Part shown: positions 1-64,000 of the stretch, one piece after another | How the letters are laid out: each line of letters begins with the position of its first letter | How positions within the stretch are numbered: position 1 is the first letter of the stretch | Origin: Ignavibacteriales bacterium | Lineage (GTDB): Bacteria > Bacteroidota > Ignavibacteria > UBA10030 | Length of the DNA stretch: 64,000 nt | NCBI GenBank assembly: GCA_016186715.1 | Contig: JACPLA010000100.1 | Coordinates: 157 to 64,156, forward strand | Direction: 5' to 3' | Notes under the pieces: generated by a model | The model's database searches: none | What the model saw: the letters and a program-made list of their open reading frames with translations, nothing else | What the model was told of the DNA's origin: nothing | Program-made: the position numbers and the translations under genes

Positions 1-1139
1 GAATCCGAAAAAAGCCCAGTCCCATGGAATGGAGGGTGGAACTTCAAGGAGAAGAGCGATCGCATTTCCAGCGGCCACACCGATCAGAATTCCAATAACA
101 CCGCCGAACTGACACAGAACGATGGCCTCGGTAATGAATTGAGCGAGGATATTCTTCTTCTGCGCACCCACAGCTTTCCTCACGCCAATCTCCCGCGTCC
201 GCTCCGTAACGGACACCAGCATGATATTCATGATGCCGACACCTGCGGCGATCAACGAGATGAAACTAATGAATCCAATTCCAAGCTTCACGTAGAACGT
301 GAATTCGTTGAAGGTCGTAATCATCGAGTCGTTGGAAAAGATGGAAAAATCGTCTTCATCGGACGGTGAGACATTGCGAATGGTACGCAGGTGAAACCGC
401 GATTCCTCGATGCAGTCCTCATAAACTTCAGGACCGGCCGCTTTGATCATAATGTGAATGCTGCGGTCTCTTTTTCCATAAATGGCAAAAAGAGTCGACA
501 GAGGAATCACCACGCGGTTGTCGCTATCGCCCCCCAGGCTGGCTCCCTTCGGCTCAAACGTGCCGATAACCCTGAAACGATCATTCCCGACTCTGATTTC
601 CTTTCCAACGGCCTCTTCCCCGCCGAACGGAAACAGTTTCTTCACGACCTCCGAGCCGAGGATCGCAACTCTTGCGGAATATTGAAGGTCATGCTCGTTC
701 AAACTCCTTCCGTACTGGATTTCCCAATTATTGGTCGGAATTCCTTCCGGCTCTTCTCCCGCCAGGCTGACGTTCGGATTCGTTTTTTGTGACCCATGCT
801 GAACAACCTTCCCCCCTTCCCAATCCTCCAACGCGACGTACTTTGCAAGCGTCATACGCTCTTTGAGCTCCAGCCCTTGCTCGTAGGTGATATCCTTACG
901 GTTTCTCGCCTTGAGCCATTCCCGTCGGCTTGCCATAACCGGACGCTTCTGAATCTGAAACGTGTGTGAGCCGAGATTGCTTAGTCCGCTTTCAATACTG
1001 TTTTGCAACACCCTGACCGCGGTCATGACGCCGATAATGGAAAATACGCCGACAACGATGCCCAACAGCGTGAGGACGGAGCGAAGCTTATTCGCGCGGA
1101 TGGCAGCAAGAGCGATTTGGATGATTTCGGCAAGCAGCA
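1..1139 (-). CDS. ABC transporter permease, FtsX/MacB-like (3' end runs off window start)
   Basis: I translated the minus strand from the ATG at 1137-1139. It gives MLLAEIIQIALAAIRANKLRSVLTLLGIVVG... and ends ...GIMNIMLVSVTERTREIGVRKAVGA, typical of FtsX permeases. No stop appears before position 1. It sits directly downstream of the second permease gene. Confidence 0.7.
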
Positions 1140-2369
1140 TTATTCGTACCTCAGAGCATCCACCGGATCAAGCCGCGAGGCCCGGTAGGCGGGAAGAAAT
1201 CCCGAAACTACTCCGACCAGAACGGAGATCACCAACGCGATTCCCACAACGCTCAGCGGCATCGCGGTCGGAAGAACCTGATCGATAATCAGGCTCAGGG
1301 GGAAGGCGATGATCAGTCCAATGATCCCGCCGATAAGACAAATGACGGCCGATTCAAGGAGGAACTGCAGCAGAATGGATCGCTTGGGGGCCCCGATCGC
1401 TTTTCGAATTCCGATCTCTTTGGTTCGTTCGGTCACGGAAACGAACATGATGTTCATGATGCCAATCCCCCCGACGAACAGAGAAAGGCCGGTAATGAAA
1501 AGCCCGACCGCGGCAATAACCCCTCCGATTTGATTGAATGTCTGAACGAGGATTTCCTGCTGATTGATCGCGAAATCATCCTTCTCCTTCGGTTCCAGCC
1601 TTCGGGCTTTCCGCATGATTCCGCGAATCTCTTCCTTCGTTTCCTCAACCTGTTCGAGAGAGGACGATTTCACCCAGATTTCGATTCCCCTGCGAAAAGA
1701 TTGGAATTCCTTGAAAAACCTATTGATCGGAACGTAGACACGGTTGTCCAAACTTTGCATTCCCAGAAAATTCCCCTGTTTCTCGAGCACACCCAACACT
1801 CGGTATGGATAGTTCCCTACCTTGACTGTTTTCCCTATTGGGTTCTCAACGGGAAACAAGCCCTCGGCCACTTCCGATCCAAGGACACACACGGGGCGGC
1901 CTCCCTCGGCTTCAAGCGCCGTCATGAATCGTCCCAACCAAACGTTGACATTGCTCGTCTCCAGGAAATCGGCGTCCGTCCCGACAACGATCACGTTTTC
2001 GATGACCTTGCTCTGGTATGTGACATTGCGTGCCGTCCCGGTGATGGGAGAAATACTGCGGACGATCTCAGCATTCCTCTCGAGCGCTTTTGCATGCCTG
2101 ATCGTGAGGTCGGGGCGATTGCGGATTTCCCACCAATCGTGTCCACCGCCCCACGGCCATTTCTGCACATACAAAACGTCGGCACCAACTGCGGCAATGC
2201 TTTTGTTGAACGCGCGGCTGAGGCCCTCGATCGCTGTCCCCATCAACGTCACGGAGACTATGCCGATCACGATGCCAAGGGTCGTAAGCACCGAACGCAT
2301 CTTGTTGGCCCTGATCGCCGCAAAGGCAATCAGCAGACCCTCCTTTGTTTCGTCAAGGTAGATGCGCAT
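1140..2369 (-). CDS. ABC transporter permease, FtsX/MacB-like
   Basis: 409-aa ORF with an N-terminal TM helix, a large periplasmic domain and a C-terminal FtsX 4-TM bundle (motif GIMNIMFVSVTERTKEIGIRKAIGA). It lies in an operon with the ATPase and HlyD genes. Confidence 0.85.
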   Translation of the reverse strand: MRIYLDETKEGLLIAFAAIRANKMRSVLTTLGIVIGIVSVTLMGTAIEGLSRAFNKSIAAVGADVLYVQKWPWGGGHDWWEIRNRPDLTIRHAKALERNAEIVRSISPITGTARNVTYQSKVIENVIVVGTDADFLETSNVNVWLGRFMTALEAEGGRPVCVLGSEVAEGLFPVENPIGKTVKVGNYPYRVLGVLEKQGNFLGMQSLDNRVYVPINRFFKEFQSFRRGIEIWVKSSSLEQVEETKEEIRGIMRKARRLEPKEKDDFAINQQEILVQTFNQIGGVIAAVGLFITGLSLFVGGIGIMNIMFVSVTERTKEIGIRKAIGAPKRSILLQFLLESAVICLIGGIIGLIIAFPLSLIIDQVLPTAMPLSVVGIALVISVLVGVVSGFLPAYRASRLDPVDALRYE

Positions 2370-2370
2370 C

Positions 2371-3096
2371 TCAGGCTGTCGTCATAGGAGTATGAGAGAC
2401 AATCCTGCGCTCCGTGACCAGCTCGTCACTCTCGATATGGCCGTCGCGAATCCGGACGCGCCGGTGCGCATGCGCGGCAATGTCTTCTTCGTGTGTCACC
2501 AGAATGATGGTGTTCCCTTGCTCATGCAGAAGGTCAAAGAGGTCCATGATCTCCGCGCCCGTCTTGGAGTCGAGGTTTCCGGTCGGCTCGTCCGCCAGGA
2601 GAATAGAAGGCCCTGTCACCAGCGCCCGCGCAATCGCCACCCGCTGCCTCTGTCCCCCCGAGAGCTCGTTCGGCTTATGGTGACTGCGGTCAGTGAGTCC
2701 GACTTTTTCGATCGCTTCCATCGCATGTTTTTTTCGTTCGGCTGAGTTGTATCCACCATAGATCAGCGGAAGCTCTACGTTGTGAAGAACGTCTGACCGG
2801 GCCAGCAAGTTGAACGTTTGGAAGACAAATCCGATTTCCTTGTTCCGGATTCGGGCAAGCTGATTGTCATTCATCTCGCTCACATTCACCCCGTTCAATT
2901 CGTACAATCCCGATGTCGGCGTGTCCAGACATCCGATGATGTTCATCATCGTCGATTTCCCGGAACCGGAGGGGCCCATGATCGCAACGTATTCATTCCG
3001 ACTGATCTCGAGTGTGACCCCGCGCAGCGCATGCACTTCTTCCATTCCCATCTGATACATTTTCGTGATGTCGCGAAACCGTATGACGACTGACAT
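2371..3096 (-). CDS. ABC transporter ATP-binding protein (MacB/LolD-like)
   Basis: Walker [10 protein letters not shown], the [15 protein letters not shown] signature and Walker [13 protein letters not shown]. The track ORF is extended 59 aa upstream; I placed the start at the ATG at 3094-3096 ([14 protein letters not shown]), preceded by AAGAGGAAAG. Confidence 0.9.
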
Positions 3097-3130
3097 AGTT
3101 CTTTCCTCTTCTTGATTCGTGGGGTGAGGC

Positions 3131-4369
3131 TCAGCCCGGTTGGCGAGATGTCTTGTTTTCAACGCGCACTTTGGACTCGTTCTCCAATTCGCGATTGATG
3201 GCTTTAAAGGGTCCTGAAACGACGTCCGCGCCTTCCAATCCTTCACCGGTGACCTCGACGTGGCTATCATCACTCAGACCGCGCTTCACAATGACCGTTT
3301 TTGCTTTGCCGTCGGCAACGACGAAAACGACCTCATCAAGGTCGTCGTCTTTCTTCTTCGATTTCTGCATGACCACTTCTCCCTCTGACGCATCCTCGGT
3401 TTTTTCTTTCTTCGGCGCCCGAACGGTTACGGACTGAATCGGAACGGCCAGTACGCTACCATGAGTCTCCGTTTCAATATCTGCTGTCATCGACATGCCG
3501 GGACGCAAACGGACATCTTCGGGAGTGTTCAGGAGGATCCGCACTTCAAAATTCGTCACCTGATCCTGGGTGCCGAGCCCCGTCGATTTCGCCGTATTGG
3601 CAATCTGCGAAACGATCCCGATGATCTTTCTGTCCATGTAAGCGTCTACCTCCACACGAGCTGTATCACCCATACTCACAAGAACGATGTCATTCTCTCC
3701 CACGTCCACGCGAGCCTCCATGCGCGAAAGATCGGCAATGGTCATGATCTCGGTGCCCTGGGTGAACGTGCTTCCGCTGACCCGCTCTCCGATTTCCGAG
3801 TTGAGCTGACTGACGACGCCGCTCATCGGCGCGTAGATCGTCGTTTTGGCGAGGGTTTCGCGTGCCTCTTTCAAAGAAGCATTCGCCTGCGCGTAAGAGG
3901 CTTTCGCGCTTTGAAAACTCGCGCGTGCAATCTCCATTTCTGCCTCGGAAACGAGTTTCTTTTCGAACAATTCTGAGACCCGCTTATGTTCCGATTCCGC
4001 TTTGACCAGATTCGCTTCACTCACCGCGAGGGCCGCCTGAGCACGCTCGTACTGTGCCTGGTACGCATCCGGCTTGATCCTCACGACGAGATCCCCCTTT
4101 CGGACACGCTGTCCCTCCCTCACCGGCAACTCGGTGATCTCTCCGCTTACTTCAGCATTGATCTTGACCTGAGTTTCCGGCTGAATCTTTCCCGTGGCCG
4201 TCACGATTTGAGTAATCGTCTTTCGCTCAACCTTTTCGGTCTGCACGGTAATGATGGTTTCCCGGCTACTCCCCATAATCACGAGGACGCCCAGCGCGAG
4301 CAGGACAGCACCTATACCTACCAGGATGATCAGTTTTTTCTTTGATTTTTTCTTTGTGTCATTTGCCAT
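3131..4369 (-). CDS. Efflux transporter periplasmic adaptor (HlyD/MacA family)
   Basis: N-terminal TM anchor, coiled-coil region, beta-barrel and MP domains. The track start at 4396 is a TTG; I prefer the ATG at 4367-4369 (MANDTKKK), which has GAAGGG upstream. Confidence 0.8.
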
Positions 4370-4392
4370 GAGAAAACCCTTCGGGTCATATG

Positions 4393-5751
4393 TCAATGAT
4401 ATTGGATCGTTCCGAGCGCGAGCTGCAGCTGGCTCTTTGCATTGAGGTATTGATAGACGGCGTTGATCTTTGTTGTGAGGGCGCTGTTGTAGTTGTTCCG
4501 GGCAAACAAGAGATCCAGAAGAGTACCTGCCCCGACGTTGTACTTTTCTTGATTGACTTTCAGATTCTGGTCCTGGTACTGGAGACTCTTGACGGCCGCG
4601 TCATAACTCTTTTCGGCTGCCTGAAGCGAGAGAATTGCGTTCTGAAGTTCGACGAGAACGGTTCGCTCCCGGTCTCTGTGGCTCTCTTCTGCGTTTTTCC
4701 GCGCGACTAAGGCCCGTTCGGACGCTTCATTGGTACGGAATCCCGAAAAGATGGGGAAAGAGACCGAAAAGCTCCAGTTCAGGTTCTTGTTGTTCTTGAA
4801 ATCGTCGAATTCATTCACCAGCCGGCTGTTGCCGCTCAGACTATAACTGGCACCCGCCGTAATGCGCGGCAGGTAGCCGCTTCGCGCGATGGTAACCCCT
4901 GCGTCTGCTGCGCCGAATGATTCTCTCGAGCTGAGGTAATCGGGCCTTGTCGCCAGCGCCCCCTGTGCAAGCTGCCGGAAGTTTCTCGTTTCTTCCCTTG
5001 CGCGGGCAAATTCCGATTCATCGATCTCCTCGGGAATTGAGGGATCCCCTATGACATAGTCCGCCGTGACATCCAACGCCAGGTACGCAATGAGGTTGGC
5101 CTTGGCAAGTTCGTATTCATTTTGTGCCTGGGCCAATCGTACCTCGTCCTGCCCGACCTGGGACTGCTGCTGATACACGTTGACGAGGGAAGCAGATCCT
5201 AATCGCGCCGTTTCCTTGACCCGATCAAGCTGCTGGGAGCTGTACTCGAGAGTCGCTTCCGCCACCCTCAGGAGTTTTTCCGTGCGGAGGACGTCATAGT
5301 ACAATCGCCGTGTCTGATTAACAACCATCTGCCGGGTCCGGCTTAGGGTATGCTCGCTCGCGACAGCAGTGGACGTGGCCTGACTCAATGTCGAGGTGTT
5401 TGAAAAGCCGTCGAAGAGAGTCATATTCGCGGAGATCGAGCTGGAAAAGCTCCTCACATTGGTGGAAGGAAGACGGGTCCCGTTGGGAAGAAATGATTCT
5501 CCCTGAGAACCACTCCACGAGGAGTTCAGATTCACATTCGGCAGGAAGTTCCCGTAGGCAGAGAGGACACCCGCCTGGCTCTGTTCAAGGTTGTTCTGCG
5601 CCTGACGGACCGTAAAATTAAGGTCAAGAGCGACGTCAATCGCCCCCGACAGGGTCAGTGTCTGGCCGGGCTCCGGGACATTTTGCGCAAGCAGGAAACC
5701 GGTCCCGGCCAAAATCAGAAAAGTAAGCAGAACTGCGTTCTTCATAACCAT
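4393..5751 (-). CDS. TolC-family outer membrane efflux protein
   Basis: Signal peptide MKNAVLLTFLILAGTGFLLAQ, then the two repeated coiled-coil/beta modules typical of OEP-family proteins. It is the first gene of the TolC-HlyD-ATPase-permease-permease operon. Start chosen at the ATG preceded by GGAGA. Confidence 0.8.
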   Translation of the reverse strand: MVMKNAVLLTFLILAGTGFLLAQNVPEPGQTLTLSGAIDVALDLNFTVRQAQNNLEQSQAGVLSAYGNFLPNVNLNSSWSGSQGESFLPNGTRLPSTNVRSFSSSISANMTLFDGFSNTSTLSQATSTAVASEHTLSRTRQMVVNQTRRLYYDVLRTEKLLRVAEATLEYSSQQLDRVKETARLGSASLVNVYQQQSQVGQDEVRLAQAQNEYELAKANLIAYLALDVTADYVIGDPSIPEEIDESEFARAREETRNFRQLAQGALATRPDYLSSRESFGAADAGVTIARSGYLPRITAGASYSLSGNSRLVNEFDDFKNNKNLNWSFSVSFPIFSGFRTNEASERALVARKNAEESHRDRERTVLVELQNAILSLQAAEKSYDAAVKSLQYQDQNLKVNQEKYNVGAGTLLDLLFARNNYNSALTTKINAVYQYLNAKSQLQLALGTIQYH

Positions 5752-5958
5752 TTCTCCAAGAAAAGTGAGGTAGGCTCTCTCCTTCGGCCCAAAGTTCAAA
5801 AACTCTAAGTATTAAACGAATCGGGAGAGGCAAAGTTTCATTTATGGCCCGAAAAGTCAATGAAACAGAAATGCCGATCCGGCGTGACAACCTGTGCGGA
5901 GACTGTTGTGGTGAGCAAAGCTCCCGCTCAGGGCGTCGGACGCGGGCTTCGGAATGAC

Positions 5959-7398
5959 TCACTTCCGGGTTGTCGAGGATTTCGTTCCCTTCTTTGACAA
6001 TACCTCGTCTTTGATTCTCAGCAGGTATTCCAGCGCCGCATCGTGCTCGTTCGGAATGTGACCGTCAAGAACGGCATCAACGACCATTTGTTTGAGATCC
6101 CCGACCGAAGGCCCTTCCTGAATTCCGCAGACCCTCATGATCTCGTCCCCCCGCAGCGCTGGCTGCCAGTTCCTCATCCGGTCCCTCTCTTCGACTACTT
6201 TCATTTTTTCTGCAACGCGGTCGTAGTTTTGCCTGACCTGTTTTACGAGTTTCGGATTTCTTGACGTGATATCGGCCCGGCAGAGTGTCATGAGGTCGTC
6301 GATGTCCGGACCCGCCTCGAAAAGAAGACGGCGTACCGCCGAATCGGTCACATCGTGATCGACAAGAGCCATTGGACGCAAATGCAGGCGAACCAGTTTC
6401 TCGACATACGGGACATGCTCCAAGGGGAATTTCATCCGCCGGAAGATCGGTTTGACCATTCTTGCACCGATTTCCTCATGTCCGTGGAATGTCCATCCCG
6501 TTCCCTCCTTGAACGCCTTTGTCTTCGGCTTGGCGACGTCATGCAGAAGCGCCGCCATTCTCAACCACACGTTTTCTGTCATCTCGCAGATGTTGTCCAC
6601 CACCTTGAGTGTGTGGAAGAAGACATCCTTGTGATGATACTCTTTTCTCTGCTCGACACCAGAAAGTTGGTGGATTTCGGGAAAAACAATCTCGACAACT
6701 CCTGTTTCCTGCATCAGCTTCCAGCCAACAGACGGTCGCCGACTTGCCATGAGCTTCAGGATCTCTTCGGAGATACGCTCCTGCGACACGATGCTGAGCC
6801 GTTGGCGCATGGTGCGGGCGGCCCGAAGGATTGCCGGAGCGACTTCGAAATCCAACTGTGCCGCGAACCTCATGGCGCGCATGACCCTGAGGGGATCGTC
6901 ATCAAACGTCTCCTCCGGATCCAGGGGAGTCCGAAGCAATTTCTTTTTGAGATCTTCCCGGCCCTTAAACGGATCCGTCACGTCGCCCCATGTTTCCCTG
7001 TTCAGGGAAACTGCCACGGCATTGACGGTGAAATCTCTGCGTGAAAGATCCTCGTCCAGGGTGCCTGTTTCGACGACCGGTTTGCGGGAATCTTTCGTAT
7101 AGCTTTCCTTGCGCGCTCCCACGAACTCGATTTTTCCATCGTCAAGTTGGAGCATCGCAGTGCCGAATTTCGGAAACGTCGCAAGATTTGTACGATGAAG
7201 CGCCTTGGCAACACGTTCAGCGAACGCGATTCCTTGTCCGAGGACGAGAATATCCATATCCTTCACTTCCCGTCCCAGGAGAAGATCCCTGACGTATCCG
7301 CCGACGACAAACGCAGGAATTTCGGCTTCATCGGCGAGGGCGCCGATTCTCCCGAGGAGGTCATTTTCAATTTTTACGCGACTCTTCTTCACGATCAA
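5959..7398 (-). CDS. cca: CCA tRNA nucleotidyltransferase / poly(A) polymerase family protein with HD domain
   Basis: VVGGYVRDLLLG nucleotidyltransferase motif, followed by an HD domain (LLHDVAKP, FHGHEEIG). The start is non-canonical: TTG at 7398 or GTG at 7392. Confidence 0.8.
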   Translation of the reverse strand: MIVKKSRVKIENDLLGRIGALADEAEIPAFVVGGYVRDLLLGREVKDMDILVLGQGIAFAERVAKALHRTNLATFPKFGTAMLQLDDGKIEFVGARKESYTKDSRKPVVETGTLDEDLSRRDFTVNAVAVSLNRETWGDVTDPFKGREDLKKKLLRTPLDPEETFDDDPLRVMRAMRFAAQLDFEVAPAILRAARTMRQRLSIVSQERISEEILKLMASRRPSVGWKLMQETGVVEIVFPEIHQLSGVEQRKEYHHKDVFFHTLKVVDNICEMTENVWLRMAALLHDVAKPKTKAFKEGTGWTFHGHEEIGARMVKPIFRRMKFPLEHVPYVEKLVRLHLRPMALVDHDVTDSAVRRLLFEAGPDIDDLMTLCRADITSRNPKLVKQVRQNYDRVAEKMKVVEERDRMRNWQPALRGDEIMRVCGIQEGPSVGDLKQMVVDAVLDGHIPNEHDAALEYLLRIKDEVLSKKGTKSSTTRK

Positions 7399-8396
7399 GC
7401 CCTGACCGTTTTCGCATCGATGGTTTGCAGAATTTTCTGAGCTACTTCGAGAGCCTGGAGGCCGTCTCGTCCGCTCACCACCGGCTCCGTCCCGTTCAGA
7501 ACCGAGGCGACAAAGAGATCCAACTCAACCTGCATGGCGTTGACATCCTTAACTTCCGGCTGCTCATAGACGATCGCGCGTTTTCGGGTCCCCTGGTCGA
7601 TTTCCCCCAACAACATGGTCGACTTAACGTGGGGATCGTTTTCATCGACAAGACGGAACACCTCGGCAAGTCCTTGGGCGAAGTCGATGGAGATATAGGC
7701 GTTCCGCTGGAAGAGCCGCATCTTGCGCATCTTGTTCTGAGATATCCTGCTTGCCGTCACATTCGCAACACACCCGTTTTCGAACTGAAGCCGCGCGTTG
7801 GCAATGTCGGCGCTCTCAGAGACCACTGCGATGCCGTTCGCGTCGATCCGGGTCACCTCGGATTTAACCAGGGAGAGGATCAGATCGATGTCGTGGATCA
7901 TCAGATCCAGTACGACAGCCACATCGGTTCCCCGCGGATTAAACTGGGCGAGCCTGTGCGATTCAATAAAAAGCGGCTGAAGGTGATAGTCTTCGAGAGC
8001 CAGAATGGCCGGGTTGAACCTCTCAATATGCCCGACCTGAATCGTGAGTTTCCCGGCTTCCGCCGTCTTCACCAAATCTTGTGCTTCGGCAATCGTTGCT
8101 GTAATCGGTTTTTCGATGAACACATGCCGTTTCGCCTCGAGCGCTTTGCTTGCGACGTTGTAGTGTGTTTTTGTTGTTGTCGCGACACTGACCGCCTCGG
8201 CGTCCTCGAGCAGCTGGTCCACGGTCTCATAGTGCCTTGTGCCGAGCTCGGATGCAACCTTGGCTCCTTTTGCACGGTCCGCGTCGTGGATGCCCACAAG
8301 GCGGACAGAGGCCAGGGTTGAAAACATTTTTGCGTGAAGGCTTCCCAAGTGGCCTGTACCGACAACCCCCACTTTAAGTTTTTTAGAATCGTTCAT
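7395..8396 (-). CDS. Gfo/Idh/MocA family NAD(P)-dependent oxidoreductase
   Basis: N-terminal Rossmann motif KVGVVGTGHLGSLH and a GFO_IDH_MocA C-terminal domain. Start at the ATG at 8394-8396 (MNDSKKLKVGVVG); the track ORF is 12 aa longer. Confidence 0.8.
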   Translation of the reverse strand: MNDSKKLKVGVVGTGHLGSLHAKMFSTLASVRLVGIHDADRAKGAKVASELGTRHYETVDQLLEDAEAVSVATTTKTHYNVASKALEAKRHVFIEKPITATIAEAQDLVKTAEAGKLTIQVGHIERFNPAILALEDYHLQPLFIESHRLAQFNPRGTDVAVVLDLMIHDIDLILSLVKSEVTRIDANGIAVVSESADIANARLQFENGCVANVTASRISQNKMRKMRLFQRNAYISIDFAQGLAEVFRLVDENDPHVKSTMLLGEIDQGTRKRAIVYEQPEVKDVNAMQVELDLFVASVLNGTEPVVSGRDGLQALEVAQKILQTIDAKTVRA

Positions 8397-8409
8397 GATC
8401 GTGGTACCG

Positions 8410-9639
8410 TTACTGTGTCGTTGCTGTGACACCGCCGGGACTTCTCCCTCTTGCTACACCCAGAATCCGGTCGAATCCGCCAAATCGTTGATCCCGATAA
8501 TATACGAACGCGGTGTAGTTATTTATGGTCCTCCAGTCGTTGCCTTCGAGAAGAATCCAGTCGTCGCCCGACACATACTGATAATCATAGCGTCCACGTC
8601 GGAGAGACGTCTGCCAGACGTACCGATCTTTTTCAAAGGACATGATGTTTTCCTCCGACGGTTTCCAGCCGTCGAAGTCACCGACAACATGAATCTTGTC
8701 CCGGCCTCCTTCATTCCACAGCAGTTCAAACCTGAAGTCGATGTAGTCGGCATACCGGCTCCCCCGGACAAGATTTGATCCGCCGTTGTTGTCCGAGCCG
8801 GGCTTTTCCAGAAATCGGCTCACATCGGCTCCCAGGCGAGCCCGTTGGACGCCGTCCTGGGGATAGAAATCCACGTTCCTTAGATCAAGAACACGGTATT
8901 CATTCCCCGGTTGGACGTCGTCAACGATGAATTCAAGATGTTCCAACCCGAAACCGTTAACAAACGTGTGGGGATCGCGGTCGTCGGCGTCGATCCGCCT
9001 CGGCCGGGAGATCTCACGATTCTTATAGACATCGACGGTTGAAAAAAGCAAAGGAGTGAAGACTTCGATCCTTGCAGTGTCCACCGGAACGTTGAAGGAT
9101 ACTGAAATCCTCTGAACCTGGTAGTACGGGTTCACATGAGTCGGTTCCTGTCTGTTGGCAATCCTCATCCGGGGTTTCATCAATGGTTCAACGACAAAAA
9201 ACCTTGCGCTGGCCAGCTTTTCACTCTCGGCCCGATCCCACAATTCAACGATGTAGTTTCCGGAAAAGAAAAACTCATCAAAAACACCTTCCGCCGGAAT
9301 CCTGATCACGGAGGTGTACGAATACCCCTTGATTCCCACCGGCGCGACCTCATAGGGGAGTTCCACACGGGTCCGGTCGCGCAGCGGATCATTGACAAAG
9401 GACGTCTGCGTTACGTTCCAGTTCCTGTCACAATGATAGAACCTTGCTTCAAGACTCGGCGGTTGCGAGCTGAGGATGTCACACTCAAGAGTAACAGGCT
9501 GTGTTCTCATCAGAGCAACCGGAAGATCGGATTCCCTGGACCCGAACAACACGAATCTCCGGACTTTCCGGGAATGGATTTCCTGAGCCTCAGCGATTGT
9601 GCCGAGCATGAGAAGAACAATGCAGATTCCGCGGCTCAT
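8410..9639 (-). CDS. Secreted hypothetical protein with C-terminal AMPK-beta/CBM48-like glycogen-binding-type domain
   Basis: Signal peptide MSRGICIVLLMLGTIAEAQE. The C-terminal segment HVVGDFDGWKPSEENIMSFEKDRYVWQTSLRRGRYDYQYVSGDDW resembles the AMPK1_CBM/CBM48 fold signature. The rest has no recognisable catalytic motif. Confidence 0.55.
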   Translation of the reverse strand: MSRGICIVLLMLGTIAEAQEIHSRKVRRFVLFGSRESDLPVALMRTQPVTLECDILSSQPPSLEARFYHCDRNWNVTQTSFVNDPLRDRTRVELPYEVAPVGIKGYSYTSVIRIPAEGVFDEFFFSGNYIVELWDRAESEKLASARFFVVEPLMKPRMRIANRQEPTHVNPYYQVQRISVSFNVPVDTARIEVFTPLLFSTVDVYKNREISRPRRIDADDRDPHTFVNGFGLEHLEFIVDDVQPGNEYRVLDLRNVDFYPQDGVQRARLGADVSRFLEKPGSDNNGGSNLVRGSRYADYIDFRFELLWNEGGRDKIHVVGDFDGWKPSEENIMSFEKDRYVWQTSLRRGRYDYQYVSGDDWILLEGNDWRTINNYTAFVYYRDQRFGGFDRILGVARGRSPGGVTATTQ

Positions 9640-9923
9640 GGATTTTTTTTTATAGGTTTTTCACAAACGGCCTGCACATGTCAGCGTGCAACCCGGCTCT
9701 AATTTCTAAAATTCCCCAATCTTTTGCACCCCTTCCTCATTAGGGGCTGTGTGAAAACCATGATGGAAGTGGCTAAAGCCACTCCTCGACTTGGAAATTG
9801 GATTGATTTGGGTATCCCCGACATGCTCGCCTCGCTCCGTCGCCTCGTCGAGACGGGCTTGGCGGAGGGGGAATGTCGGGGCAATTTATGAATTCTCACA
9901 CAAGCTCTATGCATCCCGGTTGC

Positions 9924-10574
9924 TCAGTCAAGACGGTTCTTTAACCAGCTATGAAACTCCTTCACATCATGAAAGATGTAGTCGGTGTTCATTCTCAGAA
10001 CGCGTTCCTTGCCATATGAATCCCACAGCACCGCGGCAATCTTCACCCCGGCTTCGTGAGAGGCTTTCACGTCGGCCACGGAGTCACCGACCATTAACAC
10101 TTTTTCCGGCTTAACCGCGAAGTGATCCAGGATCTTTCGTATTCCCTCTGCGGACGGTTTGTGAAGAACCACATCGTTTCCCGTCACAACATAATCAAAG
10201 AACGGGAGAAGTCCGAACTCTTCCAGTGTGATTTTGGTCGTATGAGTTCCTTTTCCCGTGAAGAGCGCGAGATGCTTATTCCTGCGCTTGATGTCTTTCA
10301 AGAGCTCCATGATACCCGGATATAATTGAGCAAGCCGGCCGTGGTTTTTCCGGTAGAACGTCAGATACTCTTTCATCGCCTGATCCAGTTTCTCCTCGCC
10401 CACGATCTTGACAATCGCCCCCTCTTCCGGAGGCCCAAACAAGGCGGCGATTTCGTGATTCTCCATGAGCTTCCCTGTGTATTTCTTCACAATGTAGTTG
10501 AACGAATCGAAAATCAATTGATTCGTCCGCGTGAGCGTTCCGTCCATGTCGAAGATGATGCACTGCAAACTCAT
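9924..10574 (-). CDS. HAD-superfamily hydrolase (phosphatase, Gph/PpaX-like)
   Basis: Motif I IIFDMDGTL at the N-terminus, and motifs III/IV (K...GDSVADV). Start at the ATG at 10572-10574 (MSLQCIIFDMDGT). Confidence 0.8.
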   Translation of the reverse strand: MSLQCIIFDMDGTLTRTNQLIFDSFNYIVKKYTGKLMENHEIAALFGPPEEGAIVKIVGEEKLDQAMKEYLTFYRKNHGRLAQLYPGIMELLKDIKRRNKHLALFTGKGTHTTKITLEEFGLLPFFDYVVTGNDVVLHKPSAEGIRKILDHFAVKPEKVLMVGDSVADVKASHEAGVKIAAVLWDSYGKERVLRMNTDYIFHDVKEFHSWLKNRLD

Positions 10575-10656
10575 GAGAGACCTCAAAAAAAAAGCGTCAA
10601 GATGATCCCGTGCCGGGGCATCTGGACGCCTCAATTCATTTCCCCCACGTACCCAC

Positions 10657-11706
10657 TCAGGCAATCGTTACGTCGGTCGAAAGATACACGTCCTGAATGG
10701 CATTCAGAATCTGAATTCCCTCTTTCAGAGGTTTCTGGAACGCTTTCCTGCCTGAAATCAGTCCCATTCCCCCGGCCCGTTTGTTAATCACCGCCGTCCT
10801 GACCGCCTCGGCAATGTCATTGGTCCCGGAAGGACCCCCGGAGTTGATCAGCCCGGACCTCCCCATGTAACCGTTGGCAACCTGATACCGTGTGAGGTCA
10901 ATGGGATGCTCGGACGTCAGCTGCTCATAGACTTTCTTGTGGGTCTTTCCGAAGTTCAGCGCGGTGTAGCCGCCGTTGTTTTCGGGAAGTTTTTGTTTGA
11001 CGATGTCCGCTTCGATCGTGACGCCCAAATGGTTCGCCTGTCCGGTCAGATCGGCCGCAACGTGATAGTCCTTCTCCTTCGTTTTGAAAGCCGGGTTTCT
11101 CGTGTAGCACCAAAGGATCGTCGCCATTCCCATCTCATGGGATTGCTGGAACGCCTGGCTGATTTCCCAGATTTGCCGTCGCGATTCCGGCGAGCCGAAA
11201 TAGATGGTTGCGCCGACTGCCGCCGCCCCCATGTCGAAGGCCTGCTTGACGCTGCCGAACAGTGATTGATCATGCGTGTTGGGATACGAAAGAAACTCGT
11301 TGTGATTGATTTTAAGAATGAACGGGATCTTGTGGGCGTATTTCCGAGCCACGGAGCCAAGAACGCCGAGGGTGGATGCAACGGCGTTGCAGCCACCGTC
11401 GATCGCGAGCCTGACGATGTTTTCCGAATCGAAATACATCGGATTCGGAGCAAAGGAAGCGCCGGCGGAATGTTCGATGCCCTGATCCACCGGGAGGATG
11501 GAAAGATATCCCGTTCCTGACAACCGGCCGTAATTGAAAAGAGACTGAAGGCTCCGAACCGCCGTGGGAGGCCGGTCGGAAAGTGTGAATATGCGGTCAA
11601 CCCAGTCCGGACCCGGGAGATGCAGCGACTCTTTCGGAAACGTTTTGCACTTGTGTTCAAGCATCGACTTTGCTTCAGCGCCAAGAAGTTCGGGAATATT
11701 AATCAT
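10657..11706 (-). CDS. fbaB: Class I fructose-bisphosphate aldolase (FbaB/DhnA type)
   Basis: DhnA-type aldolase signatures [12 protein letters not shown] and KINHNE. Start at the ATG at 11704-11706 ([13 protein letters not shown]); the track ORF has a 34-aa spurious extension. Confidence 0.85.
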
Positions 11707-11932
11707 GGAAGTAGGTCCTTTCTGAAGGGAGACAGAAACAGCAAGACAATATATCAATCCTTTTCCTCTGGTGCAAGAAACCAACGATCCCGGACGAGGT
11801 CGTGTCACCTCTCAAGCAGCAACGATACAGAAGGTTCATGTCGTTGCGGGGAGTCGCGACTCTGTCGGAAGAACGAAGCCATTCGGACTCCCCCGGTCTT
11901 GCCACGAGCAAAAGGAGGAGCACGTCCGACCA

Positions 11933-12015
11933 CCTGTCATTGCAAGGAGTCCGCCTAGTGGGAGAGTGAGCGACGAAGCAATCCAGGCTCCCCTGTCATT
12001 GCGAGGAGCGAAGCC
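11933..12015. repeat. REP-like imperfect direct/palindromic repeats (CCTGTCATTGCRAGGAG ... GCGACGAAGCAATCC ... GGCAACGAA) in a 390-bp intergenic region
   Basis: Two copies of CCTGTCATTGC(A/G)AGGAG are visible at 11933-11949 and 11992-12008. Both are flanked by complementary GCAATCC/CATTGC half-sites. A further stem-loop follows at 12040-12080. Confidence 0.4.
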
Positions 12016-12096
12016 CTCGGGGCAACGAATAATCTATCATTCCGTCCTCGTTGAACTTCGGTTGCTTCTCGGACGAATTGTGTCTACTTTTTCTTA

Positions 12097-13266
12097 ATGA
12101 AAAATCAGATCACATTAAAGAAACGGGAAGAACAAAGGCTTCTCTCGGGCCACCAATGGGTTTTCAGTAATGAGATCCAGTCAATACAGGGAAACCCCGA
12201 GGCCGGTGACATCATTGACCTGCTCCGGCACGACGGTAAGTTTCTTGGGCGCGGACTTTATAATCCGCACTCCTTGATCGCCGTCCGACTTCTCACACGG
12301 AACAAGGAAGAGATTTCGTTCGCATTCTTTGAACGACGAATCTCACAGGCCCTCAAGCTTCGACAGATCGTCTTTCCGCAAGCGGAAACCTTTCGGCTCG
12401 TCCACGGCGAAGGGGATTTTCTTCCCGGATTGATCATCGACAAGTACAACGAGTTTCTCTCGATTCAGACGCTCTCGTTTGGGATGGATCGCCGGCTGAC
12501 TCTGATTTGCGACGTGCTCGAGTCGATGTTACACCCGAAAGCGATCGTCGAGCGGAACGAATCGCACCTCCGGGCACTCGAGCATCTCGACTCGAGGAAA
12601 GGAGTTCTTCGGGGAACCTCTGATCACACGATTGTGACTGAAAACGGCATCAAATTCAACCTGGACCTGCTGGGCGGACAGAAAACCGGCCTGTTTCTGG
12701 ATCAACGTGAAAACCGGAAAGCGATTCGCCGTTATGTCTCGGGGAGATCTGTCCTCGACTGTTTTTGCAACGAAGGGGGGTTTAGTCTGAACGCCGCTGC
12801 CGGGGGCGCAACAAGGGTCGAGGCTTATGACGTTTCCGAGGCCGCGATAAGCAGAGCAAGGGTGAACGCGACCATCAACCAGGCGGCCTGCATCTCATTC
12901 GGGGTTTCTGATGCATTCGACCTTCTTCAGAAGAAAGTGGAGAATGGTGAAACCTACGACGTCGTTGTCCTCGATCCTCCGTCATTTACCCGAAGCCGGA
13001 AGAATGTGAACAGCGCTTTGAAAGTATACAAAGAGATTAACGGCAATGCCTTGAAGCTGCTGACAAACGGCGGGTTTCTTGCCACGGCTTCCTGTTCCCA
13101 CCATATTTCGGAAGAATCGTTTCTTGGCACGGTTGAATCCGCGGCCCATCATGCCGGGAGAACGGTTCGGCTTGTGCACGCGGCCGGAGCAGGACCCGAC
13201 CATCCGACTCTCCCCTCCATGCCGGAAACCAGGTATTTAAAATTCGCTGTGTTCGCCGTTGATTGA
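12097..13266 (+). CDS. rlmI: 23S rRNA (cytosine1962-C5)-methyltransferase RlmI (PUA + class I SAM MTase)
   Basis: 389 aa. N-terminal PUA-like domain and a C-terminal SAM-methyltransferase fold (VLDCFCNEGGFSL, DPPSF). The architecture is typical of RlmI. Confidence 0.85.
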   Translation: MKNQITLKKREEQRLLSGHQWVFSNEIQSIQGNPEAGDIIDLLRHDGKFLGRGLYNPHSLIAVRLLTRNKEEISFAFFERRISQALKLRQIVFPQAETFRLVHGEGDFLPGLIIDKYNEFLSIQTLSFGMDRRLTLICDVLESMLHPKAIVERNESHLRALEHLDSRKGVLRGTSDHTIVTENGIKFNLDLLGGQKTGLFLDQRENRKAIRRYVSGRSVLDCFCNEGGFSLNAAAGGATRVEAYDVSEAAISRARVNATINQAACISFGVSDAFDLLQKKVENGETYDVVVLDPPSFTRSRKNVNSALKVYKEINGNALKLLTNGGFLATASCSHHISEESFLGTVESAAHHAGRTVRLVHAAGAGPDHPTLPSMPETRYLKFAVFAVD

Positions 13267-13347
13267 AAACTTGCGTTTTACTCCATGCGGAACTATATTT
13301 CCCTCTGAGGAGTTGAATCTGAGAGAACCCATCATAAAGGTGATGAG

Positions 13348-14088
13348 ATGAAGAAGGGCGTTGTTCTTGCCGCCGCTGCATTTTTCATGTTCCCGGTAAT
13401 CCTGGCAGGCCAGGAAAGAGAGATGCCAGACTCCACGATCGTCTTCCAACCCATCAGGCCGGAGCTGATTCGACAGAGTTCATATTCCCCTCCCAGCCAT
13501 GCGTGGGGATTTGACATCATGATTTCGAACAACGGCTTTGGGGCGGGTGGTTTCTACCGCCATCAGTTTTCAGGCGTTCTTTCGGGAATTGCAACCCTTG
13601 CCATCTCCGATGTGAAGGACGACGCCGAAGTTGAGTACTTCGATTATTTCGGCAATTCGTTTGTTCCGGGAAAAAAGAACCGGCTTCTCATGATCCCTTT
13701 GATCTTCGGAGCACAATATCGACTGTTCAAGGATGACATCATGGACAACTTCCGCCCTTATTTGTCGGCTGGTCTCGGACCGACCATGATGTTTGTTGCT
13801 CCCTATGCCTATACGCGAACGACCACCGGACCCAGCGGCGAACAATTCACCGATAGCGAGGAAGTGGAGTTTTTTAGCAGCTTGAAATACGGCCAGGCAC
13901 GCTACACGGTGGGAGGCTTCCTCTCGGCCGGCGCCTATTTCGGAGCTCCGTACGGAACACTGATGGGATTGAGTTTTCGGTATTACCTTGTCCCCTTCCC
14001 CAAGGGAATCGAAATCATCGAGGGCACTTCTCCCGTGAAGAACTTCGGGGGATTCTACATCACGCTGAACATCGGTTCGTTTTACTAG
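13348..14088 (+). CDS. Outer-membrane beta-barrel hypothetical protein
   Basis: Signal peptide MKKGVVLAAAAFFMFPVILAGQ. The body has Gly/aromatic-rich alternating segments and a C-terminal aromatic residue (...NIGSFY). A Rho-independent terminator follows. Confidence 0.6.
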   Translation: MKKGVVLAAAAFFMFPVILAGQEREMPDSTIVFQPIRPELIRQSSYSPPSHAWGFDIMISNNGFGAGGFYRHQFSGVLSGIATLAISDVKDDAEVEYFDYFGNSFVPGKKNRLLMIPLIFGAQYRLFKDDIMDNFRPYLSAGLGPTMMFVAPYAYTRTTTGPSGEQFTDSEEVEFFSSLKYGQARYTVGGFLSAGAYFGAPYGTLMGLSFRYYLVPFPKGIEIIEGTSPVKNFGGFYITLNIGSFY

Positions 14089-14138
14089 CAGGCTGCTGAA
14101 AAACGAGCCATCGACTGAAAGTCGACGACTCAATTCCG

Positions 14139-14157
14139 CGAAACCCTTCGGGTTTTT
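14139..14157 (+). terminator. Rho-independent terminator (GAAACCCTTCGGGTTTTT)
   Basis: GC-rich hairpin (AAACCC ttcg GGGTTT) followed by a T-run, 50 nt after the stop of the 13348..14088 gene. Confidence 0.6.
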
Positions 14158-14506
14158 GTAAAATCTAGCCGTCCGATTCTATCGGATGGCGTGAAGAAAT
14201 GGTCGATTGGTTTTGCTTGTCAGGGGACACGCCTACCTATTCCATTCCCCACATGTGATTTCTCAGTTGAGGCGCGCCTAAACGAAGAAAGCACCCCGAA
14301 ATTCCAGAGCCTCCCCTGAGCTCTGAGAATCCACGGAGTGCTTTTCTTGTTACTCATTCAGTATACCATCTCTCACCTCCTTCCAGGGTGACTCGAGTCA
14401 CATTCGTAGTTTTTTCCTGACATCGTCTCAACGCTCTCAATTCTTGTCCAAAAAAAATCCCCCGATGGACTGCAGTCGGAGGAATCAAGAACTCGAGAAA
14501 AACCTC

Positions 14507-14971
14507 TTACGGGTAGAATCGAAATGCCAGCCCCCCCTCCAGACCAACACCGACAACGGGAGAAAGAACGAGGGCCGGGCCGAGTTCAAAGGCCAGGTCG
14601 AACGGATGCGAAGGGAAGAGGTAGTCAACGCCGAACATCATCCTCAACCCCAAGCCGAGCTGATTCGACTCGAACCTCGGTCCGCCGACGTTTGAAGAAC
14701 CGATAAACACGCCGGGACCGTAATAGAAAGGGACTTCATGCCTGTTGAAAGCATTAGAATGAAACGAGTAGTCGGCCCCAACGGTAAGTCCTCCGAACCC
14801 ACCGCCCACGTATCCATGAATCGCCTCCCGGGATGAATTCCAGTATTTAATTGTCAGTCCAGTCGGAGCTCCGATAATAACGCCGACGCCGAGCTTCTTT
14901 GGTTGCGCACCGGCCTGCTTGCCGGCAAAAACCATGACACCCACCAGCACCACCATCATACTTCTCCTCAT
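14507..14971 (-). CDS. Small outer-membrane beta-barrel hypothetical protein
   Basis: Signal peptide MRRSMMVVLVGVMVFAGKQAGAQ, a Gly-rich beta-strand pattern and a terminal aromatic (...AFRFYP). It overlaps the uvrA stop by 4 nt. Confidence 0.55.
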   Translation of the reverse strand: MRRSMMVVLVGVMVFAGKQAGAQPKKLGVGVIIGAPTGLTIKYWNSSREAIHGYVGGGFGGLTVGADYSFHSNAFNRHEVPFYYGPGVFIGSSNVGGPRFESNQLGLGLRMMFGVDYLFPSHPFDLAFELGPALVLSPVVGVGLEGGLAFRFYP

Positions 14972-17841
14972 ACGACCCTCCAGTTATTGTTGTCCTCCAA
15001 ACTTTTTCTGAGAAACTTTCCCGTAAAGGAACGCCCGGTTACCGCGATCTCCTCCGGCGTTCCGGCGGCAACCACGTGCCCGCCCGCATCTCCGCCTTCG
15101 GGACCGAGATCAATAATAAAGTCGGCGCATTTGATGACATCAACATTGTGCTCAATCACAACCAGCGAATGGCCCGCCGCGACCAACGCATCAAAACATT
15201 TGAGAAGCTTGGCGATATCGTCGAAGTGCAGCCCTGTGGTCGGTTCATCAAAGATAAAAAGCCCACGCCCCTCCGCCTGCGAAGAGAGAAGATGATGGGC
15301 AAGTTTGATGCGCTGGGCCTCGCCTCCCGACAGCGTGGTCGCCGCCTGCCCGAGCCTGATGTATCCCAGCCCGACATCATCCAGGATCCTCAGCTTCCTT
15401 GAAATTCTCTCCCCCGGCCTGGTCCCGCCAAAGAAGGCGATCGCCTCGGTCACCGTCATCTGAAGAATCTCATCGACGTTCTTTCCCCGGTACCGGATTT
15501 CCAACACCTCTTGCTTGAATCGCTTTCCTTTGCACGTCTCGCAAGTGAGGTATAAGTCCGCAAGAAACTGCATCTCGATTTTCTGAACGCCGTCTCCTTC
15601 ACAGGTTTCACAACGGCCTCCCGGAACGTTAAAAGAAAAATGTCCGGGTCGAAATCCGCGTAGTCTCGCGGCGGGTGTGGCCGACAGAAGGTCGCGGATC
15701 AGATCAAAGACTTTGATATACGTGACCGGATTGGATCGTGGCGTTCGACCGATCGGTGATTGATCGACAAGTTCAATCCGGTCGATCTGATCGCCCCCCT
15801 CGATCGAGGTGAAAGCGCCTACGCTCTCGAATCCCCCTTTTAATTTTGACAGTCCCGCATACAATACTTCGTGCACCAGACTGCTTTTTCCCGAGCCGCT
15901 GACCCCCGTCACGCACACCAGCATGTTTAACGGAATGCGGACGTCAATCCCCTTCAGATTGTTTGCCGCCGCACCTTTGATAAAGATCGATTGCTCAGAA
16001 TCGCGCCGCCGATTCTTGGGCAAAGAAACAGATGCAGTTCCATTGAGATACCGGGCGGTGACCGAGGAAGGGTGCTTTGTCAAATCCTCCACCGAACCCG
16101 AGAACACGACCTCACCCCCCTGCTCGCCGGCATGAGGACCCATGTCGACAACCACATCTGCCGACCGGATCATCTCCTCATCATGCTCAACCACCAGCAC
16201 AGTGTTCCCGACATCTCGAAGAGACTTGAGGATCGAAATCAGTTTCTGGTTGTCCCGCGGGTGCAGACCGATGCTCGGCTCATCCAGAACATAGAGCGAC
16301 CCGACGAGCGACGAACCCAATGAGGTCGCGAGATTGATCCGTTGCGATTCCCCGCCCGAAAGGGTCATCGTCAGCCGGTCGAGCGTGATGTAGCCGATTC
16401 CGACGTCATTCAGAAATTTCAGTCTCTTTCGAAGCTCTTCGAGGATGCGGCGGGCAATCTGCATCTCGAACTTCGACAGATGAAGATTCTGAAAGAAGAT
16501 GTTCGCTTCTTCAATGGTCATACGGACGACATCATGAATCGTCTTCTGCCCCACCCGGATATTCATCACGTCGGACCGGAGTCGTGATCCGCCGCATTCT
16601 TCGCAGGTCGTGTATCCCCGGTAGCGGCTGAGAAACACGCGGTAATGGATCTTGTATGATTTCCGCTCGATGAACCGGAAGAATTTATGAACACCGTCGA
16701 ATCCGTCGTGTCCGTTCATCACAACGTCAAGCTGCTCCCTTGCAAGATCCTTAAACGGAACGTCGACGGGTACACCGGCATCCGGGGCGATCTTGAGCAG
16801 ATCCCTCAGGTTTTCTTTCCAGCGGGGAAAGCTCCATGGATGAATAGCACCTCCGCGGATAGTTTTGTTCGGATCGGGAACCACGAGATTCATGTCGATG
16901 CCCACCGACCGGCCAAATCCCTGGCATTTTGGACAGGCGCCAACCGGATTGTTGAAGGAAAAGAGTCTCGGATCGGGTTCCTCGTATCGGATCTTGTCCT
17001 CCGGACATTCGAAGTGGCGCGTAAAGTGCAGAGTTTCGCCCCGATCCTGGATCTGAATCAGTGCATACCCGTCCCCCTCGGCAAAGGCGGTCTCGACCGA
17101 ATCCGCGAGCCGGGTTTCGGTTTCTTCTTCCCGTTTCAGCACGAGGCGATCGGCAAGCACCAGCACTTCTTTCTTGTTCTTCCCTTTGAAGCTCGTTTCA
17201 TTCAGATCAATCACCTCACCACCCGCGACGATCCGGAAGAAACCCCTTTCTTTTAGAACCGTCATCTCTTCCTTGATCGTTCGACCGGGATGGTCGTGTA
17301 AAGGAAACATCACGTAAATTTTCGTTCCTTCAGGCTCCTCCCGCAAGCGGTTGACGATCGTTGTTACCGTATCGCGTTTCACCGGTTTTCCGCAGACGCG
17401 GCAGTACGTTTGACCAACGCGCCCGAACAAAAGACGGAGATAATCATAGAGTTCCGTGGTTGTTGCGACGGTCGAGCGCGGATTCCGGCTTGTTGTCTTC
17501 TGTTCGATGGCAATCGCGGGACTGATACCCTGGATGAAATCCACATCGGGTTTATCCATGCGCTCAAGAAACTGGCGGGCATAGGAGGAGAGGCTCTCCA
17601 CATAACGACGCTGCCCTTCCGCGTAGATCGTATCAAAAGCGAGGCTCGACTTCCCGGAGCCGCTGACTCCTGTGACGACAACGAGACGATTACGCGGAAG
17701 TTCGAGATCGACGTTCTTGAGGTTATGAACTCGGGCGCCGCGAACAATAATTTTGGTCAGTTTTCCGCTTCCGACAGCGACAGGAGAATGAGCAGACGAG
17801 GTACGTGCGGTGATCTTCTTTTGGGGGGGCGATTTTTGCAT
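14968..17841 (-). CDS. uvrA: Excinuclease ABC subunit A
   Basis: Two ABC ATPase modules (GVSGSGKSSLAFDTIYAEGQRRYVESLSSYARQFL, a second GVSGSGKSSL), zinc fingers (CxxC) and LSGGEAQR signatures. I trimmed the track's 52-aa N-terminal extension to the ATG at 17839-17841 (MQKSPPQKK). Confidence 0.95.
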   Translation of the reverse strand: MQKSPPQKKITARTSSAHSPVAVGSGKLTKIIVRGARVHNLKNVDLELPRNRLVVVTGVSGSGKSSLAFDTIYAEGQRRYVESLSSYARQFLERMDKPDVDFIQGISPAIAIEQKTTSRNPRSTVATTTELYDYLRLLFGRVGQTYCRVCGKPVKRDTVTTIVNRLREEPEGTKIYVMFPLHDHPGRTIKEEMTVLKERGFFRIVAGGEVIDLNETSFKGKNKKEVLVLADRLVLKREEETETRLADSVETAFAEGDGYALIQIQDRGETLHFTRHFECPEDKIRYEEPDPRLFSFNNPVGACPKCQGFGRSVGIDMNLVVPDPNKTIRGGAIHPWSFPRWKENLRDLLKIAPDAGVPVDVPFKDLAREQLDVVMNGHDGFDGVHKFFRFIERKSYKIHYRVFLSRYRGYTTCEECGGSRLRSDVMNIRVGQKTIHDVVRMTIEEANIFFQNLHLSKFEMQIARRILEELRKRLKFLNDVGIGYITLDRLTMTLSGGESQRINLATSLGSSLVGSLYVLDEPSIGLHPRDNQKLISILKSLRDVGNTVLVVEHDEEMIRSADVVVDMGPHAGEQGGEVVFSGSVEDLTKHPSSVTARYLNGTASVSLPKNRRRDSEQSIFIKGAAANNLKGIDVRIPLNMLVCVTGVSGSGKSSLVHEVLYAGLSKLKGGFESVGAFTSIEGGDQIDRIELVDQSPIGRTPRSNPVTYIKVFDLIRDLLSATPAARLRGFRPGHFSFNVPGGRCETCEGDGVQKIEMQFLADLYLTCETCKGKRFKQEVLEIRYRGKNVDEILQMTVTEAIAFFGGTRPGERISRKLRILDDVGLGYIRLGQAATTLSGGEAQRIKLAHHLLSSQAEGRGLFIFDEPTTGLHFDDIAKLLKCFDALVAAGHSLVVIEHNVDVIKCADFIIDLGPEGGDAGGHVVAAGTPEEIAVTGRSFTGKFLRKSLEDNNNWRVV

Positions 17842-18240
17842 AAGGCCGAAACGGAAAATTAGCGAGCATCTCGCCGAAATGCAACCGAAAAAAAGAAGAG
17901 ACTCATACGGATAACTGCAAAGGACACCGAGGAGGCACAGAAGGACAGAGAAAGCAGTAACGCTTTTTTTTATGGGTGTTGCACCGACGTAGCTCACAGT
18001 TCCGCGGGCTCGTGTCTTAGGACGTGCGCGGAATGCCTCGGGAATTCAAATCCGTCTGAACTCCTCCCCAATTCAAATCCCCCGTATTTGACGATGAATG
18101 TTGTCGGTTGGGCGACTGATGCGTTCTCGGAGCGGAATATCCGCCTTCGTCTGCCCGAGGCAGACTCCGTCGGACAGGTCATTCCGACCTACACCCCAGA
18201 ACATGCAACGTTCATTATTCGATCTTTTCAAGCAATACCG

Positions 18241-18275
18241 AATGTTGAATGTAGAGTGTAGAATGTAGAATGTGG
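18241..18275. repeat. Tandem heptamer repeat, 5 copies (AATGTTG AATGTAG AGTGTAG AATGTAG AATGTGG)
   Basis: Directly visible in the sequence. It sits between the end of the PorU-led operon (18336) and the uvrA upstream region. Confidence 0.7.
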
Positions 18276-18335
18276 GTCTTGTCCTGAATCTGAACTCATT
18301 TGTGGAATCGTTTGAAGTTTTTCCAAATTCAAACA

Positions 18336-19229
18336 TCAAAAAGAAATGGTTGCGCGGGCGGTCGGTACAAACTCGACGAATCCGAACGGTCTCGCTCTCG
18401 GTTCAAGATGAACTTCGATTCGAAGGGAATTGTTGAACTGGGCTGCACTCCACGCTGCATCCAATGCGCTGAGAAGATGATTCGCCACAAGAACAAAGCC
18501 GGCCGTGCGGGCAACGTTGTAAAAATCGTTTGCCCTTCCCCTCATGTCGCGATATTCCCGGAACCGCATGGTAATCGACGTGAGATGATCCGGAGGTACG
18601 CCGATGAAATCCTCCCATCCAGGATTATACTGCTGATACTTCCCGATCAATTCATAATACTGCTGATCGGGACGCACGGGGAGCCGATGACTGAATCCGG
18701 TGCTTGCCCGTCTTCCGATGATCTCTTCGCATGCATTCAACGCCGCCCAATCCACTCGTTCCCACGGTTCCCCTGTACTTCTGATAATAATTGGCGGACA
18801 CGGAGGGGACCCGGGTTCTGCCAACTGGTCGTAATTATCTTCGATCCATTGTGCGTACTTGACCACAGACCAGTACTGATCGGCGTATTGCTCGAACTGG
18901 GCGGTCTGCCGATCTCCTTTGGAATCATACGTTGCATAGACGATCCAGAGAGCGACCTCAGCCCCAAAGAACGCCATGGACCGCCAGTAGCTCTCCGCGT
19001 AAAATTCGCCGGCCCCGGGAATAACTGCAGAATAGGCGGCCGCACGTAAGGGAGACTTCCGCTGGGGAGACGGTACGGCGGGCGGAATGGAGTCCTGGAA
19101 CTCAAGCCGCACATTGGTCAGCAAATCCAATCTGAGGTTACCGGTCAGCGGTTTGATTTCAACGTCGGATTGTGCCATCGCCGTCTGCCCGACGACAGTA
19201 ACCGCGACTACCAGGACAAAATTCTTCAT
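18336..19229 (-). CDS. Secreted hypothetical protein (last gene of the PorU-PorV operon)
   Basis: Signal peptide MKNFVLVVAVTVVGQTAMAQ. Motif YSAVIPGAGEFYAESYWRS. It starts 2 nt downstream of the preceding gene. Confidence 0.6.
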   Translation of the reverse strand: MKNFVLVVAVTVVGQTAMAQSDVEIKPLTGNLRLDLLTNVRLEFQDSIPPAVPSPQRKSPLRAAAYSAVIPGAGEFYAESYWRSMAFFGAEVALWIVYATYDSKGDRQTAQFEQYADQYWSVVKYAQWIEDNYDQLAEPGSPPCPPIIIRSTGEPWERVDWAALNACEEIIGRRASTGFSHRLPVRPDQQYYELIGKYQQYNPGWEDFIGVPPDHLTSITMRFREYRDMRGRANDFYNVARTAGFVLVANHLLSALDAAWSAAQFNNSLRIEVHLEPRARPFGFVEFVPTARATISF

Positions 19230-19231
19230 GA

Positions 19232-22200
19232 TTATCGAATCCTTCTCCGGGTCAGATCCCCGAGTTCAAAGCCAAACAGCACATTAAAATAGAACCGCCA
19301 CTCTTTTCCATACGAAACGTCCACTCCGCTGAATTGCCTCGTGAACCGGTCGAACCCGTACGCTCCTGAGAAAGTAAAGCGCGTGGGGTATGCATAGAAC
19401 GAGAACGACTCGAGGCGAAGCTCGAAACCGGCGTCTTTTTTCCAAGCGTTGATATCCGGGACAGTCCCCGTCCACGCATTCCCGAAGTCCGTGAAGACCG
19501 AGGCGTAGAGTTTGGTGAAATAGAATTGGAGCAGCCTGAAATCCACGCTCCTCGTCAGCGGAAAGCGATAGCCAAGATGGACGGTTGCCATAGAATTTCC
19601 CCCGAGGGCATAGTACGGATACCCCTTCATTCCGAGCATCCCGCCGGCATAAAAATCGAAAAAGGAGTCGACGGTTTTTCCTAATATTCCGCCTCCCCGG
19701 ACACCCAGTGCCAGCCTATGGTGGCGGAACGGCAGGCTCAGATATTCGTTCCAGGAAATCTCGGCCCTCTGGAAGCTGAAGTTGACGTACTGCGGAACCA
19801 GGACACCATCTTCAACCTCGAACTCTCCTTCCGCATTGAACTTATTGAATTCGTATCCATAACGGAGCATCACCGACCGTCCTCGTGGATTGATCTCATC
19901 ATCGACCCCCGGAAGAATTCCATTGAAGCCCAGGCGCGCCGTGAGCGCGTTTCCAATGAAATACACATTTCGAAACCCAGCAACGAGCGAGTTATCGTTC
20001 GGATTAACGAACGATCCGATGTCTGCGCTGTAGCGGCTCAAGACATAACGAAGCTCAAGCTGCATCTTTTCATTCAGCACAGGATGCCGTGCAACGGCAT
20101 CGAACTCAAAGAGGTTGTAGGTGATCTCAGGCGTGATGGTGACCGGCGACGGGTCAAGGGTGAAGCTGGAAAAGGTTTTTCGCGAAATGCTGTACAGCTC
20201 GAGGGAGAGGGCGGGTTCAAGTCCTTTTCTCCAAATCCAAGGCAGCCGATCCCGATATTCAAGAATTACAAATAAATCTCGTTCGAAGTTCCGATTCAGC
20301 GCCGCTCCAGCAAACAAGCTGAGTTTGTTCAGAACATCGGACGACACCGCATACAGGCCCGGTTTCACGATGTCGATTCCCTTATTCTTCGGATTGTAAT
20401 TATCGACGCGGATAAACGGAATCAAGGAAAGACTCGTAAAGACATTCCGATAGGGACGCTCTTCTGCCGTCACGGTTTCGTTCAAACGCTCATTCCCCAA
20501 CATAACCGGCGGAGAGATGTTCTTTCCGGTTGCTGCAATCAGGCGAGGAAGTTGTCTGTCGATCGGTTTTCGAGATGAAGCCGGAAGGAGCGCGATCTTG
20601 TATCCGTCCGAGGTGTAGGTTGCAAATACCAAATCGCCCGGCGCGTTGACGGTAGGGAGGAACGCTCCTCCCAAAACATTTGTGATCTGCTCCGAGTCGC
20701 CTGTCTCAAGATTATAGGACCAGATATTGAAAATCCCCGTACGGTCTGAAGAATAGTAAAGGACTTTCCCATCGGGAGCAAAGAAAGGATTGCGACAATC
20801 GCCTTCGGCCGCGATCAACCGCATGTCGCCCCCGCCCTCATCAATCAGCCCCAGAGACTGACGGTGTCCGTCTGAATACCCAAACGCAATCGACGATCCA
20901 TCCGAAGACCAGACCGGGGTATAAACCTGTTCTCCATTCACGAACCCTGTGATCTTCCTGAACCCAGTACCGTCCGCCTTTGTGATTCCGATATTCATCG
21001 TTCCATCAGAACCGAAGGCAAACACGAGCTTGGCGCCGTCAGAGGAGAGACGCGGATTTTGGGCCCGTAGTCCTTCCGTGAGCCTGGTTTCTTCTTCCTC
21101 AGCAATGTCATACCGGTACAGATCATAGAAGCGAGACCAGTGAGGATTGTTGTGGGTTGCCTTGGCGTAATACAGCGCTGTTCCATCGGGAGAAAAGGAA
21201 ATTGCCGACCGAACTCCCTCCACGATCCGTTCCGATTTCTTCTTCTTTACATCATAACGATAGACAGAACTCTGCCCGAAGTAATCTCTTCCTTTATTCG
21301 AGACATATGCGACGGCGGTTCCGCCGGGAACAAAGACAGGATGGAAATTGCCGAAGCCTTCGGTCTCGATGAGAATTCCTTCGTTCCGGGTTTCCCCCAC
21401 CCGCTCCTGAACGGCCCGATATTGACTGATCCTGGTTTCCTTCCATCGCCGATACACTTCCAGGGCCGGAATTCCCAAGACAGATTCAATCGCGCCGTCG
21501 ATCGTCACACGGTGAGCGGAACCCAGCTCGCGGGAGATTTCCCGGAGTCTCTCAGCGCCATACTCCTCCGCAATGAACTGCACAATGGAAAAGCCTGCAT
21601 TGTAGGCCGATTCATTTCCGAGACTGTTCTTTCCGAAGACCGCCATCTCCTCCCATGAAAGCGGATTCCCATCGATCATGTACATCCGGAGTATCATATC
21701 TCTATGGCTGTCCCAGTAATCGAAGCTCAGTTCCGGATGATTATACTGGGCCGTTCCTTCGGCAAACCAGCTTGGAACGATAAAGGCCGAAAGAGGGTAA
21801 GACACAAGGACGTTCGGAAATCCGTAGAGCACGTCGGGCCGCCGTTCAGCTTCATATCCGAACCACTGAAAATAGACTCCCGGAATCTTTCGCCCCAACT
21901 TCATTGCCGTTTGGATCTGAATGATGTGCGTCAATTCGTGGGTGATGACATTCCAAAGCCAAGGGTGAATTCCCCTCAGCTCGAAATCCATGGAGGAGGC
22001 CCAGACCTCGATTTTGTTATCGTAGAAATACGCCGCGCCGTTGGAGTAATCGTCGTGATCGCGAAGAATGATGCTGATTTTTTGGTCCGGTTCGTGATGA
22101 TACAGTGTGGTAATGGGACCGTAGACCGCTTCCGCAATCTCGGTACTTAACCTGCCGGTTCGTTCCGCTCCTGTGTGGAAATGGACCAGGAAATGCTCGG

Positions 22201-22324
22201 TTTCGAGCGTTTTCCATTCCAGTTCCGTGTGGGGAAATTCTGCTGTCTGACCGGCCAGAGAATGGGGAAGTGCAGCAAGGAGAGGGCCGACGAGAACCAA
22301 TCGTTTCACAAGCACGCTGATCAT
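19232..22324 (-). CDS. Large secreted multidomain protein: N-terminal HExxH zincin-like domain + TolB-like (PD40) beta-propeller + C-terminal Omp85/surface-antigen-like beta-barrel
   Basis: Signal peptide MISVLVKRLVLVGPLLAALPHSLAGQ. HELTH motif at 21926-21940. Repeated PD40-like blades (SFSPDGTALYY, PRLSSDGAKLVF, PVWSSDGSSIAF, PFFAPDGKVLYY). The C-terminal ~350 aa form a Gly/aromatic-rich beta-strand domain. Confidence 0.7.
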   Translation of the reverse strand: MISVLVKRLVLVGPLLAALPHSLAGQTAEFPHTELEWKTLETEHFLVHFHTGAERTGRLSTEIAEAVYGPITTLYHHEPDQKISIILRDHDDYSNGAAYFYDNKIEVWASSMDFELRGIHPWLWNVITHELTHIIQIQTAMKLGRKIPGVYFQWFGYEAERRPDVLYGFPNVLVSYPLSAFIVPSWFAEGTAQYNHPELSFDYWDSHRDMILRMYMIDGNPLSWEEMAVFGKNSLGNESAYNAGFSIVQFIAEEYGAERLREISRELGSAHRVTIDGAIESVLGIPALEVYRRWKETRISQYRAVQERVGETRNEGILIETEGFGNFHPVFVPGGTAVAYVSNKGRDYFGQSSVYRYDVKKKKSERIVEGVRSAISFSPDGTALYYAKATHNNPHWSRFYDLYRYDIAEEEETRLTEGLRAQNPRLSSDGAKLVFAFGSDGTMNIGITKADGTGFRKITGFVNGEQVYTPVWSSDGSSIAFGYSDGHRQSLGLIDEGGGDMRLIAAEGDCRNPFFAPDGKVLYYSSDRTGIFNIWSYNLETGDSEQITNVLGGAFLPTVNAPGDLVFATYTSDGYKIALLPASSRKPIDRQLPRLIAATGKNISPPVMLGNERLNETVTAEERPYRNVFTSLSLIPFIRVDNYNPKNKGIDIVKPGLYAVSSDVLNKLSLFAGAALNRNFERDLFVILEYRDRLPWIWRKGLEPALSLELYSISRKTFSSFTLDPSPVTITPEITYNLFEFDAVARHPVLNEKMQLELRYVLSRYSADIGSFVNPNDNSLVAGFRNVYFIGNALTARLGFNGILPGVDDEINPRGRSVMLRYGYEFNKFNAEGEFEVEDGVLVPQYVNFSFQRAEISWNEYLSLPFRHHRLALGVRGGGILGKTVDSFFDFYAGGMLGMKGYPYYALGGNSMATVHLGYRFPLTRSVDFRLLQFYFTKLYASVFTDFGNAWTGTVPDINAWKKDAGFELRLESFSFYAYPTRFTFSGAYGFDRFTRQFSGVDVSYGKEWRFYFNVLFGFELGDLTRRRIR

Positions 22325-22989
22325 AGAACCACGTTGACCCTTGTCAAGAAATTTTCCTCAACGTTCACGAGAATGCTTTTCACTGTGGTTCCCGCCTTCA
22401 GCTCAAGCTCAACCCGTCGGCCGGTGGCGTGGAGGCCCAAGAATTGATCCGTCAGGCTGTAGAGCGGTATCCCCGTCTGTGCCAAGGGAAGACTTTCCTG
22501 AGGAATGATGAATCGCCCGTTGACGTCCGACGTCGCTGAAACCGTCCCGTGAACAAGAACGACATACGACGCTCGTTCGGATCCTCCGGCGTGGTACTGA
22601 ACCGTGTACTTTCCGCCGGCAGCCTCGGAACCATCTGCCAGGCGTCCGTCCCAAAGAACCGTGATGACCGAGTCGGTGACGAGGCCCGAAAAAACGGTCC
22701 GGATGATGCGGTTGGAGGCATCGACAACCCGGACCTCGACAGACTCGCTGGAGGCCCGGAGAGCATAGGAACGCGACGGCTCCGGAGTGTTGCTTTCGAA
22801 AATGAATTCATAGAACAACCGGATTTGAACCTGTGCTAACGGTCTCCCGAGCCCATCTGAGACCGTTCCTTCAATTCGAAACCCGTTAATCGGTTCTGTG
22901 TCTGTTGAAAGGGGAATCTCTCTCTTGCAACTCCAGTGTACCAGGAGCAACGCCCAAACAGTCCCTCTGACAAGAGCCGATGTTCTCAT
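22321..22989 (-). CDS. Putative lipoprotein with CarbopepD_reg-like and FlgD-Ig-like beta-sandwich segments
   Basis: N-terminus MRTSALVRGTVWALLLVHWSC, a hydrophobic signal ending in Cys. GTVSDGLGRPLAQVQIRL resembles the carboxypeptidase regulatory-like fold. VLWDGRLADGSEAAGGKYTV resembles FlgD-Ig/CTD-like motifs. It is translationally coupled on both sides. Confidence 0.55.
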   Translation of the reverse strand: MRTSALVRGTVWALLLVHWSCKREIPLSTDTEPINGFRIEGTVSDGLGRPLAQVQIRLFYEFIFESNTPEPSRSYALRASSESVEVRVVDASNRIIRTVFSGLVTDSVITVLWDGRLADGSEAAGGKYTVQYHAGGSERASYVVLVHGTVSATSDVNGRFIIPQESLPLAQTGIPLYSLTDQFLGLHATGRRVELELKAGTTVKSILVNVEENFLTRVNVVL

Positions 22990-22994
22990 AGAGC

Positions 22995-25900
22995 TTACTT
23001 CACAACGGCGATCTTAATAACGACGGATTCCCGCTTCCCCGATCCCTGTGCCTCCAGCCGGGCCAGGTAGATTCCACTCTGAATGTCCTGCACATTCCAG
23101 GTCAGCTCTCCGTCGACGCCTCCGGCTGATTCTCCGCGCAGCTCGGTGATGGAGCCCCCTGCGACATCAAAGATCTTGACCGATATACTCGCGGGTTCCG
23201 TCGTATAGTAACGGATACGGGTCAGCGATCCGTACACAGGGTTTGGCCAGTTGTAGACGCGGTCTTTCGGCAGGAATTCCGTTGAGAGAGGAGACAAGAC
23301 AAGTCCAGAGCCGTCATAGAAGTTGGAATGGCCGGCGTCATTAAGAAATCCCGACCAATGCTTTCGCAGTGCTCCCCACGAGACGGCTGACTCCCACGCC
23401 TGAACGGCCCCGGATGGGCCTGCGACAATCAATCCCAGACTTCCCGATCCTGATTCATAGAGAACCAGCGATCCGTCCCCGGGCGACGCGGCCTGAAAGG
23501 GAAACGACGGAAGCACGCTCCCGTTTCGATCATACCCGAACACGGTTCCGGAACGTGTGAGACAGACCAGGTCCTGATAACCGTTGCCATCAACATCGAT
23601 GACAACCGGCGTTCCCACAAACACATTTCCTCCGGAGAACTGCTTTGGAAAGAAATCCAGCGTTGTCCCGTTTTCGTTGAAAGCATACAGACGTGATCGG
23701 GCAACGACCACAATATCGAGACGACCGTCGCCGTCGACGTCGGCCACAATAATTTCCGAAACCGTGTCGGAAACCGAGATCTCAAATCGTTGATCCCCGG
23801 TTGGATCGTAGGCGGCAACCCTGTGACCGCCCTCCTCCGCCACTGCGAAGATCGCTCCGGTCTGCGAGTTTCCCGCAGCAAGAAGCCACGGTCCTCCACC
23901 TCCCAGTTGGGTCTCATTTTGATTGCGGAACAGCGACCCGCCGCTTGTGAACGTGACGGAGCCATCGGCGCTTGTCCCGCGGGCCAGCCGTTTTACCGCG
24001 CCGCGTCCCGTCGGGAAGAAACTCTGCACCGTTCCATCCAAGCCGACCTTCCAGACGGTCCCCGATTCATCCCCGACAACGACGAGCGTTGTCCCTGCAG
24101 AATCGACCATCATCGGTGGCGCCGTGATCCGATTCGGAACAGCGACAGTGCGAAGACCGACGCTGTCATAGACTCCATCGCCTGTGTTGTCCCACAGCTC
24201 CCAGATCCGCAGCGTGCTGTCCTCCACACCGGCCACAACCGTGCGCGCCGACTCAAGTCCGGCCAGAGGAAACTGACTCGGGGACGCTGAGAGGAGACCC
24301 GCTGGATCCGTGACACCGGATGAACCGTTTTTCTGAAACACAAAAATCCCCTCGGCCGATGGTACGAAAACAGCGGAGTTCATGACAGTCGGATTGCCAA
24401 GCTGCGAGGGCGATCCAAGAGACATCGTCAGCGGCCCCGGCCGAAAATCTCCGGACCCCCGGTCCACCGTCATGACTGCGCGTACAGATTTTGCAGAGAA
24501 CTCTTTCATAGAGATGAAGCTTCGTGCTCCCGCGTTGCTGTTGCTCGACGGAATCGAGGTCTCGCTGAACTCGTTTCGATACACGGGTGCCGGGTTCCCG
24601 GCGAACCACGCATCGGGGGGCCAACCGTTCTCCGTCCCGCTCCCGGCCTCAAGAAACTCATATGGCACCCCGATGTCCTGCGAACCGTCGGCCTCTTCCA
24701 GATCAACGCCTCGTCGTTCCGGATCTGCGTTCACCGAGTTGGAAGCCAGGCCGGCCTCAATGATATCTTCATCGACATGCCAGATCAAAATTCCGCCCCC
24801 TTCGAACGATTGAAGAGACATATCGCCCGAAATCGCCCAATCGAAATCCTCGACGTCGATCAGGGACCCCGTGATCCCCCTGACATCGTTAAAGAAAAAG
24901 CCAGTCGTGTCGCGTTCGTAGTGCCGCGTGACGGTCACTCCGTTTTGAATAAGAGTCACCATCTGACCGTTCCCAAGCGGATCCCGGCTCCTGTTTTCAA
25001 CGAGGAAATACTCCCTGTGTGTTATCGGGATCTTGTAAATCGTGTCGTTGCCAGCTGTCGTCAGGCCGACGGCCGGAAGAATGAGCGATGAAGCCCCCGC
25101 GGCCGGGATGGTGGGGGTGGTCCAGCCGAGGTAAACTTTTTCCCATGCTGAGGGTTCAGGTGGAAACAATCCGCTGTAAGCGAAAATCGCCGCTCCGTCC
25201 ATCAGGCCGAATTGACCAATCCCTGATCGGCCCGTGCGAGTGTCGAAGAGATCCGGCAACCCAAGGAAACTCCCAAATGACGCGGCAAGCAGCCCGTTGA
25301 TGCTCAGCTGGAGAGTATCGCTTCTGCTTCCCGAGGTGAATACGCGTGTTTCGGTTTCAGGAAGAATCATAGAATTCGTTATAAAGAACGACCCGCCGTT
25401 CACAGGGATTCCGGGGAACGCAGGGTCGTTCAAAAGGTCTCTCATCGACGCGAGGTTCAGCGTGACGGAGGGAATGTCTAATGGTGTGGGATCAAATCCA
25501 AAGATGCCGACCAGATCGATGTCCCTGCCGACGCCCGCATGAAATATGATGAAGCCTTCGTATTGCGAAAACGGGAAGGCGGGGTTCAAGTCATTCGCCG
25601 CCGACCAGCTGTCAACAACGAGCCGCGCCAGAGGTTCGTTTGGTCCTTCTCTTGGGGGGGAGTATACAGCCATGTTTTCGGCAAGGGTCACGACAGGACC
25701 AAACAGGTCGGCGCTGATGAGAACCTTGCCGTTGGAGACTTTTCTGAAGTAATTCTCAAGAAAGCGCAGTTTACCGGTGAAATACGATGCATCGTGAGGA
25801 GGCGGATCGATTTGATCCGGGTTTCCCGGGGCGGCAAACGTACCGTCGCCGCTGGTGCGGGAATCCGAATCGCTTTTGAATTCGACCATAAGAGCGAGGA

Positions 25901-26045
25901 CACGAATCGTATCCTCAGCCTGGAGCCGGGGGGAAACAGCGGAGGGAGAAGAAAGCCGCACCCTCGAAAGCGGGCGTTCCTTCGGTTGGGAAAGACCGCC
26001 TGTAAACAAGACAGATAACGCGAAAGCAACAGAAAAAACCTTCAT
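22995..26045 (-). CDS. T9SS cargo: M6/InhA-like pseudo-metallopeptidase (HExxH replaced) + FG-GAP/VCBS beta-propeller repeats + T9SS C-terminal sorting domain
   Basis: Signal peptide MKVFSVAFALSVLFTGGLSQ (ATG at 26043-26045). M6 landmarks are present: GLLAASFGSFLGLPDLFDT aligns to the family's HEFGHxLGLPDxYD block, and SAWEKVYLGW, YFLVENR and ILIWHVDE also match. FG-GAP repeats VADVDGDGRLDIV and VIDVDGNGYQDLV. C-terminal domain ...SVKIFDVAGGSITELRGE...GIYLARLEAQGSGKRESVVIKIAVVK. Confidence 0.75.
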   Translation of the reverse strand: MKVFSVAFALSVLFTGGLSQPKERPLSRVRLSSPSAVSPRLQAEDTIRVLALMVEFKSDSDSRTSGDGTFAAPGNPDQIDPPPHDASYFTGKLRFLENYFRKVSNGKVLISADLFGPVVTLAENMAVYSPPREGPNEPLARLVVDSWSAANDLNPAFPFSQYEGFIIFHAGVGRDIDLVGIFGFDPTPLDIPSVTLNLASMRDLLNDPAFPGIPVNGGSFFITNSMILPETETRVFTSGSRSDTLQLSINGLLAASFGSFLGLPDLFDTRTGRSGIGQFGLMDGAAIFAYSGLFPPEPSAWEKVYLGWTTPTIPAAGASSLILPAVGLTTAGNDTIYKIPITHREYFLVENRSRDPLGNGQMVTLIQNGVTVTRHYERDTTGFFFNDVRGITGSLIDVEDFDWAISGDMSLQSFEGGGILIWHVDEDIIEAGLASNSVNADPERRGVDLEEADGSQDIGVPYEFLEAGSGTENGWPPDAWFAGNPAPVYRNEFSETSIPSSNSNAGARSFISMKEFSAKSVRAVMTVDRGSGDFRPGPLTMSLGSPSQLGNPTVMNSAVFVPSAEGIFVFQKNGSSGVTDPAGLLSASPSQFPLAGLESARTVVAGVEDSTLRIWELWDNTGDGVYDSVGLRTVAVPNRITAPPMMVDSAGTTLVVVGDESGTVWKVGLDGTVQSFFPTGRGAVKRLARGTSADGSVTFTSGGSLFRNQNETQLGGGGPWLLAAGNSQTGAIFAVAEEGGHRVAAYDPTGDQRFEISVSDTVSEIIVADVDGDGRLDIVVVARSRLYAFNENGTTLDFFPKQFSGGNVFVGTPVVIDVDGNGYQDLVCLTRSGTVFGYDRNGSVLPSFPFQAASPGDGSLVLYESGSGSLGLIVAGPSGAVQAWESAVSWGALRKHWSGFLNDAGHSNFYDGSGLVLSPLSTEFLPKDRVYNWPNPVYGSLTRIRYYTTEPASISVKIFDVAGGSITELRGESAGGVDGELTWNVQDIQSGIYLARLEAQGSGKRESVVIKIAVVK

Positions 26046-26154
26046 GACCCTCCGCCGGACTGCAACAGGATGGGAAGAACGGACCGACACCCTAGTGTCT
26101 CGACCTGCAGGACGCGGCACGATTTCTCTTACAAGGTATTTCTTAGACTCGACA

Positions 26155-27267
26155 CTAGAACGGGGATCCTTCCCACCGTATCATCAGAGTGAAGCGGAGT
26201 GTTTCTCCTAAGGGATGCTTGTCTTCAAACGCATCAATGTAGCTGAAGTCGAATCCGTACACATCATATCGGAGTCCGGCCCCGTACGTCATGAACTTGC
26301 GATTTCCGTATTGCGGATCTTCATAAAAATACCCGACGCGGAGGGCAATCAGCCTGGGTGACCCATACCAATATTCAAATCCCATGCTGGTCACAATGTC
26401 GCGCAATTCCTCACTCAACGGTTTGTCGATCCATGAATAGTACAGCGCTCTGTAAAATGGGTCTGTCTTTCCCTGGCTGTTGCGACGAACGAGCAGTTTG
26501 CTGAAATCAAGGATGTACGTCAGGTTGTTGAACTCCGACTGGATGGCATCAACTGCAAACCCGAGTCGAAAGTTCATCGGAAGGGGATCTGCCTGAGCTT
26601 CATCGATGTACGTCAGGTTCGGACCGATGTTCGAAACGTTGACACCGATGCTCAACCGATTGCCGAAATCGATATCTGTAAAAGGGATCATGACGATCCT
26701 CGGTCTGTACATCAGGCCGAGGTCGAAGCTAAGCCCGGAGGCGACGCCTTTGCCCTTCTCCTCCGCCGTTCCAAACGGAGCCAGCCTGCTGTGAATGAAC
26801 CGCACATTGACACCGAGAGCCAGTTCGTCGAAAACCATGGTAGCGTAGCCCGCAGTCAGGGCAAACTCATATCCTTTGAACCTACCGATCTCCTCAGGTC
26901 CGGTCGGGGCCGTTCGAATGAATTCGCCAAGATTGAGATATGTGAGGCCCGCCGAGATTGTCCCGTCCAGGTCAGGAACATTCTGCTTGTACACGGTATG
27001 AGCGATCCAGAGGTCTGAGAGTCCGAACCCGGGGAGCCAATTGGCATGAGACAATGCGACCTCGGAACCGGTCTGATACGCGTAACCGGCCGGGTTCCAA
27101 AACTGCGCCCACACGTCATCGGCAAGACCGGCACCCGCTTCTCCCATTCCGCTTGCCCTCGAATTCGGGGCGATGAGGAGAAACGGAACCGCCGAGGTGG
27201 ACACCTGAGCCGATATCTCGAATGTCATGACGATGAGAAGAATCGGCAGAATGATTTTCTTCAGCAT
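26155..27267 (-). CDS. porV: Type IX secretion system outer-membrane shuttle protein PorV (LptO)
   Basis: Signal peptide, then the PorV-family N-terminal signature PFLLIAPNSRASGMGEAGAGLADDVWAQFWNPAGYA. About 370 aa beta-barrel. It sits immediately downstream of porU. Start chosen at the ATG 9 nt after GGAGG; an alternative ATG is at 27276. Confidence 0.75.
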   Translation of the reverse strand: MLKKIILPILLIVMTFEISAQVSTSAVPFLLIAPNSRASGMGEAGAGLADDVWAQFWNPAGYAYQTGSEVALSHANWLPGFGLSDLWIAHTVYKQNVPDLDGTISAGLTYLNLGEFIRTAPTGPEEIGRFKGYEFALTAGYATMVFDELALGVNVRFIHSRLAPFGTAEEKGKGVASGLSFDLGLMYRPRIVMIPFTDIDFGNRLSIGVNVSNIGPNLTYIDEAQADPLPMNFRLGFAVDAIQSEFNNLTYILDFSKLLVRRNSQGKTDPFYRALYYSWIDKPLSEELRDIVTSMGFEYWYGSPRLIALRVGYFYEDPQYGNRKFMTYGAGLRYDVYGFDFSYIDAFEDKHPLGETLRFTLMIRWEGSPF

Positions 27268-27348
27268 AGACTGCATCCTCCGTGGAAACAAGGTCCCCGC
27301 GAGGGGACGGTTTTGATGATACCAGAATTATTTTCCATTTTCAATACT

Positions 27349-30300
27349 CTAGCGCAGGACCGTCAGTTTTCCGATAACTTCTTCAGAAGTACGACGATCG
27401 GAAGACCGGGTGACAACTTTGTAAAAGTACACACCGTTGGCGATCGGGTCTCCGTTCTGATCGCGCCCGTCCCAGGGAATCCGGACAAACCGGTCGACAA
27501 CGGAAAGCCCTTCTTGAATTTTGACCAGTCTGCCCGCAAGGGTATAGATCTTGACTTCGACGTCGATAGGATCCGACGAATTTCGTTGAAAGGTGAACAC
27601 CGTCGACCGCACAACAGGATTGGGGAAATTAAAGACATTGTAGATTTTCAAATCCGATACCGCGCGGACATCAAAGGCGATTTCCTCCTGAGCCGAATTG
27701 TTGTAAATATCCCATGCCTTGACCTTTAACGAGTGTCCTCCTTCCGAAAGATCCCGAAGTTGATAACGGACTTCTCCGCTCTGATACGTGTCGAGGTCTC
27801 CACGATAGAATGGGGTCAGATCAATGGACTGAGGTATTCCGCTGAGGGTGGCCTCAAGCCGGTGTCCGACACTTGCCGTCGATGTATTGATCCCGCTTTG
27901 GTCGAACAGTTTCACGAGAAGCAACGCATCCGGGGACACGACATCGCCTGACCGGAACGACTCATCATCGAGAAACACCTGCAGGAGAGGCCCCACGCTA
28001 TCGACGGCTGCCGCGGAATCTGTACCGGCGATCACGATGTTCTCCGTATAACCCACGGCATCGGATGAGGAGGACCGGGCATAGACGGAAATGCGGGCCC
28101 GGTTGTTGTCATACGAAACGTCCTTGGGAATGGGAACTGTGGCGCGGAACTTCCCCTGGTTGACGCTGATCTCACCGCGATACAACAGGCTGCCATTGAC
28201 TTCAAAGGAAAAATTCCCCCATTCCGGGACGAACACCCTGCGTTTGGAATCGAACATTTCCAGGAGCGCTCGTCCGGTGAAATCGCCCGACGGAGATCCG
28301 TCCGGTCGGAGAACAAGCCCGTTGATTTCGATACGACTGAGCGCGCTCACCTGGACGAGAGTCGATAACGGAGCGCCGTCGATGCTGTCCACACCTGCAA
28401 ACGTCGCCGGGAGATTTAGTCTCATGGTAGGATCAGCAAAGAGATGGTACTTAATGTCGTTGACACCGGAAAGTATTTGTTTCGTCCGGTACATGGCATC
28501 AACGAGTCTCCGCGGTCTTCCATCCGGATCACGGGGAAACAATTGCGCATAGAGCGTGTTGTTGAACTGTGAATTCTGAAACGAATAAACAGCACGGGAT
28601 GCCGTGACGACACCGATGGCGCCCCCCTGAGCCATGGTCAGTAACAGTTCCCCTGCACTTTCTTCAGCCGGATCGTCATAGCGGGCGAAGTCACAGGTGG
28701 CCGCAACAAGAAAAAAGGGTTGGGTGTAATTTCTGAGCAGGGGCAAGCTGGCCTCACGAGTGAAAATTGCCTCGTGGGCCCAGAGCTGCGGGTTCCCGTG
28801 TCCGGTATAGTTAAGAATAAGCGTCCCATCGTTGATGGCTTCCACGATCGCAGTGTTGGCTGTCGGTTTTCGCCGACCTGCCGCGCTGTTGACCGTCGGA
28901 TACTCCACGATAAAGATCTTCTTCTTTTCCACAATTGCGGGCGTAAAACTCTGCGCCAGGACCTCGGCCTGAAGCGTGTGAATGCTCCCGTCATCCCTTG
29001 TCGAGGTCAGGCCGTCATCCGCGACGTATGTGACGCGATTGCGCCACGGCTCCAAGGGTGCGGTTGTTTCATACGCAATGATCTTATCCACCGCAGCCCG
29101 TGCCTGCCCGAGTGAATTGATCGGAAGGCGACCGATCGCAACCGAAACCTTTGTGTCGCCGGGATTCAGTATGCCCAGATGATCGTCACTGGCATAAGAA
29201 AGGATCTGAAACACCGATTCCAGCGTTTCGTAGGGAGGGATCCAGTTCCGGTTGGAGGCCCGGATGTTTTTGTAATCGTAGTGGCCGTCGCCGAACAGCA
29301 GGACATAGCGGACCGGAACGCTCCAGTTCCCTCGTGTGGAAAGAAGAAAATCCCTGACCGCCAGCGGGTCGGTGTTTCCCCCCGAATACTCATTGACAAT
29401 ATTCTCAATGTCCACAACCAGGCACGTCAAGGAATCTCCCTGTTCGCGATGGGCCGCAAGACGATCCGCTTCGGACCGAAATTCTCTGGGCGTAATGATG
29501 ACGAACTCAGCCCCCGTTGTGAGACCCTGGAGGTTTGTATTCTCCACTTTCCGGACGTTCGTCGGCACAAGGAAGCCGTTCGGACCTATGGCAAGAAACT
29601 GGCGGACGCCTCCCGCGGTCTGCGGCGACTGAAACGCGCACATTCCCGGGTCGATCGGATCGACGGTCAAATTCGTGATTCTCACAACACTGTCATGGAC
29701 GCTCACATCGAAGACATTCACGTCTCGGCTGGAAAAACCGGAGACGCGATATTCCATGACGCCCGTCGTATCGGGCGACGAGAACGCGATGAAATCATTC
29801 AGAGCCTCAAAACGTCTCCGATACAGGATTTCAAACCAATCAAGCCATCCGTTTGCTCCCGACGAATTTGCCGAAAAACTGAACCGAAGAATGCTACGAT
29901 CGTCGGGCAACGTGACCTGGCGCGAGATCGTGGTCAACGGAGCCCGATATGCCGCGTTGCCTTCGATGTCTCTTACATCGATCCCCAACGTGATGATGGG
30001 ATTCCCAAGGGGTTCTCCATTCTCCTCAATCTGGAAAGACTCGTTTGTCAATGAACGCCCCAGAAACAGAAACCGGTAGGTGGTCGGTTTCGCGGAGACG
30101 AAGCCCGGAAGGAGAGTTGTGTACACCGCCGTCCTGCTTTCGGAGTCAAAGAGCGGGCCGAGCCACTGCCTTCCCGAGTGGATGAGATTGTTCCGTTCTT
30201 CCTCCACAAAGACCTTTTCCTGAAAATCTTCGACGAACGGACCGGAGGCATTCCCGGATGCAACGGAATCCATCGACTTCCCCGGATCACCGCCAAACGT

Positions 30301-31266
30301 GAAAAAATAGGCGTTCACATCTGTATAGTGATTGATAGAATGGTTGAATGTCTTTGTCGCAGGATTGTACCGCCACCCGCGCGTCGAGGCGCCGTAGAAG
30401 AGGAGATAATCCTCCGCGTCAAACAGACCGTTTCCGTTCCTGTCGACGATCATGCGGGCAACCTCCTGGAGGCCGCCGGATGGGCGGGGCTCCGAAACTC
30501 CCTCCGGCAGCGGTCTCCCGCCGTTTCCGTAGACGCGGATGGAACCAATGTCGGACACGGCGCTCACGGCAATGCCCGCATTGATGAAGAACGATTGATC
30601 CAATTTGTAAATCCCTGTTTCTCCGATATCCATCTTGTACCATTCGCCCTGCTTCAACGGCGAATCGGGCACTTGTCTCGACGCGACCTGACGGGAAGAT
30701 CCGGCCACTGATTTGACACGGACCACCATCGCGTCGTAGCGTCTCAGGATCTGCCGTGCTTCATCGTACTGAAGGGGATAAAGCTTCAGGAGGATGGTTG
30801 ATGTCCCGCTCAATGTGGTGATCTTTTCCACTTCTGTGAGCCTTGATGGGGCGAACCCTGCGGCTCCAGAAGGTCGGCCGGAAAACACCGGTACAGCTCC
30901 GAATTCCCTTTCGTCTTCTCTTCGGAATGCAGGATACGGCGCAGGGAGATGGCCCGGAAGCTCGGTGTACCGAACATCCACGATTTCCGCTTCCCAGTTC
31001 TCGCCTTGAAGTTCCAACGGAAGCACGCGGAAGGGAATCATCGGTTGTCCGGGATCTTCCCGAGACAAGATTCCGCCGGTAAATCCAACAAAGGTGTAGT
31101 GTCCTCCCCCGGCGCCGCGGATCGCTTGCGTGAAGAACTGCGGGTGGAATTCCAACACGATTGCAGAGGCGCTGCGTTCGCGAACGACCACATCGCCCTG
31201 ATCCTGACCGACGAGGATGACAGTGGAGAGGAAAAAAACAAGAAGTATGGAGATCGAACGCTGCAT
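27349..31266 (-). CDS. porU: Type IX secretion system sortase PorU (C25 gingipain-family cysteine peptidase)
   Basis: Signal peptide MQRSISILLVFFLSTVILVGQ. C25 catalytic His/Cys blocks (NYTGHGNPQLWAHE, FFLVAATCDFARYD). Retained T9SS C-terminal domain (...KIYTLAGRLVKIQEG...GVYFYKVVTRSSDRRTSEEVIGKLTVLR). The adjacent downstream porV is the conserved porU-porV arrangement. Confidence 0.8.
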   Translation of the reverse strand: MQRSISILLVFFLSTVILVGQDQGDVVVRERSASAIVLEFHPQFFTQAIRGAGGGHYTFVGFTGGILSREDPGQPMIPFRVLPLELQGENWEAEIVDVRYTELPGHLPAPYPAFRREDEREFGAVPVFSGRPSGAAGFAPSRLTEVEKITTLSGTSTILLKLYPLQYDEARQILRRYDAMVVRVKSVAGSSRQVASRQVPDSPLKQGEWYKMDIGETGIYKLDQSFFINAGIAVSAVSDIGSIRVYGNGGRPLPEGVSEPRPSGGLQEVARMIVDRNGNGLFDAEDYLLFYGASTRGWRYNPATKTFNHSINHYTDVNAYFFTFGGDPGKSMDSVASGNASGPFVEDFQEKVFVEEERNNLIHSGRQWLGPLFDSESRTAVYTTLLPGFVSAKPTTYRFLFLGRSLTNESFQIEENGEPLGNPIITLGIDVRDIEGNAAYRAPLTTISRQVTLPDDRSILRFSFSANSSGANGWLDWFEILYRRRFEALNDFIAFSSPDTTGVMEYRVSGFSSRDVNVFDVSVHDSVVRITNLTVDPIDPGMCAFQSPQTAGGVRQFLAIGPNGFLVPTNVRKVENTNLQGLTTGAEFVIITPREFRSEADRLAAHREQGDSLTCLVVDIENIVNEYSGGNTDPLAVRDFLLSTRGNWSVPVRYVLLFGDGHYDYKNIRASNRNWIPPYETLESVFQILSYASDDHLGILNPGDTKVSVAIGRLPINSLGQARAAVDKIIAYETTAPLEPWRNRVTYVADDGLTSTRDDGSIHTLQAEVLAQSFTPAIVEKKKIFIVEYPTVNSAAGRRKPTANTAIVEAINDGTLILNYTGHGNPQLWAHEAIFTREASLPLLRNYTQPFFLVAATCDFARYDDPAEESAGELLLTMAQGGAIGVVTASRAVYSFQNSQFNNTLYAQLFPRDPDGRPRRLVDAMYRTKQILSGVNDIKYHLFADPTMRLNLPATFAGVDSIDGAPLSTLVQVSALSRIEINGLVLRPDGSPSGDFTGRALLEMFDSKRRVFVPEWGNFSFEVNGSLLYRGEISVNQGKFRATVPIPKDVSYDNNRARISVYARSSSSDAVGYTENIVIAGTDSAAAVDSVGPLLQVFLDDESFRSGDVVSPDALLLVKLFDQSGINTSTASVGHRLEATLSGIPQSIDLTPFYRGDLDTYQSGEVRYQLRDLSEGGHSLKVKAWDIYNNSAQEEIAFDVRAVSDLKIYNVFNFPNPVVRSTVFTFQRNSSDPIDVEVKIYTLAGRLVKIQEGLSVVDRFVRIPWDGRDQNGDPIANGVYFYKVVTRSSDRRTSEEVIGKLTVLR

Positions 31267-31608
31267 AGAAAAATGAAAAAGCCGAACGACGGTCCATGTT
31301 CCTTCATTCGGCCACTTGGCTTCCACCGAATTCGATAAAGGCTTGCTCCGTCACTGCCACACCTGAACAAACCGCTTCGTTTGATCAGGAACCAACCTTT
31401 AACAAAGACTCGATAGAAGAATTTCCTGTATGCGTTTTACGATCTCGACTCTAAAGATAGCAGAAGGGTGTTTGAGAGTCAAGAAATCGCGTGTGCCATG
31501 TTACACGCACAGACTGAATGCGTTTTTCATTGCGCGCGGGTTTTTTGGTTGCAGTTAGCGCAAAAAATTATTAAATTTCCGTTGTTTTAGACACTTTTTC
31601 GAGGTAGA

Positions 31609-33087
31609 ATGTCGAAACCGCTGAATATTCTCTTCGTCTCCAGCGAGGTGGATCCGTTTGCGAAGACAGGGGGACTTGCCGATGTTTCCAGCTCCCTTCC
31701 AAAGGCCATCAAAGAATCCGGTCATGAAATTCGGATCATGATGCCGCGATACCGCTTTATCAGCGAACGAAAATTCAAGCTGCACGATATCATCCGATTG
31801 AAGGACATCCCGATTCCTGTGGGCGAGGCCGCGGAACTGGGCAACGTGAAATCCTCCTTTATCAGCAATCTGAAAGACAAAGTTCAGGTTTACTTCCTGG
31901 ACAATGCCAAATATTTTGGCCGCGACGGAGTCTATCAAAGCCCGGCAAGCAAGAAAGACTATCAGGACAATGATGAACGCTTCATTTTTTTCTGCCGAGG
32001 GGTATTGGAAACGCTCAAGCGCCTCGGCTGGCAGCCGGACATCATCCACTGCAACGATTGGCAGGCAGGATTGATTCCAGGATACGTGAAGACGGTATAT
32101 GGGGACGATGCCTTTTTCAAGAGCATCAAGACAGTGTTCACTATTCATAACATGGCATACCAGGGGGCTTTCCCGGGCGACTCATTTCAAAAGTCAGGTC
32201 TTCCGAAGGAAATTTTTGTTCCCGAGGGCGTTGAGGCATACGGAAAGTTCAATTTCCTCAAAACCGCGCTCTATTTTGCCGATGCGATTACGACCGTCAG
32301 CAAGAAATATGCTGAAGAAATCTGCGCATCGGACGAAATGGGGGCAGGTCTCAACGGTCTTCTTGCCCATCGTAAAAAGGACTTACACGGGATTCTCAAC
32401 GGCATCGACTATCATATCTGGAATCCGCTGACAGATGAGTTAATTTACCGGAAGTACGACGTCAAATCAATCGAAGCAAAAATCGACAACAAAAAGGCGT
32501 TGGTGAAACGATTCAATCTTGAGTACAATGACACTATTCCCCTTGTCGGAGCGATTTCCCGTCTTGTGGACCAAAAAGGGTTTGATCTTGTCCTGGAGGC
32601 TATGGACGATTTGATGAAGCTGGATCTGCAATTTGTGCTGCTAGGCGCCGGGGATCACAAGATTGAAAAAAAATTTGAATCGTATCAGAAAAAATACCCT
32701 TCAAAAATGGGAGTTTTCTTCGGCTTTGACGACGAACTTGCGCATCTGATCGAAGCCGGAAGTGACATGTTTCTCATGCCTTCGCGGTATGAACCGTGTG
32801 GGTTGAATCAGATGTACAGCATGCGGTACGGGACCGTTCCCGTGGTCAGAGCGACCGGAGGACTTGACGATACCGTGGAGGATTACGCGGGTGGAAAGGG
32901 AACGGGAGTGAAGTTCGAAAAATACGACCCAAAAGAACTGGTGAAAGCGGTTCATCGGGCGATGAAAATCTACCATCAGCCCGACGAGTGGAAAAAGCTG
33001 ATGCGAAACGGCATGGCCAAGGACTTCTCCTGGGAACACTCCGCCCGCCAGTACGCTGCGTTGTACCGGGAACTGCTGAAGCAATAA
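31609..33087 (+). CDS. glgA: Glycogen synthase (ADP-glucose type)
   Basis: N-terminal motif SSEVDPFAKTGGLADV and a GT-B C-terminal domain; 492 aa. GAGGTAG lies upstream of the ATG. Confidence 0.9.
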   Translation: MSKPLNILFVSSEVDPFAKTGGLADVSSSLPKAIKESGHEIRIMMPRYRFISERKFKLHDIIRLKDIPIPVGEAAELGNVKSSFISNLKDKVQVYFLDNAKYFGRDGVYQSPASKKDYQDNDERFIFFCRGVLETLKRLGWQPDIIHCNDWQAGLIPGYVKTVYGDDAFFKSIKTVFTIHNMAYQGAFPGDSFQKSGLPKEIFVPEGVEAYGKFNFLKTALYFADAITTVSKKYAEEICASDEMGAGLNGLLAHRKKDLHGILNGIDYHIWNPLTDELIYRKYDVKSIEAKIDNKKALVKRFNLEYNDTIPLVGAISRLVDQKGFDLVLEAMDDLMKLDLQFVLLGAGDHKIEKKFESYQKKYPSKMGVFFGFDDELAHLIEAGSDMFLMPSRYEPCGLNQMYSMRYGTVPVVRATGGLDDTVEDYAGGKGTGVKFEKYDPKELVKAVHRAMKIYHQPDEWKKLMRNGMAKDFSWEHSARQYAALYRELLKQ

Positions 33088-33094
33088 GCACACT

Positions 33095-33682
33095 ATGCAT
33101 GAAGAGGTTGGCATTTTTTTCGACAGAGACGGAACGATCAATGTGGAGCTTGATTATATCTCGGACCCCGACAAACTGGAGCTTGTTCCGGGCGCGGCCA
33201 AGGCCATTCGGGAAGCCAACGAATTTGGAGTCAAGGTTTTTGTCATCACGAATCAATCCGGCGTAGCCCGGGGTTTGTACACGGAACACGATGTCGAGGC
33301 AGTTCATACGCGGCTCCGCAAGACACTCGCAGACCACGGCGCGCATCTTGACGCCATCTACTACTGTCCGCACCATCCCGAGTACGGGACTCCAGCGTAT
33401 AGAAAAGTTTGCACCTGTCGCAAACCGAAGACGGGAATGCTCCAGGAGGCCCGCAAATCCTTTCGGATTGACCTGAGCAAATCGTATGTCGTGGGGGACA
33501 AGTGTACGGATATCGAGGCCGGCCGCACGGCACACTGTGGCACTGTTCTTGTGCTTACCGGATATGGGGCAGCGGAGGCCGAAGATTGCGGAAAGGCAGG
33601 GGGTGCAGATCATGTGGCAAAGGACATCTATGCGGCGTGGCATTACATCAGGAAAAACATTGATCGGACACAACAGCGCTAG
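33095..33682 (+). CDS. gmhB: D-glycero-beta-D-manno-heptose-1,7-bisphosphate 7-phosphatase (HAD-IIIA)
   Basis: Motif I FFDRDGTIN, then VITNQSGVARG, CYCPHHP...C.CRKPK (zinc site) and VGDK. This is the typical GmhB layout. Confidence 0.8.
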   Translation: MHEEVGIFFDRDGTINVELDYISDPDKLELVPGAAKAIREANEFGVKVFVITNQSGVARGLYTEHDVEAVHTRLRKTLADHGAHLDAIYYCPHHPEYGTPAYRKVCTCRKPKTGMLQEARKSFRIDLSKSYVVGDKCTDIEAGRTAHCGTVLVLTGYGAAEAEDCGKAGGADHVAKDIYAAWHYIRKNIDRTQQR

Positions 33683-34886
33683 GCTCTTTCGTCGTATTCA
33701 AAGCGACGCGATTTTTCCCCGAGTGATCGCCTCCTTCCTGCTTGTGCTTGCAGGATGCGTGGACGAACCCAGCCCCGTCGGCGCCGGGTTGTTCCCTTCG
33801 TCGGATCTTGTCAAACTGGACAGTATCATAGTTATTTCCCACGAGAGTTTCAGCAGGAAAGCTGTCCCCCGGTCGTTCTTCGTCGGAAGCCCGACGACAT
33901 TCGCCGTTGGACGAAGCGGAACGCTGGAGTCGTGGGGGCTGGTCCAATTTCCTGCCTTTGATAATTCACTCAACCAGGCCTCGGCCCTGAGGGCCGAACT
34001 CCGCCTCCGCACTGCCTACCACCTTGGAGATTCGCTGGGTCTCTCCCTCATCGTCCGGAAACCGACGATGAGTTGGAACAGGACCACATTTACGTACGAT
34101 TCTCTGAAGCTCCCTGGGTTTTACGTCCCCACAAATTCACCGGAATTCGACAAAGATGGAGACGAAATCCACATCGAACTGGACACCGCCCTCGTCAACG
34201 AATGGTTTCGGACCGGAACGGCCTCGACGCCGTTCGGGATCCTTTTGGAGCCCACAAACTTCACAGCACTGAAGGGATTTCATAATAGTCTTGCGGATAG
34301 CAGCGATGACAGACCGGAATTGACCGTTGTCTATACACCGAGTGCATCCCAGACAGCCGACACAATTCGATCAACGGGGTTTGTTGAAAAATTTGTCCTC
34401 GGCGCAACCGACACGTCATTTCTCAGCAGTACCACGCTGATGTATGCCCGCGCAGGAGCCGCCTTCCGCGGAGTCGCGGGATTTGATATCCGCGGTGTGC
34501 CTGACCGCGCATCCATTCACCGTGCAATCCTCGAAGTCACACTGGATCCCTCATCATCCGAGTTTACCTCGCAGGTGCTTGATTCTCTCGTTGCACATTA
34601 CATCTTGAGCGACGGATCATTCCAAGAGTTTTCTTTTTCGGCTGCCGGGTGGGTCCTCAACCCGGTCCAGCCCAGCACCGCCTTGACTGAATCCGGGCGG
34701 AGAATTTACCGCTTCACGGTGACCGAATTTGTTCAGGCCTGGGTCAGGGGATACGGAGAACGCCGTATCGGAGTAGCAGCAATGGGCGAAACAACGTCGA
34801 TTGACGGCTTCGCCGTGTTTGGAGCAGCCGCGGCCGATTCTTCTCTTCGACCAAAACTCAGCATCCTTTATTCCCCCACACACTGA
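33630..34886 (+). CDS. Hypothetical lipoprotein with two internal repeat modules (each ending RP(E/K)L(T/S)(V/I)(V/L)Y(T/S)P)
   Basis: Lipobox-like FLLVLAGC. There is no canonical start after the gmhB stop. The nearest in-frame ATG is at 33630 and overlaps gmhB by 53 nt; a TTG at 33660 is an alternative. Repeated motifs are DDRPELTVVYTP and SLRPKLSILYSP. Confidence 0.5.
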   Translation: MRRGITSGKTLIGHNSARLFRRIQSDAIFPRVIASFLLVLAGCVDEPSPVGAGLFPSSDLVKLDSIIVISHESFSRKAVPRSFFVGSPTTFAVGRSGTLESWGLVQFPAFDNSLNQASALRAELRLRTAYHLGDSLGLSLIVRKPTMSWNRTTFTYDSLKLPGFYVPTNSPEFDKDGDEIHIELDTALVNEWFRTGTASTPFGILLEPTNFTALKGFHNSLADSSDDRPELTVVYTPSASQTADTIRSTGFVEKFVLGATDTSFLSSTTLMYARAGAAFRGVAGFDIRGVPDRASIHRAILEVTLDPSSSEFTSQVLDSLVAHYILSDGSFQEFSFSAAGWVLNPVQPSTALTESGRRIYRFTVTEFVQAWVRGYGERRIGVAAMGETTSIDGFAVFGAAAADSSLRPKLSILYSPTH

Positions 34887-36124
34887 TGAAACGATCGCTC
34901 GCATTCGCTCTTGTCTTTTTTCTCACCGGCATCACCGTCGTGCACGCCGGGGGGCCGACGTTTACGCGTTTCGGCCTGGGCGATATTATTTTCTTCGGGG
35001 ATCCGCGGGCATCAGCCATAGGAATAACGGGCATTGCACTAACGGGCGATGGATTCATCAACACGATGAACCCCGCAGGCCTTGCCGGCATCACCCGCAC
35101 AAGAATCTTCGGGGGATTCGAGTACCTCAGCAGTACCATTTCCGATCAAGCGGGTTCTGAACGTTTCGTGCGGGGAGGATTCCAGGGAATCGCGCTTGCG
35201 GTACCGGCCTCCCCGGACGACGGTCTTGTCTTGTTTGCCCAGGCCAGCCCATTCAGCCGGGTGGATTACAACGCGGAAGTGCGAGAGCCCCTTCCCCCAA
35301 GCCCCTTCACTCAGGGACTGAAAGGAGTGGGAGGGCTTTCAAGTCTTTCCCTCGGCGCTTCGTACCGGCCGCTGACCCGCCTGGACATCGGTCTGAAATT
35401 CACGTACTACTATGGCACCATTCAACAGTTGGCCTCGGTGGATTTCGACGATTCCGCATTCGAAGACAGCGAAATCCAGAAATCATTGTTCCACTCAGGA
35501 ATGAACTTCGCGCTTGGTCTTACTTACCGCGGGCTGGCGGATCTTCCCGGGAGTTCGTTCTTCCAACCCTTGACGGTTGGCTTGATCCTCTCGGCCCCAG
35601 CCAAACTCTCCGTGAAAGAAGAACGGATCCTGCTCACCTCCACCTCCTCCGATACAGCGTCGGTTGCCCGGGGCACAACGGATCTTCCGCTCGGCCTTGG
35701 AGTGGGAGCATCCTACCTCGTCGCAGACCGGACGCTCATTTCCGGCGAAGTCTTCCACCAACAGTGGGGATCGGCAAACTTTTTTGGAATTCCACCTGTT
35801 GGAATAAGAAACAGCGGCCGATACGGAATCGGAGTGGAATTCCTCCCCCCCAGGAATCCCGAAACTTATTGGGCTGCGGTGGCATATCGGGCCGGATTTA
35901 CGTACCATTCTTCTTACTATTCGATCAACGGACAACCTGTCAATGAGTGGTACGGCTCTGCGGGCGTCGGATTGCCCATTGGACCCGATGCCAGGCTTCA
36001 CTTGACTGCGCAGATCGGTTCGCGGAGAGCCGCCTCCGGCGCGCTGCCTAAAGAAACCTTCGTAAGGATCTCAGCGTCGTTCAGCGCAAGCGAAGCCTGG
36101 TTCCTTACGATCGAAGAAGACTGA
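34886..36124 (+). CDS. PorV/PorQ-family (FadL-like) outer-membrane beta-barrel protein
   Basis: Signal peptide MKRSLAFALVFFLTGITVVHA. N-terminal motif GDPRASAIGITGIALTGDGFINTMNPAGLAG, compare the PorV block ARa.GMG.A..A..DD....WNPAG. Its ATG overlaps the upstream lipoprotein stop (TGATGA). Confidence 0.55.
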   Translation: MKRSLAFALVFFLTGITVVHAGGPTFTRFGLGDIIFFGDPRASAIGITGIALTGDGFINTMNPAGLAGITRTRIFGGFEYLSSTISDQAGSERFVRGGFQGIALAVPASPDDGLVLFAQASPFSRVDYNAEVREPLPPSPFTQGLKGVGGLSSLSLGASYRPLTRLDIGLKFTYYYGTIQQLASVDFDDSAFEDSEIQKSLFHSGMNFALGLTYRGLADLPGSSFFQPLTVGLILSAPAKLSVKEERILLTSTSSDTASVARGTTDLPLGLGVGASYLVADRTLISGEVFHQQWGSANFFGIPPVGIRNSGRYGIGVEFLPPRNPETYWAAVAYRAGFTYHSSYYSINGQPVNEWYGSAGVGLPIGPDARLHLTAQIGSRRAASGALPKETFVRISASFSASEAWFLTIEED

Positions 36125-36152
36125 ACATCAACTTTCGGAGGTCTCACTCGTC

Positions 36153-37436
36153 ATGAAACGTTTTTTCCTGATTCTGGGCGTCGTCTTACTCCTCACTTCC
36201 CAGGTTGTACCATCGAATGCCCAGACGAAACCGAATGCACCCGAAGCGGCAAAAAACTGGAGTCTCTTCTTTGAATATCATAAGAACGGAGACCACTTGA
36301 GCGCGGTCCCCTATGGATGGAGAGTGATTGAACTTGATCCTGACCGGTTCAAGACGATCTATGTCAAATTGGCCGACAGTTATCTCAGCTTCTCCCTGGA
36401 CACGACCCGGACCCCGACGGATCGGCGCGCCCATGCCGACACGATGATCCTGATTTACGATCTTGGGCTCAAAAACGTGCCCGACCGCGCGGCAGGTCTT
36501 TGGCTCAGCCGGGGATACGCACTCGCCACATATTTCGACGACCGGGGCGTTGAGGCAATCGAGAGCTATGAAAATGCGCTCGCCCTGGATCCGAAAACCG
36601 ACTTCGTCTATGCAGACCAGCTCGGAGTTCTTTATATGAAGAACCTTGAGAAGAACCCGGAATTCAAGAGCCGGGCCGTGGAATTGTATCGAAAGCAAAA
36701 GGAGAAGGACCCGACCAATACGGTCGCCAGTGAGAGGCTCAGGGCCCTCATCAGCGACCCCCAGGAGCTGATCGATCTGGCGGAGCATGATCTCAAGAAC
36801 GATCCGGAAAACGTCGAAAAAATCTGGGATGCGGTGATGGCGTACAAGGAGGGCGAACAGTTTGACGGAGCGGAGCGTCATCTCCTCAAGCTTGTGAAGA
36901 AAGTCCCGAGTGCGGCGAACTATTGGAATGAACTTGGCATCGTCCGGCACAGGGGGGGAAAATACAAGACAGCGATCGAAGCCTACGAGCAGGCCCTGAA
37001 GCTCAATCCTGCCCTCCGGGAGAATCATTTGAACATTGCGGCCAGTTATCGGGCCATGAAGAATTACGCGGCAGCCATTACCACCGCCCAGAGGGCAGCC
37101 CAGCGGGAACGAGGATGGGGCATGCCGTATATAGAGATCGCAGAGGTCTATAAAGCCGCCGTGGAAAACTGCATCCGCGATTTAAAGGGGGGGGATTGGT
37201 CAAAACTCGACTTCGACGACAAGCTCGTGTACCGGCTTGCACAGGAAACATATGCACGGGCGAAAGCAGTCGAGCCGGCGCTGGCGAACGAGGCAAATCA
37301 GCGCGTTAATGAGTTGTCAACGTTGGTACCGACGAAAGAAGACTATTTTTTTAACGACCAAAGAAAAGTCGCCGGCAAGTTTTCCGTTCAAGGCGACTGT
37401 TACAAGTGGGTCAGTGACCAAGTGACGGCACCCTAA
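36153..37436 (+). CDS. Secreted tetratricopeptide-repeat (TPR) protein
   Basis: Signal peptide MKRFFLILGVVLLLTSQVVPSNAQ. Multiple TPR-like helical repeats (AIEAYEQALKLNPALRENHLNIAASYRAMKNY etc.). Confidence 0.75.
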   Translation: MKRFFLILGVVLLLTSQVVPSNAQTKPNAPEAAKNWSLFFEYHKNGDHLSAVPYGWRVIELDPDRFKTIYVKLADSYLSFSLDTTRTPTDRRAHADTMILIYDLGLKNVPDRAAGLWLSRGYALATYFDDRGVEAIESYENALALDPKTDFVYADQLGVLYMKNLEKNPEFKSRAVELYRKQKEKDPTNTVASERLRALISDPQELIDLAEHDLKNDPENVEKIWDAVMAYKEGEQFDGAERHLLKLVKKVPSAANYWNELGIVRHRGGKYKTAIEAYEQALKLNPALRENHLNIAASYRAMKNYAAAITTAQRAAQRERGWGMPYIEIAEVYKAAVENCIRDLKGGDWSKLDFDDKLVYRLAQETYARAKAVEPALANEANQRVNELSTLVPTKEDYFFNDQRKVAGKFSVQGDCYKWVSDQVTAP

Positions 37437-37440
37437 AACC

Positions 37441-37878
37441 ATGATTGCCATTGCCAGCGACCACGCGGGGTTCCGATACAAGGAGCAGGTCAAGCGCGTT
37501 CTTGACGAACTTGGGCTTCAGTACCAGGACTTCGGTACGGATTCAGAACAATCGACCGACTACCCGGATTGGGCTCACCGCGCCTCGGAAGCAATCGTGT
37601 CAGGGAGATGCGAGCGCGGCATTCTCATCTGCGGCACCGGAATCGGCATGGCCATCGTCGCCAATAAACACCGGGGTATCAGAGCTGCAGTGTGCGAATC
37701 AGTCACCGCGGCGAGACTGGCTCGTCTCCATAATAATGCAAACGTTCTGACCGTCGGCGAACGTATCACCGGTTGGGAATCCGTCGCCGATATCGTCAAG
37801 ACGTTTCTCTCAACCTCGTTTGAAGGCGGACGTCATGAACGGCGCGTCGGCAAGATTCATTCGTTGACAGAGCTCTAA
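37441..37878 (+). CDS. rpiB: Ribose-5-phosphate isomerase B
   Basis: RpiB/LacAB signature ILICGTGIGMAIVANK; 145 aa. Confidence 0.9.
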   Translation: MIAIASDHAGFRYKEQVKRVLDELGLQYQDFGTDSEQSTDYPDWAHRASEAIVSGRCERGILICGTGIGMAIVANKHRGIRAAVCESVTAARLARLHNNANVLTVGERITGWESVADIVKTFLSTSFEGGRHERRVGKIHSLTEL

Positions 37879-37953
37879 CCGCTCTGCATTCGTCACAAGC
37901 GTCAGCCTTCCACCAATTCCTGCTTCGGTTCACCCATCACCAAGCGAACTCGT

Positions 37954-39261
37954 ATGCACCATCTCCAACAGCACGATCCTGAAGTTTTTGAGGCGATCAC
38001 GGGCGAGATCCACCGTCAGAACTCGAAGCTGGAACTGATCGCATCAGAGAACTTTGTCAGCCGCGCTGTCCTCCAGGCCATGGGTTCCCCCCTCACCAAC
38101 AAATACGCCGAGGGATATCCGGGGAAGCGGTATTACGGCGGCTGCGAATTCGTCGATGTGGCCGAAACCCTTGCGCGCGAACGGGTAAAGAGGCTCTTTG
38201 GCGCCGAGTATGCCAACGTTCAGCCTCACTCCGGCTCTCAAGCCAACATGGCGGTTTACTTCTCGTTCTTGAAACCGGGAGACACCGTGCTGGGGATGGA
38301 CCTTTCCCACGGAGGCCACCTGACCCACGGATCGCCCGTGAATTTTTCCGGTCAACTGTACCGGTTTACCGCCTACGGCGTTTCCAGAGAAACCGGCACC
38401 ATCGATTACGATCAGGTGACAGAGATTGCGCGCAGGGAGAAGCCGAAGATGATCACGGTGGGCGCGAGCGCCTACTCACGGAACATCGATTATAAGGCGT
38501 TTCGATCAATTGCCGATTCCGCGGACGCCTTCCTATTTGCCGATATTGCCCATCCGGCGGGATTGATCGCCAGCGGCCTTCTGAACGATCCGCTTCCTCA
38601 TTGTCATGTCGTCACCTCCACAACGCACAAAACGTTGCGGGGACCGCGTGGAGGATTAATTCTGATGGGGAAGGATTTTGAAAATCCGTTTGGGGTTGTT
38701 GCTCCGAAATCCGGTCGAAGGAGGATGATGTCGGAACTCATTGATTCGATGGTCATTCCCGGAATCCAGGGGGGTCCGCTGATGCACGTGATTGCAGCCA
38801 AGGCGGTGGGGTTCCGTGAGAATCTCCAGCCGGAATTCAAAACGTATTCGCAACAAGTGATCAAAAACGCGCAGGCGCTTGCCAAGGCTCTTGTCGGACG
38901 CGGATTCAATATCATCTCCGGAGGAACGGACAACCATCTGATGCTGATCGATCTGCGGAACAAGAAGGTCACAGGAAAGCAGGTGCAGGAAGCGCTGGAC
39001 GAATCGGGGATCACCGTGAACAAGAACGCGGTCCCCTGGGACGACAAATCTCCGTTTGTCACCAGCGGAATCCGGATCGGCACGCCCGCCGTCACAACCC
39101 GAGGAATGGAAGAAGCGCAGATGGAGACGATCGCAGAACTGATCGACACGGTGGTCCGGAATATCGAAAAGGCCGGGGTGTTTTCGGCTGTCAGCAGGAA
39201 AGTCGAAGAGCTCTGTTCCGCTTTTCCCCTTTATCCCGAAGGCGATTGGCTGAAGGCATGA
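37954..39261 (+). CDS. glyA: Serine hydroxymethyltransferase
   Basis: [24 protein letters not shown] and the PLP-lysine block [14 protein letters not shown]; 435 aa. Confidence 0.95.
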
Positions 39262-40055
39262 GTACGCCTCCGACATCTCAAGACACGAGGGAAAACCCGC
39301 GCGACATGTCGTTCCTTGACCACCTGGAGGAGCTTCGGTGGCATATCATCAAGGCGCTGGTCGGTCTCCTTCTTGCCACGATTGCCTGCGGCGTGTATGC
39401 CGATTTCATTGTGCAAGACATTCTGATGAAGCCGCTGCACGAGGCGGGCCTCAAGGTGCAGGTTCTCGCACCCTACGGAATTGTGCTCTTGTACATGCAA
39501 ACGGTCCTCATCTGCGGGCTTATCCTCAGCATGCCGAACACCCTGTTCTGGCTCTGGAGGTTTGTTGCGCCGGGGCTGCTGATCAAGGAGCGGCGGTACA
39601 TTGGCCGGCTGGTGTTCCTCACCTCTTTGTGTTTCTTTGCCGGCGTTGCGTTCTCGTACTTCATTCTGCTTCCCACCTCGCTGAAGTTTTTCGCGGTCTT
39701 CGGCACGCGCACAATAGACCTGAACATCGCCGCCGATCACTACGTCAGTTTTATTCTTACTCTTCTCCTCGGAGCGGGCCTTGTCTTTGAACTTCCGATG
39801 GTTTCTTATTTCCTGACGAAAATCGGCTTTCTCACTCCGGCGTTCATGCGTCACTACCGGAGACATTCGATTGTCGCCATTTTGATCATTTCGGCGATCG
39901 TCACACCCACTCCCGATCCGATGACGCAGGTGATGCTTGCGATGCCGATGCTGTTGTTGTATGAGATCAGTATCTTTGTCTCCAAGATCGCTTCGAAAAA
40001 AGAGGAGACGGCGGAAACGGAGCGGACACTCACCCCAAAGGAAGAATCCACGTGA
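39258..40055 (+). CDS. tatC: Sec-independent protein translocase TatC
   Basis: Six TM helices, with [14 protein letters not shown] at the N-terminus. The ATG overlaps the glyA stop (ATGA). Confidence 0.9.
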
Positions 40056-41047
40056 CCATCACGGGAAAATCGACGGCCTCTCTGGAAAAAATCAAACGGC
40101 CGATTGAGCAAGAGCTGAAGGAGTTCGACCGGTACTTCCGGGAAGCCATGCGCTCGAAGGTCGGCCTCATTGACCTGATTGCGCGCTATATTGTCCGGCA
40201 GAAGGGAAAGCGGGTGAGGCCGATCCTTGTGTTCCTGAGTGCCAAGGCGTGCGGGACTGTTTCCGAAAGCACATTCCGGGGCGCCACGCTGGTGGAGATC
40301 CTGCACACCGCTACGCTGGTCCACGACGACGTCGTCGATGACGCCGAGACCCGGCGCGGACTTGCTTCGATCAACGCAGTGTGGAAGAACAAGATTGCGG
40401 TCCTGATGGGCGATTATCTCCTTGCCCGCGGTCTTCTGCTCTCCGTGGAGCGGGACGATTATTATTTCCTGAGCTCGACCTCACATGCGGTCAAACGGAT
40501 GTCGGAAGGCGAATTGCTCCAGATTCAAAAAAGCCGGCGGCTGGACATGGACGAAGAAACGTACTTGCGGATCATCAGCGACAAGACCGCCTCATTGTTC
40601 TCGACCTGCACAGACATCGGGTGTGCCAGCGTAACGCAGGATGAAACGAGGAGGGCGGTCATGAAGGAGTTCGGTGAAAACGTCGGGATGGCGTTCCAGA
40701 TCCGCGACGACCTACTGGATTACCTGGGGCGCAAAAGCATCATTGGAAAACCGACCGGCATCGATGTCAAGGAGAAGAAGTTGACGCTTCCTTTGATTCA
40801 TTCCCTGAGGCAGGCCGACCGGAAAGATGCGCGGAGAGCGCTACGGATCGTCAAGAACGGAGCAAAGCAGAAAGAGATTGAATGGATTGCAAGTCTTGTG
40901 CGTGAAGCTGGAGGAATTGCGTACGCGAAGGAGAAAGCGGAGCAGTATGCACGACAAGCATGCAGCAATCTTCTCGCGATCCCCGATTCCCCCGCCAAAG
41001 TGGCTCTTCTTCAGTTTGTGGATTTCGTCACGGAGCGGGAGAGTTGA
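40052..41047 (+). CDS. Polyprenyl diphosphate synthase (IspB-like trans-prenyltransferase)
   Basis: FARM motif LVHDDVVDD and SARM motif QIRDDLLD. GTG start overlaps the tatC stop (GTGA). Confidence 0.85.
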   Translation: MTITGKSTASLEKIKRPIEQELKEFDRYFREAMRSKVGLIDLIARYIVRQKGKRVRPILVFLSAKACGTVSESTFRGATLVEILHTATLVHDDVVDDAETRRGLASINAVWKNKIAVLMGDYLLARGLLLSVERDDYYFLSSTSHAVKRMSEGELLQIQKSRRLDMDEETYLRIISDKTASLFSTCTDIGCASVTQDETRRAVMKEFGENVGMAFQIRDDLLDYLGRKSIIGKPTGIDVKEKKLTLPLIHSLRQADRKDARRALRIVKNGAKQKEIEWIASLVREAGGIAYAKEKAEQYARQACSNLLAIPDSPAKVALLQFVDFVTERES

Positions 41048-41275
41048 CGCCTGGGAGTTGCAATTTTGAACAAACCAAGATGTCGGAGTAACCCGCCCGC
41101 CGCGGAGAGTGCCACGAGGCGGGGCAGGCACTCCAACCTACACCTCTGTGGCCTACTTGATGACTCTTTGTGATCCAGTTGATCCCCAACGAAAACCTGC
41201 TGGCCTTCTATCCAAAACCCCATGTAGCGGGTGTCCTCCCGCCGGGCTCAACAAATCTTGATGCTGGTACCATTC

Positions 41276-41806
41276 CTATTTCACAAATTCACGCTCGCCG
41301 CTTCTCACCACCAGGACGGGACACGGCGCCTTGCGAACCACCTTCTCGGCCGTGCTGCCGAAAAGCGCATGTTCCAGGCCAGAGTGCCCGTGGGTGGCAA
41401 TAATAATCAAGTCGACCTGTTCTTCCTTCGCGTACTGAAGAATTTCATAGAACGCTTTTCCGGTCCGGATCGCGCGTTTCGCCGGAACTCGTTTTCCGAT
41501 TTCATGCCGGAGAAGATCGTCTAACTCCTCCCCGCCGCGCTTCCGCAGCTCGTCCTCGATCGCCGGAAATCCGACCTGACCAAAACTAAAATCGGCCGGA
41601 TAGACCGTCGGCTCTACCACATAGATCAGACTGATACGGGCGCGAAACTGACGGGCAAACGGAATTGCGTACTGGAGGGCTTTCTTGGAGTGCTCCGAAA
41701 AATCGATGGGGACCAGAATGTTCTTCAGGTCGATTCTTGTCGGCCGGCTCTTACGACTCCGCTTTCCTGGCCGGGCTGTCAGCTTCCTTGCTGTTTTCTT
41801 CGCCAT
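41276..41806 (-). CDS. Universal stress protein (UspA family)
   Basis: ILVPIDFSEHSKKAL and the C-terminal ATP-binding motif GHSGLEHALFGSTAEKVVRKAPCPVLVV. Start at the ATG at 41804-41806 with GAGAGGAGA upstream; an alternative ATG is at 41839. Confidence 0.8.
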   Translation of the reverse strand: MAKKTARKLTARPGKRSRKSRPTRIDLKNILVPIDFSEHSKKALQYAIPFARQFRARISLIYVVEPTVYPADFSFGQVGFPAIEDELRKRGGEELDDLLRHEIGKRVPAKRAIRTGKAFYEILQYAKEEQVDLIIIATHGHSGLEHALFGSTAEKVVRKAPCPVLVVRSGEREFVK

Positions 41807-42365
41807 TGGATCTCCTCTCAAGTTCTGACTGAAGGGCATCCATCTGACTCTTGAGTTTCGAAAGCTCCTTGTCCGTTTTTCTCAGGCGCTCTCCGACGAT
41901 TTCCGCAAGTTTCAGGACGATCTTGATTCCCAACGACGGCTTCCGTTCGATGAGATCGAGCAGATCCGGGCGGAAGAAGCCGATCAGCAAACATTCGGTC
42001 TTGCAGATGGCACTCGCCGAGCGCGGGGACTCATCGAGGAGCCCAAGTTCGCCGAAAAAATCTCCCTCAGAGAGCACAACAAGTTCTTTTTGCGCGTTGT
42101 CCTTATCGGCCAATGCAATGGACACCGTCCCTTCCTGGACGATGTACATCCCCAGCCCGGGATCACCCTGATAAAAAACAGGTTCTCCCGCGCGGTATTC
42201 GCGTTTGTGCACAATCGCTGCGACCTCTTTCAATTCGCGGAATGTCAGGTGCGCAAAGGCAGGTACTCTGCTGAGCAATTCCTGGGTCGACCCTTTCCGG
42301 ACACTGCGTTCGGAAAAGATGTTTTTCCAGATTACGCTTTCGCCGACGAATTTTGGAACAGCCAT
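41751..42365 (-). CDS. Cyclic nucleotide-binding domain protein (no DNA-binding domain)
   Basis: cNMP-binding signature GDFFGELGLLDESPRSASA. C-terminal coiled-coil. It overlaps the downstream usp by at least 56 nt. Confidence 0.75.
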   Translation of the reverse strand: MAVPKFVGESVIWKNIFSERSVRKGSTQELLSRVPAFAHLTFRELKEVAAIVHKREYRAGEPVFYQGDPGLGMYIVQEGTVSIALADKDNAQKELVVLSEGDFFGELGLLDESPRSASAICKTECLLIGFFRPDLLDLIERKPSLGIKIVLKLAEIVGERLRKTDKELSKLKSQMDALQSELERRSNGEENSKEADSPARKAES

Positions 42366-42389
42366 GTTCGTCTCCCGACTCGCAAGGTT

Positions 42390-43307
42390 CTAGATAAATG
42401 TGAGCCAGTTAAATTTGTCGTTGCCGGTCTGAACGATGTCGAAGAACGACTTCTGAATCTCTTTCGTAACCGGCCCGGGCTTCCCGTCTCCCACCAGGAT
42501 CTTATCCACGGACCGGATGGGCGTGATTTCGGCCGCCGTCCCCGTGAAAAACAACTCTTCAACCGTGAACAACATCTCCCTGGGAATCTGCATCTCAACG
42601 ACGGGGTAACCCAGCTCTTTTGCAAGGATCAACACTGCCGATCGCGTTACGCCCGGAAGAAGCGCAGACGAAAGCTGCGGGGTGAAGATTGTCCGGTCCC
42701 TCACGAGGAAGATATTCTCGCCGCTTCCCTCGCTCACGTTCCCGAAGTAGTCGAGGGCAATTCCTTCTGCGTACCCGCCGGCAAGCGCTTCGAGCTTGAT
42801 CAGCTGCGAATTCAGATAGTTGCCGGTTGCCTTTGCCATGGTGGCAAGGGTGTTGGGCGCCGGACGATGCCATGAAGCGACGCTGACGTCGATGCCGTTG
42901 GCAAGGGCCTCTTCCCCAAGATACGCGCCCCATTCCCAAACTGCAATAGAGACGTCAACCGGACACCCCAGCGGGTTCACGCCGACCTCCCCGTAGCCGC
43001 GGTAGACAAGGGGTCTGATATAGCAAGCCTTCAATTTGTTGGCCTGGATCGTCTCTTTGATAGCACCGACAAGCTGTTCCCTGTTATAGGGAATCTCCGT
43101 ACGGTAGATCTTGACAGAATCGTACAACCGCCTCAAATGGGCGTCGAGACGGAAGATCCCCGAACCCTTTTTTGTATTGTAGCAACGAATTCCTTCGAAC
43201 CACCCGGAACCGTAGTGAATAACGTGAGAAAGAATATGGATGCTCGCATCATCCCAGTCCACCAATTTTCCATTCATCCAAATTTTTTGAGCTTTTTTTA
43301 CCGGCAT
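42390..43307 (-). CDS. ilvE: Branched-chain amino acid aminotransferase
   Basis: Class IV aminotransferase motifs (GSGWFEG, EGSGENIFLV..., GTAAEITPI); 305 aa. Confidence 0.9.
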   Translation of the reverse strand: MPVKKAQKIWMNGKLVDWDDASIHILSHVIHYGSGWFEGIRCYNTKKGSGIFRLDAHLRRLYDSVKIYRTEIPYNREQLVGAIKETIQANKLKACYIRPLVYRGYGEVGVNPLGCPVDVSIAVWEWGAYLGEEALANGIDVSVASWHRPAPNTLATMAKATGNYLNSQLIKLEALAGGYAEGIALDYFGNVSEGSGENIFLVRDRTIFTPQLSSALLPGVTRSAVLILAKELGYPVVEMQIPREMLFTVEELFFTGTAAEITPIRSVDKILVGDGKPGPVTKEIQKSFFDIVQTGNDKFNWLTFI

Positions 43308-43330
43308 GACATTCGTTCCTTGTTCTGGTT

Positions 43331-44452
43331 TCAGGCAATCGGCATCTCGTAGATCCGATATTTCTTGTACGGCGTGCCGTTCATTGTATTGGCCGCCTTG
43401 ATCATTTTATCATTGTCCTCGAGAATCCAGCCGGCTTCGCCGTACTGGTAGCCAAGTTTCCGCGCCCTGGCCGCAGTCTCATAGAACAGGACTCCCGCTG
43501 CGCCGGAGGCCTGGTGCTCCGGAAGGACACCCAGGACAATGATCCGAACCGTGTTGATCCGCTTCTTATGCAGCGCGAGCCGGACCAACCCGGGGATCAA
43601 CCATCCCCTCGTATTCGACTTCAGGGCCGCGTTAATATCGGGAAGAGAAAGAGCAAATCCAACAGTTTTGCCGCGTGATTCGGCAAAGATCACCAAATCA
43701 GGAACGACTACCGGTTTCAAATCTGCGGCGAGCGCGTTGATTTCCGCGTCCGTCATTGGAACCTCTCCCCAATTGTGAACCCATGCTTTGTTGTAAACGT
43801 CTTTGATGCGTTGGACGTCCGAGTCAAACCGTTTCATGTCAAGCGAGCGAAACGAAAGACCCTGTCGTTCCTTCACAAGCGCATGTATGCGCTCCAGACG
43901 GTCCGAGTACACCGTCTCCTGGGAAAGCAGGAACGAATACAGATCCTTGATTTTGGTCAGTCCGTACGACTCGATCAACGTCGCATAGTACGGGGGGTTA
44001 TACGGCATCAGGATGACCGGCGAATGCTCGAACCCTTCGATGAGGAGGCCGTACTCATCATTGACCGACGGGTTCGCCGGTCCGCGCATGGCATTCATGC
44101 CGTGTGAGCGGAGGAATTCTCGCGCGGAGCTAAACAACGCCTTCGCGACGTCTCGATCGTTGATGCATTCAAAGAATCCGAAAAAGCCGACCTTGTCCCG
44201 ATGTTCCCTGTTGTGATTATGATTGACAATGGCTGCAATGCGTCCCACCATCTCCCCGTTCCGTTCGGCAATAAAGAACTCAGTCTCCGAATGGGCATAG
44301 AAAGGATTTTTCTTCCGGTCCATGAGTTTCTTCCGATCCATCCAGAGCGGAGGAACCCAAACCGGATTCCCGGCGTAAATCTTCCAAAGGAACCCGATGA
44401 ATTGTTTGGTATCTTTGGCCGTGCGGACAGGACGTACAGAAATGGAGTTCAT
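43331..44452 (-). CDS. GNAT-family N-acyltransferase (candidate bacterial ceramide synthase-type or N-acyltransferase of a sphingo-/sulfonolipid pathway)
   Basis: 373 aa, GNAT-like fold. It lies immediately downstream of an alpha-oxoamine synthase, separated from it by a terminator hairpin. Confidence 0.6.
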   Translation of the reverse strand: MNSISVRPVRTAKDTKQFIGFLWKIYAGNPVWVPPLWMDRKKLMDRKKNPFYAHSETEFFIAERNGEMVGRIAAIVNHNHNREHRDKVGFFGFFECINDRDVAKALFSSAREFLRSHGMNAMRGPANPSVNDEYGLLIEGFEHSPVILMPYNPPYYATLIESYGLTKIKDLYSFLLSQETVYSDRLERIHALVKERQGLSFRSLDMKRFDSDVQRIKDVYNKAWVHNWGEVPMTDAEINALAADLKPVVVPDLVIFAESRGKTVGFALSLPDINAALKSNTRGWLIPGLVRLALHKKRINTVRIIVLGVLPEHQASGAAGVLFYETAARARKLGYQYGEAGWILEDNDKMIKAANTMNGTPYKKYRIYEMPIA

Positions 44453-44490
44453 GAAAAATTCGGCGTTGGGAGAGATGAAAGGAGAAAATG

Positions 44491-44524
44491 AAAAAGCCGC
44501 GTCCTCGGGGGAAAGCGGCTTTTC
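44491..44524 (-). terminator. Rho-independent terminator hairpin (AAAAGCCGC...GCGGCTTTT) between spt-like gene and GNAT gene
   Basis: 9-bp perfect stem flanked by an A-run and a T-run. The symmetry makes it bidirectional. Confidence 0.6.
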
Positions 44525-44559
44525 ACAGCTGTGTCAGACCGGGCATACGCCATCGACGC

Positions 44560-45786
44560 TCAGTGTATAACTCCGAGGCTCCGGCCGACTTTCTTGAAGA
44601 TGGCGAGGGCTTTGTCGAGGTGCTCATCCTCATGCGAAGCCATATAGCTCGTCCGGAGCATTTCCATCCCCGGCGGCACTCCGGGGCGGATAAACGCATT
44701 GACAAAGACGCCTTCTTCAAAAAGACCCCGCCACATGCGAAGGACTTTTTCCGTGTCACCGATGATAACGGGAACGACCGCTGAATCGTGCTCGCCGACC
44801 CGGTATCCCATCTCGGCAAGCCCAATCCGCATTTTTCGCGCATTTTGCATGAGTTTGTCGATGCGATGCGGTTCTTTTTCGAGGATATCAAGCGCCGCCA
44901 GGGCTGCCGCCACGGAAGCGGGAGTCGGACTGGCGCTGAAGATCAACGCGGGGGCATGATGTTTCAGGTAGTTGATGACCGTTCTGTCGCCGACCACAAA
45001 GCCGCCCAACGACGCAAACGTCTTGCTGAACGTTCCCATTGTCATATCTGTTTCTTTTTCCAGGCCAAAGTGGCTGGCTGTCCCGCGGCCCCCTTTTCCG
45101 ATGACTCCGACAGCGTGGGCATCGTCAACCAGAATCCGCGCATTGTGCCGCCGTGCGATGCTCACCATCCCCGGAAGGTCAACAATCTCTCCGGAGGTGC
45201 TGAATACACCGTCGGTTACGATAAGTTTTGGCGCATCAGCCGGGAGCTTGGAAACGACGGCCTCAAGATGACTCGTGTCGTTGTGCTTGTACCGAATGAT
45301 GGTTTGTACTTTTCCATCCACAAGGGCGTTGGCCCCGGCTGCCATAAGATTCCCGGCAACAATGCAGGCATGGTTGTCCTTGTCCGAAACGACGTATTCC
45401 CCTCTCTGGACGAGGGTGGGGATGATTCCTTGTGCCGTTTGATATCCTGTGCTATAGAGGAGGCAATCTTCTTTTCCAAAGAATTTTGCCAGGCGCGTTT
45501 CCAATTCGACATGCAGGTCGAGCGTTCCGGTGAGGTAACGCGATCCCGAACAACCGGTGCCGTATTTCTCCACCGCTTTGCTGGCAGCTTCCTTAACGCG
45601 GGGATCGGCGGTCAGCCCGAGGTAGTTATTTGACCCGGCCATGATGACCTTCCGCCCCTCAATCTGAACTACCGGGCCTTCGTTCTCTTCGATCGCATGA
45701 AAGTACGGATACAAACCGAGCGCCTTGGTTTCATCCGCGCGGGTGAACGCTTTACACTTATCGAAAAGGTCCAACGTGCACTCCAA
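44560..45786 (-). CDS. Alpha-oxoamine synthase family PLP enzyme (serine palmitoyltransferase / 8-amino-7-oxononanoate synthase-like)
   Basis: PLP-lysine block [12 protein letters not shown] and AOS-family motifs ([16 protein letters not shown]); 408 aa. Confidence 0.85.
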
Positions 45787-46078
45787 AGTTATTGAAACGA
45801 GGAAGGTCGAAGAAAGGCCTTCATGTTGGGTAGCGTCTCTCCCGGATTTCGAAAAAGAATCATCGCAGAGACGCAGGGAGACAGAGGGTAGCAGAGCCTC
45901 CGCGATTTTCTTTTTTCAAAAGCGAGACATCATCTCTTTTTGCTTGTCAAAGCAATTTTTAATATACTCGAATTAGTTTCTAAAGTCAATCGACCTTCCT
46001 TGAACGCGGAGAATCTGTATCGCCACTGTTGCCGTCACGGGGGGAACCGGATTCATCGGGAGTCACACCGTTGAAGCG

Positions 46079-47002
46079 TTGTTGAGCCAGGGCTTCACGG
46101 TGCGGTGTCTTGTTCGTCCCGGCAGGAAAGGCCTCGGATGGTTGACCGGCCTTCCTGTCGAGACCGTGGAGGCAGACCTGTTTCATCGACCTTCCCTTCT
46201 CAACGCGCTGAACGGAACCGAGTTCCTCGTCCACATCGCCGGGGTCACGCGAGGCAAGCGTCGCCGGGATTTCTACCGCGGCAACGTCGAAACCACTCTC
46301 AACCTTCTCAACGCCGCCGAACAATACGGCTCAATCAAACAGTTCTGTTTTCTCAGCAGCCTCACAGCAACGGGGCCAAGCCGGAACGGGACTCCTGTGG
46401 CCGAAGAAACTCCATGCCGTCCCATCACGCCGTACGGGCATTCAAAGCTGGAGGCAGAACAGGCTTGCAGGCAGTTTCAGCACAGGGTTCCCGTGGTGAT
46501 CGTTCGCCCTCCGGCAGTCTACGGCCCGCGCGACCGCGATATCCTGCATATGTTCCGATGGATCAAGTTCGGCATCATGCCCCTGATGGGCCCGCGAGAA
46601 AAAACCCTGAGCCTCATTTATGTGTCCGACCTTGCACGGGCGCTTGTCAGAGTGTTGACCTCGCCCATGGCAACCGGCAAGACATATTTTGCCGCCGATC
46701 GATCTGTTTACAAATATTCCGACCTGGTCTCGTTTGCGGCATCACTGATGGGCAAAACGACGCGTTCCGTTTTTCTCCCCAAAGCTTTGATGTACTCGGT
46801 CGCGGCAGCGACACAAACGGTTTCCTGGATCCTGCCCAAGCCGTCAGTCGTCAACATCGATAAGGTGCGTGATCTGATCACTCCGCATTGGGTCTGCAGC
46901 GCGGAAAAAATCAAACGAGAACTCGGGTTCCAGACGACGCTCTATGCGGAGGAAGGATTGAGCCTGACGCTTGAATGGTACCGCGTGCAGGGGTGGTTGT
47001 AG
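46079..47002 (+). CDS. NAD-dependent epimerase/dehydratase family SDR (true start probably upstream near 46013-46019)
   Basis: Extended SDR fold. The Rossmann motif IAVTGGTGFIGSH is encoded in-frame upstream of the first canonical start (TTG at 46079), after a stop at 46001-46003. Confidence 0.7.
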   Translation: MLSQGFTVRCLVRPGRKGLGWLTGLPVETVEADLFHRPSLLNALNGTEFLVHIAGVTRGKRRRDFYRGNVETTLNLLNAAEQYGSIKQFCFLSSLTATGPSRNGTPVAEETPCRPITPYGHSKLEAEQACRQFQHRVPVVIVRPPAVYGPRDRDILHMFRWIKFGIMPLMGPREKTLSLIYVSDLARALVRVLTSPMATGKTYFAADRSVYKYSDLVSFAASLMGKTTRSVFLPKALMYSVAAATQTVSWILPKPSVVNIDKVRDLITPHWVCSAEKIKRELGFQTTLYAEEGLSLTLEWYRVQGWL

Positions 47003-47004
47003 AA

Positions 47005-47991
47005 TCAGAATATCGGAGTCAAGACTTCAAACGACAGTGCGGCAAGAATTGCAGAGACCGGGATCGTCAGCACCCAGGCGACAATAATTCTGCCTGCCAA
47101 CCCCCATCGGACCGCAGAAATCCTCCTCGTCGATCCAACGCCCATAATTGCGCCCGCGATGGTGTGAGTCGTGCTGACCGGAATCCCGAAAAGCGCCGTT
47201 CCCAGCAAGACCAGGGCGCCGCCCGTCTCCGCACAAAATCCCCCCACAGGTTTCAGATGGGTGAGTTTCATCCCCAACGTTCTGATGACCCTCCATCCGC
47301 CCACGAACGTTCCGAGGCCAATGGCTGTGTGAGCCGAGAGGATCACCCAGACCGGCACCTCGAATTCCTCAAGATATCCCCCGGAAAACAGAAGAATGGT
47401 GATGATCCCCATGGTTTTCTGCGCATCGTTGGTCCCGTGACCGAGGCTATAAGCCGCCGAAGAGACAAGCTGGCCGATACGGAAAAGCCGGTCCACTCTT
47501 CGCACTGAGGAATTCCGAAAGATCCAGGAAACAACAATCATCAGGAAAAATCCGACCAAGAGACCAATAATCGGTGCCAGAAAGATAAACACGACAACCT
47601 TGGCTATTCCTCCTGCGTTTAAGGACACCAGTCCGCCTTTAATGATTCCCGCCCCAACGAGTCCCCCGATCAGGGAGTGAGACACACTGATCGGGAAGCC
47701 GTAGCGGGTGCACAGGTGGGTCCAGACAATCGCTCCTGCCAGGGCTGCGAGAATGACCTGTTCGTTCACGATCGCCGGATCGATAATTCCCCTCCCAATG
47801 GTTTTCGCAACCGCGACCCCGAAGCCGAACGCAGCAACAAAGTTGAAAAAAGCCGCCCAGAGCACGGCCATTTTGGGTGAAAGAACGCGAGTCGAAACCA
47901 CCGTGGCAATGGAGTTGGCGGCATCATTCATGCCGTTGAGGAAGTCGAAGAGGAGGGCGATGAAAACAATGAAAACAGTGAGTGCGAGCAC
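47005..47991 (-). CDS. Inorganic phosphate transporter, PiT family
   Basis: PiT motifs (NGMNDAANSIATVV, GHGTNDAQKTMGII); about 10 TM helices. GTG start. Confidence 0.85.
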   Translation of the reverse strand: MLALTVFIVFIALLFDFLNGMNDAANSIATVVSTRVLSPKMAVLWAAFFNFVAAFGFGVAVAKTIGRGIIDPAIVNEQVILAALAGAIVWTHLCTRYGFPISVSHSLIGGLVGAGIIKGGLVSLNAGGIAKVVVFIFLAPIIGLLVGFFLMIVVSWIFRNSSVRRVDRLFRIGQLVSSAAYSLGHGTNDAQKTMGIITILLFSGGYLEEFEVPVWVILSAHTAIGLGTFVGGWRVIRTLGMKLTHLKPVGGFCAETGGALVLLGTALFGIPVSTTHTIAGAIMGVGSTRRISAVRWGLAGRIIVAWVLTIPVSAILAALSFEVLTPIF

Positions 47992-48024
47992 GGGTGTTAT
48001 TCCTTGAATTCTGAGGGGTCCGGG

Positions 48025-48672
48025 TCAGGCGTGCTTGATGAGGATTCCTTCGAGGATATTGGCCGCATCTTCGCATTTATCCGTCGCTGTTTCCAATCCA
48101 ACGTACATCTCTTTCAGCTTGATGAGTTGAATCGGATTCTTTTCCTTTTTGAAGAGGTCGGCGACGGCGCGGTCAAAAATAACGTCGGCATCGTTTTCGT
48201 ACTGGTTGACCCTTTCAAGTACTTCCTGCAAACGACTGGTCTCATGAAGGTTTTTCAAAAGACTCACGCCGCGTTGGAGCTCGGCGATGGACAGGGCCAG
48301 AACGTCGCACAGCTGCACAAGCTCCCGCGGAAATTTGCGGATGTTATAAAGGATAACGCGTTGAGCGCTTCCGTCGATGTGGTCCATGATATCATCCAAC
48401 GCCGAGGTGAGCAAATGAATGTCTTCGCGGTCGAGGGGGGTCACAAATGTTGCATTCAATTCGGAAAAGATCGTGTGCGTGATACTGTCTCCGCGGTGTT
48501 CCAGATCCTTGATCTCATCCACGAGGTTTGTTTGTTGACGAAGCGAACTGGCCAGGGAAAGTTTTTTCAGCAAATCTCCCGCCATAATGAGGTTGTTGGT
48601 TGATTCCCCCAGAAGGGAAAAGAACTTGTCATCATGGGGAAGCAACTGCCGAATCAGTTTGTCAAGTATCAT
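48025..48672 (-). CDS. DUF47-family protein (PhoU-like regulator partner of PiT transporters)
   Basis: 215 aa, helical. It has the conserved PiT-adjacent architecture. The ATG at 48670-48672 was confirmed in the sequence. Confidence 0.8.
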   Translation of the reverse strand: MILDKLIRQLLPHDDKFFSLLGESTNNLIMAGDLLKKLSLASSLRQQTNLVDEIKDLEHRGDSITHTIFSELNATFVTPLDREDIHLLTSALDDIMDHIDGSAQRVILYNIRKFPRELVQLCDVLALSIAELQRGVSLLKNLHETSRLQEVLERVNQYENDADVIFDRAVADLFKKEKNPIQLIKLKEMYVGLETATDKCEDAANILEGILIKHA

Positions 48673-48750
48673 GAGTAGTCCAGGGATGATGAAGAATGAT
48701 AAGGAATTGTGATGTTAGACACCAAGGCCGAAGGACTGAGCGGTATTGGC

Positions 48751-50532
48751 TTAGACCCCGCGCGCCTCAAGTCGCTGCTGAAGAAGGTCGATCTGATGCG
48801 AGACTTCGTGAGGGAGGCGACGACCAAACTGTGCGAAAAACTCCCGCATACTTTTCGCTGCGTTCATCCAACCGTTCCAGTCAACTTCGGTTAGACGCCT
48901 CATCGTCTCGGGGGAAATCTCCAGACCGGAGGTGTCGATGGACCACCGCGTCGGCAAGTATCCGATGGGAGACTCAACGGCTTCTCCTTCCCCCCGTACC
49001 CGCTCCAGAATCCACTTCAGAACCCTGATGTTCTCTCCATATCCGGGCCAGAGGAAAGCGCCGTTCTCATCTTTTCGAAACCAGTTCACGCGGAAAATCA
49101 GCGGAGGCTTTTTCAATTTTCTGCCGATTGCCAACCAATGATTGAAATAATCTCCCATATGATAGCCGCAAAACGGAAGCATGGCCATGGGGTCGCGGCG
49201 CACAACTCCAACGGCGCCGGTCGCAGCGGCCGTCGTCTCCGCGCCCATGCCCGCCCCCATCATCACGCCGTGTTCCCAATTCAACGACTGCATGACCAGC
49301 GGAACAATCACCGATCGCCGGCTTCCGAAAATGATTGCCGAAATCGGAACCCCTTCTGGATCCTCCCAGGCATCATCGATCGAAGGACATTGAGATGCAG
49401 GGGCTGTAAACCGCGAATTCGGATGAGCGGCATCCCCTCGGCCGCTTTTCCAGATCTCGCCACGCCAATCGAGGAGACCCGCAGGCGGATCCACACCGAT
49501 TCCTTCCCACCATGGTTCTCCGCCGGGTGTCATCGCGACATTCGTAAAGATCGTCCCACGATGCACCATTTCCATGGCCACCGGGTTTGTCTTTGAACTC
49601 ATTCCGGGCGCGACACCGAAGAATCCCGCTTCAGGATTGATGGCTCGCAGTCGACCATCTCCGTCGATGTGGAGCCACGCAATGTCGTCACCGACAGTTG
49701 TAATCTTGTATCCCTGGTCAGCCAGAGCGGAGACCATCATGGCGAGGTTGGTTTTGCCGGAGGCGCTGGGAAACGCGGCCGCCATGTATGTCTTGTGTCC
49801 GCCCGGATCCTCAAGACCGAGAATCAACATGTGTTCCGCCATCCATCCTTCCTCACGCGCCATCCAGCTGGCAATCCGCAGGGCGAAACATTTCTTGCCG
49901 AGGAGCGCGTTACCGCCGTATCCTGATCCGAAACTCCAGATCAGTCTTTCTTCCGGAAAATGAAGGATGAACCGCCGGGCAGGATCGAGGTCGCCCAGGG
50001 AGTGAAGACCGGGAACAAATTCGCCCGATTCGTGGAGATGATCCATTGCCGGCTTACCCACGCGTGTCATGATGTGCATGTTGACAGCAACATACAGACT
50101 GTCGGTGACTTGAATTCCAACCTTGCTGTATGGCGAACCCACCGGCCCCATCAGGTACGGGATGACATACATCCTCCTTCCCTTCATGCTCCCGGTGAAC
50201 AGCCTTCCCACTTTTTCCTTCGCATCCTTTGGAGCCATCCAGTTGTTTGTAGGACCGGCATCGTCTTTTGAGCGGGTGCAGATGAAAGTCAGATCTTCCG
50301 TCCGCGCCACATCATTGGTGCTGCTGCGATGGAGGTAACAGTTGGGGTACGTCTTTTCATTCAGCTTCACGAGGGTCCCGTCTTCGAGCATCCTTTCAAC
50401 GAATGTCCGGTATTCTTCCTTCGAACCATCACACCAGTAGATCGAATCAGGTTGTGTGAGTCGGGCGGCTTCATCGACCCATTCCTGCATCGACGGATGC
50501 GCAGCAGCTCCATTTTTCTGTAAGGAAATCAC
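48751..50532 (-). CDS. pckG: Phosphoenolpyruvate carboxykinase (GTP)
   Basis: GTP-PEPCK kinase-1a block [15 protein letters not shown] and PEP/OAA-binding motifs; 593 aa. GTG start. Confidence 0.9.
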
Positions 50533-51173
50533 AGCCGGCTCTTCCAGGTTCGTATGGTTATAGGATCAATGCGCACCTCATCCCCGGCCACCGCGCTGGG
50601 AAAGGGGTCCGGGTAGTACTTCTGACAGCATGCATACGCTTCCAGGCTGGCCATGTTCCAGTAGGACGGACATGATGCGCAATGAATATTGTTTCCGCTG
50701 AGGTAGAAGTCCGTTGAGCCGCAGTGCTCACTCTTGCTCATGGCCGTCACAAGTTTTCCCTGAGGAGTCACATAGGCAATCATGGGGACTTCCTGAATCT
50801 TTTCCGGATCGAAGAACCGGACCAGCTTGTTTTCCTGCACGGCCCGCAGCGGAATTGCAATCGCCCCTCCTTTCATGGTTGCCTCGATCGGAACGCTGGC
50901 AATTTTCTGCTCACGATACATCGTCACCATTCCAACTGTCGGCTGCCGCTCAATGACCGGATGGAAGGTTCTCAGCAATTGATCCAGGAACACGCCGATG
51001 CCGCCGACAAGGACCAAGATCATTGTCGCCCGGACCATCCACCGTTTCGCCGGTACTTTCGGCTTCCGCTGTTCGCCCCCCGACTTCTCCTCGACGAATT
51101 TCAGAGCGGTGCCGCACGTCGGACACACGCCCGTTTTCCCCTGCACCTCTGTTCCACATTGATGGCACGTCAT
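50529..51173 (-). CDS. Membrane-anchored Cys-rich protein (zinc-ribbon N-terminus + TM + DUF2318-like Fe-S/metal-binding domain)
   Basis: N-terminal zinc-ribbon [20 protein letters not shown], one TM helix, and a C-terminal Cys cluster [23 protein letters not shown]...YACC. It overlaps the pckG start by 4 nt. Confidence 0.6.
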
Positions 51174-51186
51174 TCTGTCGAACCTC

Positions 51187-52386
51187 CTAAACCGCAGTCA
51201 CCGATGTGCGTGTTAACTTCCCACCCGGACTTCGTACCACGGCATTCGCCTCTTCTCCGATTAGCCGCTCGAGCTTCTGAACTTTTTCCTCCACCTCCGG
51301 ACGTGACCGGCCGAGAACCGTCATGTGGCCCATCTTGCGTTTTGGCTCCCTCCTCGATTTCCCGTACAGGTGTATTTTTGCGCCTTCGATTTTCTGGACT
51401 TCAGCCAGATCGAGACGCTGGAGATGTTTGCCAAGGAGGTTCACCATTGCACAGGGACTGAGAAGCCTCGGTTGATGAATCGGAAGTCCGCAAACGCATC
51501 GGACGAGCGCTTCAAATTGTGAAACACTCGAAGCGTCAAGCGAGAAATGTCCCGAATTGTGCGGACGGGGCGCAAGCTCATTCACTAGCAACCGACCGTC
51601 GTGTGTCACAAACATTTCCACACACAGGACGCCCACGATGCGAAAATGCTCAATCACCGCTCTGCCCAGGTCCGTCGCCTTTTGTGCCAGATCGGCGGGG
51701 AGTTCTGCGGGAACGCGTGTCACGTGGAGGATGTTCTCGCGATGTTCATTTTCCAGGACCGGGAATGTCGTCACCGTCCCCTCGCGCCCGCGGACGGCAA
51801 TCACCGAGATTTCAAGCTGGAGAGGAAGGAATTGCTCAACCACGCGCTCCGCAAATTGTTCCCCCTCCTTCTTCAAGAATGATTCAAGTTCCTCCCCTGT
51901 ACGCAAGACGGATTGTCCTTTGCCGTCGTACCCTGTCGTTGAAGTTTTCACCACAACCGGGTACCCAATCTCCCGAACAGCCGTTTTCAATCCGTCCGCC
52001 GTAGAAGCAGACAAGAACCTCACAACCGGAAACCCAGCTTTCAGTAAAGCTTCTTTTTCCACTCCCCGGTGTTGGGCTATGCGAAGGATGGGGCTTCCGG
52101 GAAAAACCGGTTTGTTCGATTCAATGGTTTCAACGGTCTGCGCGTCGATATTCTCGAACTCGTACGTGACGACGTCGGAAGACCGGCCAAGTTGCTCCGC
52201 GGCTTGTGTGTCCTCGAAAGGAGCCGTGATGGTTCTTTCGGCAACCTTTGAAGCCGGGCATTCCGGATCGGAATCCCACACGATACTCCGGTATCCCATC
52301 CGACGGGCTTCGCGGAGCGTCATCATGCCGAGTTGTCCGCCGCCGATCATCCCGATCGTCGCCGGCGGGAGAAGGGTGTTGGTCAT
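51187..52386 (-). CDS. purK: N5-carboxyaminoimidazole ribonucleotide synthase
   Basis: ATP-grasp motifs ([27 protein letters not shown]). I trimmed the track's 197-aa spurious extension to the ATG at 52384-52386, which overlaps the purE stop (ATGA). Confidence 0.9.
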
Positions 52387-52886
52387 ACCGATGTGGAAAG
52401 AACCTTCTGTTCGGTATCTCTCCGATAGTGTTCGAGCTTTTCGGCAAATTCCGGACGCTTCACGGCGAGGATCCTGACGGCGAGCAATCCGGCATTTGTT
52501 GCTCCGTCGATCGCGACCGTTGCGACGGGAACTCCGGCCGGCATTTGTACGATCGAGAGGAGGGAGTCGATTCCGCTCAGCGCCCTCGATTTTACCGGAA
52601 CGCCGATCACCGGAAGCGCCGTTTTCGACGCGACCATGCCCGGCAAATGGGCCGCCCCGCCCGCACCCGCAATAATGACCTCGATCCCGCGTCCCGCCGC
52701 GTCCTCCGCATACCGAAACATGTGGTCCGGAGTACGGTGCGCCGACACCACCTTGAATTCGAAGGGAACGCCAAACGACTTCAGAATATCTCTCGCCGGA
52801 GCCAGGTGCTCGGCATCCGAGGCGCTTCCCATGATAATGGCGACAAGGGGGGGTACGCCTTTTCTGCCGCGTCGTCTTAGTTTCAT
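52383..52886 (-). CDS. purE: N5-carboxyaminoimidazole ribonucleotide mutase
   Basis: PurE signature [10 protein letters not shown], then AHRTP and [13 protein letters not shown]. Confidence 0.9.
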
Positions 52887-53038
52887 TGGAATCAGCAATT
52901 ACGAAAGACCTGTCGGAAACGGACCGGACGATCAGGCGCCGTCCAGGCCGCACCCTTCGACCGGCTAGAAATGGCAAAGAGGGTCTCAGGGCATGCGTGA
53001 ACGTACGAAAGAGTTTCTAGAATCGAAAGGGGAATGAT

Positions 53039-53803
53039 TCAGAGCCGTGCCGCAGACTCGTCGGATGCCGTCTGACGATTACGGTTCTGTTTCTTTTTCT
53101 CAGCCGCAATCCGATTCGCGATAAGAGCCGCTGTCGCACCTGCGCCGAACCCGTTATCGATATTCACCACGGTCAGCCCCGGCGCGCACGACTGCAGCAT
53201 CGTCATCAACGCAGCCTCTCCCTTTCCGCCATATCCGTATCCCACGCTCGTCGGCACGCCGATCACCGGAACCGGTACAAGTCCCCTCACGACTGTTGGG
53301 AGTGCTCCCTCCATTCCCGCCACCACGACCACTGCCGAAGCATCCTGAGAGCGAATCTCTTCGAGCGGATTCACAAGCCGATGAATGCCCGCCACGCCGA
53401 CATCATAAAACCGAAGCACCTTGCAGCCCATCGCCTCGGCCGTCACACGCGCTTCCTCGGCAACGGGGAGATCCGACGTTCCCGCGGCGAGTACCGCTAT
53501 CACCCCCCCTGTGGTGTGAATCCCCCTCCCCGGCCGCTGAAGTACAATTGTCCGGGAAATGTCGTTGACGGCAACATCGAACGATTCTCCCAGTTCGCTT
53601 TTCACGGCTGCGGCCACCGCCGCGCTCGCACGGGTAACCAGGGCAAGACCTTCCTGCATTGTCATCGATTCAACGAGCTTCACAACCTGTTCGGCCGTCT
53701 TTCCTTCCGCAAGCACCGCTTCCGGAATCCCGGTGCGCTCCCGGCGGTGAATATCAAGACGGCCAAATGAATCTAACGACGATTTGGGATCTTCCAATGT
53801 CAT
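53039..53803 (-). CDS. larB: LarB-family PurE-like carboxylase (nickel-pincer cofactor biosynthesis protein LarB homolog)
   Basis: N-terminal LDIHRRERTGIPEAV block plus a PurE-like fold in the C-terminal half (AVLAAGTSDLPVA, VAGMEGALP). Confidence 0.7.
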   Translation of the reverse strand: MTLEDPKSSLDSFGRLDIHRRERTGIPEAVLAEGKTAEQVVKLVESMTMQEGLALVTRASAAVAAAVKSELGESFDVAVNDISRTIVLQRPGRGIHTTGGVIAVLAAGTSDLPVAEEARVTAEAMGCKVLRFYDVGVAGIHRLVNPLEEIRSQDASAVVVVAGMEGALPTVVRGLVPVPVIGVPTSVGYGYGGKGEAALMTMLQSCAPGLTVVNIDNGFGAGATAALIANRIAAEKKKQNRNRQTASDESAARL

Positions 53804-54810
53804 GCTTTCGAAGCTTTCCGTAAACGATCCATGACCGCCGTGCCAAGGCCGCCTTCATCGACCTGCTCAACGAGAATGATATCGGCCCCCTCGTGATCCA
53901 GTTCCCGAAAGGTACGAAACAGATATCGGGCAAAAAAGTCGATCGGCGCGGGAAGGACTTTAAAAAACACTCCGGATTCCACGCTCGCCATCTCGGGAGA
54001 ATGAACAATGCAGCCGACAGATTTTCCGTCCTGCCGAAATTCTTTGAGCGCTCTCTTCAATCCCTCCACATCTTCACGGTCAACAAGGACAATCTTTGCA
54101 TTGGGCGCATAGTGACGATGCCTCGTCCCCGGTGAACGCCTGAGAAACTCCTCCTCCGAAGCAAGCCGCACCGGCCCCACGATATCTTCGAGGCTCTCTT
54201 TGTGCAACCCACCGGGCCGGAGAATCAGGGGCGGATCCAGCGTGACATCCACCACCGTCGATTCAATGCCGATGTCCGTCGGACCGCCATTCAAGACCAT
54301 GTCGATTCTCCCCTTGAGATCCTCCATCACATGATTTGCACTCGTCGGGCTTGGACGACCTGTCAGGTTGGCGCTCGGCCCCACGATTCCGCCGTCGAAT
54401 TCTTCGATGAGGGCGAGAGCGACCGGATGATCGGGCATACGGATGGCAACCGTGTCCAGCCCGGAAGTGACAATTTCCGGAACCAGATAGGTTTTCCTGA
54501 CAACCAGCGTTAACGGCCCGGGCCAGAATTCCTTCGCGAGGCGTTCTCCTTTTTCCGACACTTCCTCCGCAAGTTCCATCAACTGATGACGCACTGCGAT
54601 GTGAACGATCAACGGGTTATCGGACGGACGACCCTTCGCGGCAAAAACTTTCTGAACGGCTTCAGAATTGAGCGCATCAGCTCCGAGTCCATAAACGGTC
54701 TCGGTTGGGAACGCGACTACTCCCCCTTTCTTCAGAACCTCCGCGGCCTCTGCAATAATTTGAACATCCGGATTCTCAAGCGAAACTGTTGCAAGTCTTG
54801 TTTCAATCAT
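53800..54810 (-). CDS. tsaC: L-threonylcarbamoyladenylate synthase (YrdC/Sua5 family, with Sua5 C-terminal domain)
   Basis: YrdC motifs (AFPTETVYGLGADA, VRMPDHP) and a Sua5-type C-terminal domain; 336 aa. Confidence 0.85.
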   Translation of the reverse strand: MIETRLATVSLENPDVQIIAEAAEVLKKGGVVAFPTETVYGLGADALNSEAVQKVFAAKGRPSDNPLIVHIAVRHQLMELAEEVSEKGERLAKEFWPGPLTLVVRKTYLVPEIVTSGLDTVAIRMPDHPVALALIEEFDGGIVGPSANLTGRPSPTSANHVMEDLKGRIDMVLNGGPTDIGIESTVVDVTLDPPLILRPGGLHKESLEDIVGPVRLASEEEFLRRSPGTRHRHYAPNAKIVLVDREDVEGLKRALKEFRQDGKSVGCIVHSPEMASVESGVFFKVLPAPIDFFARYLFRTFRELDHEGADIILVEQVDEGGLGTAVMDRLRKASKA

Positions 54811-54834
54811 TCCGACAACATGTTCAAGAGTACG

Positions 54835-55332
54835 CTACAACGGTTTGAACCGCTCAAACGACTGACGGCAGGAATCGCAATAGAAAATTTGTTTGCAGAG
54901 GGTTGCGCCGAACGCGCTTTCAAGATGCGTTTGATTCGAGCGGCAAAACGGACAGGGAACGGGAAGAGCCAGCGTTGCCCGAAAATCCTCCGTTTTCAAA
55001 GGCGGGGGGGCGATTCCAAAGTCCCTCAGCTTTTGTTTTGTTTCATCACTCAGCTCATCTGTCGACCAGGATCCCGAGGCAACCGTGTCCACCGTGATTT
55101 CATCAAACCCGAGGTCCTGAAGTTTTTCGCGAACTTCCCGGCGCATCAAGTCCATCGCCGGGCAGCCGGCAAACGTCGGAACCAGTTTCACCGTGACGCT
55201 TCCATTGTCCACCTGAACATCGCGAATCACATTGAGCTCAACAAGGGAAAGAACGGGAATCTCGGGATCTTTGACATCGCGCAGGGCTTTCCAGACTTCG
55301 GCAACACTCCGTCGTGAGGTCGTTTTCACCAT
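54835..55332 (-). CDS. paaD: 1,2-phenylacetyl-CoA epoxidase subunit PaaD-like (DUF59/MIP18 + C-terminal zinc ribbon)
   Basis: DUF59 motif DPEIPVLSLVELNV and a C-terminal CPFC...CDSC. Start at the ATG at 55330-55332. Confidence 0.7.
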   Translation of the reverse strand: MVKTTSRRSVAEVWKALRDVKDPEIPVLSLVELNVIRDVQVDNGSVTVKLVPTFAGCPAMDLMRREVREKLQDLGFDEITVDTVASGSWSTDELSDETKQKLRDFGIAPPPLKTEDFRATLALPVPCPFCRSNQTHLESAFGATLCKQIFYCDSCRQSFERFKPL

Positions 55333-56120
55333 GGTTGACCTGGGGCGAGTTGATACACGTGTTGGAGGTCGGAAACCAGCTGCCGGAGGTCGTCGGTATG
55401 GCGGCCGGTCCTTCCCCCAAGATCCGGAGAACACTCAGGCTCGAACGTACCGTTCTTTTTCCGAACCGGAACAACGAGGGTAGCCCGAGTGAGGACCCGC
55501 ATGATTTCTGTCAGCCATTCTTCTTGAAGCTCGCGGCTTGGTTTGACCACTCCGGCTTTCACCAGATCCGCCTCTGCAGGAAAATCCTCAAACAGACCCA
55601 GCGACTGAGGAAAGGCGGTTTCGGCGGCGGCTTGCATGCGCCGGTGGCTCTCTTCGGTACCATCACCCAACCGCTCCACAAGTCCCTGGCTGTGCATCAG
55701 GTGATAGGCCTCCTCGGCCAGAATTTTCACTGAAAGCTGGCGCAGGGGGTCAAAGGAACTCTGGGCGAAAGACTTCATCCGTACTTGTTCTGCGGCGTCG
55801 AAAAAAAACTGGCGCACGACGGTATAAGCGAAGTCTCCCTTGGGATATGCGACAAGCCGGCAGCAGGCAAAGTCGCGCCAATTCCGTTCAAAGGCCATCC
55901 AGTCAGGCGTTTTCCCGGTGAGCTGTTCATGAAGGGAGAACCACGCAAGGGAGTGACCCAGTTCGTCCTGAGCAATGTTGGAGAACGCAATATCTTCTTC
56001 GAGGATTGGCGCAAACCCCGTCCACTCGGAGTTCCGGTGACCGAGCACAAGTTCGTCGTCGCCGAGGGCGACAATCATCCCGAGCAAAGGTTCTGAGGGA
56101 AGGCCGGAAGGGATGTTCAT
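55326..56120 (-). CDS. paaC: 1,2-phenylacetyl-CoA epoxidase subunit PaaC-like
   Basis: Ferritin-like fold with degenerate diiron ligands. Its position between paaB and paaD matches the usual gene order. Confidence 0.7.
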   Translation of the reverse strand: MNIPSGLPSEPLLGMIVALGDDELVLGHRNSEWTGFAPILEEDIAFSNIAQDELGHSLAWFSLHEQLTGKTPDWMAFERNWRDFACCRLVAYPKGDFAYTVVRQFFFDAAEQVRMKSFAQSSFDPLRQLSVKILAEEAYHLMHSQGLVERLGDGTEESHRRMQAAAETAFPQSLGLFEDFPAEADLVKAGVVKPSRELQEEWLTEIMRVLTRATLVVPVRKKNGTFEPECSPDLGGRTGRHTDDLRQLVSDLQHVYQLAPGQPW

Positions 56121-56127
56121 CGACTTC

Positions 56128-56418
56128 CTAGGATTCTGCCGGTTCGGTTCTTGCGGGTGCGTCAAACGCTTTGGGATCGCGGTAACTCTTATCGAACACC
56201 TGTGAGAAGAAATTCGGGTCCTGATAGTCGGTTTGCGCGATATCGCTGCTCCGGACCACCCAGAGGCTCACGCAGTCGAGCCGTCGTGCAAACTGATCGC
56301 GAGCCATCTGGAGCGCCATTTCCGGATCGGGGGCATGCACCGACCCGACATGCTCATGGGGCCTTCCGCGCCGGGATTGGTGGAAGACTTCATATGTTTC
56401 CCACTGTGTATCGCTCAT
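56128..56418 (-). CDS. paaB: 1,2-phenylacetyl-CoA epoxidase subunit PaaB
   Basis: About 96 aa. PaaB signature WEVF...[15 protein letters not shown]. Confidence 0.8.
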
Positions 56419-57353
56419 GCGGCATTCGCCCGCTTTGCCTTTGCGGCCAGAGCTTCCCGGACCCATCGGCCTTCTTCATGCGACCTCCGGCGAACGTCGA
56501 GGCGTTCCTTGTTCATCGGCCCGTCGCCGTTGATGACTCTTTTCAATTCCTCCCAATCCGGCTGCGTGAAGCGATAGTGACCAGCGGCCTCATCATAGAC
56601 ACAGTCGCGGTCGGGAACATCCAGTCCGAGCGCCCGGATCTGAGGGACGATGAGATCGACAAACTCCTGGCGCACCTGGTCATTCGTCTTGGTTTTGATC
56701 CGCCATCGCATGGCTTTTTCGGTGTGGGGGGACGCCTTGTCGGGCGGACCGGACATCATGAGAGTCGGATACCACCAGCGATGGATCGCGTCCTGGGCCA
56801 TCGCCCGTTGCGCAGGAGTTCCTTTGGCAAGAGCAACGATAGCGTCATATCCCTGTTTGATATGAAAAGACTCTTCGTAGCAAATCCTCTTCATCGCACG
56901 GGCATACGGGCCGTACGACCCTTGGGCCAGCATGGATTGGTTAATCACCGCGGCGGTGTCCACGAGCCACCCGATGACGCCCACGTCGGCCCAGGTCGGC
57001 GTGGGATAGTTAAACACGTTCGAATATTTGGCCTTCCCTGCCAGAAGTTCATCAATCATTTCTTCCCGGCTCTTCCCAAGCGTCTCGGCTGCACGGTATA
57101 GCAATTGACCGTGGCCCGCCTCATCCTGCACCTTGGCAACCAGGGTCAGCTTGCGGCGAAAGCCGGGGGCATAAGGGATCCACTTTCCTTCCGGAAGCTG
57201 TCCCACGATCTCGCTGTGAGCGTGCTGGCCGATCATTCTGATCAGGTTTTGCCGGTATTCGTCGGGCATCCAGTCGCCGGGCTCGACTTTGTCGCCGCGT
57301 GCCACCCGCGCTTCAAATTCGGTAAGTTGTTCGTTGTGTGATTTCTCGGTCAT
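56415..57353 (-). CDS. paaA: 1,2-phenylacetyl-CoA epoxidase catalytic subunit PaaA
   Basis: Diiron carboxylate motifs ([28 protein letters not shown]). Start at the ATG at 57351-57353. Confidence 0.85.
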
Positions 57354-57470
57354 AGAAAGAAACGAAGTGATCGTAGACCAGAATATAGCGATTTTTGGGG
57401 TTGAAGTAAACCTCCACTCTTTAAGTTTCTTCTTAACTGGGATTTCCGACGGCGATGATGCGCAAGCGTT

Positions 57471-57630
57471 GCAGAGTCCGATTCGCAATCGGACCTCATG
57501 GCCGCGGCCCGGCCTCGGATATTCGCCAGAGGCGAATGAGTCTTTGGCTCAAATCCGACGCCTTGTAGAGTCCGATTCGTAATCGGACCTCACAAGCCTT
57601 CGTGTGCGGTCGCGGACCGGACTCTACAAC
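57471..57630. repeat. REP-like hairpin/direct-repeat cluster (2 copies of ~28-bp unit RYAGAGTCCGATTCGYAATCGGACCTCA; nested 12-bp inverted repeat TTGTAGAGTCCG/CGGACTCTACAA)
   Basis: Copies at 57471-57498 and 57565-57592, each containing the hairpin TCCGATT-CGY-AATCGGA. A similar hairpin ATTCGCC-AGA-GGCGAAT lies at 57521-57537. Confidence 0.5.
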
Positions 57631-57866
57631 GTTGTTGTCTAGGGAACAAAGAAATCCCCCTTCGGGGGATTGGCAAAAGAATAAGCCGTCCCCGCCAGCC
57701 TATGATGTTTCAATGAGGCGGGCTGGGGCTTTAACCGGTGGCGATGAAGGCAACCCAAGTCCGCGCGCAAGCCCCATTCAACCATTCGCCATTTCACCAA
57801 TCACCAACCCCCTGTTACCTCATTTCGTTATAACCTTCGGAAGGTTAAGCCTTCCGAAGGTTCCCA

Positions 57867-58625
57867 TTACCGCATCGCCGTTAAAACCAGCTTAAACGCT
57901 GCCACGAACAGAACCGCTGCGAGGATTCTTCGCAAAACAACCGCGGTGAGAACCCTGGATCCTGCATAGGACCCTGCCAACCCTCCCACAAATGCTGCCG
58001 CAACGAACGGCCAAATCGCTCCGACTTCGAGACCTCCGCGTGCGAACCGACCCACGAGTCCCCCAAGCGAATTGACAACAATAAAAAATGCCGAAATCGC
58101 TGCGGTTTGCTTCATGGAGGCCCATCTCACCAGGATCATGATCGGACTGAGGAAAATTCCTCCCCCGACGCCGACAATTCCGGACAAAAAACCGATTCCA
58201 GCCCCCGCCCCAAGCGCAACCGGGAATGATGGTTGCACGGCTCTTTCTTCCGCTGTCTTTCCCATCGTGGCAGCGGCAAGTCGATATGCGGCAAACAAAA
58301 GAACCCCGGCCAAAAGAAGAAAGTAGATCGTCTCAGAAATCCGGATGTATCCGCCCAGAAATGCTGCCGGAATCGAGAGAAGAACAAAAGGCCAGGCAAG
58401 GCGGAATGAAAAATGACCTGCCCGAAGAAACTGCACCATGCCAATGCCGGCGACAAGAACATTCAGAACCAGGGCAGTGGTGGACATCAGGGAAGGTGAA
58501 ACGAGAAAAAACGAGAGGACAGCAAGGTAACCGGATGCGCCGCCATGTCCAACTGACGAGTAAAGGGCAGCAACGACAAGCATTAAAAGTGCGACTATCA
58601 AGAACTCAACGAGGGTAAGTTCCAT
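57867..58625 (-). CDS. TauE/SafE-family (DUF81) sulfite/anion exporter membrane protein
   Basis: 252 aa, about 8 TM helices. It shows the two Gly-rich internal repeats typical of the TauE/SafE family. Confidence 0.8.
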   Translation of the reverse strand: MELTLVEFLIVALLMLVVAALYSSVGHGGASGYLAVLSFFLVSPSLMSTTALVLNVLVAGIGMVQFLRAGHFSFRLAWPFVLLSIPAAFLGGYIRISETIYFLLLAGVLLFAAYRLAAATMGKTAEERAVQPSFPVALGAGAGIGFLSGIVGVGGGIFLSPIMILVRWASMKQTAAISAFFIVVNSLGGLVGRFARGGLEVGAIWPFVAAAFVGGLAGSYAGSRVLTAVVLRRILAAVLFVAAFKLVLTAMR

Positions 58626-58646
58626 GAACCCATTTCCAATAATTGA

Positions 58647-59207
58647 TCACGTCTGCTCAAGGGGACCGGCAATAACTTCGCAACCAAGCTTGGTCGGGTG
58701 GTCAAGGACTTTTGCATCTGCCGGGACGGATCGGAGCACCCAGAGCCCCAGCAAGTCTCCACCCGCTGCGCCCAGAAACAAAGCTCCCAGAATCGTGAAC
58801 CAGGCGTCGCCGGTGATCAGGCCGACGGTGGCAGGAAGAAACCCGAGGAAAAGGGCGGGCAGGACGACGCCAACGCGGTAGGCCCTTGCTGTAATCGGTA
58901 CCTTGCAGTGTGCGTACGGCGTGATGAGTTTCCAATGGACTCCGAACTTGATGTCTTCCCAGGCAATCTTCCCCGCGAACTTCCATCCAATACCATGGAG
59001 CAATTCATGAAGAAAGATTCCCGCAACCAGCGCAATCAGCGTTGTCCGCGTCAGAAAAACGCGCACCAGAACCATGTCGCCCCAGACCAGATGAAACGCA
59101 TATCCATAGACGGCAACAAGACCGACAAACAGTGGAGCGGCCAGGAGGTTGGCGAGACCGACGGACATCGTCACGTCGCGGCGTTCTGGGGTGGGTTCAG
59201 GATTCAT
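58647..59207 (-). CDS. DUF3267-like putative membrane zincin (HExxH)
   Basis: TM helices flank an HELLHG motif. Start at the ATG at 59205-59207 (MNPEPTPE); the track ORF is 53 aa longer. It overlaps the upstream response-regulator stop by 11 nt. Confidence 0.55.
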   Translation of the reverse strand: MNPEPTPERRDVTMSVGLANLLAAPLFVGLVAVYGYAFHLVWGDMVLVRVFLTRTTLIALVAGIFLHELLHGIGWKFAGKIAWEDIKFGVHWKLITPYAHCKVPITARAYRVGVVLPALFLGFLPATVGLITGDAWFTILGALFLGAAGGDLLGLWVLRSVPADAKVLDHPTKLGCEVIAGPLEQT

Positions 59208-60090
59208 GGAACGGTATGGTGACAAGAACTTTGTTCCCGCTATTGAAATATTGCAAGTCGAGAAACGCACGTGCCATGGCAATCCCGCGGCCATGGTTAT
59301 CGAGGAGGCGATTTTCGTCAAGGTCCAGATACTTCGCAAAATCAAAACCTCTTCCCTCATCCTCAATCAGAACCGTCATCCTATCGTCATAACGCTTCAG
59401 ATTAACATCGACAAACTTTGCTTTGTTCTCCTCGAACTCCAGTCTTCTCTGAATCTCCGCCAGCCAGGTCCCTTCTTCCATCAGCCTCCCTTTTTCCCGG
59501 TACGTAATCCCCAGATTCCCATGCTCGATGGCGTTTGTGATCATTTCCATGACCAGGGCGGCCCGCTCGGGTACGGGGCAAGCATTGGCAATCCGGACGG
59601 CGAGGAATTCTCCTTCTCCTAATGTGCGGAAGCGAAAGGAGCCCTCCGTCAAAAAACGGAAAGGGTTTTCGCTCTCCTTGATTTTTTTCAGGAGCTGCTG
59701 TTTTTCCGAATAATCCTGAACAGCTGCCCGGACAAGGGAATGAATAACCTCCCGCGTTGCAGGCTTTGGGAGGTAGTAGTATGCCCCGGCATCGATCCCC
59801 TCCTTCATCTGCTCAGAGCTGGTCAGAACCGTGTGCAGGATGACCGGAATATATTCGAACGTTGCCTGCTCTTTCGCCCAGCGGAGAAACTCGATTCCGG
59901 ACATCCTTGGCATCGTCCAGTCCAAAATGATCGCCGAAATCCGTTTTCCGTCCCTCTCCATGACCTGCTGCGCATCCACGCCGTCCTTCGCCATCAGCAA
60001 ATCATATCCCTCTTCTTTTAGGATAACCTCTAGCATCGTTCGGAGACTGACATCGTCATCGACGATGAGGATGGTGGAATTGGCTGGCAC
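59197..60090 (-). CDS. Response regulator receiver domain fused to a GHKL/HATPase_c-like domain
   Basis: REC domain (ILIVDDDVSLRTMLE, the phospho-acceptor D in ILDWTMP, K in YYLPKP). The C-terminus has N/G1-box-like MITNAIEHG and G2-like DEGRGF. Confidence 0.7.
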   Translation of the reverse strand: MPANSTILIVDDDVSLRTMLEVILKEEGYDLLMAKDGVDAQQVMERDGKRISAIILDWTMPRMSGIEFLRWAKEQATFEYIPVILHTVLTSSEQMKEGIDAGAYYYLPKPATREVIHSLVRAAVQDYSEKQQLLKKIKESENPFRFLTEGSFRFRTLGEGEFLAVRIANACPVPERAALVMEMITNAIEHGNLGITYREKGRLMEEGTWLAEIQRRLEFEENKAKFVDVNLKRYDDRMTVLIEDEGRGFDFAKYLDLDENRLLDNHGRGIAMARAFLDLQYFNSGNKVLVTIPFHES

Positions 60091-60145
60091 GTTTTGGACG
60101 TGAGAAGTGAGATGTGAAAAGTGAGAGGTACAGACAATATGGAAA

Positions 60146-61594
60146 CTACTTCTTCGGAAAAAGAAAATTTTCGCCCACTTTCACTTTTGTCACTTTGTTA
60201 TCGGAACTCATTTCGAAGATGACGAGCTCTCCGTCCCCGTTCTCGCCTATCATGCGGAACGTATTGGGGGCTTCCTGCGTCAGGTCCACAAGGTTTCCCC
60301 TGGGATTCCCCTCGGGTGGATAACTGTAGTCGTACATCATGAGTTTGCCATTCATCAGCAGAATGTCTGTTTCGAAAGACCAGGCGTCAACGTATTTTCC
60401 TGTATACTTGATCCACGACGGGTCGGGGATGAAAATATCAATTGACGTTGCCGTGGCTCTTCGCAGGGAAGGAAGCATCATACTCAGGATCCGTTCTGTA
60501 AAATATCCGGGATCACCGTCGTCGCCGTTGGTCAGGACAATCAAGGCAATCTTGTCGTCCGGCAGCAATGAAAACTGCGACCGATATCCCGAAATCCATC
60601 CCGAATGACCCACCACAGTTTTTTCCTCCTGCCTCCAGACCGCAAATCCGATCCCCCAGGCGCTCTTCCAGTTTGGGTTGAGCCACTGCACACGCTGCAT
60701 TTCCTTGACAGTGCTCCCTTTCAGGATCTGAGAGCCAAACACGACATGACCCTCTCTAAACTGGAGCGAGGCGAATTTTGCGAGGTCTTCGACCGTTGAC
60801 GTCATGTTAGCCGCCGCCGCAAGACCTTTTGCGTTGGTGAAATCGACTTCCTTTCGGGATCCGTCTTCGAGCCGCCGACCATATCCCGTCGCAAGCCGAC
60901 GCCGGTGAACATCCTGAAAAAACACGGTCGTGCTGTTCATTCCAAGGGGTTCCAGGATATTCCTGGTTACGTAATCTGCATACGGAATTCCGGAGACTTC
61001 GGCGACAATCTCGCCGGCGAGGGCATAGGCAAGATTGGAGTATTTCATCCGCGTCTCGGTCGGAAACAAAGTCTCCTGCTGCGCCATCGCGGCGATCATC
61101 TCGTTGCGTGTCGGAAACTTGTTATCGGTCCAATAGGGGAATGCGGCTTCCCGCGGAAGCCCCGATGTGTGCGTCAGCAAATGCCAGACCGTGACGGTCG
61201 GCGCGTTGGGATAGCGATTCTTAATCCGAAACCATTTGAGATGCTTTTCGATCGGATCGTCCAGCTGGAGCTTCCCTTGATCCCGCAGCTGCATAATAGC
61301 CATGGCCGTAAAGGTCTTCGTGATGGAAGCAATCCGAAACATTATTTGAGGAGTCACAGGGATTTCATCGTCGACATCGGCAAACCCGAACCCCTTGGCG
61401 TACACAAGGTCCTGGTCATACACGATCCCTATGCATATCCCGGGCAGTTGTCGGTACTGCATTTGAGCCTCAACCCATCGCTCCATCAGCTTCAGGCTGG
61501 AGCCGACTTCGGGAACTTCAGCGATTTTGTGTGTCTGTGCGTGAATGACGACAGGAAGGATCAGGCTCCACACGAGGGACCACAACCGTTTCAT
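60146..61594 (-). CDS. Serine hydrolase, class C beta-lactamase/penicillin-binding-protein family
   Basis: Signal peptide MKRLWSLVWSLILPVVIHAQ. SxxK motif FRIASITKTF, a YxN-like YSN and HSG. I trimmed the track ORF by 29 aa; the start ATG position is uncertain by 1 nt in my manual indexing. Confidence 0.8.
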   Translation of the reverse strand: MKRLWSLVWSLILPVVIHAQTHKIAEVPEVGSSLKLMERWVEAQMQYRQLPGICIGIVYDQDLVYAKGFGFADVDDEIPVTPQIMFRIASITKTFTAMAIMQLRDQGKLQLDDPIEKHLKWFRIKNRYPNAPTVTVWHLLTHTSGLPREAAFPYWTDNKFPTRNEMIAAMAQQETLFPTETRMKYSNLAYALAGEIVAEVSGIPYADYVTRNILEPLGMNSTTVFFQDVHRRRLATGYGRRLEDGSRKEVDFTNAKGLAAAANMTSTVEDLAKFASLQFREGHVVFGSQILKGSTVKEMQRVQWLNPNWKSAWGIGFAVWRQEEKTVVGHSGWISGYRSQFSLLPDDKIALIVLTNGDDGDPGYFTERILSMMLPSLRRATATSIDIFIPDPSWIKYTGKYVDAWSFETDILLMNGKLMMYDYSYPPEGNPRGNLVDLTQEAPNTFRMIGENGDGELVIFEMSSDNKVTKVKVGENFLFPKK

Positions 61595-61932
61595 GGCTTT
61601 ACACTCCTCATTCAGAAAAAGACTACAGAAGTCTGCGCAACTTATGGAATACGTGGAGGAAAAGCAAGAAAAGAGTGACAAGATGCAGAAGGAAGAACGT
61701 TGTCAGAAGGTCCGGGAAAGAACGACCCCAAAAAAAGAACAACTTGTCGGGTGGATCGTGTACCTCGGGATCAATGTGTTTGAACGTGCGCCAGACCAAC
61801 GTTCTCTCCGGTTGACTGTGCACATGCAGTCCTCCGTGCGGCCCTTTCATGAATTTGCGCTCTTAACATCAAGCTAAGGAAGATGCCGCAACCTGATGAA
61901 CGGAAGTCTCCGGCCGCGAAACCCACGGTTGA

Positions 61933-62628
61933 CTACAGAGCCAATCCCAACGTGATCACAAATGCACCAAAGGCCGGGCCGGTGTCGCTCACCTCACCGG
62001 CGGGATCCCAATCGCTCGCCGCGCCTCCGGCAACCAGGAACCGGTACTCAGGCGACACCACAACCGACGCAAACTGGAGTTGCGCGCCAATGCCGAGGGA
62101 AAATGCGAAAATGTTTTCATCCCATGGCGAGCTATAAGAATACTCCGCCCGGTTGGCGAACTGGTCGCCCACGCCTTCTCCGTTCGAGTTCAGCAGGGAG
62201 TAATGAAACGCGGGCGCAAGGTAAGGCGTAAGCCCGAAGGTTGGAAGCGGCAGGGGATATGTGAGCTTAAGACCGGCAGCAGCGCCGAATGACGGACCTC
62301 CCGAGGAGATCGTTTCACCAAGAGGCAGCCAATCCTCTTTCGTATCTCCGCCAAGACCGACATGAACTTCTCCTCTGATGCCGAGGCCGATCGGTCCCAG
62401 GGAGACGATCGACGTTTCATAAAAAAGGATCGCCTGTGTCCGACCGAAAACATGTATGGGATATGTTTCCCTCAGTCCGGCGGAGGCGCTGGAATTGTAG
62501 CGATACCAATTTGTCGTAAACGTGTAGAATCCTATTCCTCCCCCCACCGACGATTGCCGGGCCAAAAGGTCTGCCGGAACCAGCATTCCAACAATCAGGA
62601 ATGAGGTCGCAACAATGGTTGATTTCAT
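61933..62628 (-). CDS. Outer-membrane beta-barrel hypothetical protein
   Basis: Signal peptide MKSTIVATSFLIVGMLVPADLLA, with a perfect RBS AAGGAGG 6 nt upstream of the ATG at 62626-62628. Gly-rich amphipathic strands follow. Confidence 0.6.
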   Translation of the reverse strand: MKSTIVATSFLIVGMLVPADLLARQSSVGGGIGFYTFTTNWYRYNSSASAGLRETYPIHVFGRTQAILFYETSIVSLGPIGLGIRGEVHVGLGGDTKEDWLPLGETISSGGPSFGAAAGLKLTYPLPLPTFGLTPYLAPAFHYSLLNSNGEGVGDQFANRAEYSYSSPWDENIFAFSLGIGAQLQFASVVVSPEYRFLVAGGAASDWDPAGEVSDTGPAFGAFVITLGLAL

Positions 62629-62687
62629 TGGATCCTCCTTCGTTGGATGATTCGTACCAATCATTGTTCGGTTTGGTCCGGATGAGT

Positions 62688-62897
62688 CTATCGCACTTCA
62701 CCCGCCTTCCCTATCTTTTCAAATGTGTGCAGAACTCTCGTCACCCCATGCTTGAGCATGGAAACGACGGCAACATCACCATCAAGCTCTGTGAGCTTCT
62801 CCTGCGCAACCTTTTTTGCCTCCTCTTCGCTCTCGAGAATCGCGTGGTATAGATTCGTTGGAACGTCTAGTGTTCTTGTGACCAGCACTCGGTACAT
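62688..62897 (-). CDS. Small hypothetical protein (69 aa)
   Basis: Isolated ORF with no overlapping larger ORF. No recognisable family. Confidence 0.3.
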   Translation of the reverse strand: MYRVLVTRTLDVPTNLYHAILESEEEAKKVAQEKLTELDGDVAVVSMLKHGVTRVLHTFEKIGKAGEVR

Positions 62898-62951
62898 CAT
62901 GGGTCTCTTTCAGTTAAAATATTCTGATACCTTAACAGTCGTGCACCCGGA

Positions 62952-63584
62952 TTATTCGAATCTCTGTGTCTTCCATTTTCTCGCCTTCCTGCTGTCCGTT
63001 TCCCAATTCAGGGGATTGTCGATAATGTATTGGCGGATTCTGTCTAGTTCACCCTCGTCGCGGATTATCCGATCATGGAACCGTTCCTGCCATTGGAAAT
63101 CGGCAAATCCTTCATCGTGGATTCGGCTGGTGCATTTGGATTTGAACTGCCCTAGGATAGAACCCAGGGAATTTGGTTTTAATTTGGGTTTTGGTTTTCC
63201 CGCAGGTGTCATACCCGTAGAGACGACCGGATCGGTCGTCTCTACGATGGGAACAACAAATGATTTTTCCCAATCCACAAATGGTATTTGACCTGACGAT
63301 GCCGCGGATTTGGATTCGTGGATCATGATTATTCCGTGCATATGATTCGGCATCACGCGCCATTCATCCAACGTAACCGTCGGCCGAATCGTCGGCGTCT
63401 TCAGCCATTCCTCTGCAACAATTTCCCCGATCTGTGACAGTTTCATTTGTCCGTTTGCAACATCACCAAACCACCAAATCATCCCTTCCGTGTCAATCGT
63501 TACAAAGTACGATCCGGGCGATGAATAGTCGAATCCTTTCAACCGCGCGGATTCAATCCGGTACTTCCCCTGAAATAGCGCCAT
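62952..63584 (-). CDS. REP-associated tyrosine transposase (RAYT; IS200/IS605 TnpA-like Y1 HUH transposase)
   Basis: HUH motif MPNHMHGII. A catalytic Tyr-containing C-terminal helix (RFHDRIIRDEGELDRIRQYIIDNP). Start at the ATG at 63582-63584. Confidence 0.75.
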   Translation of the reverse strand: MALFQGKYRIESARLKGFDYSSPGSYFVTIDTEGMIWWFGDVANGQMKLSQIGEIVAEEWLKTPTIRPTVTLDEWRVMPNHMHGIIMIHESKSAASSGQIPFVDWEKSFVVPIVETTDPVVSTGMTPAGKPKPKLKPNSLGSILGQFKSKCTSRIHDEGFADFQWQERFHDRIIRDEGELDRIRQYIIDNPLNWETDSRKARKWKTQRFE

Positions 63585-63996
63585 GGTGTCCCCCATTCGA
63601 ATGTTCCTGTGTTGCCTCGTACAAGATCTCAGCGATATCCTTGACCTCAACTTGTTCCTGCGCTTCTTTTGCCTTTACCCCGTCGGTCATCATGGTCATG
63701 CAGAAGGGGCATGCGGTCCCGATGACACCGGCCTTCGTCTCCAACGCTTCCTCAGTCCTTTCGATATTCACACGTTTCCCTTCCGTTTCCTCCATCCACA
63801 TGCGTCCCCCTCCGGCTCCGCAGCAAAAACCACGGGTTCGCGTCCGTTTCATCTCCACCAGCTCAACACCGGGGACTGACTTCAATGCTTCCCTTGGGGA
63901 ATCATACACATCGTTATACCGGCCGAGATAACAGGGATCATGATACGTAATCCTCGCCTTCTGGCCCTGAGAAACCCTGATCCTCCCTTCGTCCAC
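63553..63996 (-). CDS. (Fe-S)-binding oxidoreductase, CCG-domain C-terminus (GlcF/GlpC/LutA-like); 5' end beyond window
   Basis: Cysteine-rich CCG motifs HDPCYLGR and GFCCGAGGG...CPFC. The ORF reaches the window end at 63996, so the N-terminus is likely missing. Confidence 0.55.
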   Translation of the reverse strand: MDEGRIRVSQGQKARITYHDPCYLGRYNDVYDSPREALKSVPGVELVEMKRTRTRGFCCGAGGGRMWMEETEGKRVNIERTEEALETKAGVIGTACPFCMTMMTDGVKAKEAQEQVEVKDIAEILYEATQEHSNGGHHGAISGEVPD

Positions 63997-64000
63997 AAGC

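Follow-up and report, generated by a model that had tools for sequence, protein, structure and literature searches.

The locus raises a simple question: what fills the 390-bp spacer (11707-12096) between two divergently transcribed genes in the window, by which we mean the whole stretch of 64,000 nucleotides that was analysed? To its left lies a class I fructose-bisphosphate aldolase gene (fbaB-like, 10657-11706, minus strand; Pfam DeoC 212 bits, NCBIfam NF006707 651 bits against a cut-off of 327), transcription of which points away from the spacer, and to its right the gene for an RlmI-like 23S rRNA (cytosine-C5; m5C) methyltransferase (12097-13266, plus strand; Pfam PUA_3 and Methyltrans_SAM), whose product is 100% identical to a protein of an Ignavibacteriales MAG (P0121). 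The initial annotation had the spacer separating fbaB from rlmI, which the Pfam and NCBIfam matches bear out, and had described its content as REP-like palindromic repeats, candidate REP/MITE-like elements that might go with a RAYT transposase gene elsewhere in the window.

Two near-identical copies of a 17-mer, CCTGTCATTGCRAGGAG, had been recorded at 11933 and 11992. Both were confirmed by the sequence (CCTGTCATTGCAAGGAG at 11933-11949 and CCTGTCATTGCGAGGAG at 11992-12008), and a relic with three mismatches can be added at 11837 (CATGTCGTTGCGGGGAG, 11837-11853), all three lying on the plus strand. At up to three mismatches the 17-mer has three matches in the window against 0.29 expected, a number reached in none of 100 shuffles, and no further copies were found elsewhere in the 64 kb. 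The complementary half-sites that had been pointed out are also real, in that ATTGC (11939-11943) pairs with GCAAT (11978-11982) in the better preserved copy, referred to below as copy B. The second proposed repeat, GCGACGAAGCAATCC, fared less well: it occurs exactly only once, at 11970, and its matches with three mismatches elsewhere (six against 3.3 expected) are at the level of chance. Tandem Repeats Finder reported nothing in the spacer region, and RNA folding of the whole spacer, which had been suggested as a check, gave z values of -0.4 and -0.5 on the two strands, no better than shuffles.

The repeat is by no means confined to this spacer. A scan of one genome per bacterial species with the pattern TGTCATTGCRAGGAG-N(0-30)-GACGAAGCAATC matched at least 120 genome stretches, which represent more than 20 phyla, where by our own arithmetic about 0.004 would be expected by chance. 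Among the matches listed the hosts include Chloroflexota, Bacteroidota, Ignavibacteriota, alpha-, beta- and gamma-Proteobacteria, Desulfobacterota, many Patescibacteria, Verrucomicrobiota, Planctomycetota, Acidobacteriota, Nitrospirota, Gemmatimonadota, Cyanobacteria, Campylobacterota, Bacillota and others, with isolate genomes of Mucilaginibacter, Chryseobacterium and Bradyrhizobium represented. The copies occur in both orientations as singletons, convergent inverted pairs and tandem arrays (with periods of 53 and about 104 nt in loci L072 and L230), and contig ends are a frequent position, as is usual for multi-copy repeats. The canonical repeat reads TGTCATTGC-GA-[variable hairpin]-GAA-GCAATC and the family consensus TGTC-ATTGC-GA-[stem-loop, variable in length and sequence]-GAA-GCAAT-C; the full unit, taken from 134 instances among the matches listed, is TGTC-ATTGC-GA-G-GA-G-[variable stem-loop]-C-GA-C-GAA-GCAAT-C, and a shorter form, TGTCATTGCGAG-[stem-loop]-CGAAGCAATC, is also present (L024). 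Searches of Rfam with canonical copies from eight loci gave no match at E values up to 1, and a literature search with the repeat sequence strings returned unrelated primers only.

More than 20 phyla share the same 27 conserved nucleotides; the outer stem (P1) and the purine-rich loops are fixed by the search pattern and their invariance is no independent evidence. The informative part is the segment between GGAG and CGAC, which is 3-40 nt long, varies in sequence and keeps its self-complementarity, from a GNA triloop closed by G-C/C-G at one extreme to stems exceeding 10 bp at the other. When 78 distinct copies were aligned, the first variable pair was CG in 39, UA in 12, GC in 11, UG in four and AU in one; covariation scored 0.112 as compared with 0.037 in shuffles (0/500 shuffles reached 0.112) and lay above every slid control, and 92.5% of cells are paired as against 20-57% when the partner is slid. 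Nearest-neighbour DNA folding gave -1.6 kcal/mol (z +1.4) for the canonical 35-mer and the DNA folds of single units were uninformative, that of the NTS control (see below) excepted. As these folding energies are weak, it is on covariation and not on predicted stability that the hairpin rests.

A covariance model built from 78 copies (R1) was run on the window with filters off. Copy B (11935-11983, plus strand) is well preserved, scoring 40.3 bits (match 11929-11989; E 2.8e-8 window-wide), and consists of the head TGTCAT, the P1 arms ATTGC/GCAAT, an enlarged, irregular and poorly paired centre and the tail AATC(CAGG); it is the sole exact match in the window to GTCATTGCRA…GAAGCAATC. Copy C (11994-12034, plus strand) is eroded, with 14.8 bits (match 11990-12040) and an E value of 0.11 window-wide and 7e-4 within the spacer region; its head and 5' arm are intact (TGTCATTGCGAGGAGCGAAGC) and its 3' arm has mutated to TAATC, so that its P1 stem is unable to close. 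The TGTCAT head is shared by copies B and C and by all 134 canonical instances. Copy A (11835-11892, plus strand; cATGTCgTTGCGgGGAG … ACGAAGCcATtC) is a badly eroded relic, three mismatches away from the 17-mer, whose R1 score of 2.9 bits is not significant (E 0.83 even within a 401-nt region) and which owes its credibility solely to its position next to B and C, whose orientation it shares. There may be a fourth, very degenerate unit, A' (11893-11932, plus strand), undetected by R1, tentatively placed from internal similarity only (73% over 40 nt between 11873-11912 and 11973-12012, family D2). The copies are spaced 96 and 59 nt apart, head-to-tail and in the same orientation as rlmI, and nearest-neighbour DNA folding of B and C gave z values of about 0. 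These copies form the one repeat cluster in the 64 kb of the source genome covered by the window. Other R1 matches (2859-2915, 51928-51976 and more) score 8-10 bits with E values above 1, lie inside long ORFs and were put down to chance. A degenerate reverse-strand fourth copy at about 12053-12090 pairing with copy C was considered and rejected: R1 finds nothing there and the stretch is conserved in all relatives. A CRISPR array was likewise rejected, the spacings being uneven, the copies diverging and the same repeat being dispersed and inverted in other genomes.

Comparison with orthologous loci allowed the spacer to be divided into three parts. Relatives with 69-80% identical RlmI proteins keep the gene order (HAD hydrolase and aldolase, with RlmI on the opposite strand), and five orthologous spacers measure 143-274 bp as against 390 bp here. 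When these are aligned, two blocks are conserved in all relatives with a variable middle between them. The left block (…AATATATCAAnCCTTTTCC…GTGCAAG; 11707-11785, minus strand), next to fbaB, is kept in 5/5 orthologous spacers, and the right block (TTGCTTCTC…CTGTCTACTTTTT; 12057-12096, plus strand), next to rlmI, in all relatives. The variable middle of about 270 nt (11786-12056, plus strand) carries the array and is without counterpart in the relatives, whose 6-kb loci contain no R1 copies anywhere. Since the array is absent from five orthologous spacers in which both flanking blocks are conserved, it is an insertion, and on the alignment the variable middle as a whole is to be read as a lineage-specific insert in which GTCAT-headed hairpins form a short head-to-tail array. 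From their likeness to the Bacteroidota-type -33/-7 consensus, the left block is probably the fbaB promoter and 5' leader (TTGC … TATATTGT, minus strand) and the right block a probable rlmI promoter. The source organism probably uses promoters of this type, and a scan of sigma-70 type for promoters and terminators, whose coverage does not extend to Bacteroidota-type promoters, found no sites. If both blocks are promoters it follows that the array, sitting between them, is probably untranscribed, and it looks like a decaying footprint in a neutral zone between divergent promoters. The downstream stem-loop (12044-12076) to which attention had been drawn turned out not to be distinctive (DNA fold z -0.13), and it overlaps the conserved promoter-like rlmI block, which includes its 3' arm.

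These comparisons bear on two other readings of the spacer. The first is that the similarities have arisen by chance or that the 108-aa ORF at 11771-12097 is a real coding sequence. The ORF does span the repeats, but it has no Pfam match and is not a gene, because the stretch that it spans is absent from the relatives; this agrees with the initial view of it as a mere translation of the repeats. With the shuffle result for three copies and the E value of copy B also against it, this reading has a negligible probability. We take the repeat class to be the source of peptides such as 'SLRGAKRRSNL' in spurious ORFs. The second is that the spacer gives rise to a structured RNA (a 5' leader, a riboswitch-like element or a small RNA) of which the loops and the stem are features. 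A covarying stem with conserved GA-rich internal loops is indeed typical of RNA motifs and all copies in the window share the orientation of rlmI, but neither the window copies nor the canonical copies have an Rfam match (Rfam 15 gave nothing relevant in the window at the gathering threshold, nor in the spacer region at E values up to 10), and the array lies upstream of the conserved promoter-like rlmI block and is missing in relatives that have the same genes. Moreover, the occurrence of the repeat across genomes in both orientations, in inverted pairs and around ssn genes (see below) fits a DNA element, which makes a transcribed RNA very unlikely.

The proposed link to RAYT was examined from both sides. 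There is a RAYT-like Y1 transposase gene at 62952-63584 (minus strand), as had been stated, although it is a distant relative that scores 51.6 bits with NCBIfam REP_Tyr_transpos against a cut-off of 80 bits; many of its homologues have been named RayT by JGI. The idea that the array consists of REP/REPIN elements mobilised by this transposase draws on the presence of the gene in the window, on the repeats being hairpins with an oriented head, as REPs are, and on the overlapping phyla in which the RAYT family and the motif are found. Against it, no motif copies are present in the flanks of the window RAYT gene, and tblastn with its product against 838 kb around 120 motif sites gave no match. 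Conversely, only three of 80 metagenomic RAYT-family loci (447 kb) contain the motif, kilobases away from the gene. What these loci have instead is a palindrome of their own, the GTAG-headed GTAGAGAC…GTCTCTAC, which is the cognate repeat of the window RAYT family: it lies inside the gene in 29 of the 80 loci and no more than 200 nt away in 17, there are 0.69 palindromes per kb near the RAYT gene and 0.03 per kb elsewhere, and where it lies in the gene it encodes a 'VETPRRGVST' linker. The window RAYT gene itself carries this palindrome at 63216-63246. The link between RAYT and the TGTCATTGC hairpin is thus largely refuted, and mobilisation of the array by the window transposase is highly improbable. 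As a general label for a dispersed family of oriented hairpins 'REP/MITE-like' still holds, and what falls is the RAYT partner, the motif being absent from the RAYT flanks.

A different partner emerged when the ORFs around the motif sites (3,130 in all) were clustered, which gave generic families (ABC transporters, kinases) and a single cluster of small GIY-YIG proteins of about 95 aa that read YxYIMTN..NTVLYTGVT…EKQIKGGSR.KK. The intact GIY-YIG ORFs are 95-102 aa long and PF01541 is their sole Pfam match. The repeat adjoins 9/9 independent intact genes of the matching subfamily, from at least six phyla (host labels Bacillota, Bacteroidota, Campylobacterota, Cyanobacteria, Chloroflexota and Aerophobetes), in most cases on either side of the gene and inverted; loci with such a gene between or beside copies are L020, L120, L064, L109, L201, L224/226, L227-229, L230 and L232. 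At L020 the gaps between gene and repeat are 10 nt, from the end of a plus-strand copy to the ATG, and 8 nt, from the stop codon to the start of a minus-strand copy; L120, L064 and L109 have their inverted copies arranged in the same way. At L227 the copies lie 14 nt upstream (plus) and 28 nt downstream (minus), and the TIR-gene-TIR units at L020 and L227 are about 360 bp in length. L130, where two inverted copies are intact and enclose a remnant of 31 codons of ssn, is an internal-deletion derivative. In a reciprocal test, four more family members identified by protein search (with the labels Dehalococcoidia, Aerophobetes and Calothrix and one other) all had strong R1 matches no more than 150 nt from the gene (4/4). 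Between partner proteins from four phyla the identity is 60-71%. Judged from this consistent adjacency, the real partner of the repeat is a small GIY-YIG (Ssn-type) nuclease gene. Within the 64 kb of the window no ssn/GIY-YIG gene was found by tblastn and hmmsearch.

This connects the repeat to a system described recently. SsnA is a 94-aa single-domain GIY-YIG nuclease that binds the NTS (Neisseria Transformation Sequence, CGTCATTCCCGCGMAVGCGGGAATCYRG) as ssDNA, cleaves on its upstream side and accepts neither dsDNA nor RNA nor the opposite strand as substrate (Chenal et al., Nat Commun 2025, PMC11893778); that the Neisseria enzyme leaves RNA untouched also counts against the structured-RNA reading discussed above. 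What Ssn binds is a hairpin together with its non-palindromic 5' head, the cut being made a few nucleotides upstream, and strand-specific binding and cleavage have been demonstrated for the Neisseria and Wolbachia enzymes only (PMC11893778). Across phyla ssnA homologues, single-domain GIY-YIG genes of the cd10448 type, are flanked by Ssn-related motifs (SRM) in an IS-like NTS-ssnA-NTS layout, and about half of dRS3 copies are NTS (PMC11893778). The published SRM pattern, HGTCWYN(0-2)YYVSBRHN(0-5)WNVSBRGN(0-2)RNCYNB, is a search heuristic from 29 genomes and not a functional definition (PMC11893778); it matches the NTS control and matches neither the canonical motif nor any window copy, and the repeat sequence is absent from the main text of PMC11893778. 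Homologues of the GIY-YIG protein in viral contigs (n = 17, 38-57% identity) provide the bridge. Nine of the 17 have flanking hairpins that fit the published SRM pattern, and one of the nine (L205) shows the Neisseria NTS consensus CGTCATTCCCGCGAAAGCGGGAATCCAG without deviation; at L201, the closest homologue, the repeat is of the TGTCATTGCGAGG type, and the remaining viral-contig loci have other GTCAT-headed hairpins. Repeat type thus tracks protein similarity. Because homologues of the partner proteins are flanked by published NTS/SRM hairpins, the repeat can be assigned to the SRM class, and on sequence grounds the GTCAT-headed repeat is a variant Ssn-related motif outside the reach of the published pattern. 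The content of the spacer is accordingly neither a gene, nor an RNA, nor a set of RAYT-type REPs; it is a small decaying array of Ssn-type hairpins. We put at roughly 85% the probability that this is a lineage-specific array of the SRM class, comprising one good copy (B), one eroded copy (C) and one or two relics (A and A').

By analogy with the characterized enzymes, the repeat strand in the right orientation would fold into a hairpin once single-stranded, and a matching Ssn would bind the hairpin and its 5' head and cut the ssDNA a few nucleotides upstream; for the motif-flanked Ssn genes the candidate substrate would be ssDNA carrying TGTCATTGCGAGGAGCGAAGCGACGAAGCAATC. At the window array the plus strand alone is expected to serve as substrate. 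Copy B would still be bindable if the genome encodes a matching Ssn, and copies C, which has no closing stem, and A, which has lost most of the motif, would be inactive relics. The TIR-ssn-TIR architecture and the internally deleted derivative suggest that copies may have spread via a single-strand route like that of REP/RAYT or IS200/IS605.

Whether the copies have a role for the host is a separate matter. They could be signals under host selection, such as ssDNA restriction marks by which recombination or transformation is limited around fbaB and rlmI, and not decaying footprints. There is a precedent in N. meningitidis, where NTS and SsnA lower transformation by NTS-bearing DNA about fivefold and NTS repeats cluster around particular genes (PMC11893778), and copy B is well preserved; but with a single cluster in 64 kb there is no NTS-gene-NTS layout here, the array, two of whose three or four units are eroded, is missing from all relatives examined and the window has no ssn gene, and we regard selection by the host as unlikely. 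A bolder extension of the footprint reading is that the TGTCATTGCGAG…CGAAGCAATC repeat and the GIY-YIG gene of about 95 aa together make up an autonomous, horizontally spreading ssDNA transposon with gene-less MITE-like derivatives, the window array being a footprint of its activity and not a host-selected signal. What points this way is the identity of the 27 conserved nucleotides in more than 20 phyla, the 60-71% identity of the partner proteins across four, the compact TIR-gene-TIR units, the deleted copy at L130 and the presence or absence of the array at the orthologous site. An analogy with insertion sequences was raised, without test, by Chenal et al. (PMC11893778). We advance this extension tentatively, as something possible that we would not expect to prove right. 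If true, it would be the first bacterial insertion sequence driven by a GIY-YIG nuclease; to our knowledge transposition by Ssn has never been demonstrated.

For the window itself the annotation question is settled, the spacer holding an eroding Ssn-type array inserted between two putative promoters, a result of modest interest. The broader class with its TIR-ssn-TIR units is more interesting than this locus: a very common type of repeat, TGTCATTGCGAG-hairpin-CGAAGCAATC, belongs to the Ssn system yet escapes the published SRM pattern, and counts of the system made with this pattern come out too low, notably in Chloroflexota, Bacteroidota, Cyanobacteria and Patescibacteria. If the analogy with SsnA holds, the class would also offer ready pairs of enzyme and site, with a distal stem of variable length, for ssDNA-cutting tools, and the compact units together with the deletion derivative make the transposon hypothesis directly testable.

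Several known systems invite comparison. The NIMEs of Neisseria are intergenic mosaic arrays of 50-150-bp units bounded by the dRS3 hairpin repeat. The array described here is likewise intergenic and head-to-tail, and its spacings of 96 and 59 nt and the periods seen at L072 and L230 look alike, although the sequence and the phylum are different. With IS200/IS605 elements and their MITE-like derivatives (PATEs) the repeat shares subterminal hairpins recognised as ssDNA with a small nuclease gene between them, as well as gene-less derivatives, here in the internal-deletion form of L130; unlike them it has no HUH transposase, and its ends are true inverted copies of one motif, whereas IS200/IS605 elements have distinct left and right ends. 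The resemblance to REP, BIME and REPIN elements with their RAYTs lies in short extragenic hairpins with a non-palindromic head that form mosaic arrays, and in a lone small nuclease gene that has its own repeats on either side, with action on ssDNA presumed, but the partner here has the GIY-YIG and not the HUH/Y1 fold and the head is TGTCAT and not GTAG. The SRM/NTS system differs in the stem, which is ATTGC/GCAAT here, with conserved GA/GAA, tandem G·A and a distal stem of variable length, whereas NTS itself has a continuous ATTCCCGC/GCGGGAAT stem; the window, furthermore, has no ssn gene and its copies are eroded. The hairpin core is found at the level of the family, where the distal stem covaries, and in the window copy B keeps P1, copy C having lost its 3' arm and copy A most of the motif. 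In other respects the two agree: both have an oriented, non-palindromic 5' head of the form HGTCWY (TGTCAT here) followed by a hairpin and the common tail AATCYN, both are intergenic elements of 20-50 nt that occur as singletons, inverted pairs and arrays, and in both inverted copies flank a single-domain GIY-YIG gene of about 95 aa, in our case in genomes other than that of the window.

The type of hairpin lying beside homologues of ssn, the gene for a single-domain GIY-YIG ssDNA nuclease of about 95 aa, shifts with the identity of the protein to the query in the set of viral contigs that carry such homologues (L201–L217). At 57% identity the adjoining hairpin is GTCATTGCGAGG, at 45–49% it is GTCATTCCCGCG (the Neisseria repeat, NTS), GTCATCCCAGCG or GTCATCCCGGAA, and at 42% it is GTCATCCCGCAC. 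The GTCAT head and the A(A/C)CC tail are constant across all hairpin types in these contigs. The pattern suggests that the enzymes and their hairpin sites are co-evolving pairs. The ssn-like subfamily is very large. In a protein search with the ssn-type query A2, 7,999 of the 8,000 scored candidates gave an E value of 1e-10 or better, and many distinct paralogues came from the Nostocales (Nostoc, Calothrix and Anabaena), which suggests a multi-copy expansion in heterocystous cyanobacteria. At one locus (L130, 4994–5158) two inverted TGTCATTGC copies, both intact, enclose an ssn-type GIY-YIG gene reduced to its last 31 codons; this unit is a MITE-like internal-deletion derivative of the arrangement in which ssn lies between inverted repeat copies.

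The RAYT-like gene of the window (62952–63584, minus strand) carries within its coding sequence CGTAGAGACGACCG-gat-CGGTCGTCTCTACG (63216–63246), a perfect inverted repeat of 14 bp that encodes the peptide VETTDPVVST; most RAYT homologues have VETPRRGVST at the equivalent place, duplicated in some. Across 80 RAYT-family loci the palindrome GTAGAGAC…GTCTCTAC is intragenic in 29 and no more than 200 nt away in 17, its density at the RAYT genes being more than 20-fold that elsewhere. This GTAG-headed palindrome appears to be the RAYT family's own REP, with one copy lying in the linker that joins the HxH motif to the helix bearing the catalytic Tyr.

In the aldolase–rlmI spacer the blocks at 11716–11785 and 12057–12096 are kept across relatives and both look like Bacteroidota-type promoters (TTG … TAnnTTTG). 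Small repeats seem to use the variable middle that these promoter-like blocks flank as a landing zone, and in the orthologous spacer of a relative (L223, 2330–2440) the matching position holds a palindromic insert of a different kind (…GGTTCCAAGTTCCAAGTTCGAGGTTTCCGAACTTTGAACGTTGAACCTCGAACTTTGAACC…). On the rlmI side the −7-like element stops about 6 nt upstream of the ATG and therefore, if it is read correctly, would imply an rlmI mRNA that is leaderless or nearly so. Plus-strand GC skew is negative throughout the window (1–64000; −0.002 to −0.075), and if it reflects replication the plus-strand copies of the repeat would lie on the less often single-stranded strand, a signal too weak to use.

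Among the genome stretches with the repeat (L001–L120), numerous matches in MAG assemblies lie 100–300 nt or less from a contig end (for example L010, L011, L025, L027, L040, L051 and L057), in keeping with short-read assemblies being broken at the repeat. Long, regular tandem arrays of the repeat are seen in a Bacteroidetes MAG (L072, 155–600; about eight units with a period of 53 nt) and in Calothrix directly 3′ of an ssn gene (L230, 1294–1811; about five units with a period of about 104 nt). These two arrays are superficially similar to CRISPR, but differ in that their spacers are repeated too.

Follow-up and report, generated by a model that had tools for sequence, protein, structure and literature searches.

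Six minus-strand genes lie between positions 18336 and 31266 of a 64,000-nt stretch of DNA (the window, analysed as a whole) from an Ignavibacteriales bacterium, all present at the coordinates given in a preliminary description, and each of the six encoded proteins carries a signal peptide. Read in the direction of transcription, they encode PorU, PorV, a secreted pseudo-metalloprotease (M6i), a lipoprotein, a 1030-aa protein that joins a zincin, a propeller and an outer-membrane barrel (Big1030; Big for its homologues) and a DUF5683-like envelope protein, and searches with Pfam and NCBIfam models confirmed the identities first proposed for them.

porU (27349..31266, minus strand) encodes the C-terminal signal peptidase/sortase belonging to the T9SS (type IX secretion system), with a C25 domain and a CTD of its own: the protein matches NF033707 over its full length, Peptidase_C25 included (959.3 bits, cutoff 420), the C25 domain reaches 282.5 bits with PF01364 (7.9e-84), and the CTD scores 26.4 bits against TIGR04183. 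The porU reading frame stays open further upstream to a GTG at 31326, and the signal peptide begins at the ATG at 31266. The product of porV (26155..27276, minus strand; alternative starts TTG 27291 and ATG 27267) is an outer-membrane, FadL-like, CTD-binding shuttle barrel, which scores 309.8 bits against the PorV/PorQ family model NF033709 (cutoff 90), 1.3e-33 against PF19572 and 259.9 bits, barely over the cutoff of 250, against NF033710. It reaches 86.7 bits with the PorQ model, under the cutoff of 220, and no PorQ was found in the window.

The genes had been described as packed with gaps or overlaps of -4 to +6 nt apart from a single 103-nt gap. Three junctions are indeed that tight (M6i/lipoprotein, +5 nt; lipoprotein/Big1030, -4 nt; Big1030/DUF5683, +2 nt), but there are two larger gaps rather than one: the porV-M6i gap, for which the earlier figure is roughly right, measures 34 nt with a GTG start and 106-109 nt if translation begins at 26048/26045 (GTG/ATG), and a porU-porV gap of 57-81 nt had been overlooked. 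Within this porU-porV spacer we read a GC-rich hairpin (GTCCCCTCGCGGGGAC, 27293..27308, minus strand), which could be an attenuator or internal promoter region; sigma-70-like hexamers at 27316-27344 come from a consensus-based promoter/terminator scan that is uninformative for FCB-type promoters. Rfam and tRNA scans across the window gave no matches.

The pseudo-metalloprotease and the Omp85-type zincin

In M6i (22995..26045, minus strand), the M6 (InhA-like) fold occupies aa ~45-545 and is followed by an 8-bladed propeller (aa ~555-900) and by a T9SS CTD of type A, a beta-sandwich at aa ~930-1017 that is modelled at high pLDDT and ends in IKIAVVK. The CTD scores 24.1 bits against TIGR04183 (cutoff 23), and the protein 24.9 bits against PF18962, under the cutoff of 27. 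With its FG-GAP repeats and type A CTD, M6i fits its first description as an M6-like protein with a propeller-forming FG-GAP region and a CTD. It also belongs to a family already catalogued by NCBIfam, NF052323, "T9SS-dependent M6-like inactivated metalloprotease", to judge from a score of 810.9 bits (cutoff 600), the lack of HExxH and the type A CTD. At the position of the active site (25251..25283, minus strand), A-S-F-G-S-F-L-G-L-P-D stands in place of H-E-x-x-H-x-x-G-x-x-D, so that both His and the catalytic Glu are missing and the M6 fold is kept without HExxH. The columns A255, S257 and S260 are invariant or nearly so among 119 homologues, and HExxH is absent from every distant-phylum homologue examined, KSB1 reading HQFGH; these alignments show the loss of the catalytic site to be systematic. 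Compared with Bacillus InhA (peptidase family M6; PDB 4yu5), M6i has the catalytic His/Glu/His replaced, adds the 8-bladed propeller and the T9SS CTD, and is set in a Gram-negative surface context.

Big1030 (19232..22324, minus strand) consists, after its signal peptide, of an N-terminal gluzincin at aa ~30-310, a 6-bladed TolB-like propeller at aa ~315-580, a disordered linker at 595-613 and a 16-strand Omp85 barrel at aa ~620-1017 in an AF2 model (pLDDT 81.6, pTM 0.81). The top Foldseek matches are to TolB (6e-11), the BamA barrels 7bnq_A, 9n2d_A and 7nri_A match at ~1e-6, and the propeller matches PD40 (4.8e-17, 61.9 bits) and TIGR02800 (5.7e-32); the TolB-like propeller and C-terminal barrel reported earlier are thus both present. 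No POTRA match was found in Big1030, and the barrel region matches no Pfam family even at E <=5; PF01103 is undetected in Big1030 and merely weak in some homologues. Foldseek and precomputed Pfam Tricorn_N/2nd annotations place the propeller in the TolB/tricorn-like type that gates peptidase active sites. The MKGY of Big1030 (19619..19630, minus strand), MRGY in the family consensus, falls by DSSP on the AF2 model within the long loop that joins barrel strand 11 to strand 12, and G898, Y902 and Y905 are invariant among homologues. The motif (V/I)RG(Y/F) is the loop-6 signature of Omp85 proteins.

For the zincin domain, Peptidase_MA_2 scores of 25.2-30.1 bits are under the gathering cutoff of 32.4, and a PDB sequence search with this domain alone returned nothing meaningful. 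A predicted zinc-binding and catalytic HELTH motif (H129, E130, H133; 21926..21940, minus strand) is followed by a likely third zinc ligand, E189, assigned by conservation, in the sequence WFAEG (21755-21769, minus strand), which we take to be comparable to the M1-type "WLNEG". H129, E130, H133, W186, E189 and G190 are invariant in 120 close homologues, and the 12 distant-lineage sequences aligned also keep both HExxH and W..E-G without variation, which shows that retention of the putative zinc site is systematic. As far as its residues tell, the domain meets the gluzincin (clan MA(E)) definition of HExxH plus a downstream Glu. By analogy with other Omp85 proteins, the zincin and propeller most likely face the periplasm, and the modelled disordered linker, of about 20-35 aa, could in principle thread the barrel.

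Like M6i, Big1030 falls in a class that is already catalogued, the "WD40-like Omp85" proteins of Heinz & Lithgow 2014 (PMC4104836); like them, it places a TolB-like propeller ahead of its Omp85 barrel and lacks POTRA domains. M6i and Big1030 are two of the four partners that had been described as uncharacterised. An aminopeptidase-like N-terminal domain already appears in the supplement of PMC4104836, where the proteins were proposed to resemble a BamA-BamB fusion with no further function, and that study reports no tie to T9SS genes or DUF5683. What alignment and gene order show beyond PMC4104836 is the conserved, putative HExxH...E site and the PorV/M6i neighbourhood.

Between M6i and Big1030 lies the gene for the 222-aa lipoprotein (22321..22989, minus strand), which has two Ig-like/CarboxypepD_reg-like beta-sandwich domains; the FlgD_ig match (PF13860, 4.3e-09) and a weak CarboxypepD_reg match agree with the folds first assigned to it. 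The lipobox Cys is kept in 27 homologues/loci. Many Ignavibacteria loci lack the gene and have <160 nt between M6i and Big, and it was found in none of the distant-lineage loci; confined on this sequence sample to a subset of Ignavibacteria, it is a lineage-specific accessory member outside the core.

The last gene (18336..19229, minus strand) encodes a secreted, 297-aa DUF5683-like envelope protein, whose match to PF18935 (33.4 bits against a required 26.7) is confined to aa 57-114 and takes in 58 of the 151 profile positions (2-59). Its 52 aligned homologues share a conserved LTGNLxxDL, the amphipathic helical hairpin of DUF5683 and a QQYYELIGKY domain, their C-terminal beta strands mostly finish in Phe, and all that lies beyond the Pfam match is a distinct conserved extension. 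An inner-membrane helical protein was considered and rejected, as KD hydropathy reaches >=1.4 solely in the signal peptide.

Conservation of the cluster across FCB lineages

Counts for Ignavibacteria derive from the best 80 of the species loci that encode M6i, which number at least 537. All 80 are Ignavibacteria-like, and 41 of them are species-level loci with 8 kb or more to either side. In these 41 fully covered loci (from the best 80 of at least 537), PorU and PorV lie upstream of M6i in all 41 and Big and DUF5683 downstream of it in 39, whereas the flanks are far less conserved (UvrA in 8/41, GlgA in 30/41) and the full cluster occurs without either flank in 8 loci. Two divergent Ignavibacteria with full flanks (L074 and L080), and apparently a third (L078), encode PorU-PorV-M6i without Big or DUF5683 nearby.

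Taxonomic breadth was taken from a representative search, cluster names and the encoding contigs. Of 10 contigs sampled from the rest of the FCB group, 9 carry the core PorV-M6i-Big-DUF5683-like, among them KSB1, Zixibacteria, Zhuqueibacterota and Fidelibacterota/Marinimicrobia, and the neighbours there are homologues of the window proteins by tblastn and NCBIfam. The order is PorV-M6i-Big-DUF5683 in Fidelibacterota/Marinimicrobia (L081), PorZ-TolB-like-PorU-PorV-M6i-Big-DUF5683 x2 in KSB1 (L082), PorU-PorV-PorV-M6i-DUF5683-like-Big-DUF5683 in Zixibacteria (L084) and PorU-PorV-PorV-925 aa-Big...DUF5683-Big paralogue in one further contig; Zhuqueibacterota (L083) and loci L086, L087, L088 and L089 likewise carry the core. 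Against NF052323, the KSB1 neighbour scores 637.6 (above the cutoff of 600), and those of Zixibacteria and Fidelibacterota, at 552.6 and 323.1, stay under it yet are clear homologues. DUF5683-like homologues come after Big in distant phyla with E values of 1e-17 to 1e-34. Of the 9 distant loci with the core, 5 have no PorU in the cluster, and the constant partner of the module is PorV rather than PorU.

Such recurrence in dozens of species and several phyla is far beyond chance and disposes of the concern that the synteny might be unique to one genome; it spans the class Ignavibacteria and no fewer than four further named lineages of the FCB, and judged from gene order the linkage of the extra genes to T9SS late-stage genes is shown to be genuine and to hold across phyla. 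The gene order could in theory be frozen synteny from an FCB ancestor, in which case M6i would simply be a T9SS cargo made in abundance, and Big and DUF5683 would be unrelated housekeeping proteins of the envelope. Around the cluster, the unrelated housekeeping genes rpiB, glyA and glgA keep their positions over large distances as well, a Big homologue stands alone among housekeeping genes in L085, and M6i occurs without Big in L074/L080. Moreover, an unrelated bamG-like-TPR-rpiB-glyA block beside the cluster in Ignavibacteria recurs in Marinimicrobia-like contigs, carried along by deep synteny, so adjacency alone overstates functional coupling. We nevertheless give this reading little credence, since the four-gene core is kept in the 9 of 10 other-lineage contigs while the flanking genes vary among at least four different sets. 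In most distant loci, the M6i/Big and Big/DUF5683 junctions are overlaps of 1-4 nt or gaps of <15 nt, which indicates co-transcription, and the recurrent overlaps argue for translational coupling; with the inactivation of one protease conserved beside the conserved, predicted activity of the other, it seems that the two divide the labour. At roughly even confidence, the gene orders suggest that [porU]-porV-M6i-(lipoprotein)-Omp85/zincin-DUF5683-like is inherited as an operon-like block in much of the FCB outside the well-studied Bacteroidia.

A candidate PorV-centred accessory module

In P. gingivalis, the T9SS attachment complex is PorU-PorV-PorZ-PorQ (PMC8545088, PMC5562754), and CTD-retaining surface components anchored on PorV/PorQ provide a precedent (PMC8545088). 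The cluster resembles this complex in encoding bona fide PorU and PorV orthologues side by side, an additional CTD-bearing, propeller-containing surface protein and, in some module-bearing phyla, a second PorV-family barrel. The preliminary description went further and saw in M6i a PorZ analogue and in Big1030 a PorQ analogue, forming with PorU/PorV an alternative attachment complex. M6i does bear a propeller and a CTD and universally adjoins PorV, and the tandem PorV-family genes before M6i in Zixibacteria and the one further contig recall the PorV/PorQ pairing. The equivalence fails, however, on several counts: the 16-strand Big barrel is of Omp85 type, matches BamA, has no NF033709 or NF033711 match and is not FadL-like; M6i matches the PorZ model (NF052228) in the CTD alone, at 16 bits against a cutoff of 260, and has one 8-bladed propeller on an M6 pseudo-protease where PorZ has a double 7-bladed one; and the lipoprotein is lineage-specific. 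The KSB1 cluster itself encodes a PorZ homologue, with Pfam PorZ_N_b_propeller on the full protein and 90 bits against NF052228 on the 136 C-terminal residues within the locus, so that PorZ and the module coexist there, unlike in a simple replacement. M6i as a general PorZ substitute was rejected for this reason, and we regard the alternative attachment complex as very improbable. The predicted active, Omp85-anchored zincin and the DUF5683-like protein have no counterpart in the P. gingivalis complex. Searches of the literature on T9SS/Ignavibacteria, DUF5683, PorV/Omp85/TolB and sortase clusters turned up no account of such an arrangement, as the preliminary description had supposed in calling it no described T9SS sub-complex.

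About evenly balanced, in our judgement, is the proposal that the genes form a PorV-centred T9SS accessory module in which a pseudo-protease at the surface serves as adaptor and a propeller-gated metallopeptidase is anchored in the outer membrane; the linkage itself is established, and we infer the mechanism from domain content and linkage. M6i would be exported by the T9SS via its type A CTD and would stay on the cell surface docked to a PorV-family barrel, like PorU and PorZ in P. gingivalis, where its dead M6 cleft and 8-bladed propeller may act, on behalf of the PorU sortase, as a platform to which cargo, linker or glycolipid binds. Omp85-type Big1030 would act as a membrane-anchored, propeller-gated gluzincin, most likely facing the periplasm from Omp85 topology, and together with the DUF5683-like protein might degrade peptides or stalled polypeptides derived from the pathway, such as released CTD signals and jammed or unexported cargo. 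Clearance of this kind would keep PorV and the translocon cycling, with the 222-aa lipoprotein as a presumed lineage-specific add-on. The name of NF052323 treats the family as T9SS-dependent cargo and not as a machinery component, which counts against the module; it gives no hint of the cross-phylum pairing with PorV, the Omp85-zincin and DUF5683, part of which the curators may know.

BepA of E. coli is an M48 zincin plus TPR, a BAM-associated periplasmic protease. We take Big1030 to be analogous to BepA and to tricorn/DPP-IV-type propeller-gated peptidases, presumably combining, on the periplasmic side of the outer membrane, an active zincin with a protein-interaction or gating domain, its propeller resembling that of tricorn/TolB; it differs from BepA in belonging to another zincin family and in having the protease covalently fused to its own Omp85 barrel. 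Some WD40-like Omp85 members listed in the supplement of PMC4104836 carry accessions that look proteobacterial, and the fold would then not be intrinsically T9SS-specific. Alternatively, Big1030 might be an Omp85 assembly or quality-control factor, with a BamA-like barrel, a BamB/TolB-like propeller and a BepA-like protease, which together with the DUF5683-like protein acts on outer-membrane proteins generally, or on T9SS barrels such as PorV and SprA; its place beside porV would reflect an ancestral outer-membrane-biogenesis supercluster and not cargo processing. The BamA-like barrel with its L6 motif and the BamA-BamB-fusion likeness proposed by Heinz & Lithgow (PMC4104836) are in keeping with such a role, as are BamD (YfiO) after the DUF5683-like gene in L081, L086, L087 and L088, BamG-like and DNRLRE (possible BamH) genes 2-5 kb from porU in the window, a BamG-like gene upstream of PorV in L081/L087 and the possible BAM-T9SS connection noted by Liu et al. 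2025 (PMC12611786). We nonetheless think it unlikely, though worth serious weight, since Big lacks POTRA domains, the tightest, overlapping junctions join it to M6i, a T9SS cargo-type protein, and PorV-M6i-Big-DUF5683 persists without flanking BAM genes in KSB1, Zixibacteria, Zhuqueibacterota and L089; the constant inclusion of a CTD-bearing pseudo-protease would be left unexplained.

Late type IX secretion, i.e., PorV shuttling and the removal and anchoring of CTDs by PorU/PorZ/PorQ, is known almost wholly from a few Bacteroidia. In Ignavibacteria, KSB1, Zixibacteria, Zhuqueibacterota and Fidelibacterota/Marinimicrobia, three further conserved genes accompany porV. At the level of gene content this points to a possible undescribed accessory part of the T9SS, and it provides a concrete setting, open to test, both for DUF5683 and for the WD40-like Omp85 proteins, an orphan subfamily that has been left without an assigned function since 2014. 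Cultured relatives are available in Ignavibacterium, Melioribacter and Fidelibacter, and for the Omp85 class in Rhodothermus or Caldithrix, as candidate carriers of the cluster. The division of labour between a dead and a live protease is a hypothesis that bears on the recycling of CTD signals and PorV and on the clearance of stalled cargo. In a bolder and more tentative form, which we hold at clearly less than even confidence, the module would occur in most FCB phyla outside Bacteroidia, the model organisms having lost or replaced it, and the pseudo-protease would hand CTD-bearing substrates or cleaved CTDs to the Omp85-anchored metallopeptidase. If this hand-over were true, Big1030 would be the first Omp85-family barrel dedicated to the processing or recycling of secretion-system substrates.

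Gene content and layout of the cluster

The interval 18336–31266 holds six ORFs, all co-oriented on the minus strand, and HMM scans confirmed the gene calls of the preliminary description. The genes porU (27349–31266; NF033707, 959 bits vs. a cutoff of 420; Peptidase_C25, 7.9e-84) and porV (ending at 26155; NF033710, 259.9 bits vs. a cutoff of 250) are ordinary orthologues. They are followed on the same strand by M6i, an M6-like protein of 1016 aa with FG-GAP repeats, a type A CTD and a match to NF052323 (22995–26045), the 222-aa protein with a FlgD_ig match and a weak CarboxypepD_reg match (22321–22989), Big1030, whose 1030 aa include PD40/TolB repeats and a Peptidase_MA_2 match below threshold (19232–22324), and a DUF5683-like protein of 297 aa that matches DUF5683 at residues 57–114 (18336–19229). 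All six proteins have an N-terminal signal peptide, and a hydropathy scan detected no transmembrane-level hydropathy elsewhere in them. By eye, five of the six (PorU, PorV, M6i, Big1030 and the DUF5683-like protein) carry Gln at +1, directly behind the predicted cleavage site, in the contexts VG/QD, SA/QV, LS/QP, AG/QT and MA/QS (e.g., 31195–31266 and 27205–27276). This pattern resembles the “Bacteroidetes Q-rule”, which has been described as not reaching the whole FCB group (PMC5837995).

The genes had been described as tightly packed with a single large gap. Three junctions are indeed tight (+5, −4, and +2 nt), but two spacers are not: that between porU and porV measures 57–81 nt, depending on the start chosen, and holds a GC-rich hairpin at 27293–27308, while that between porV and M6i measures 34 nt (GTG start) or about 106–109 nt. 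Apart from the number of large gaps, the original observation was essentially right.

Both flanks are housekeeping genes, with a divergent glgA upstream and uvrA ~340 nt downstream. The spacer to uvrA (17998–18335) contains a 7-nt tandem repeat (GAATGTA, 4.9 copies, 18240–18273), a perfect 7-bp hairpin without a T-run (GTCTGCC-TCG-GGCAGAC, about 18149–18165), and an 88-aa ORF (18073–18339) without a family match. The uvrA ORF as listed (14968–17997, minus strand) has a GTG start and a hydrophobic, Cys-rich N-terminal extension of ~50 residues, and the real start probably lies further downstream, e.g., at the Met of MQKSPPQKK near 17841. On the plus strand, 13348–14088 encodes a secreted protein of 246 aa; by eye it resembles a small outer-membrane beta-barrel and ends in Tyr, and it has no Pfam or NCBIfam match. 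Rfam and tRNA scans found no RNA families or tRNAs in the window.

An inactivated M6-like protein and a zincin-propeller-Omp85 protein

M6i is a member of the curated NCBIfam family NF052323, “T9SS-dependent M6-like inactivated metalloprotease” (810.9 bits vs. a cutoff of 600), and has lost catalysis: it reads ASFGSFLGLPD at the HExxHxxGxxD position of M6 proteases, with substitutions that are invariant or nearly so among 119 homologues. None of the M6i homologues in the distant loci has HExxH, the KSB1 sequence having HQFGH instead. The additional genes of the cluster had been proposed to supply parts analogous to PorZ and PorQ, and we consider such a substitution improbable. The analogy fails as M6i matches the PorZ HMM only in its CTD (16 bits vs. 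a cutoff of 260), PorZ is absent among its top structural matches, and the barrel of Big1030 is of the Omp85 type.

The AF2 model of Big1030 (pLDDT 81.6, pTM 0.81) comprises four regions, namely a mostly helical N-terminal domain (aa ~30–310), a six-bladed propeller (aa ~315–580), a disordered linker (aa 595–613), and a 16-strand barrel (aa ~620–1017). Foldseek with this model ranked TolB first (6e-11) and returned BamA barrels at ~1e-6, among them 9n2d, a structure of F. johnsoniae BAM. The loop-6 motif (V/I)RG(Y/F) is a signature of Omp85 proteins, and MKGY (family consensus MRGY), which the model places in the barrel loop between strands 11 and 12, has the position and form of this signature. 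Going by the topology of Omp85 proteins, the N-terminal domains are predicted to lie in the periplasm, although the linker could in principle be threaded through the barrel. A “WD40-like” subfamily of Omp85 proteins, which have a TolB-like propeller, was defined by Heinz & Lithgow (2014), who gave its members as UniProt accessions, listed aminopeptidase-like matches for its N-terminus in their supplement, and likened it to a BamA-BamB fusion without giving a further function (PMC4104836). Big1030 belongs to this subfamily and its architecture is not new. The listed accessions are probably from Caldithrix, Rhodothermus, Chloroherpeton, Cloacimonas, Microscilla and a few proteobacteria, and the list thus seems to take in a few members from outside the FCB group, a caveat on the linkage to the T9SS.

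Big1030 has retained its zinc site, as H129, E130, H133, and E189 (in WFAEG) are invariant among 120 close homologues and the HExxH and W..E-G columns likewise do not vary across 12 sequences of distant lineages. The WFAEG motif recalls the “WLNEG” that supplies the third ligand in M1 peptidases. From this invariant HExxH + E site Big1030 is predicted to be an active gluzincin, despite a Pfam Peptidase_MA_2 score just below the cutoff.

The Cys of the 222-aa protein lies within a canonical lipobox in 27 homologues, a sequence pattern that marks it as a true lipoprotein family. Its gene is an accessory member of the cluster, found in some Ignavibacteria but not in others (many loci pass directly from M6i to Big1030 with a gap of <160 nt) and undetectable by tblastn in the distant loci of other phyla. 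The DUF5683-like protein is conserved throughout; alignment reveals an LTGNLxxDL segment, the DUF5683 amphipathic hairpin, and a QQYYELIGKY-containing domain, and its terminal strands usually end in Phe. The label “uncharacterised” for all four partners was too broad, given that M6i is a curated family and Big1030 falls in a described, if functionless, Omp85 subfamily; DUF5683 is already known as a Pfam DUF.

Conservation of the gene neighbourhood

A profile of M6i, run against a single genome for each GTDB species, yielded at least 537 encoding loci, of which the best 80 were examined (M6i identity 35–62%). These are labelled as Ignavibacteria-type or unclassified Bacteroidota MAGs, except for three Chitinophagales/Chitinophagaceae. 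Proteins of the window were searched against the 80 loci by tblastn, and counts are based on the 41 that extend for 8 kb or more to each side of M6i. Among these, PorU and PorV lie upstream of M6i in all 41, and Big1030 and the DUF5683-like gene downstream in 39; the flanks are retained less often (UvrA in only 8, GlgA in 30), and in eight loci the cluster is complete although both flanks are missing. In the two exceptions (L074 and L080, M6i ~35% identical), PorU-PorV-M6i is kept with unrelated genes downstream. The neighbourhood conservation that the preliminary description had named as a check holds among these Ignavibacteria loci, and its core extends to other FCB phyla.

HMMER, run exhaustively against 1.84 billion representatives, returned 765 proteins at E <1e-30, many of them full length with 30–45% identity. 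Among the named members of their clusters are KSB1, Neomarinimicrobiota, and Fidelibacter multiformis, which is in culture. With a profile built from distant members, further proteins were retrieved from KSB1, Zixibacteria, Zhuqueibacterota, Marinimicrobia, and the “FCB group”. Gene neighbourhoods were examined for ten distant homologues. The order is PorV-M6i-Big-DUF5683-BamD in L081 (Fidelibacterota/Marinimicrobia), PorZ-TolB-like-PorU-PorV-M6i-Big-DUF5683-like-DUF5683 in L082 (KSB1), PorV-M6i-Big-DUF5683 in L083 (Zhuqueibacterota), PorU-PorV-PorV-M6i-DUF5683-like-Big-DUF5683 in L084 (Zixibacteria), PorU-PorV-PorV-925 aa-Big-...-DUF5683-Big paralogue in one further contig, and PorV-CTD protein-Big-~300 aa in L086, L087, L088, and L089; L085, with Big alone, is the sole such case. 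By tblastn and NCBIfam, the CTD proteins of L081–L084, L086, and L087 are homologous to M6i (E 1e-41 to 1e-130, the KSB1 protein passing the NF052323 cutoff) and their small neighbours to the DUF5683-like protein of the window (E 1e-17 to 1e-34). The M6i/Big and Big/DUF junctions in distant loci commonly overlap by 1–4 nt or have gaps of <15 nt. Therefore, the conserved core is PorV-M6i-Big-DUF5683-like, which PorU directly adjoins in Ignavibacteria, KSB1, Zixibacteria, and a fourth lineage.

Late-stage T9SS genes form an even larger cluster in KSB1, where the stretch upstream of porU in L082 (1–1509) also encodes a 741-aa PorZ homologue (Pfam PorZ_N_b_propeller; NF052228, 90 bits over its 136 C-terminal residues) and, as a separate protein, a TolB-like propeller of 310 aa (TIGR02800, 2.7e-65). 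L084 (3927–5889) and the further contig have two tandem PorV-family genes between PorU and the M6i position, each scoring higher for PorV than for PorQ and under the PorV equivalog cutoff, which could reflect a PorV/PorQ-like division of labour. The Big homologue of L085 (9001–12081) is full length, 34.6% identical, and located amid fatty-acid synthesis and cell-division genes, with no PorV, M6i, or DUF5683 within 9 kb.

Possible functions of the module

Adjoining the cluster in the window, at 33.5–39.3 kb, is a bamG-like-TPR-rpiB-glyA block that recurs in L081 and L087, both Marinimicrobia-like, where it lies directly upstream of PorV. Deep synteny around the cluster includes housekeeping genes and so is not purely functional; the presence of rpiB and glyA in this deeply conserved block speaks for synteny that is simply frozen, an explanation we judge to have little likelihood. 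The BamG-like barrel protein scores 223 bits against NF053685, just under the cutoff of 250, and its gene is overlapped by 1 nt by that of a 466-aa DNRLRE-domain protein (33486–36124, plus strand; block to 39261); the two probably correspond to the bamH-bamG pair of FCB type in Liu et al. 2025. In four Marinimicrobia-like loci, moreover, BamD comes after the module. Together with the adjacent BamG-like block, this keeps alive a role of Big and the DUF5683-like protein in BAM-type outer-membrane biogenesis, which we regard as rather unlikely overall.

An accessory role in the T9SS has, taken as a whole, an even chance of being correct. M6i would be exported via its CTD and held on a PorV-family barrel, like PorU and PorZ of P. 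gingivalis, in which the PorZ CTD is uncleaved and both proteins are anchored by PorV and PorQ (PMC8545088). So retained, M6i could act as a non-catalytic binding platform, and Big with the DUF5683-like protein would constitute an outer-membrane-anchored, propeller-gated peptidase that clears pathway by-products or stalled substrates. The preliminary description had supposed that the arrangement is not a described T9SS sub-complex, and in the literature searched we found no description of this association of four to five genes, which is conserved across FCB phyla. While the mechanism is what we infer, the cross-phylum conservation of the module is strong and directly testable, and the association gives the WD40-like Omp85 subfamily and DUF5683 a T9SS context.

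Follow-up and report, generated by a model that had tools for sequence, protein, structure and literature searches.

Among outer-membrane proteins with an Omp85-type barrel, the group closest to the protein described here is the WD40-like Omp85 subfamily defined by Heinz and Lithgow in 2014 (PMC4104836). Their Table S3 gives BamA/TamA, TolB and aminopeptidase matches for ~95 members, proteins of Ignavibacterium album and Melioribacter roseus among them; Phyre2 placed nearly all of those listed with BamA or TamA at 99.5-100% confidence, the aminopeptidase matches in the supplement are to 1z5h, 4kxd, 4ar1 and 3qnf, and the domain table of the subfamily reads PF07676 plus PF01103 (PMC4104836). 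That paper discusses the propeller alone, in terms of a 'BamA-BamB fusion', and the peptidase match appears in a supplementary table only; the authors give neither gene context nor function for the WD40-like proteins, and the porV-M6i-DUF5683 neighbourhood is unmentioned (PMC4104836). The second system of relevance is the BAM machinery of Bacteroidota, in which BamA binds a FadL-type barrel, BamG; the BamA-BamG-BamH complex has been solved, and the FadL-family barrel within it holds a surface protein (PMC12611786, PMC12578637). Our own literature searches found no paper describing the gene neighbourhood of the target, and nothing relevant on the target module, DUF5683 and M6-like type IX proteins. 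In this report, we describe a WD40-like Omp85 protein from an Ignavibacteriales bacterium and its genetic setting in a window of 64,000 nucleotides, the whole stretch of DNA that was analysed.

Three modules of the target protein

The target protein has a 100% identical counterpart at NCBI, entered as 'PD40 domain-containing protein [Ignavibacteriales bacterium]'. Its gene and modules are as follows.

19232..22324, minus strand: target gene, an open reading frame with an ATG start and a translation of 1030 aa (gluzincin domain, PD40 propeller and Omp85 barrel)
22250..22324, minus strand: Sec signal peptide, residues 1-25, a hydrophobic N-terminus with a predicted cleavage site after ...SLAG and before Q
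21380..22237, minus strand: gluzincin metallopeptidase domain, residues ~30-315 (Pfam Peptidase_MA_2, AlphaFold and Foldseek)
21926..21940, minus strand: HELTH, predicted zinc-binding and catalytic motif, residues 129-133 (H129, E130 and H133 invariant in alignments A1 and A2)
21755..21769, minus strand: WFAEG motif, residues 186-190 (W186, E189 and G190 invariant in A2)
20579..21376, minus strand: six-bladed PD40 (TolB-like) beta-propeller, residues ~317-582 (PD40 match)
Residues 376-386: blade motif SFSPDGTALYY
Residues 426-435: blade motif LSSDGAKLVF
Residues 472-481: blade motif WSSDGSSIAF
Residues 515-524: blade motif FAPDGKVLYY
20435..20578, minus strand: linker, residues 583-630, variable in length and modelled at low confidence (pLDDT <50 at residues 591-617)
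19259..20434, minus strand: Omp85-type beta-barrel, residues ~631-1022, ~16 predicted strands (BamA profile match, weak NCBIfam matches)
19619..19645, minus strand: loop 6 lid-lock motif GGMLGMKGY, residues 894-902, aligned to BamA FYGGGLGSVRGY
19481..19495, minus strand: strand 13 motif FTDFG (FxDxG type, a family-wide pattern), residues 944-948, aligned to BamA LFADAGSVW
Residues 1009-1023: C-terminal segment WRFYFNVLFGFELGD

The Sec signal peptide directs the protein into the periplasm. Signal peptidase I substrates of Bacteroidota follow a 'Q-rule', and Q26, invariant in alignment A1 of relatives, is likely the first mature residue. The N-terminal ~560 residues consist of a gluzincin zinc peptidase domain, with HExxH and a downstream Glu, followed by the six-bladed PD40 propeller. 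Six residues of the two peptidase motifs (H129, E130, H133, W186, E189 and G190) are invariant in 30 diverse sequences of 27-43% identity, and HExxH together with E189 recurs without exception in relatives spanning 27-66% identity; E189 is the probable third zinc ligand, as the gluzincin fold suggests. Pfam Peptidase_MA_2 matches the target protein from E189 onward at E 1.7e-5 (25.2 bits, under the Pfam gathering score of 32.4) and is found in 28 of the 30 diverse relatives, with a best E of 1.2e-12. When the AlphaFold model of residues 28-318 (pLDDT 72.8) was submitted to Foldseek, gluzincin peptidases alone were matched (M61, M1, M30 and M9); a sequence profile built on this domain retrieved no solved relative from the PDB, and only the fold search tied the domain to the gluzincins. 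In its catalytic-domain fold and its HExxH plus Glu signature the target agrees with the M1, M61 and M9 peptidases, whereas the sequence similarity is just 9-16%. A conserved insertion of ~50 residues sets the target further apart; it occupies residues 134-182, separates the two zinc-binding helices and makes the HExxH-to-Glu spacing 55 residues. The target also differs in the GxMEN exopeptidase motif of M1 aminopeptidases, neither G.MEN nor MEN occurring anywhere in the target protein.

The propeller is matched by Pfam PD40 at E 4.8e-17, and structure searches with the full AlphaFold model returned propeller matches only, with barrels not among them. The linker that follows measures 38-90 residues among relatives.

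Features typical of an Omp85-type barrel mark the C-terminal ~400 residues: ~16 predicted strands, a loop-6 [LM][RK]GY motif and a strand-13 FxDxG motif. A profile of residues 618-1022 matches BamA 4k3b (E 5e-5) in an alignment that spans both L6 GGxxxxRGY and beta13 FxDxG, and the barrel profile also matches TamA and one POTRA-domain protein. Pfam Omp85 (PF01103) matches 5 of 30 relatives (best E 2.6e-11) and leaves the target itself unmatched; NCBIfam matches of the target to TamA and BamA are weak (17.5 bits against a cut-off of 625 and 11.3 against 297), and Pfam and NCBIfam matched no POTRA domain in the protein. Residues F944, D946 and G948 of strand 13 are invariant in A1. In loop 6 the target reads MKGY (899-902), aligned to VRGY of BamA, within a family pattern of [LMI][RK]GY; position 900 is K in the target versus the lid-lock arginine in BamA, and R in 15 of 26 close relatives. 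A lysine at this lid-lock position is common within the family. In the AlphaFold model the barrel has ~16 strands and loop 6 joins strands 11 and 12, at low confidence (pLDDT 35-75, and <50 at residues 886-909 and 961-1011). Por_Secre_tail, the C-terminal sorting domain of type IX cargo, is unmatched in the target, whose C-terminus is the barrel.

The target has in common with BamA and TamA a barrel with the loop-6 RGY-type motif and strand-13 FxDxG, but it is without POTRA, carries an enzyme and a propeller instead and scores far under the equivalog cut-offs. BamA, TamA and PorE identities were rejected on failed model cut-offs and differing architecture. The target is a member of the WD40-like (PD40) Omp85 subfamily, all of whose traits it displays: an aminopeptidase-like domain at the N-terminus, before the propeller, and TolB-like PD40 repeats N-terminal to a BamA/TamA-like Omp85 barrel without POTRA. 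The 'Metallo' Omp85 subfamily of Heinz and Lithgow, also considered, was rejected because it carries PF00149, a metallophosphoesterase domain (PMC4104836).

A preliminary description of this DNA had read the protein as a peptidase-like domain, a propeller and a barrel; that reading is correct, with Pfam, AlphaFold/Foldseek and the barrel profile each supporting it and all the quoted motifs lying in the translation where they had been placed. The HELTH noticed in the N-terminal region (residues 129-133, nt 21926-21940) is invariant in the 30 diverse relatives, and the fold is that of a peptidase, not the non-peptidase family with a non-conserved HExxH that had been allowed for. The at least four PD40-type blades grew to a six-bladed propeller containing all four quoted motifs. 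For the C-terminal barrel, whose absence would have spoken against the reading, there are the BamA profile match, both Omp85 hallmark motifs and relatives that match Pfam Omp85. The claim that the architecture is unusual was overstated: it is not new, having been catalogued in 2014 as WD40-like Omp85, and it occurs in hundreds of clusters at 50% identity (765 at E<=1e-30). With >3266 homologous clusters at 90% identity, the target gene lies far beyond chance.

The gene cluster and its conservation

The target is the fifth of six packed genes on the minus strand, with gaps or overlaps of <=57 nt; the order is porU, porV, M6i, a small lipoprotein gene, target and DUF5683.

27349..31326, minus strand: PorU, type IX sortase, first gene of the cluster (Peptidase_C25 E 8e-84; NCBIfam T9SS_sortase 959 bits, cut-off 420)
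26155..27291, minus strand: PorV, FadL-family outer-membrane shuttle of type IX secretion (Pfam PorV E 1.3e-33; NCBIfam T9SS_OM_PorV 259.9 bits, cut-off 250)
22995..26120, minus strand: M6i, a type IX-dependent, inactivated metalloprotease of the M6-like kind that has FG-GAP repeats plus a type A sorting domain (NCBIfam NF052323, 810.9 bits, cut-off 600)
22321..22989, minus strand: probable small lipoprotein of 222 aa with a FlgD_ig domain (Pfam FlgD_ig; candidate lipobox ...HWSC)
18336..19229, minus strand: DUF5683 protein of 297 aa with a signal peptide (Pfam DUF5683 E 5.5e-8)

The HExxH motif is absent from the M6i sequence, and M6i is, as judged from its sequence, a catalytically dead M6-like type IX cargo protein. 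The lipoprotein gene overlaps the target start by 4 nt and is limited to the closest relatives (~14 of 80 loci by tblastn), and the DUF5683 gene begins 2 nt past the target stop codon; a promoter and terminator scan downstream of the DUF5683 gene found nothing. A BamG-like gene lies within 13 kb in the window and within 10 kb in one further locus, L084.

Synteny was scored at the 80 closest loci, which represent species-level Ignavibacteriota-like and Kryptonia genomes, with counts taken where the flank suffices; breadth beyond these loci comes from 11 single look-ups of distant relatives. The order conserved in the 80-genome set is porU-porV-M6i-target-DUF5683. M6i lies directly upstream of the target in all 67 testable genomes, PorV is upstream in 65/65 and PorU in 60/60, and DUF5683 follows the target in 65 of 68 testable genomes and also in loci L084, L086, L090, L091 and L092. 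Linkage to type IX genes is kept in 8 of the 11 distant relatives sampled, a Fidelibacterota cluster among them, and three have no type IX gene adjoining the target homologue. The PorV, M6i and target neighbourhood persists, partly rearranged, at ~30% identity, with Fidelibacter multiformis in one such cluster; in several relatives at this distance, the M6i gene overlaps or almost meets the target gene, which suggests translational coupling. A BamD-like (YfiO) gene stands after the cluster in the Fidelibacterota-type loci L084 and L090. At the characterised porU-porV locus of Cytophaga hutchinsonii, linkage to the target is absent because the genes after porU-porV there are small. The arrangement of porV, M6i, target and DUF5683 is conserved across FCB lineages, and the coupling to the T9SS operon proposed in the preliminary description is real and much stronger than its author could know, since it is conserved in at least three of these lineages.

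Possible function at the outer membrane

The reading that we favour, tentatively and a little short of calling it probable, makes the target a peptidase that is tethered to the outer membrane, faces the periplasm and acts with PorV, M6i and DUF5683; its topology, substrate and complex are what we infer. To our knowledge, strand 1 begins on the periplasmic side in every Omp85 protein of known structure, and therefore the peptidase and propeller most likely hang into the periplasm, where the flexible linker would tether both under the outer membrane. Propellers restrict active-site access in prolyl oligopeptidases and tricorn protease, and here the propeller probably limits access to unfolded chains or peptides. 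By analogy with BamA-BamG, the barrel would probably dock against PorV within the membrane, and PorV would hold M6i on the cell surface via the M6i sorting domain; the work of such a complex would fall at the late, outer-membrane step of secretion, with trimming or clearance of type IX cargo or of shuttle intermediates. The preliminary description had likewise suggested a part in handling cargo there, which the synteny makes possible but does not prove.

This arrangement would set the Omp85 barrel, the FadL-family 14-strand barrel and the surface protein of BamA-BamG-BamH beside the target, PorV and M6i, respectively, and the BamD-like gene that follows the target triad in some lineages is a further parallel. 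The parallel is in parts only; PorV is a shuttle and not a fixed subunit, and M6i has a sorting domain and not a lipid anchor. A more ambitious proposal draws on the same analogy: a type IX outer-membrane complex that has gone unrecognised may consist of PorV, M6i, the Omp85 peptidase and DUF5683 in Ignavibacteriota, Kryptonia, Fidelibacterota and related FCB lineages. Built like BamA-BamG-BamH, it would include a propeller-gated periplasmic zinc peptidase by which cargo would be processed or cleared at the shuttle step. We regard this proposal as possible but doubtful.

The target might alternatively be a general envelope peptidase, mechanistically unconnected with type IX secretion, whose substrates would be peptides in the periplasm or misfolded proteins of the envelope, the synteny then reflecting shared regulation or inheritance within related lineages. 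The accessions listed in 2014 include Proteobacteria and Myxococcota, phyla in which type IX secretion is not known; therefore, the core function of the family cannot depend on type IX. Such a general role gains from this presence of the subfamily in phyla without type IX secretion (Table S3 of PMC4104836) and from the large size of the family, which is also found away from type IX genes. However, the gene order is kept in all 60-67 testable genomes of 80 species, the linkage survives at ~30% identity in another phylum, if partly rearranged, and in several lineages the M6i gene overlaps or abuts the target. Synteny of such depth usually means a functional or physical link, and we consider the general role unlikely.

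It is distinctly unlikely that the barrel passes its own N-terminal peptidase and propeller outward to yield a self-exported surface peptidase, as in the type Vd patatin-Omp85 protein PlpD. Such an enzyme could, for example, mature or shed type IX cargo or digest external protein. In PlpD, an enzyme N-terminal to an Omp85-type barrel does become exposed, and for other Omp85 proteins without POTRA the possibility was raised by Heinz and Lithgow (PMC4104836); moreover, the disordered linker of 38-90 residues could span the barrel lumen, and two partners encoded in the operon, PorU and M6i, belong to the cell surface. The two proteins are alike in the fusion of an N-terminal enzyme to an Omp85-type barrel, but PlpD has a POTRA domain between passenger and barrel, a lipase passenger and demonstrated exposure, none of which is established for the target. 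Its passenger would be ~560 residues of folded domains, the conserved lid-lock motifs are typical of closed BamA/TamA barrels, and the data hold no sign of passenger release.

We assign the same low probability to a dedicated assembly factor, whose barrel would insert or assemble outer-membrane parts of type IX secretion, for instance PorV or PorV-bound surface proteins, in the manner of BamA/TamA. The peptidase and propeller would then replace POTRA as a substrate-binding, quality-control arm, comparable to BepA at BAM. BepA is an M48 zinc peptidase with a TPR domain that acts at BAM, and both proteins would pair a periplasmic HExxH peptidase and a protein-binding repeat domain with an Omp85 machine; BepA, however, is a soluble, separate protein of another peptidase family, with TPR repeats rather than a propeller. 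The conserved Omp85 motifs, the BamD-like gene after the cluster in Fidelibacterota-type loci and the BamG-like gene nearby are in keeping with assembly, whereas the missing POTRA domain and the low NCBIfam BamA and TamA scores are not. In addition, the invariant catalytic motif speaks for proteolysis as the chief activity of the target, against an assembly factor.

Finally, that the target is a TolB orthologue, the 'biopolymer transporter Tol' of the names that public databases give its relatives, is hardly conceivable and was rejected on the failed model cut-off and the differing domain architecture: the propeller is indeed TolB-like, but TIGR02800 scores 111.2 bits against an equivalog cut-off of 343.15 and covers the propeller only (profile positions 193-399), the TolB N-terminal domain is missing, the peptidase domain and membrane barrel are absent from TolB, and Tol-Pal genes were not found adjoining the target.

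Returning to the periplasm-facing peptidase, no function has been assigned to the WD40-like Omp85 subfamily since it was listed in 2014, and the Tol transport label widely given to its members is wrong. A complex such as the one proposed above would, if real, provide the first function for this subfamily. The invariant catalytic motif and one large clade locked to porV-M6i-DUF5683 across FCB phyla make the hypothesis testable in cultured Ignavibacterium, Melioribacter and Fidelibacter. If the link is physical, a proteolytic, Omp85-based part would be added to late type IX secretion outside the well-studied Bacteroidia, and the partnership between Omp85 and FadL-type barrels, discovered recently, would reach beyond BAM.

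Gene cluster around the fusion protein

The gene under study is an uninterrupted, ATG-started frame of 1030 codons and is one of six tightly packed minus-strand genes in the window:

27349..31326, minus: PorU, the type IX sortase (T9SS_sortase, 959 bits, cut-off 420)
26155..27291, minus: PorV, a FadL-family outer-membrane shuttle (260 bits, cut-off 250)
22995..26120, minus: M6i, an M6-like inactivated metalloprotease with FG-GAP repeats and a type A sorting domain (NF052323, 811 bits, cut-off 600)
22321..22989, minus: FlgD_ig protein, 222 aa, probably a lipoprotein, with a 4-nt overlap with the start of the fusion gene
19232..22324, minus: the fusion gene, fifth in position
18336..19229, minus: DUF5683 protein, starting 2 nt past the fusion gene's stop

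After a gap of ~340 nt, uvrA follows. The gene is real and widespread: the encoded protein matches an Ignavibacteriales NCBI entry at 100% identity, its homologues form >3266 clusters at 90% identity, and an exhaustive search over representatives at 50% identity returned 765 clusters at E<=1e-30. The N-terminus carries a Sec signal peptide, and the invariance of Q26 among close relatives fits the Gln-first rule of Bacteroidota signal peptidase I substrates. M6i belongs to a curated NCBIfam family ('T9SS-dependent M6-like inactivated metalloprotease'), and no HExxH was found in the window copy, so that a predicted gluzincin is paired with a dead M6-like protease. The FlgD_ig protein, inserted between the two, has a possible lipobox (…HWSC), and the DUF5683 protein starts with a signal peptide, contains hydrophobic stretches resembling helices and ends in Phe; a literature search found no paper on the bacterial DUF5683 domain.

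Peptidase domain, propeller and barrel

The motifs quoted in the preliminary description were all found where stated, namely HELTH at residues 129-133 (21926-21940 in window coordinates), the four blade motifs of PD40 type (residues 376 to 524) and a Gly/aromatic-rich C-terminus. Residues 183-296 match Pfam Peptidase_MA_2 at E 1.7e-5, under the gathering score; the model is also found in 28/30 diverse relatives (best E 1.2e-12), and two relatives touch Peptidase_M9 as well. In an alignment of 30 sequences with 27-43% identity to the protein, H129, E130, H133, W186, E189, G190 and Q193 are invariant, and all motif variants across the family read HExxH and W[FLW][AS]EG. Sequence profiles gave no solved relative of the N-terminal domain; residues 28-318, modelled with AlphaFold at pLDDT 72.8, retrieved only gluzincin peptidases in Foldseek, comprising M61, M1 (IRAP, tricorn factor F3, ERAP), M30 and M9 collagenase, at a TM-score of ~0.5 and 9-16% identity. 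With an invariant HExxH and a fold search that gives gluzincins only, the zincin-like assignment made earlier holds. The GxMEN exopeptidase motif is absent, and the two active-site helices are separated by a highly conserved insertion:

21779..21925, minus: ~50-residue insertion (residues 134-182) between the HExxH helix and the Glu (WFAEG) helix

The insertion is predicted, at low confidence, as a beta-hairpin and may form a family-specific flap over the active site.

The central module gives E 4.8e-17 against PD40 and, over residues 326-541, E 5.7e-32 against the TolB propeller model, and the 22 strands modelled across residues 317 to 580 (pLDDT 80-90) are consistent with six blades. For the C-terminus, NCBIfam TamA, BamA and TamL match residues 850-971 weakly, and Pfam Omp85 is found in 5/30 relatives (best E 2.6e-11). 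A profile of residues 618-1022, built from 14 diverse relatives, matched Neisseria BamA (4k3b) at E 5e-5, aligning the family motif GGxxG[LM][RK]GY with the loop-6 GGLGSVRGY and F-x-D-x-G-x-x-W with the strand-13 FADAGSVW; both motifs are kept across the family. In the full-length model (pLDDT 66.5) the barrel has ~16 strands at low confidence, the loop-6 region falling between strands 11 and 12, and structure searches with it returned propellers only and no barrels. The propeller-barrel linker is variable (38-90 residues across relatives) and of low model confidence, and no POTRA domain was detected between propeller and barrel.

Conservation of the gene neighbourhood

A scan at one genome per species gave 592 relatives; the 80 best, from Ignavibacteriota-like genomes and the Kryptonia cell 'Ca. 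Chrysopegis kryptomonas', were kept (44-64% identity to the fusion protein). Window proteins were searched against these 80 loci, and only loci with enough flank were counted. Among them, M6i lies directly upstream in 67/67, PorV upstream in 65/65, PorU upstream in 60/60 and DUF5683 directly downstream in 65/68. The FlgD_ig gene occurs in ~14/80, the closest relatives only; elsewhere M6i abuts the fusion gene directly. Eleven more distant relatives were looked up singly, and eight were linked to cluster genes:

P0112: full cluster
P0227: PorV, M6i-like, fusion gene
P0176: PorV, M6i-like, fusion gene, DUF5683, then a BamD-like YfiO gene; this sequence cluster takes in Fidelibacter multiformis (Fidelibacterota)
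P0196 (marine): as P0176, YfiO included
P0203: M6i-like, fusion gene, DUF5683
P0241: PorV-like, FG-GAP protein, fusion gene
P0141: M6i-like, fusion gene, two DUF5683-like genes
P0163: rearranged, with fusion gene, DUF5683, one unrelated gene, PorV, M6i

Overlap or direct adjacency between the M6i-like gene and the start of the fusion gene is seen at several of these loci. DUF5683 is the most widely conserved partner, Fidelibacterota-type loci included, and in Fidelibacterota/Marinimicrobia-type loci the YfiO lipoprotein gene directly follows it (13812..14564 in L084, the P0176 locus; 11863..12657 in L090, the P0196 locus). No type IX neighbour was found at P0233 (a Latescibacterota cluster), P0228 or P0216, and the characterised porU-porV locus of Cytophaga hutchinsonii has small genes downstream. 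The coupling to type IX genes noted in the preliminary description is thus borne out, in 60/60 to 67/67 close loci and 8/11 distant ones. In at least three FCB lineages a large clade of the family keeps a fixed association with porV, M6i and DUF5683, and other clades do not; we found no paper describing this link.

The PorV-like gene is much longer in distant linked loci (616-793 aa vs 378 aa in the window), which points to a fusion of PorV with an additional domain; some copies show a faint Reg_prop match:

L082, 4537..6612: long PorV-like gene
L089, 1720..4101: long PorV-like gene
L090, 3406..5256: long PorV-like gene

The window also holds, within 33486..37436, a second group:

34886..36124, plus: BamG-like gene (NF053685, 223 bits, slightly short of the 250-bit cut-off)

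A DNRLRE-domain gene lies on one side of it and a TPR gene on the other; SHMT is slightly further on. The order BamG-like, TPR, SHMT recurs in L084 (1..3269), just upstream of the PorV, M6i and fusion genes, so that the two clusters are neighbours in two phyla.

Possible function and published record

Omp85 barrels begin their first strand on the periplasmic side; the peptidase and propeller are therefore most likely periplasmic and, by analogy with Omp85 structures, would hang there on a flexible tether. In propeller peptidases (S9 family, tricorn) the propeller restricts access to unfolded chains or peptides, and by analogy it may limit substrates likewise here. In the Bacteroidota BAM complex, BamG, a FadL-family 14-strand barrel, tightly binds the rear of the Omp85 barrel BamA and holds the surface lipoprotein BamH (PMC12611786), and a second structure paper remarked on the resemblance of BamG-BamH to PorV (PMC12578637). 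The genes here encode a triad of the same kinds of part (Omp85 barrel, FadL-family PorV and a surface protein), and in Fidelibacterota-type loci a BamD-like gene comes after the cluster. On synteny and this structural precedent we tentatively favour, at somewhat below even chances, an outer-membrane complex in which the M6i sorting domain would bind PorV and the tethered peptidase, working from the periplasm, would trim or clear type IX cargo or shuttle intermediates.

The gene order, so constant in close loci and missing from some distant ones, would have no mechanistic meaning if the protein were a general envelope peptidase, which we consider unlikely. A surface-exposed, self-exported enzyme like PlpD, which likewise has an enzyme joined to a barrel, is slightly less likely still. 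We hold it just as doubtful that a protein with BamA-like barrel motifs and an invariant peptidase site acts in the manner of BamA to assemble the outer-membrane parts of type IX secretion. Identity with TolB is scarcely credible: the protein reaches 111 bits with the TolB model, whose cut-off is 343, and does so over the propeller only, so that the public names of the protein and its relatives ("biopolymer transporter Tol", "Tol biopolymer transport system component", "PD40 domain-containing protein") are misleading, the Tol-type ones reflecting the PD40 repeats only.

The three modules and the type IX link of the preliminary description stand; its view of the architecture as unusual does not, the fusion being already on record. 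Heinz and Lithgow (2014) split the Omp85/TpsB superfamily into ten subfamilies and defined a "WD40-like" one as PF07676 repeats ahead of a PF01103 barrel; the main text treats only the propeller, compared to a BamA-BamB fusion, and Supplementary Table S3 gives ~95 members as BamA/TamA barrel, TolB and "best aminopeptidase hit" (1z5h, 4kxd, 4ar1, 3qnf, 4fgm) (PMC4104836). The "Metallo" subfamily of that paper, which carries PF00149, is unrelated. A full-text literature search returned no later work on the WD40-like subfamily, and the three-module fusion is therefore known but uncharacterised. The tabulated members include accessions with prefixes that we take to be those of Ignavibacterium album and Melioribacter roseus. 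The protein is thus a member of a known, uncharacterised kind, to which our analysis adds an invariant active site and a deep genomic link to porV, M6i and DUF5683, of which we found no earlier description.

Follow-up and report, generated by a model that had tools for sequence, protein, structure and literature searches.

A type IX-dependent M6-like protein with a family-wide loss of its zinc site, encoded beside porU and porV in Ignavibacteria: a candidate non-catalytic partner of the attachment step

What could be the role of a surface protein that is built like a metallopeptidase, lacks the residues with which such an enzyme binds its zinc, and is encoded directly behind the genes of the type IX system (T9SS) sortase and its partner? 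The question is raised by a gene in a stretch of 64,000 nucleotides from an Ignavibacteriales metagenome-assembled genome (the window). The gene (22995..26045, on the minus strand like all other features for which coordinates are given below) codes for a T9SS-dependent M6-like inactivated metalloprotease, here called M6i, of 1016 residues when counted from the likely ATG at 26045. The open frame itself extends further, up to a GTG at 26120 (22995..26120), and has 1041 codons; residue numbers refer to this longer frame throughout. The public protein P0001, which starts at the same ATG, has the same 1016 residues and is labelled by its source as deriving from an Ignavibacteriales metagenome-assembled genome, is 100% identical. 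An earlier note, made by reading the sequence, had described the protein as a T9SS cargo of the M6/InhA type in which AASFGS has taken the place of the catalytic HExxH, and had suggested a structural or substrate-recruiting role next to the sortase.

The translation shows a clear modular organization. It contains a predicted signal peptide (MKVFSVAFALSVLFTGGLSQ, residues 26-45, 25986..26045), read by eye from the translation, and the segment is followed by Gln in the family consensus. The M6/InhA-like domain, made up of a catalytic-domain fold and a VEG-like subdomain, covers residues 68-560 (24441..25919). It is followed by a beta-propeller of FG-GAP/VCBS repeats (residues 561-935, 23316..24440; Pfam FG-GAP_3, 42.2 bits) and by a T9SS type A C-terminal sorting domain (CTD; residues 950-1041, 22998..23273). 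The CTD scored 24.1 bits with TIGR04183 (cutoff 23), so that the cargo signal of the earlier note is indeed present, and 24.9 bits with PF18962, just below the cutoff of 27. The FG-GAP repeats and the T9SS tail were the only features detected with Pfam. The combination of the CTD recognized by TIGR04183 and the signal peptide read from the sequence corresponds to the layout of a T9SS type A cargo, and because of these two elements M6i is predicted to be exported to the cell surface by the type IX system.

In the enzymes of peptidase family M6, which is listed in clan MA(M), the two His and the Asp of HEXXHXXGXXD bind a single catalytic zinc (PMC3890501). The counterpart in M6i is A280-S281-F-G-S284-F-L-G287-L-P-D290 (25251..25283), of which only the Gly (G287) and the third-ligand Asp (D290) correspond to the consensus. 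The reverse complement of 25269..25286 reads GCC GCG TCA TTT GGG AGT and translates to A279 A280 S281 F282 G283 S284, within TLQLSINGLLAASFGSFLGLPDLFDT. When aligned to active M6 proteases, M6i has A280 in the position of the first His, S281 in that of the Glu and S284 in that of the second His. The replacement described in the earlier note therefore stands with respect to these three residues, but the hexapeptide AASFGS (residues 279-284) is not itself the exact counterpart of HExxH, as it consists of one preceding residue and the five positions of the motif. The HExxH motif was absent from the whole of M6i. The Met-turn residue M307 (25200..25202) has been retained, is invariant in the family alignments, and aligns with the Met (LM) of an active Phyllobacterium M6 protein.

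The top lists of homology searches were filled by the M6i family itself, and active comparators were for this reason collected from plasmids by tblastn. This yielded two bona fide M6 proteins encoded on plasmids, an open reading frame from Phyllobacterium and WP_215596053.1 from Bacillus toyonensis, with PF05547 scores of 109.5 and 33.6 bits, respectively. BLASTP aligned residues 276-379 of M6i with the Phyllobacterium protein at 41% identity (E 7e-16), ungapped across the site (GLLAASFGSFLGLPDLFDT against GVFSHEFGHFLGLPDLYDT). Moreover, hhalign of a profile built from 37 family members with the Bacillus toyonensis enzyme covered residues 116-561 with a probability of 98.4% (E 1e-14) and gave the same register (AASFGSFLGLPDL against AHELGHSFGLPDL). 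The residue-for-residue alignment that had been read by eye is thus recovered by both methods, and the landmarks on which it was based (LGLPDLFDT, GIGQFGLMDG, SAWEKVYLGW, YFLVENR and ILIWHVDE) all lie within the 1041-residue translation. The homology between M6i and M6 is real and far beyond chance. Two further invariant His residues have counterparts in the active proteins: H448 (in WHxDE) is common to both comparators, and H194 (in FHAG) is shared with only one of the two, the Phyllobacterium protein.

The relation to the peptidases proper is nevertheless one of homology and not of membership. PF05547 did not match M6i even at E <= 1, and TIGR03296 scored 61.7 bits against a cutoff of 110.8 (E 1e-16), with a local match that starts at residue 285, right after the lost motif. 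Because the protein stays below the Pfam and TIGRFAM thresholds and HExxH is missing, although the fold, the Asp and the Met-turn are present, M6i is by its sequence a homologue of peptidase family M6 that falls outside the peptidase family proper. Since both His and the general-base Glu have been replaced by Ala, Ser and Ser, the protein is predicted to be unable to hold a catalytic zinc, or to activate water by the canonical route, and zinc-dependent endopeptidase activity is most likely absent.

The predicted structure is in line with this assignment. Foldseek results for the full-length AlphaFold2 model (pLDDT 76.7) were dominated by beta-propellers, and the N-terminal domain was modelled separately for this reason. 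The model of residues 68-560 (pLDDT 81.3, pTM 0.87) had one significant match in the PDB, immune inhibitor A2 of B. anthracis (4yu6, E 1e-11, TM 0.54), and an InhA-type fold, consisting of the catalytic domain and a VEG-like domain, is thus predicted for M6i. In the full-length model residues ~561-935 form an all-beta propeller, for which 8-blade designs were the best fits (TMt 0.79), and residues ~950-1041 form a beta-sandwich. PDB searches at the level of sequence, with the whole of M6i, the family profile or the site segment, did not return an M6 structure.

The inactivated state of the protein is in fact already part of a curated annotation. The NCBIfam equivalog NF052323.1 (T9SSA_dep_M6i), named "T9SS-dependent M6-like inactivated metalloprotease", scored 810.9 bits on M6i (cutoff 600, E 1.8e-243), and M6i has all the features of that family that were tested, i.e. 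the score, the type A CTD and the inactivated M6-like motif. There is no structural difference between the two, and the curated name assigns no function. The observation made from the sequence is therefore a correct rediscovery of an NCBI-curated annotation. A literature search yielded no paper on the NF052323.1 family, and a review of pseudo-metallopeptidases from 2024 mentions neither M6 nor T9SS (PMC11266112). What can be added to the curated name is a peak of conservation at the dead site, the adjacency to porU and porV, and a CTD that is as conserved as that of PorU.

The loss of the motif extends to the complete family. M6i relatives are encoded in at least 550 species genomes, and at E <= 1e-30 the family comprises 595 cluster representatives. 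HExxH is absent from the complete sequences of all 120 closest homologues and of a further 147 representatives of 50% clusters, which brings the number of family proteins inspected to 267. Neither of the two findings that the earlier note had named as speaking against its reading, an intact HExxH elsewhere in the domain or a lack of homology to M6, was borne out. The same was observed at the level of genomes: the motif is degenerate at the site in all 80 species-level loci, at 35-54% identity, and HExxH is found there in none. The question raised in the earlier note, whether the orthologues carry the same substitutions, is answered positively as to the inactivation, while the replacing residues vary. 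More specifically, in 243 anchored sequences the position of the first His is taken by A, N, S, G or T; that of the Glu by Ser in 181 sequences and by N, T, M, C, Q, A or D in the others; and that of the second His by Ser in 212 and mostly by Asn in the remainder. The third-ligand Asp was retained in 243/243, and is missing as well in two divergent family members.

The site has not lost its constraint together with its ligands. The mean identity to M6i is highest in the segment that runs from the dead site and its helix to SAWEK (82% for residues 275-335), where 56% of the columns are at least 90% conserved. It amounts to 55% in the rest of the M6-like domain, 60% in the CTD and 32% in the propeller, and residues 1-67 are unconserved. 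The loss of the zinc motif is family-wide and, judging from these values, under selection. With its maximum of conservation in the dead-site segment, the protein shows a pattern that indicates a site still in use and not decaying.

A second association became apparent from the genomic context. M6i is preceded by porV (26155..27291; NF033710, 259.9 bits, cutoff 250; PF19572), its next gene upstream, and by porU (27349..31326), which encodes the T9SS sortase with its C25 peptidase domain (NF033707, 959.2 bits; PF01364, Peptidase_C25, 282 bits) and opens the block; porU probably has its real start downstream of the GTG at 31326. The sortase neighbour announced in the earlier note is thus found two genes upstream, with porV in between. 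Five nucleotides past the M6i stop a gene begins for a 222-residue protein with a FlgD_Ig domain (22321..22989; PF13860, 36.7 bits), which is a variable member of the block and lies between M6i and the following gene in 21 loci. That gene (19232..22324) encodes a protein of 1030 residues in which an intact HExxH (HELTH) and a TolB-like propeller are accompanied by a long C-terminal region, and the last conserved gene of the block (18336..19229) encodes a DUF5683 protein (PF18935, 33.4 bits). In the window the six genes are tightly spaced on one strand, between a divergent glgA and uvrA. An NCBIfam scan of 20 further open reading frames in the window did not reveal other T9SS components.

The order of these genes has been well preserved. 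In the survey of 80 loci porV was found directly upstream of M6i in 70 of the 71 that could be tested, and porU adjoins porV in 52/52. Downstream, the gene for the 1030-residue protein is found within 2.5 kb of M6i in 52/56 loci, its HExxH is kept in 62/62, and it is followed by the DUF5683 gene in 49/53. The flanks of the block do vary, with uvrA present in 8/49 and glgA in 35/47. It should be kept in mind that synteny inside one bacterial class may partly reflect inheritance and not function. In addition, the conserved neighbour with its intact HExxH may be an alternative partner of M6i, other than PorU and PorV. The CTD can be compared in a similar way: averaged over 72 species loci, its identity amounts to 54.8% for M6i and 55.5% for PorU.

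Nearly all that has been worked out on the attachment step of the T9SS comes from Porphyromonas gingivalis. For the Ignavibacteria, we propose that M6i serves the PorU/PorV attachment step as a non-catalytic binding partner, a tentative reading to which we would give somewhat less than an even chance. Considering that the old active-site helix and the cleft are the most strongly conserved elements of the protein, the former active-site cleft might persist as a site for binding instead of cutting. Likewise, as M6i nearly always comes third in its block, behind porU and porV, and has a CTD as conserved as that of PorU, it could act alongside PorU and PorV in the attachment step at the cell surface. 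There the cleft, and perhaps also the propeller, would bind a ligand, and for the PorU transpeptidase the protein might thereby hold either the C-terminal region of the cargo or the anchor molecule. We infer the lack of activity, the binding of a ligand and the physical association with PorU and PorV alike. The structural or substrate-recruiting role that was suggested in the earlier note fits the data on conservation and on synteny. Given that nearly all the genomes checked have a pseudo-protease gene behind porU and porV, and that conservation of the protein is highest at the former active site, M6i qualifies as a concrete candidate accessory, specific to the lineage, of the sortase step in the deep-branching Ignavibacteria. 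It would also show, as a clean natural case, how a metzincin scaffold can be repurposed for binding.

It is quite possible, though less probable, that M6i is instead an ordinary cargo of the T9SS, that is, a non-catalytic binder anchored at the surface (an adhesin, or a module that captures proteins or peptides), which has no role in the machinery, resides in the porU-porV operon for co-expression only, and may pass substrates on to its outer-membrane neighbour with the intact HExxH. The type A CTD is the standard signal of cargo, ligand binding is common among FG-GAP propellers, and the NCBI name speaks of 'T9SS-dependent' and not of a T9SS component. The co-conservation of the 1030-residue protein downstream of M6i, and of its HExxH, is in agreement with such a role as well. 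Nevertheless, such a fixed linkage to porU-porV, in more than 70 genomes with changing flanks and a divergence down to 35% identity, is unusual for cargo genes, and the conservation of the M6i CTD matches that of PorU's own. Should M6i be a mere cargo, the finding would only confirm the existing database annotation.

The extreme conservation of the former active site might also be taken to mean that M6i is still an enzyme, in which Ser281, Ser284, Asp290 and nearby invariant residues form a non-canonical catalytic or metal site, with another hydrolase chemistry or another metal geometry. The frequency of Ser at the positions of the Glu and the second His, together with the retention of the Asp in the 243 anchored sequences, would be in accordance with this. 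We consider it very unlikely, as no His, Glu or Cys has come in the place of the lost ligands, and these positions tolerate Ala, Gly, Asn, Met and Thr. A His is present at the next position in only 50 of the 243 sequences, the Asp has also disappeared from the two divergent members, and none of the 267 proteins contains HExxH. There is nothing to mark the other invariant His residues as replacement ligands, H448 being present in both active comparators and H194 in that of Phyllobacterium. Finally, a decaying pseudogene, or a motif loss caused by a sequencing or assembly artefact, has nothing more in its favour than the metagenome-assembled source and is refuted, its probability being practically nil, by the intact open reading frame of 1016-1041 residues, the relatives in at least 550 species-level genomes and 595 cluster representatives, the loss of the site in 80/80 loci and the lack of HExxH in 267 proteins, and the fact that the degenerate site is the best-conserved segment.

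A comparison with the immune inhibitor A peptidases (MEROPS M6), such as InhA2 of Bacillus anthracis (PDB 4YU5/4YU6) and PrtV of Vibrio cholerae, makes clear what has been kept and what has changed. M6i shares with them LGLPD including the third-ligand Asp, the Met of the Met-turn, SAW-K, YFLxENR and WHxDE. In contrast, it has A-S-x-x-S where these enzymes have HExxH and remains under the thresholds of PF05547 and TIGR03296. It also lacks a conserved N-terminal pro-segment, residues 1-67 being unconserved, and contains additional conserved insertions in the stretch from ENR to WHVDE. Where the Bacillus and Vibrio enzymes have their C-terminal modules, M6i has the beta-propeller and the T9SS CTD.

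The latter combination is reminiscent of PorZ. In P. gingivalis this protein consists of two propellers and a CTD that is not cleaved by PorU, and as part of the PorU-PorV-PorQ-PorZ attachment complex it presents bound A-LPS to PorU (PMC8545088). M6i, too, is predicted to be a T9SS-exported surface protein in which a beta-propeller is followed by a CTD, and its gene is linked to porU and porV. The identification of M6i as PorZ itself was rejected: the match to NF052228 (cutoff 260) was confined to the CTD and scored 16.1 bits, and PorZ was not among the top Foldseek matches of the full-length model. Whereas PorZ has two seven-bladed propellers and a CTD, M6i has a single propeller (residues ~561-935) that is preceded by the dead-protease domain.

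Another parallel is found in the eukaryotic GPI transamidase complex, of which PIGS and GPAA1 are dead protease-like subunits that have been proposed to recruit substrates (PMC9098846). There is no evidence of common descent with M6i, the cellular compartments and the partners are different, and the association of M6i with PorU is only putative. Nonetheless, the precedents of PorZ (PMC8545088) and of PIGS and GPAA1 (PMC9098846) make a role in binding at PorU/PorV plausible. In its most specific form, which is speculative and as a whole rather unlikely, the comparison would turn M6i into a stoichiometric, CTD-retaining subunit of the ignavibacterial T9SS attachment complex that functionally replaces or supplements PorZ. 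Either the dead metzincin cleft or the propeller would then hold the C-terminal linker of the cargo or the anchor glycolipid for the transpeptidase PorU, and M6i would be a bacterial counterpart of PIGS and GPAA1, which assist the cysteine transamidase in GPI anchoring.

Among the neighbours of the inactivated M6-like metalloprotease gene (M6i) is a gene for a 1030-aa protein (window 19232..22324, minus strand), which has been conserved together with M6i, on its downstream side, in 52 of 56 loci. This protein does carry an intact HExxH motif (HELTH, residues 129-133), which is kept in all 62 orthologous loci. None of the curated families fits it. Its match to Peptidase_MA_2 is weak, it carries a TolB-like PD40 propeller, and a faint TamA-like hit falls in its long C-terminal part, which may form an outer-membrane barrel. 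The gene is followed in 49 of 53 loci by that of a DUF5683 protein (window 18336..19229, minus strand; 33.4 bits), the final conserved member of the porU block. The gene directly behind M6i, encoding a 222-aa FlgD_Ig-domain protein (window 22321..22989, minus strand), begins 5 nt beyond the M6i stop codon, shares 4 nt with the gene that follows it, and is found at the same position in only 21 related loci. At the upstream end of the block, the porU stop and the porV start are separated by a gap of 58 nt. This gap contains a perfect GC-rich hairpin, GTCCCCGCGAGGGGAC (window 27293..27308), which could serve as an attenuator within the operon or as a site of RNA processing.

Elsewhere in the window, three envelope-type genes lie in succession on the plus strand (33486..37436), encoding a DNRLRE-domain protein, a BamG-like protein that reaches 223 bits against a cutoff of 250, and a TPR protein. 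In addition, a minus-strand gene (window 44560..45786) encodes a CFB-type serine palmitoyltransferase-like protein, which scores 477 bits on NF047600 and so stays under that model's cutoff of 640. This is a hint that the source ignavibacterium makes sphingolipids.

The NCBIfam model of M6i is consecutive in number with those named 'PorU2' and 'PorV2' (NF052323-NF052325), which suggests that the curators associated M6i with a second pair of sortase and shuttle present in some lineage. In the window, the scores identify the neighbours of M6i as the canonical PorU and PorV and not as PorU2/PorV2. Within the M6i family, the third-ligand Asp is also lost in two divergent proteins, P0250 and P0265 (LGLPALF / IGLPSLF), so that part of the family can do without even this last remnant of the zinc site. 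The family consensus (alignment A1) further shows a conserved Gln right behind the predicted signal peptide (window ~25986..26045, minus strand). This Gln resembles the 'Q-rule' of Bacteroidetes signal peptidase I substrates (PMC5837995), a rule that, according to the published account, does not hold across the FCB group in general.
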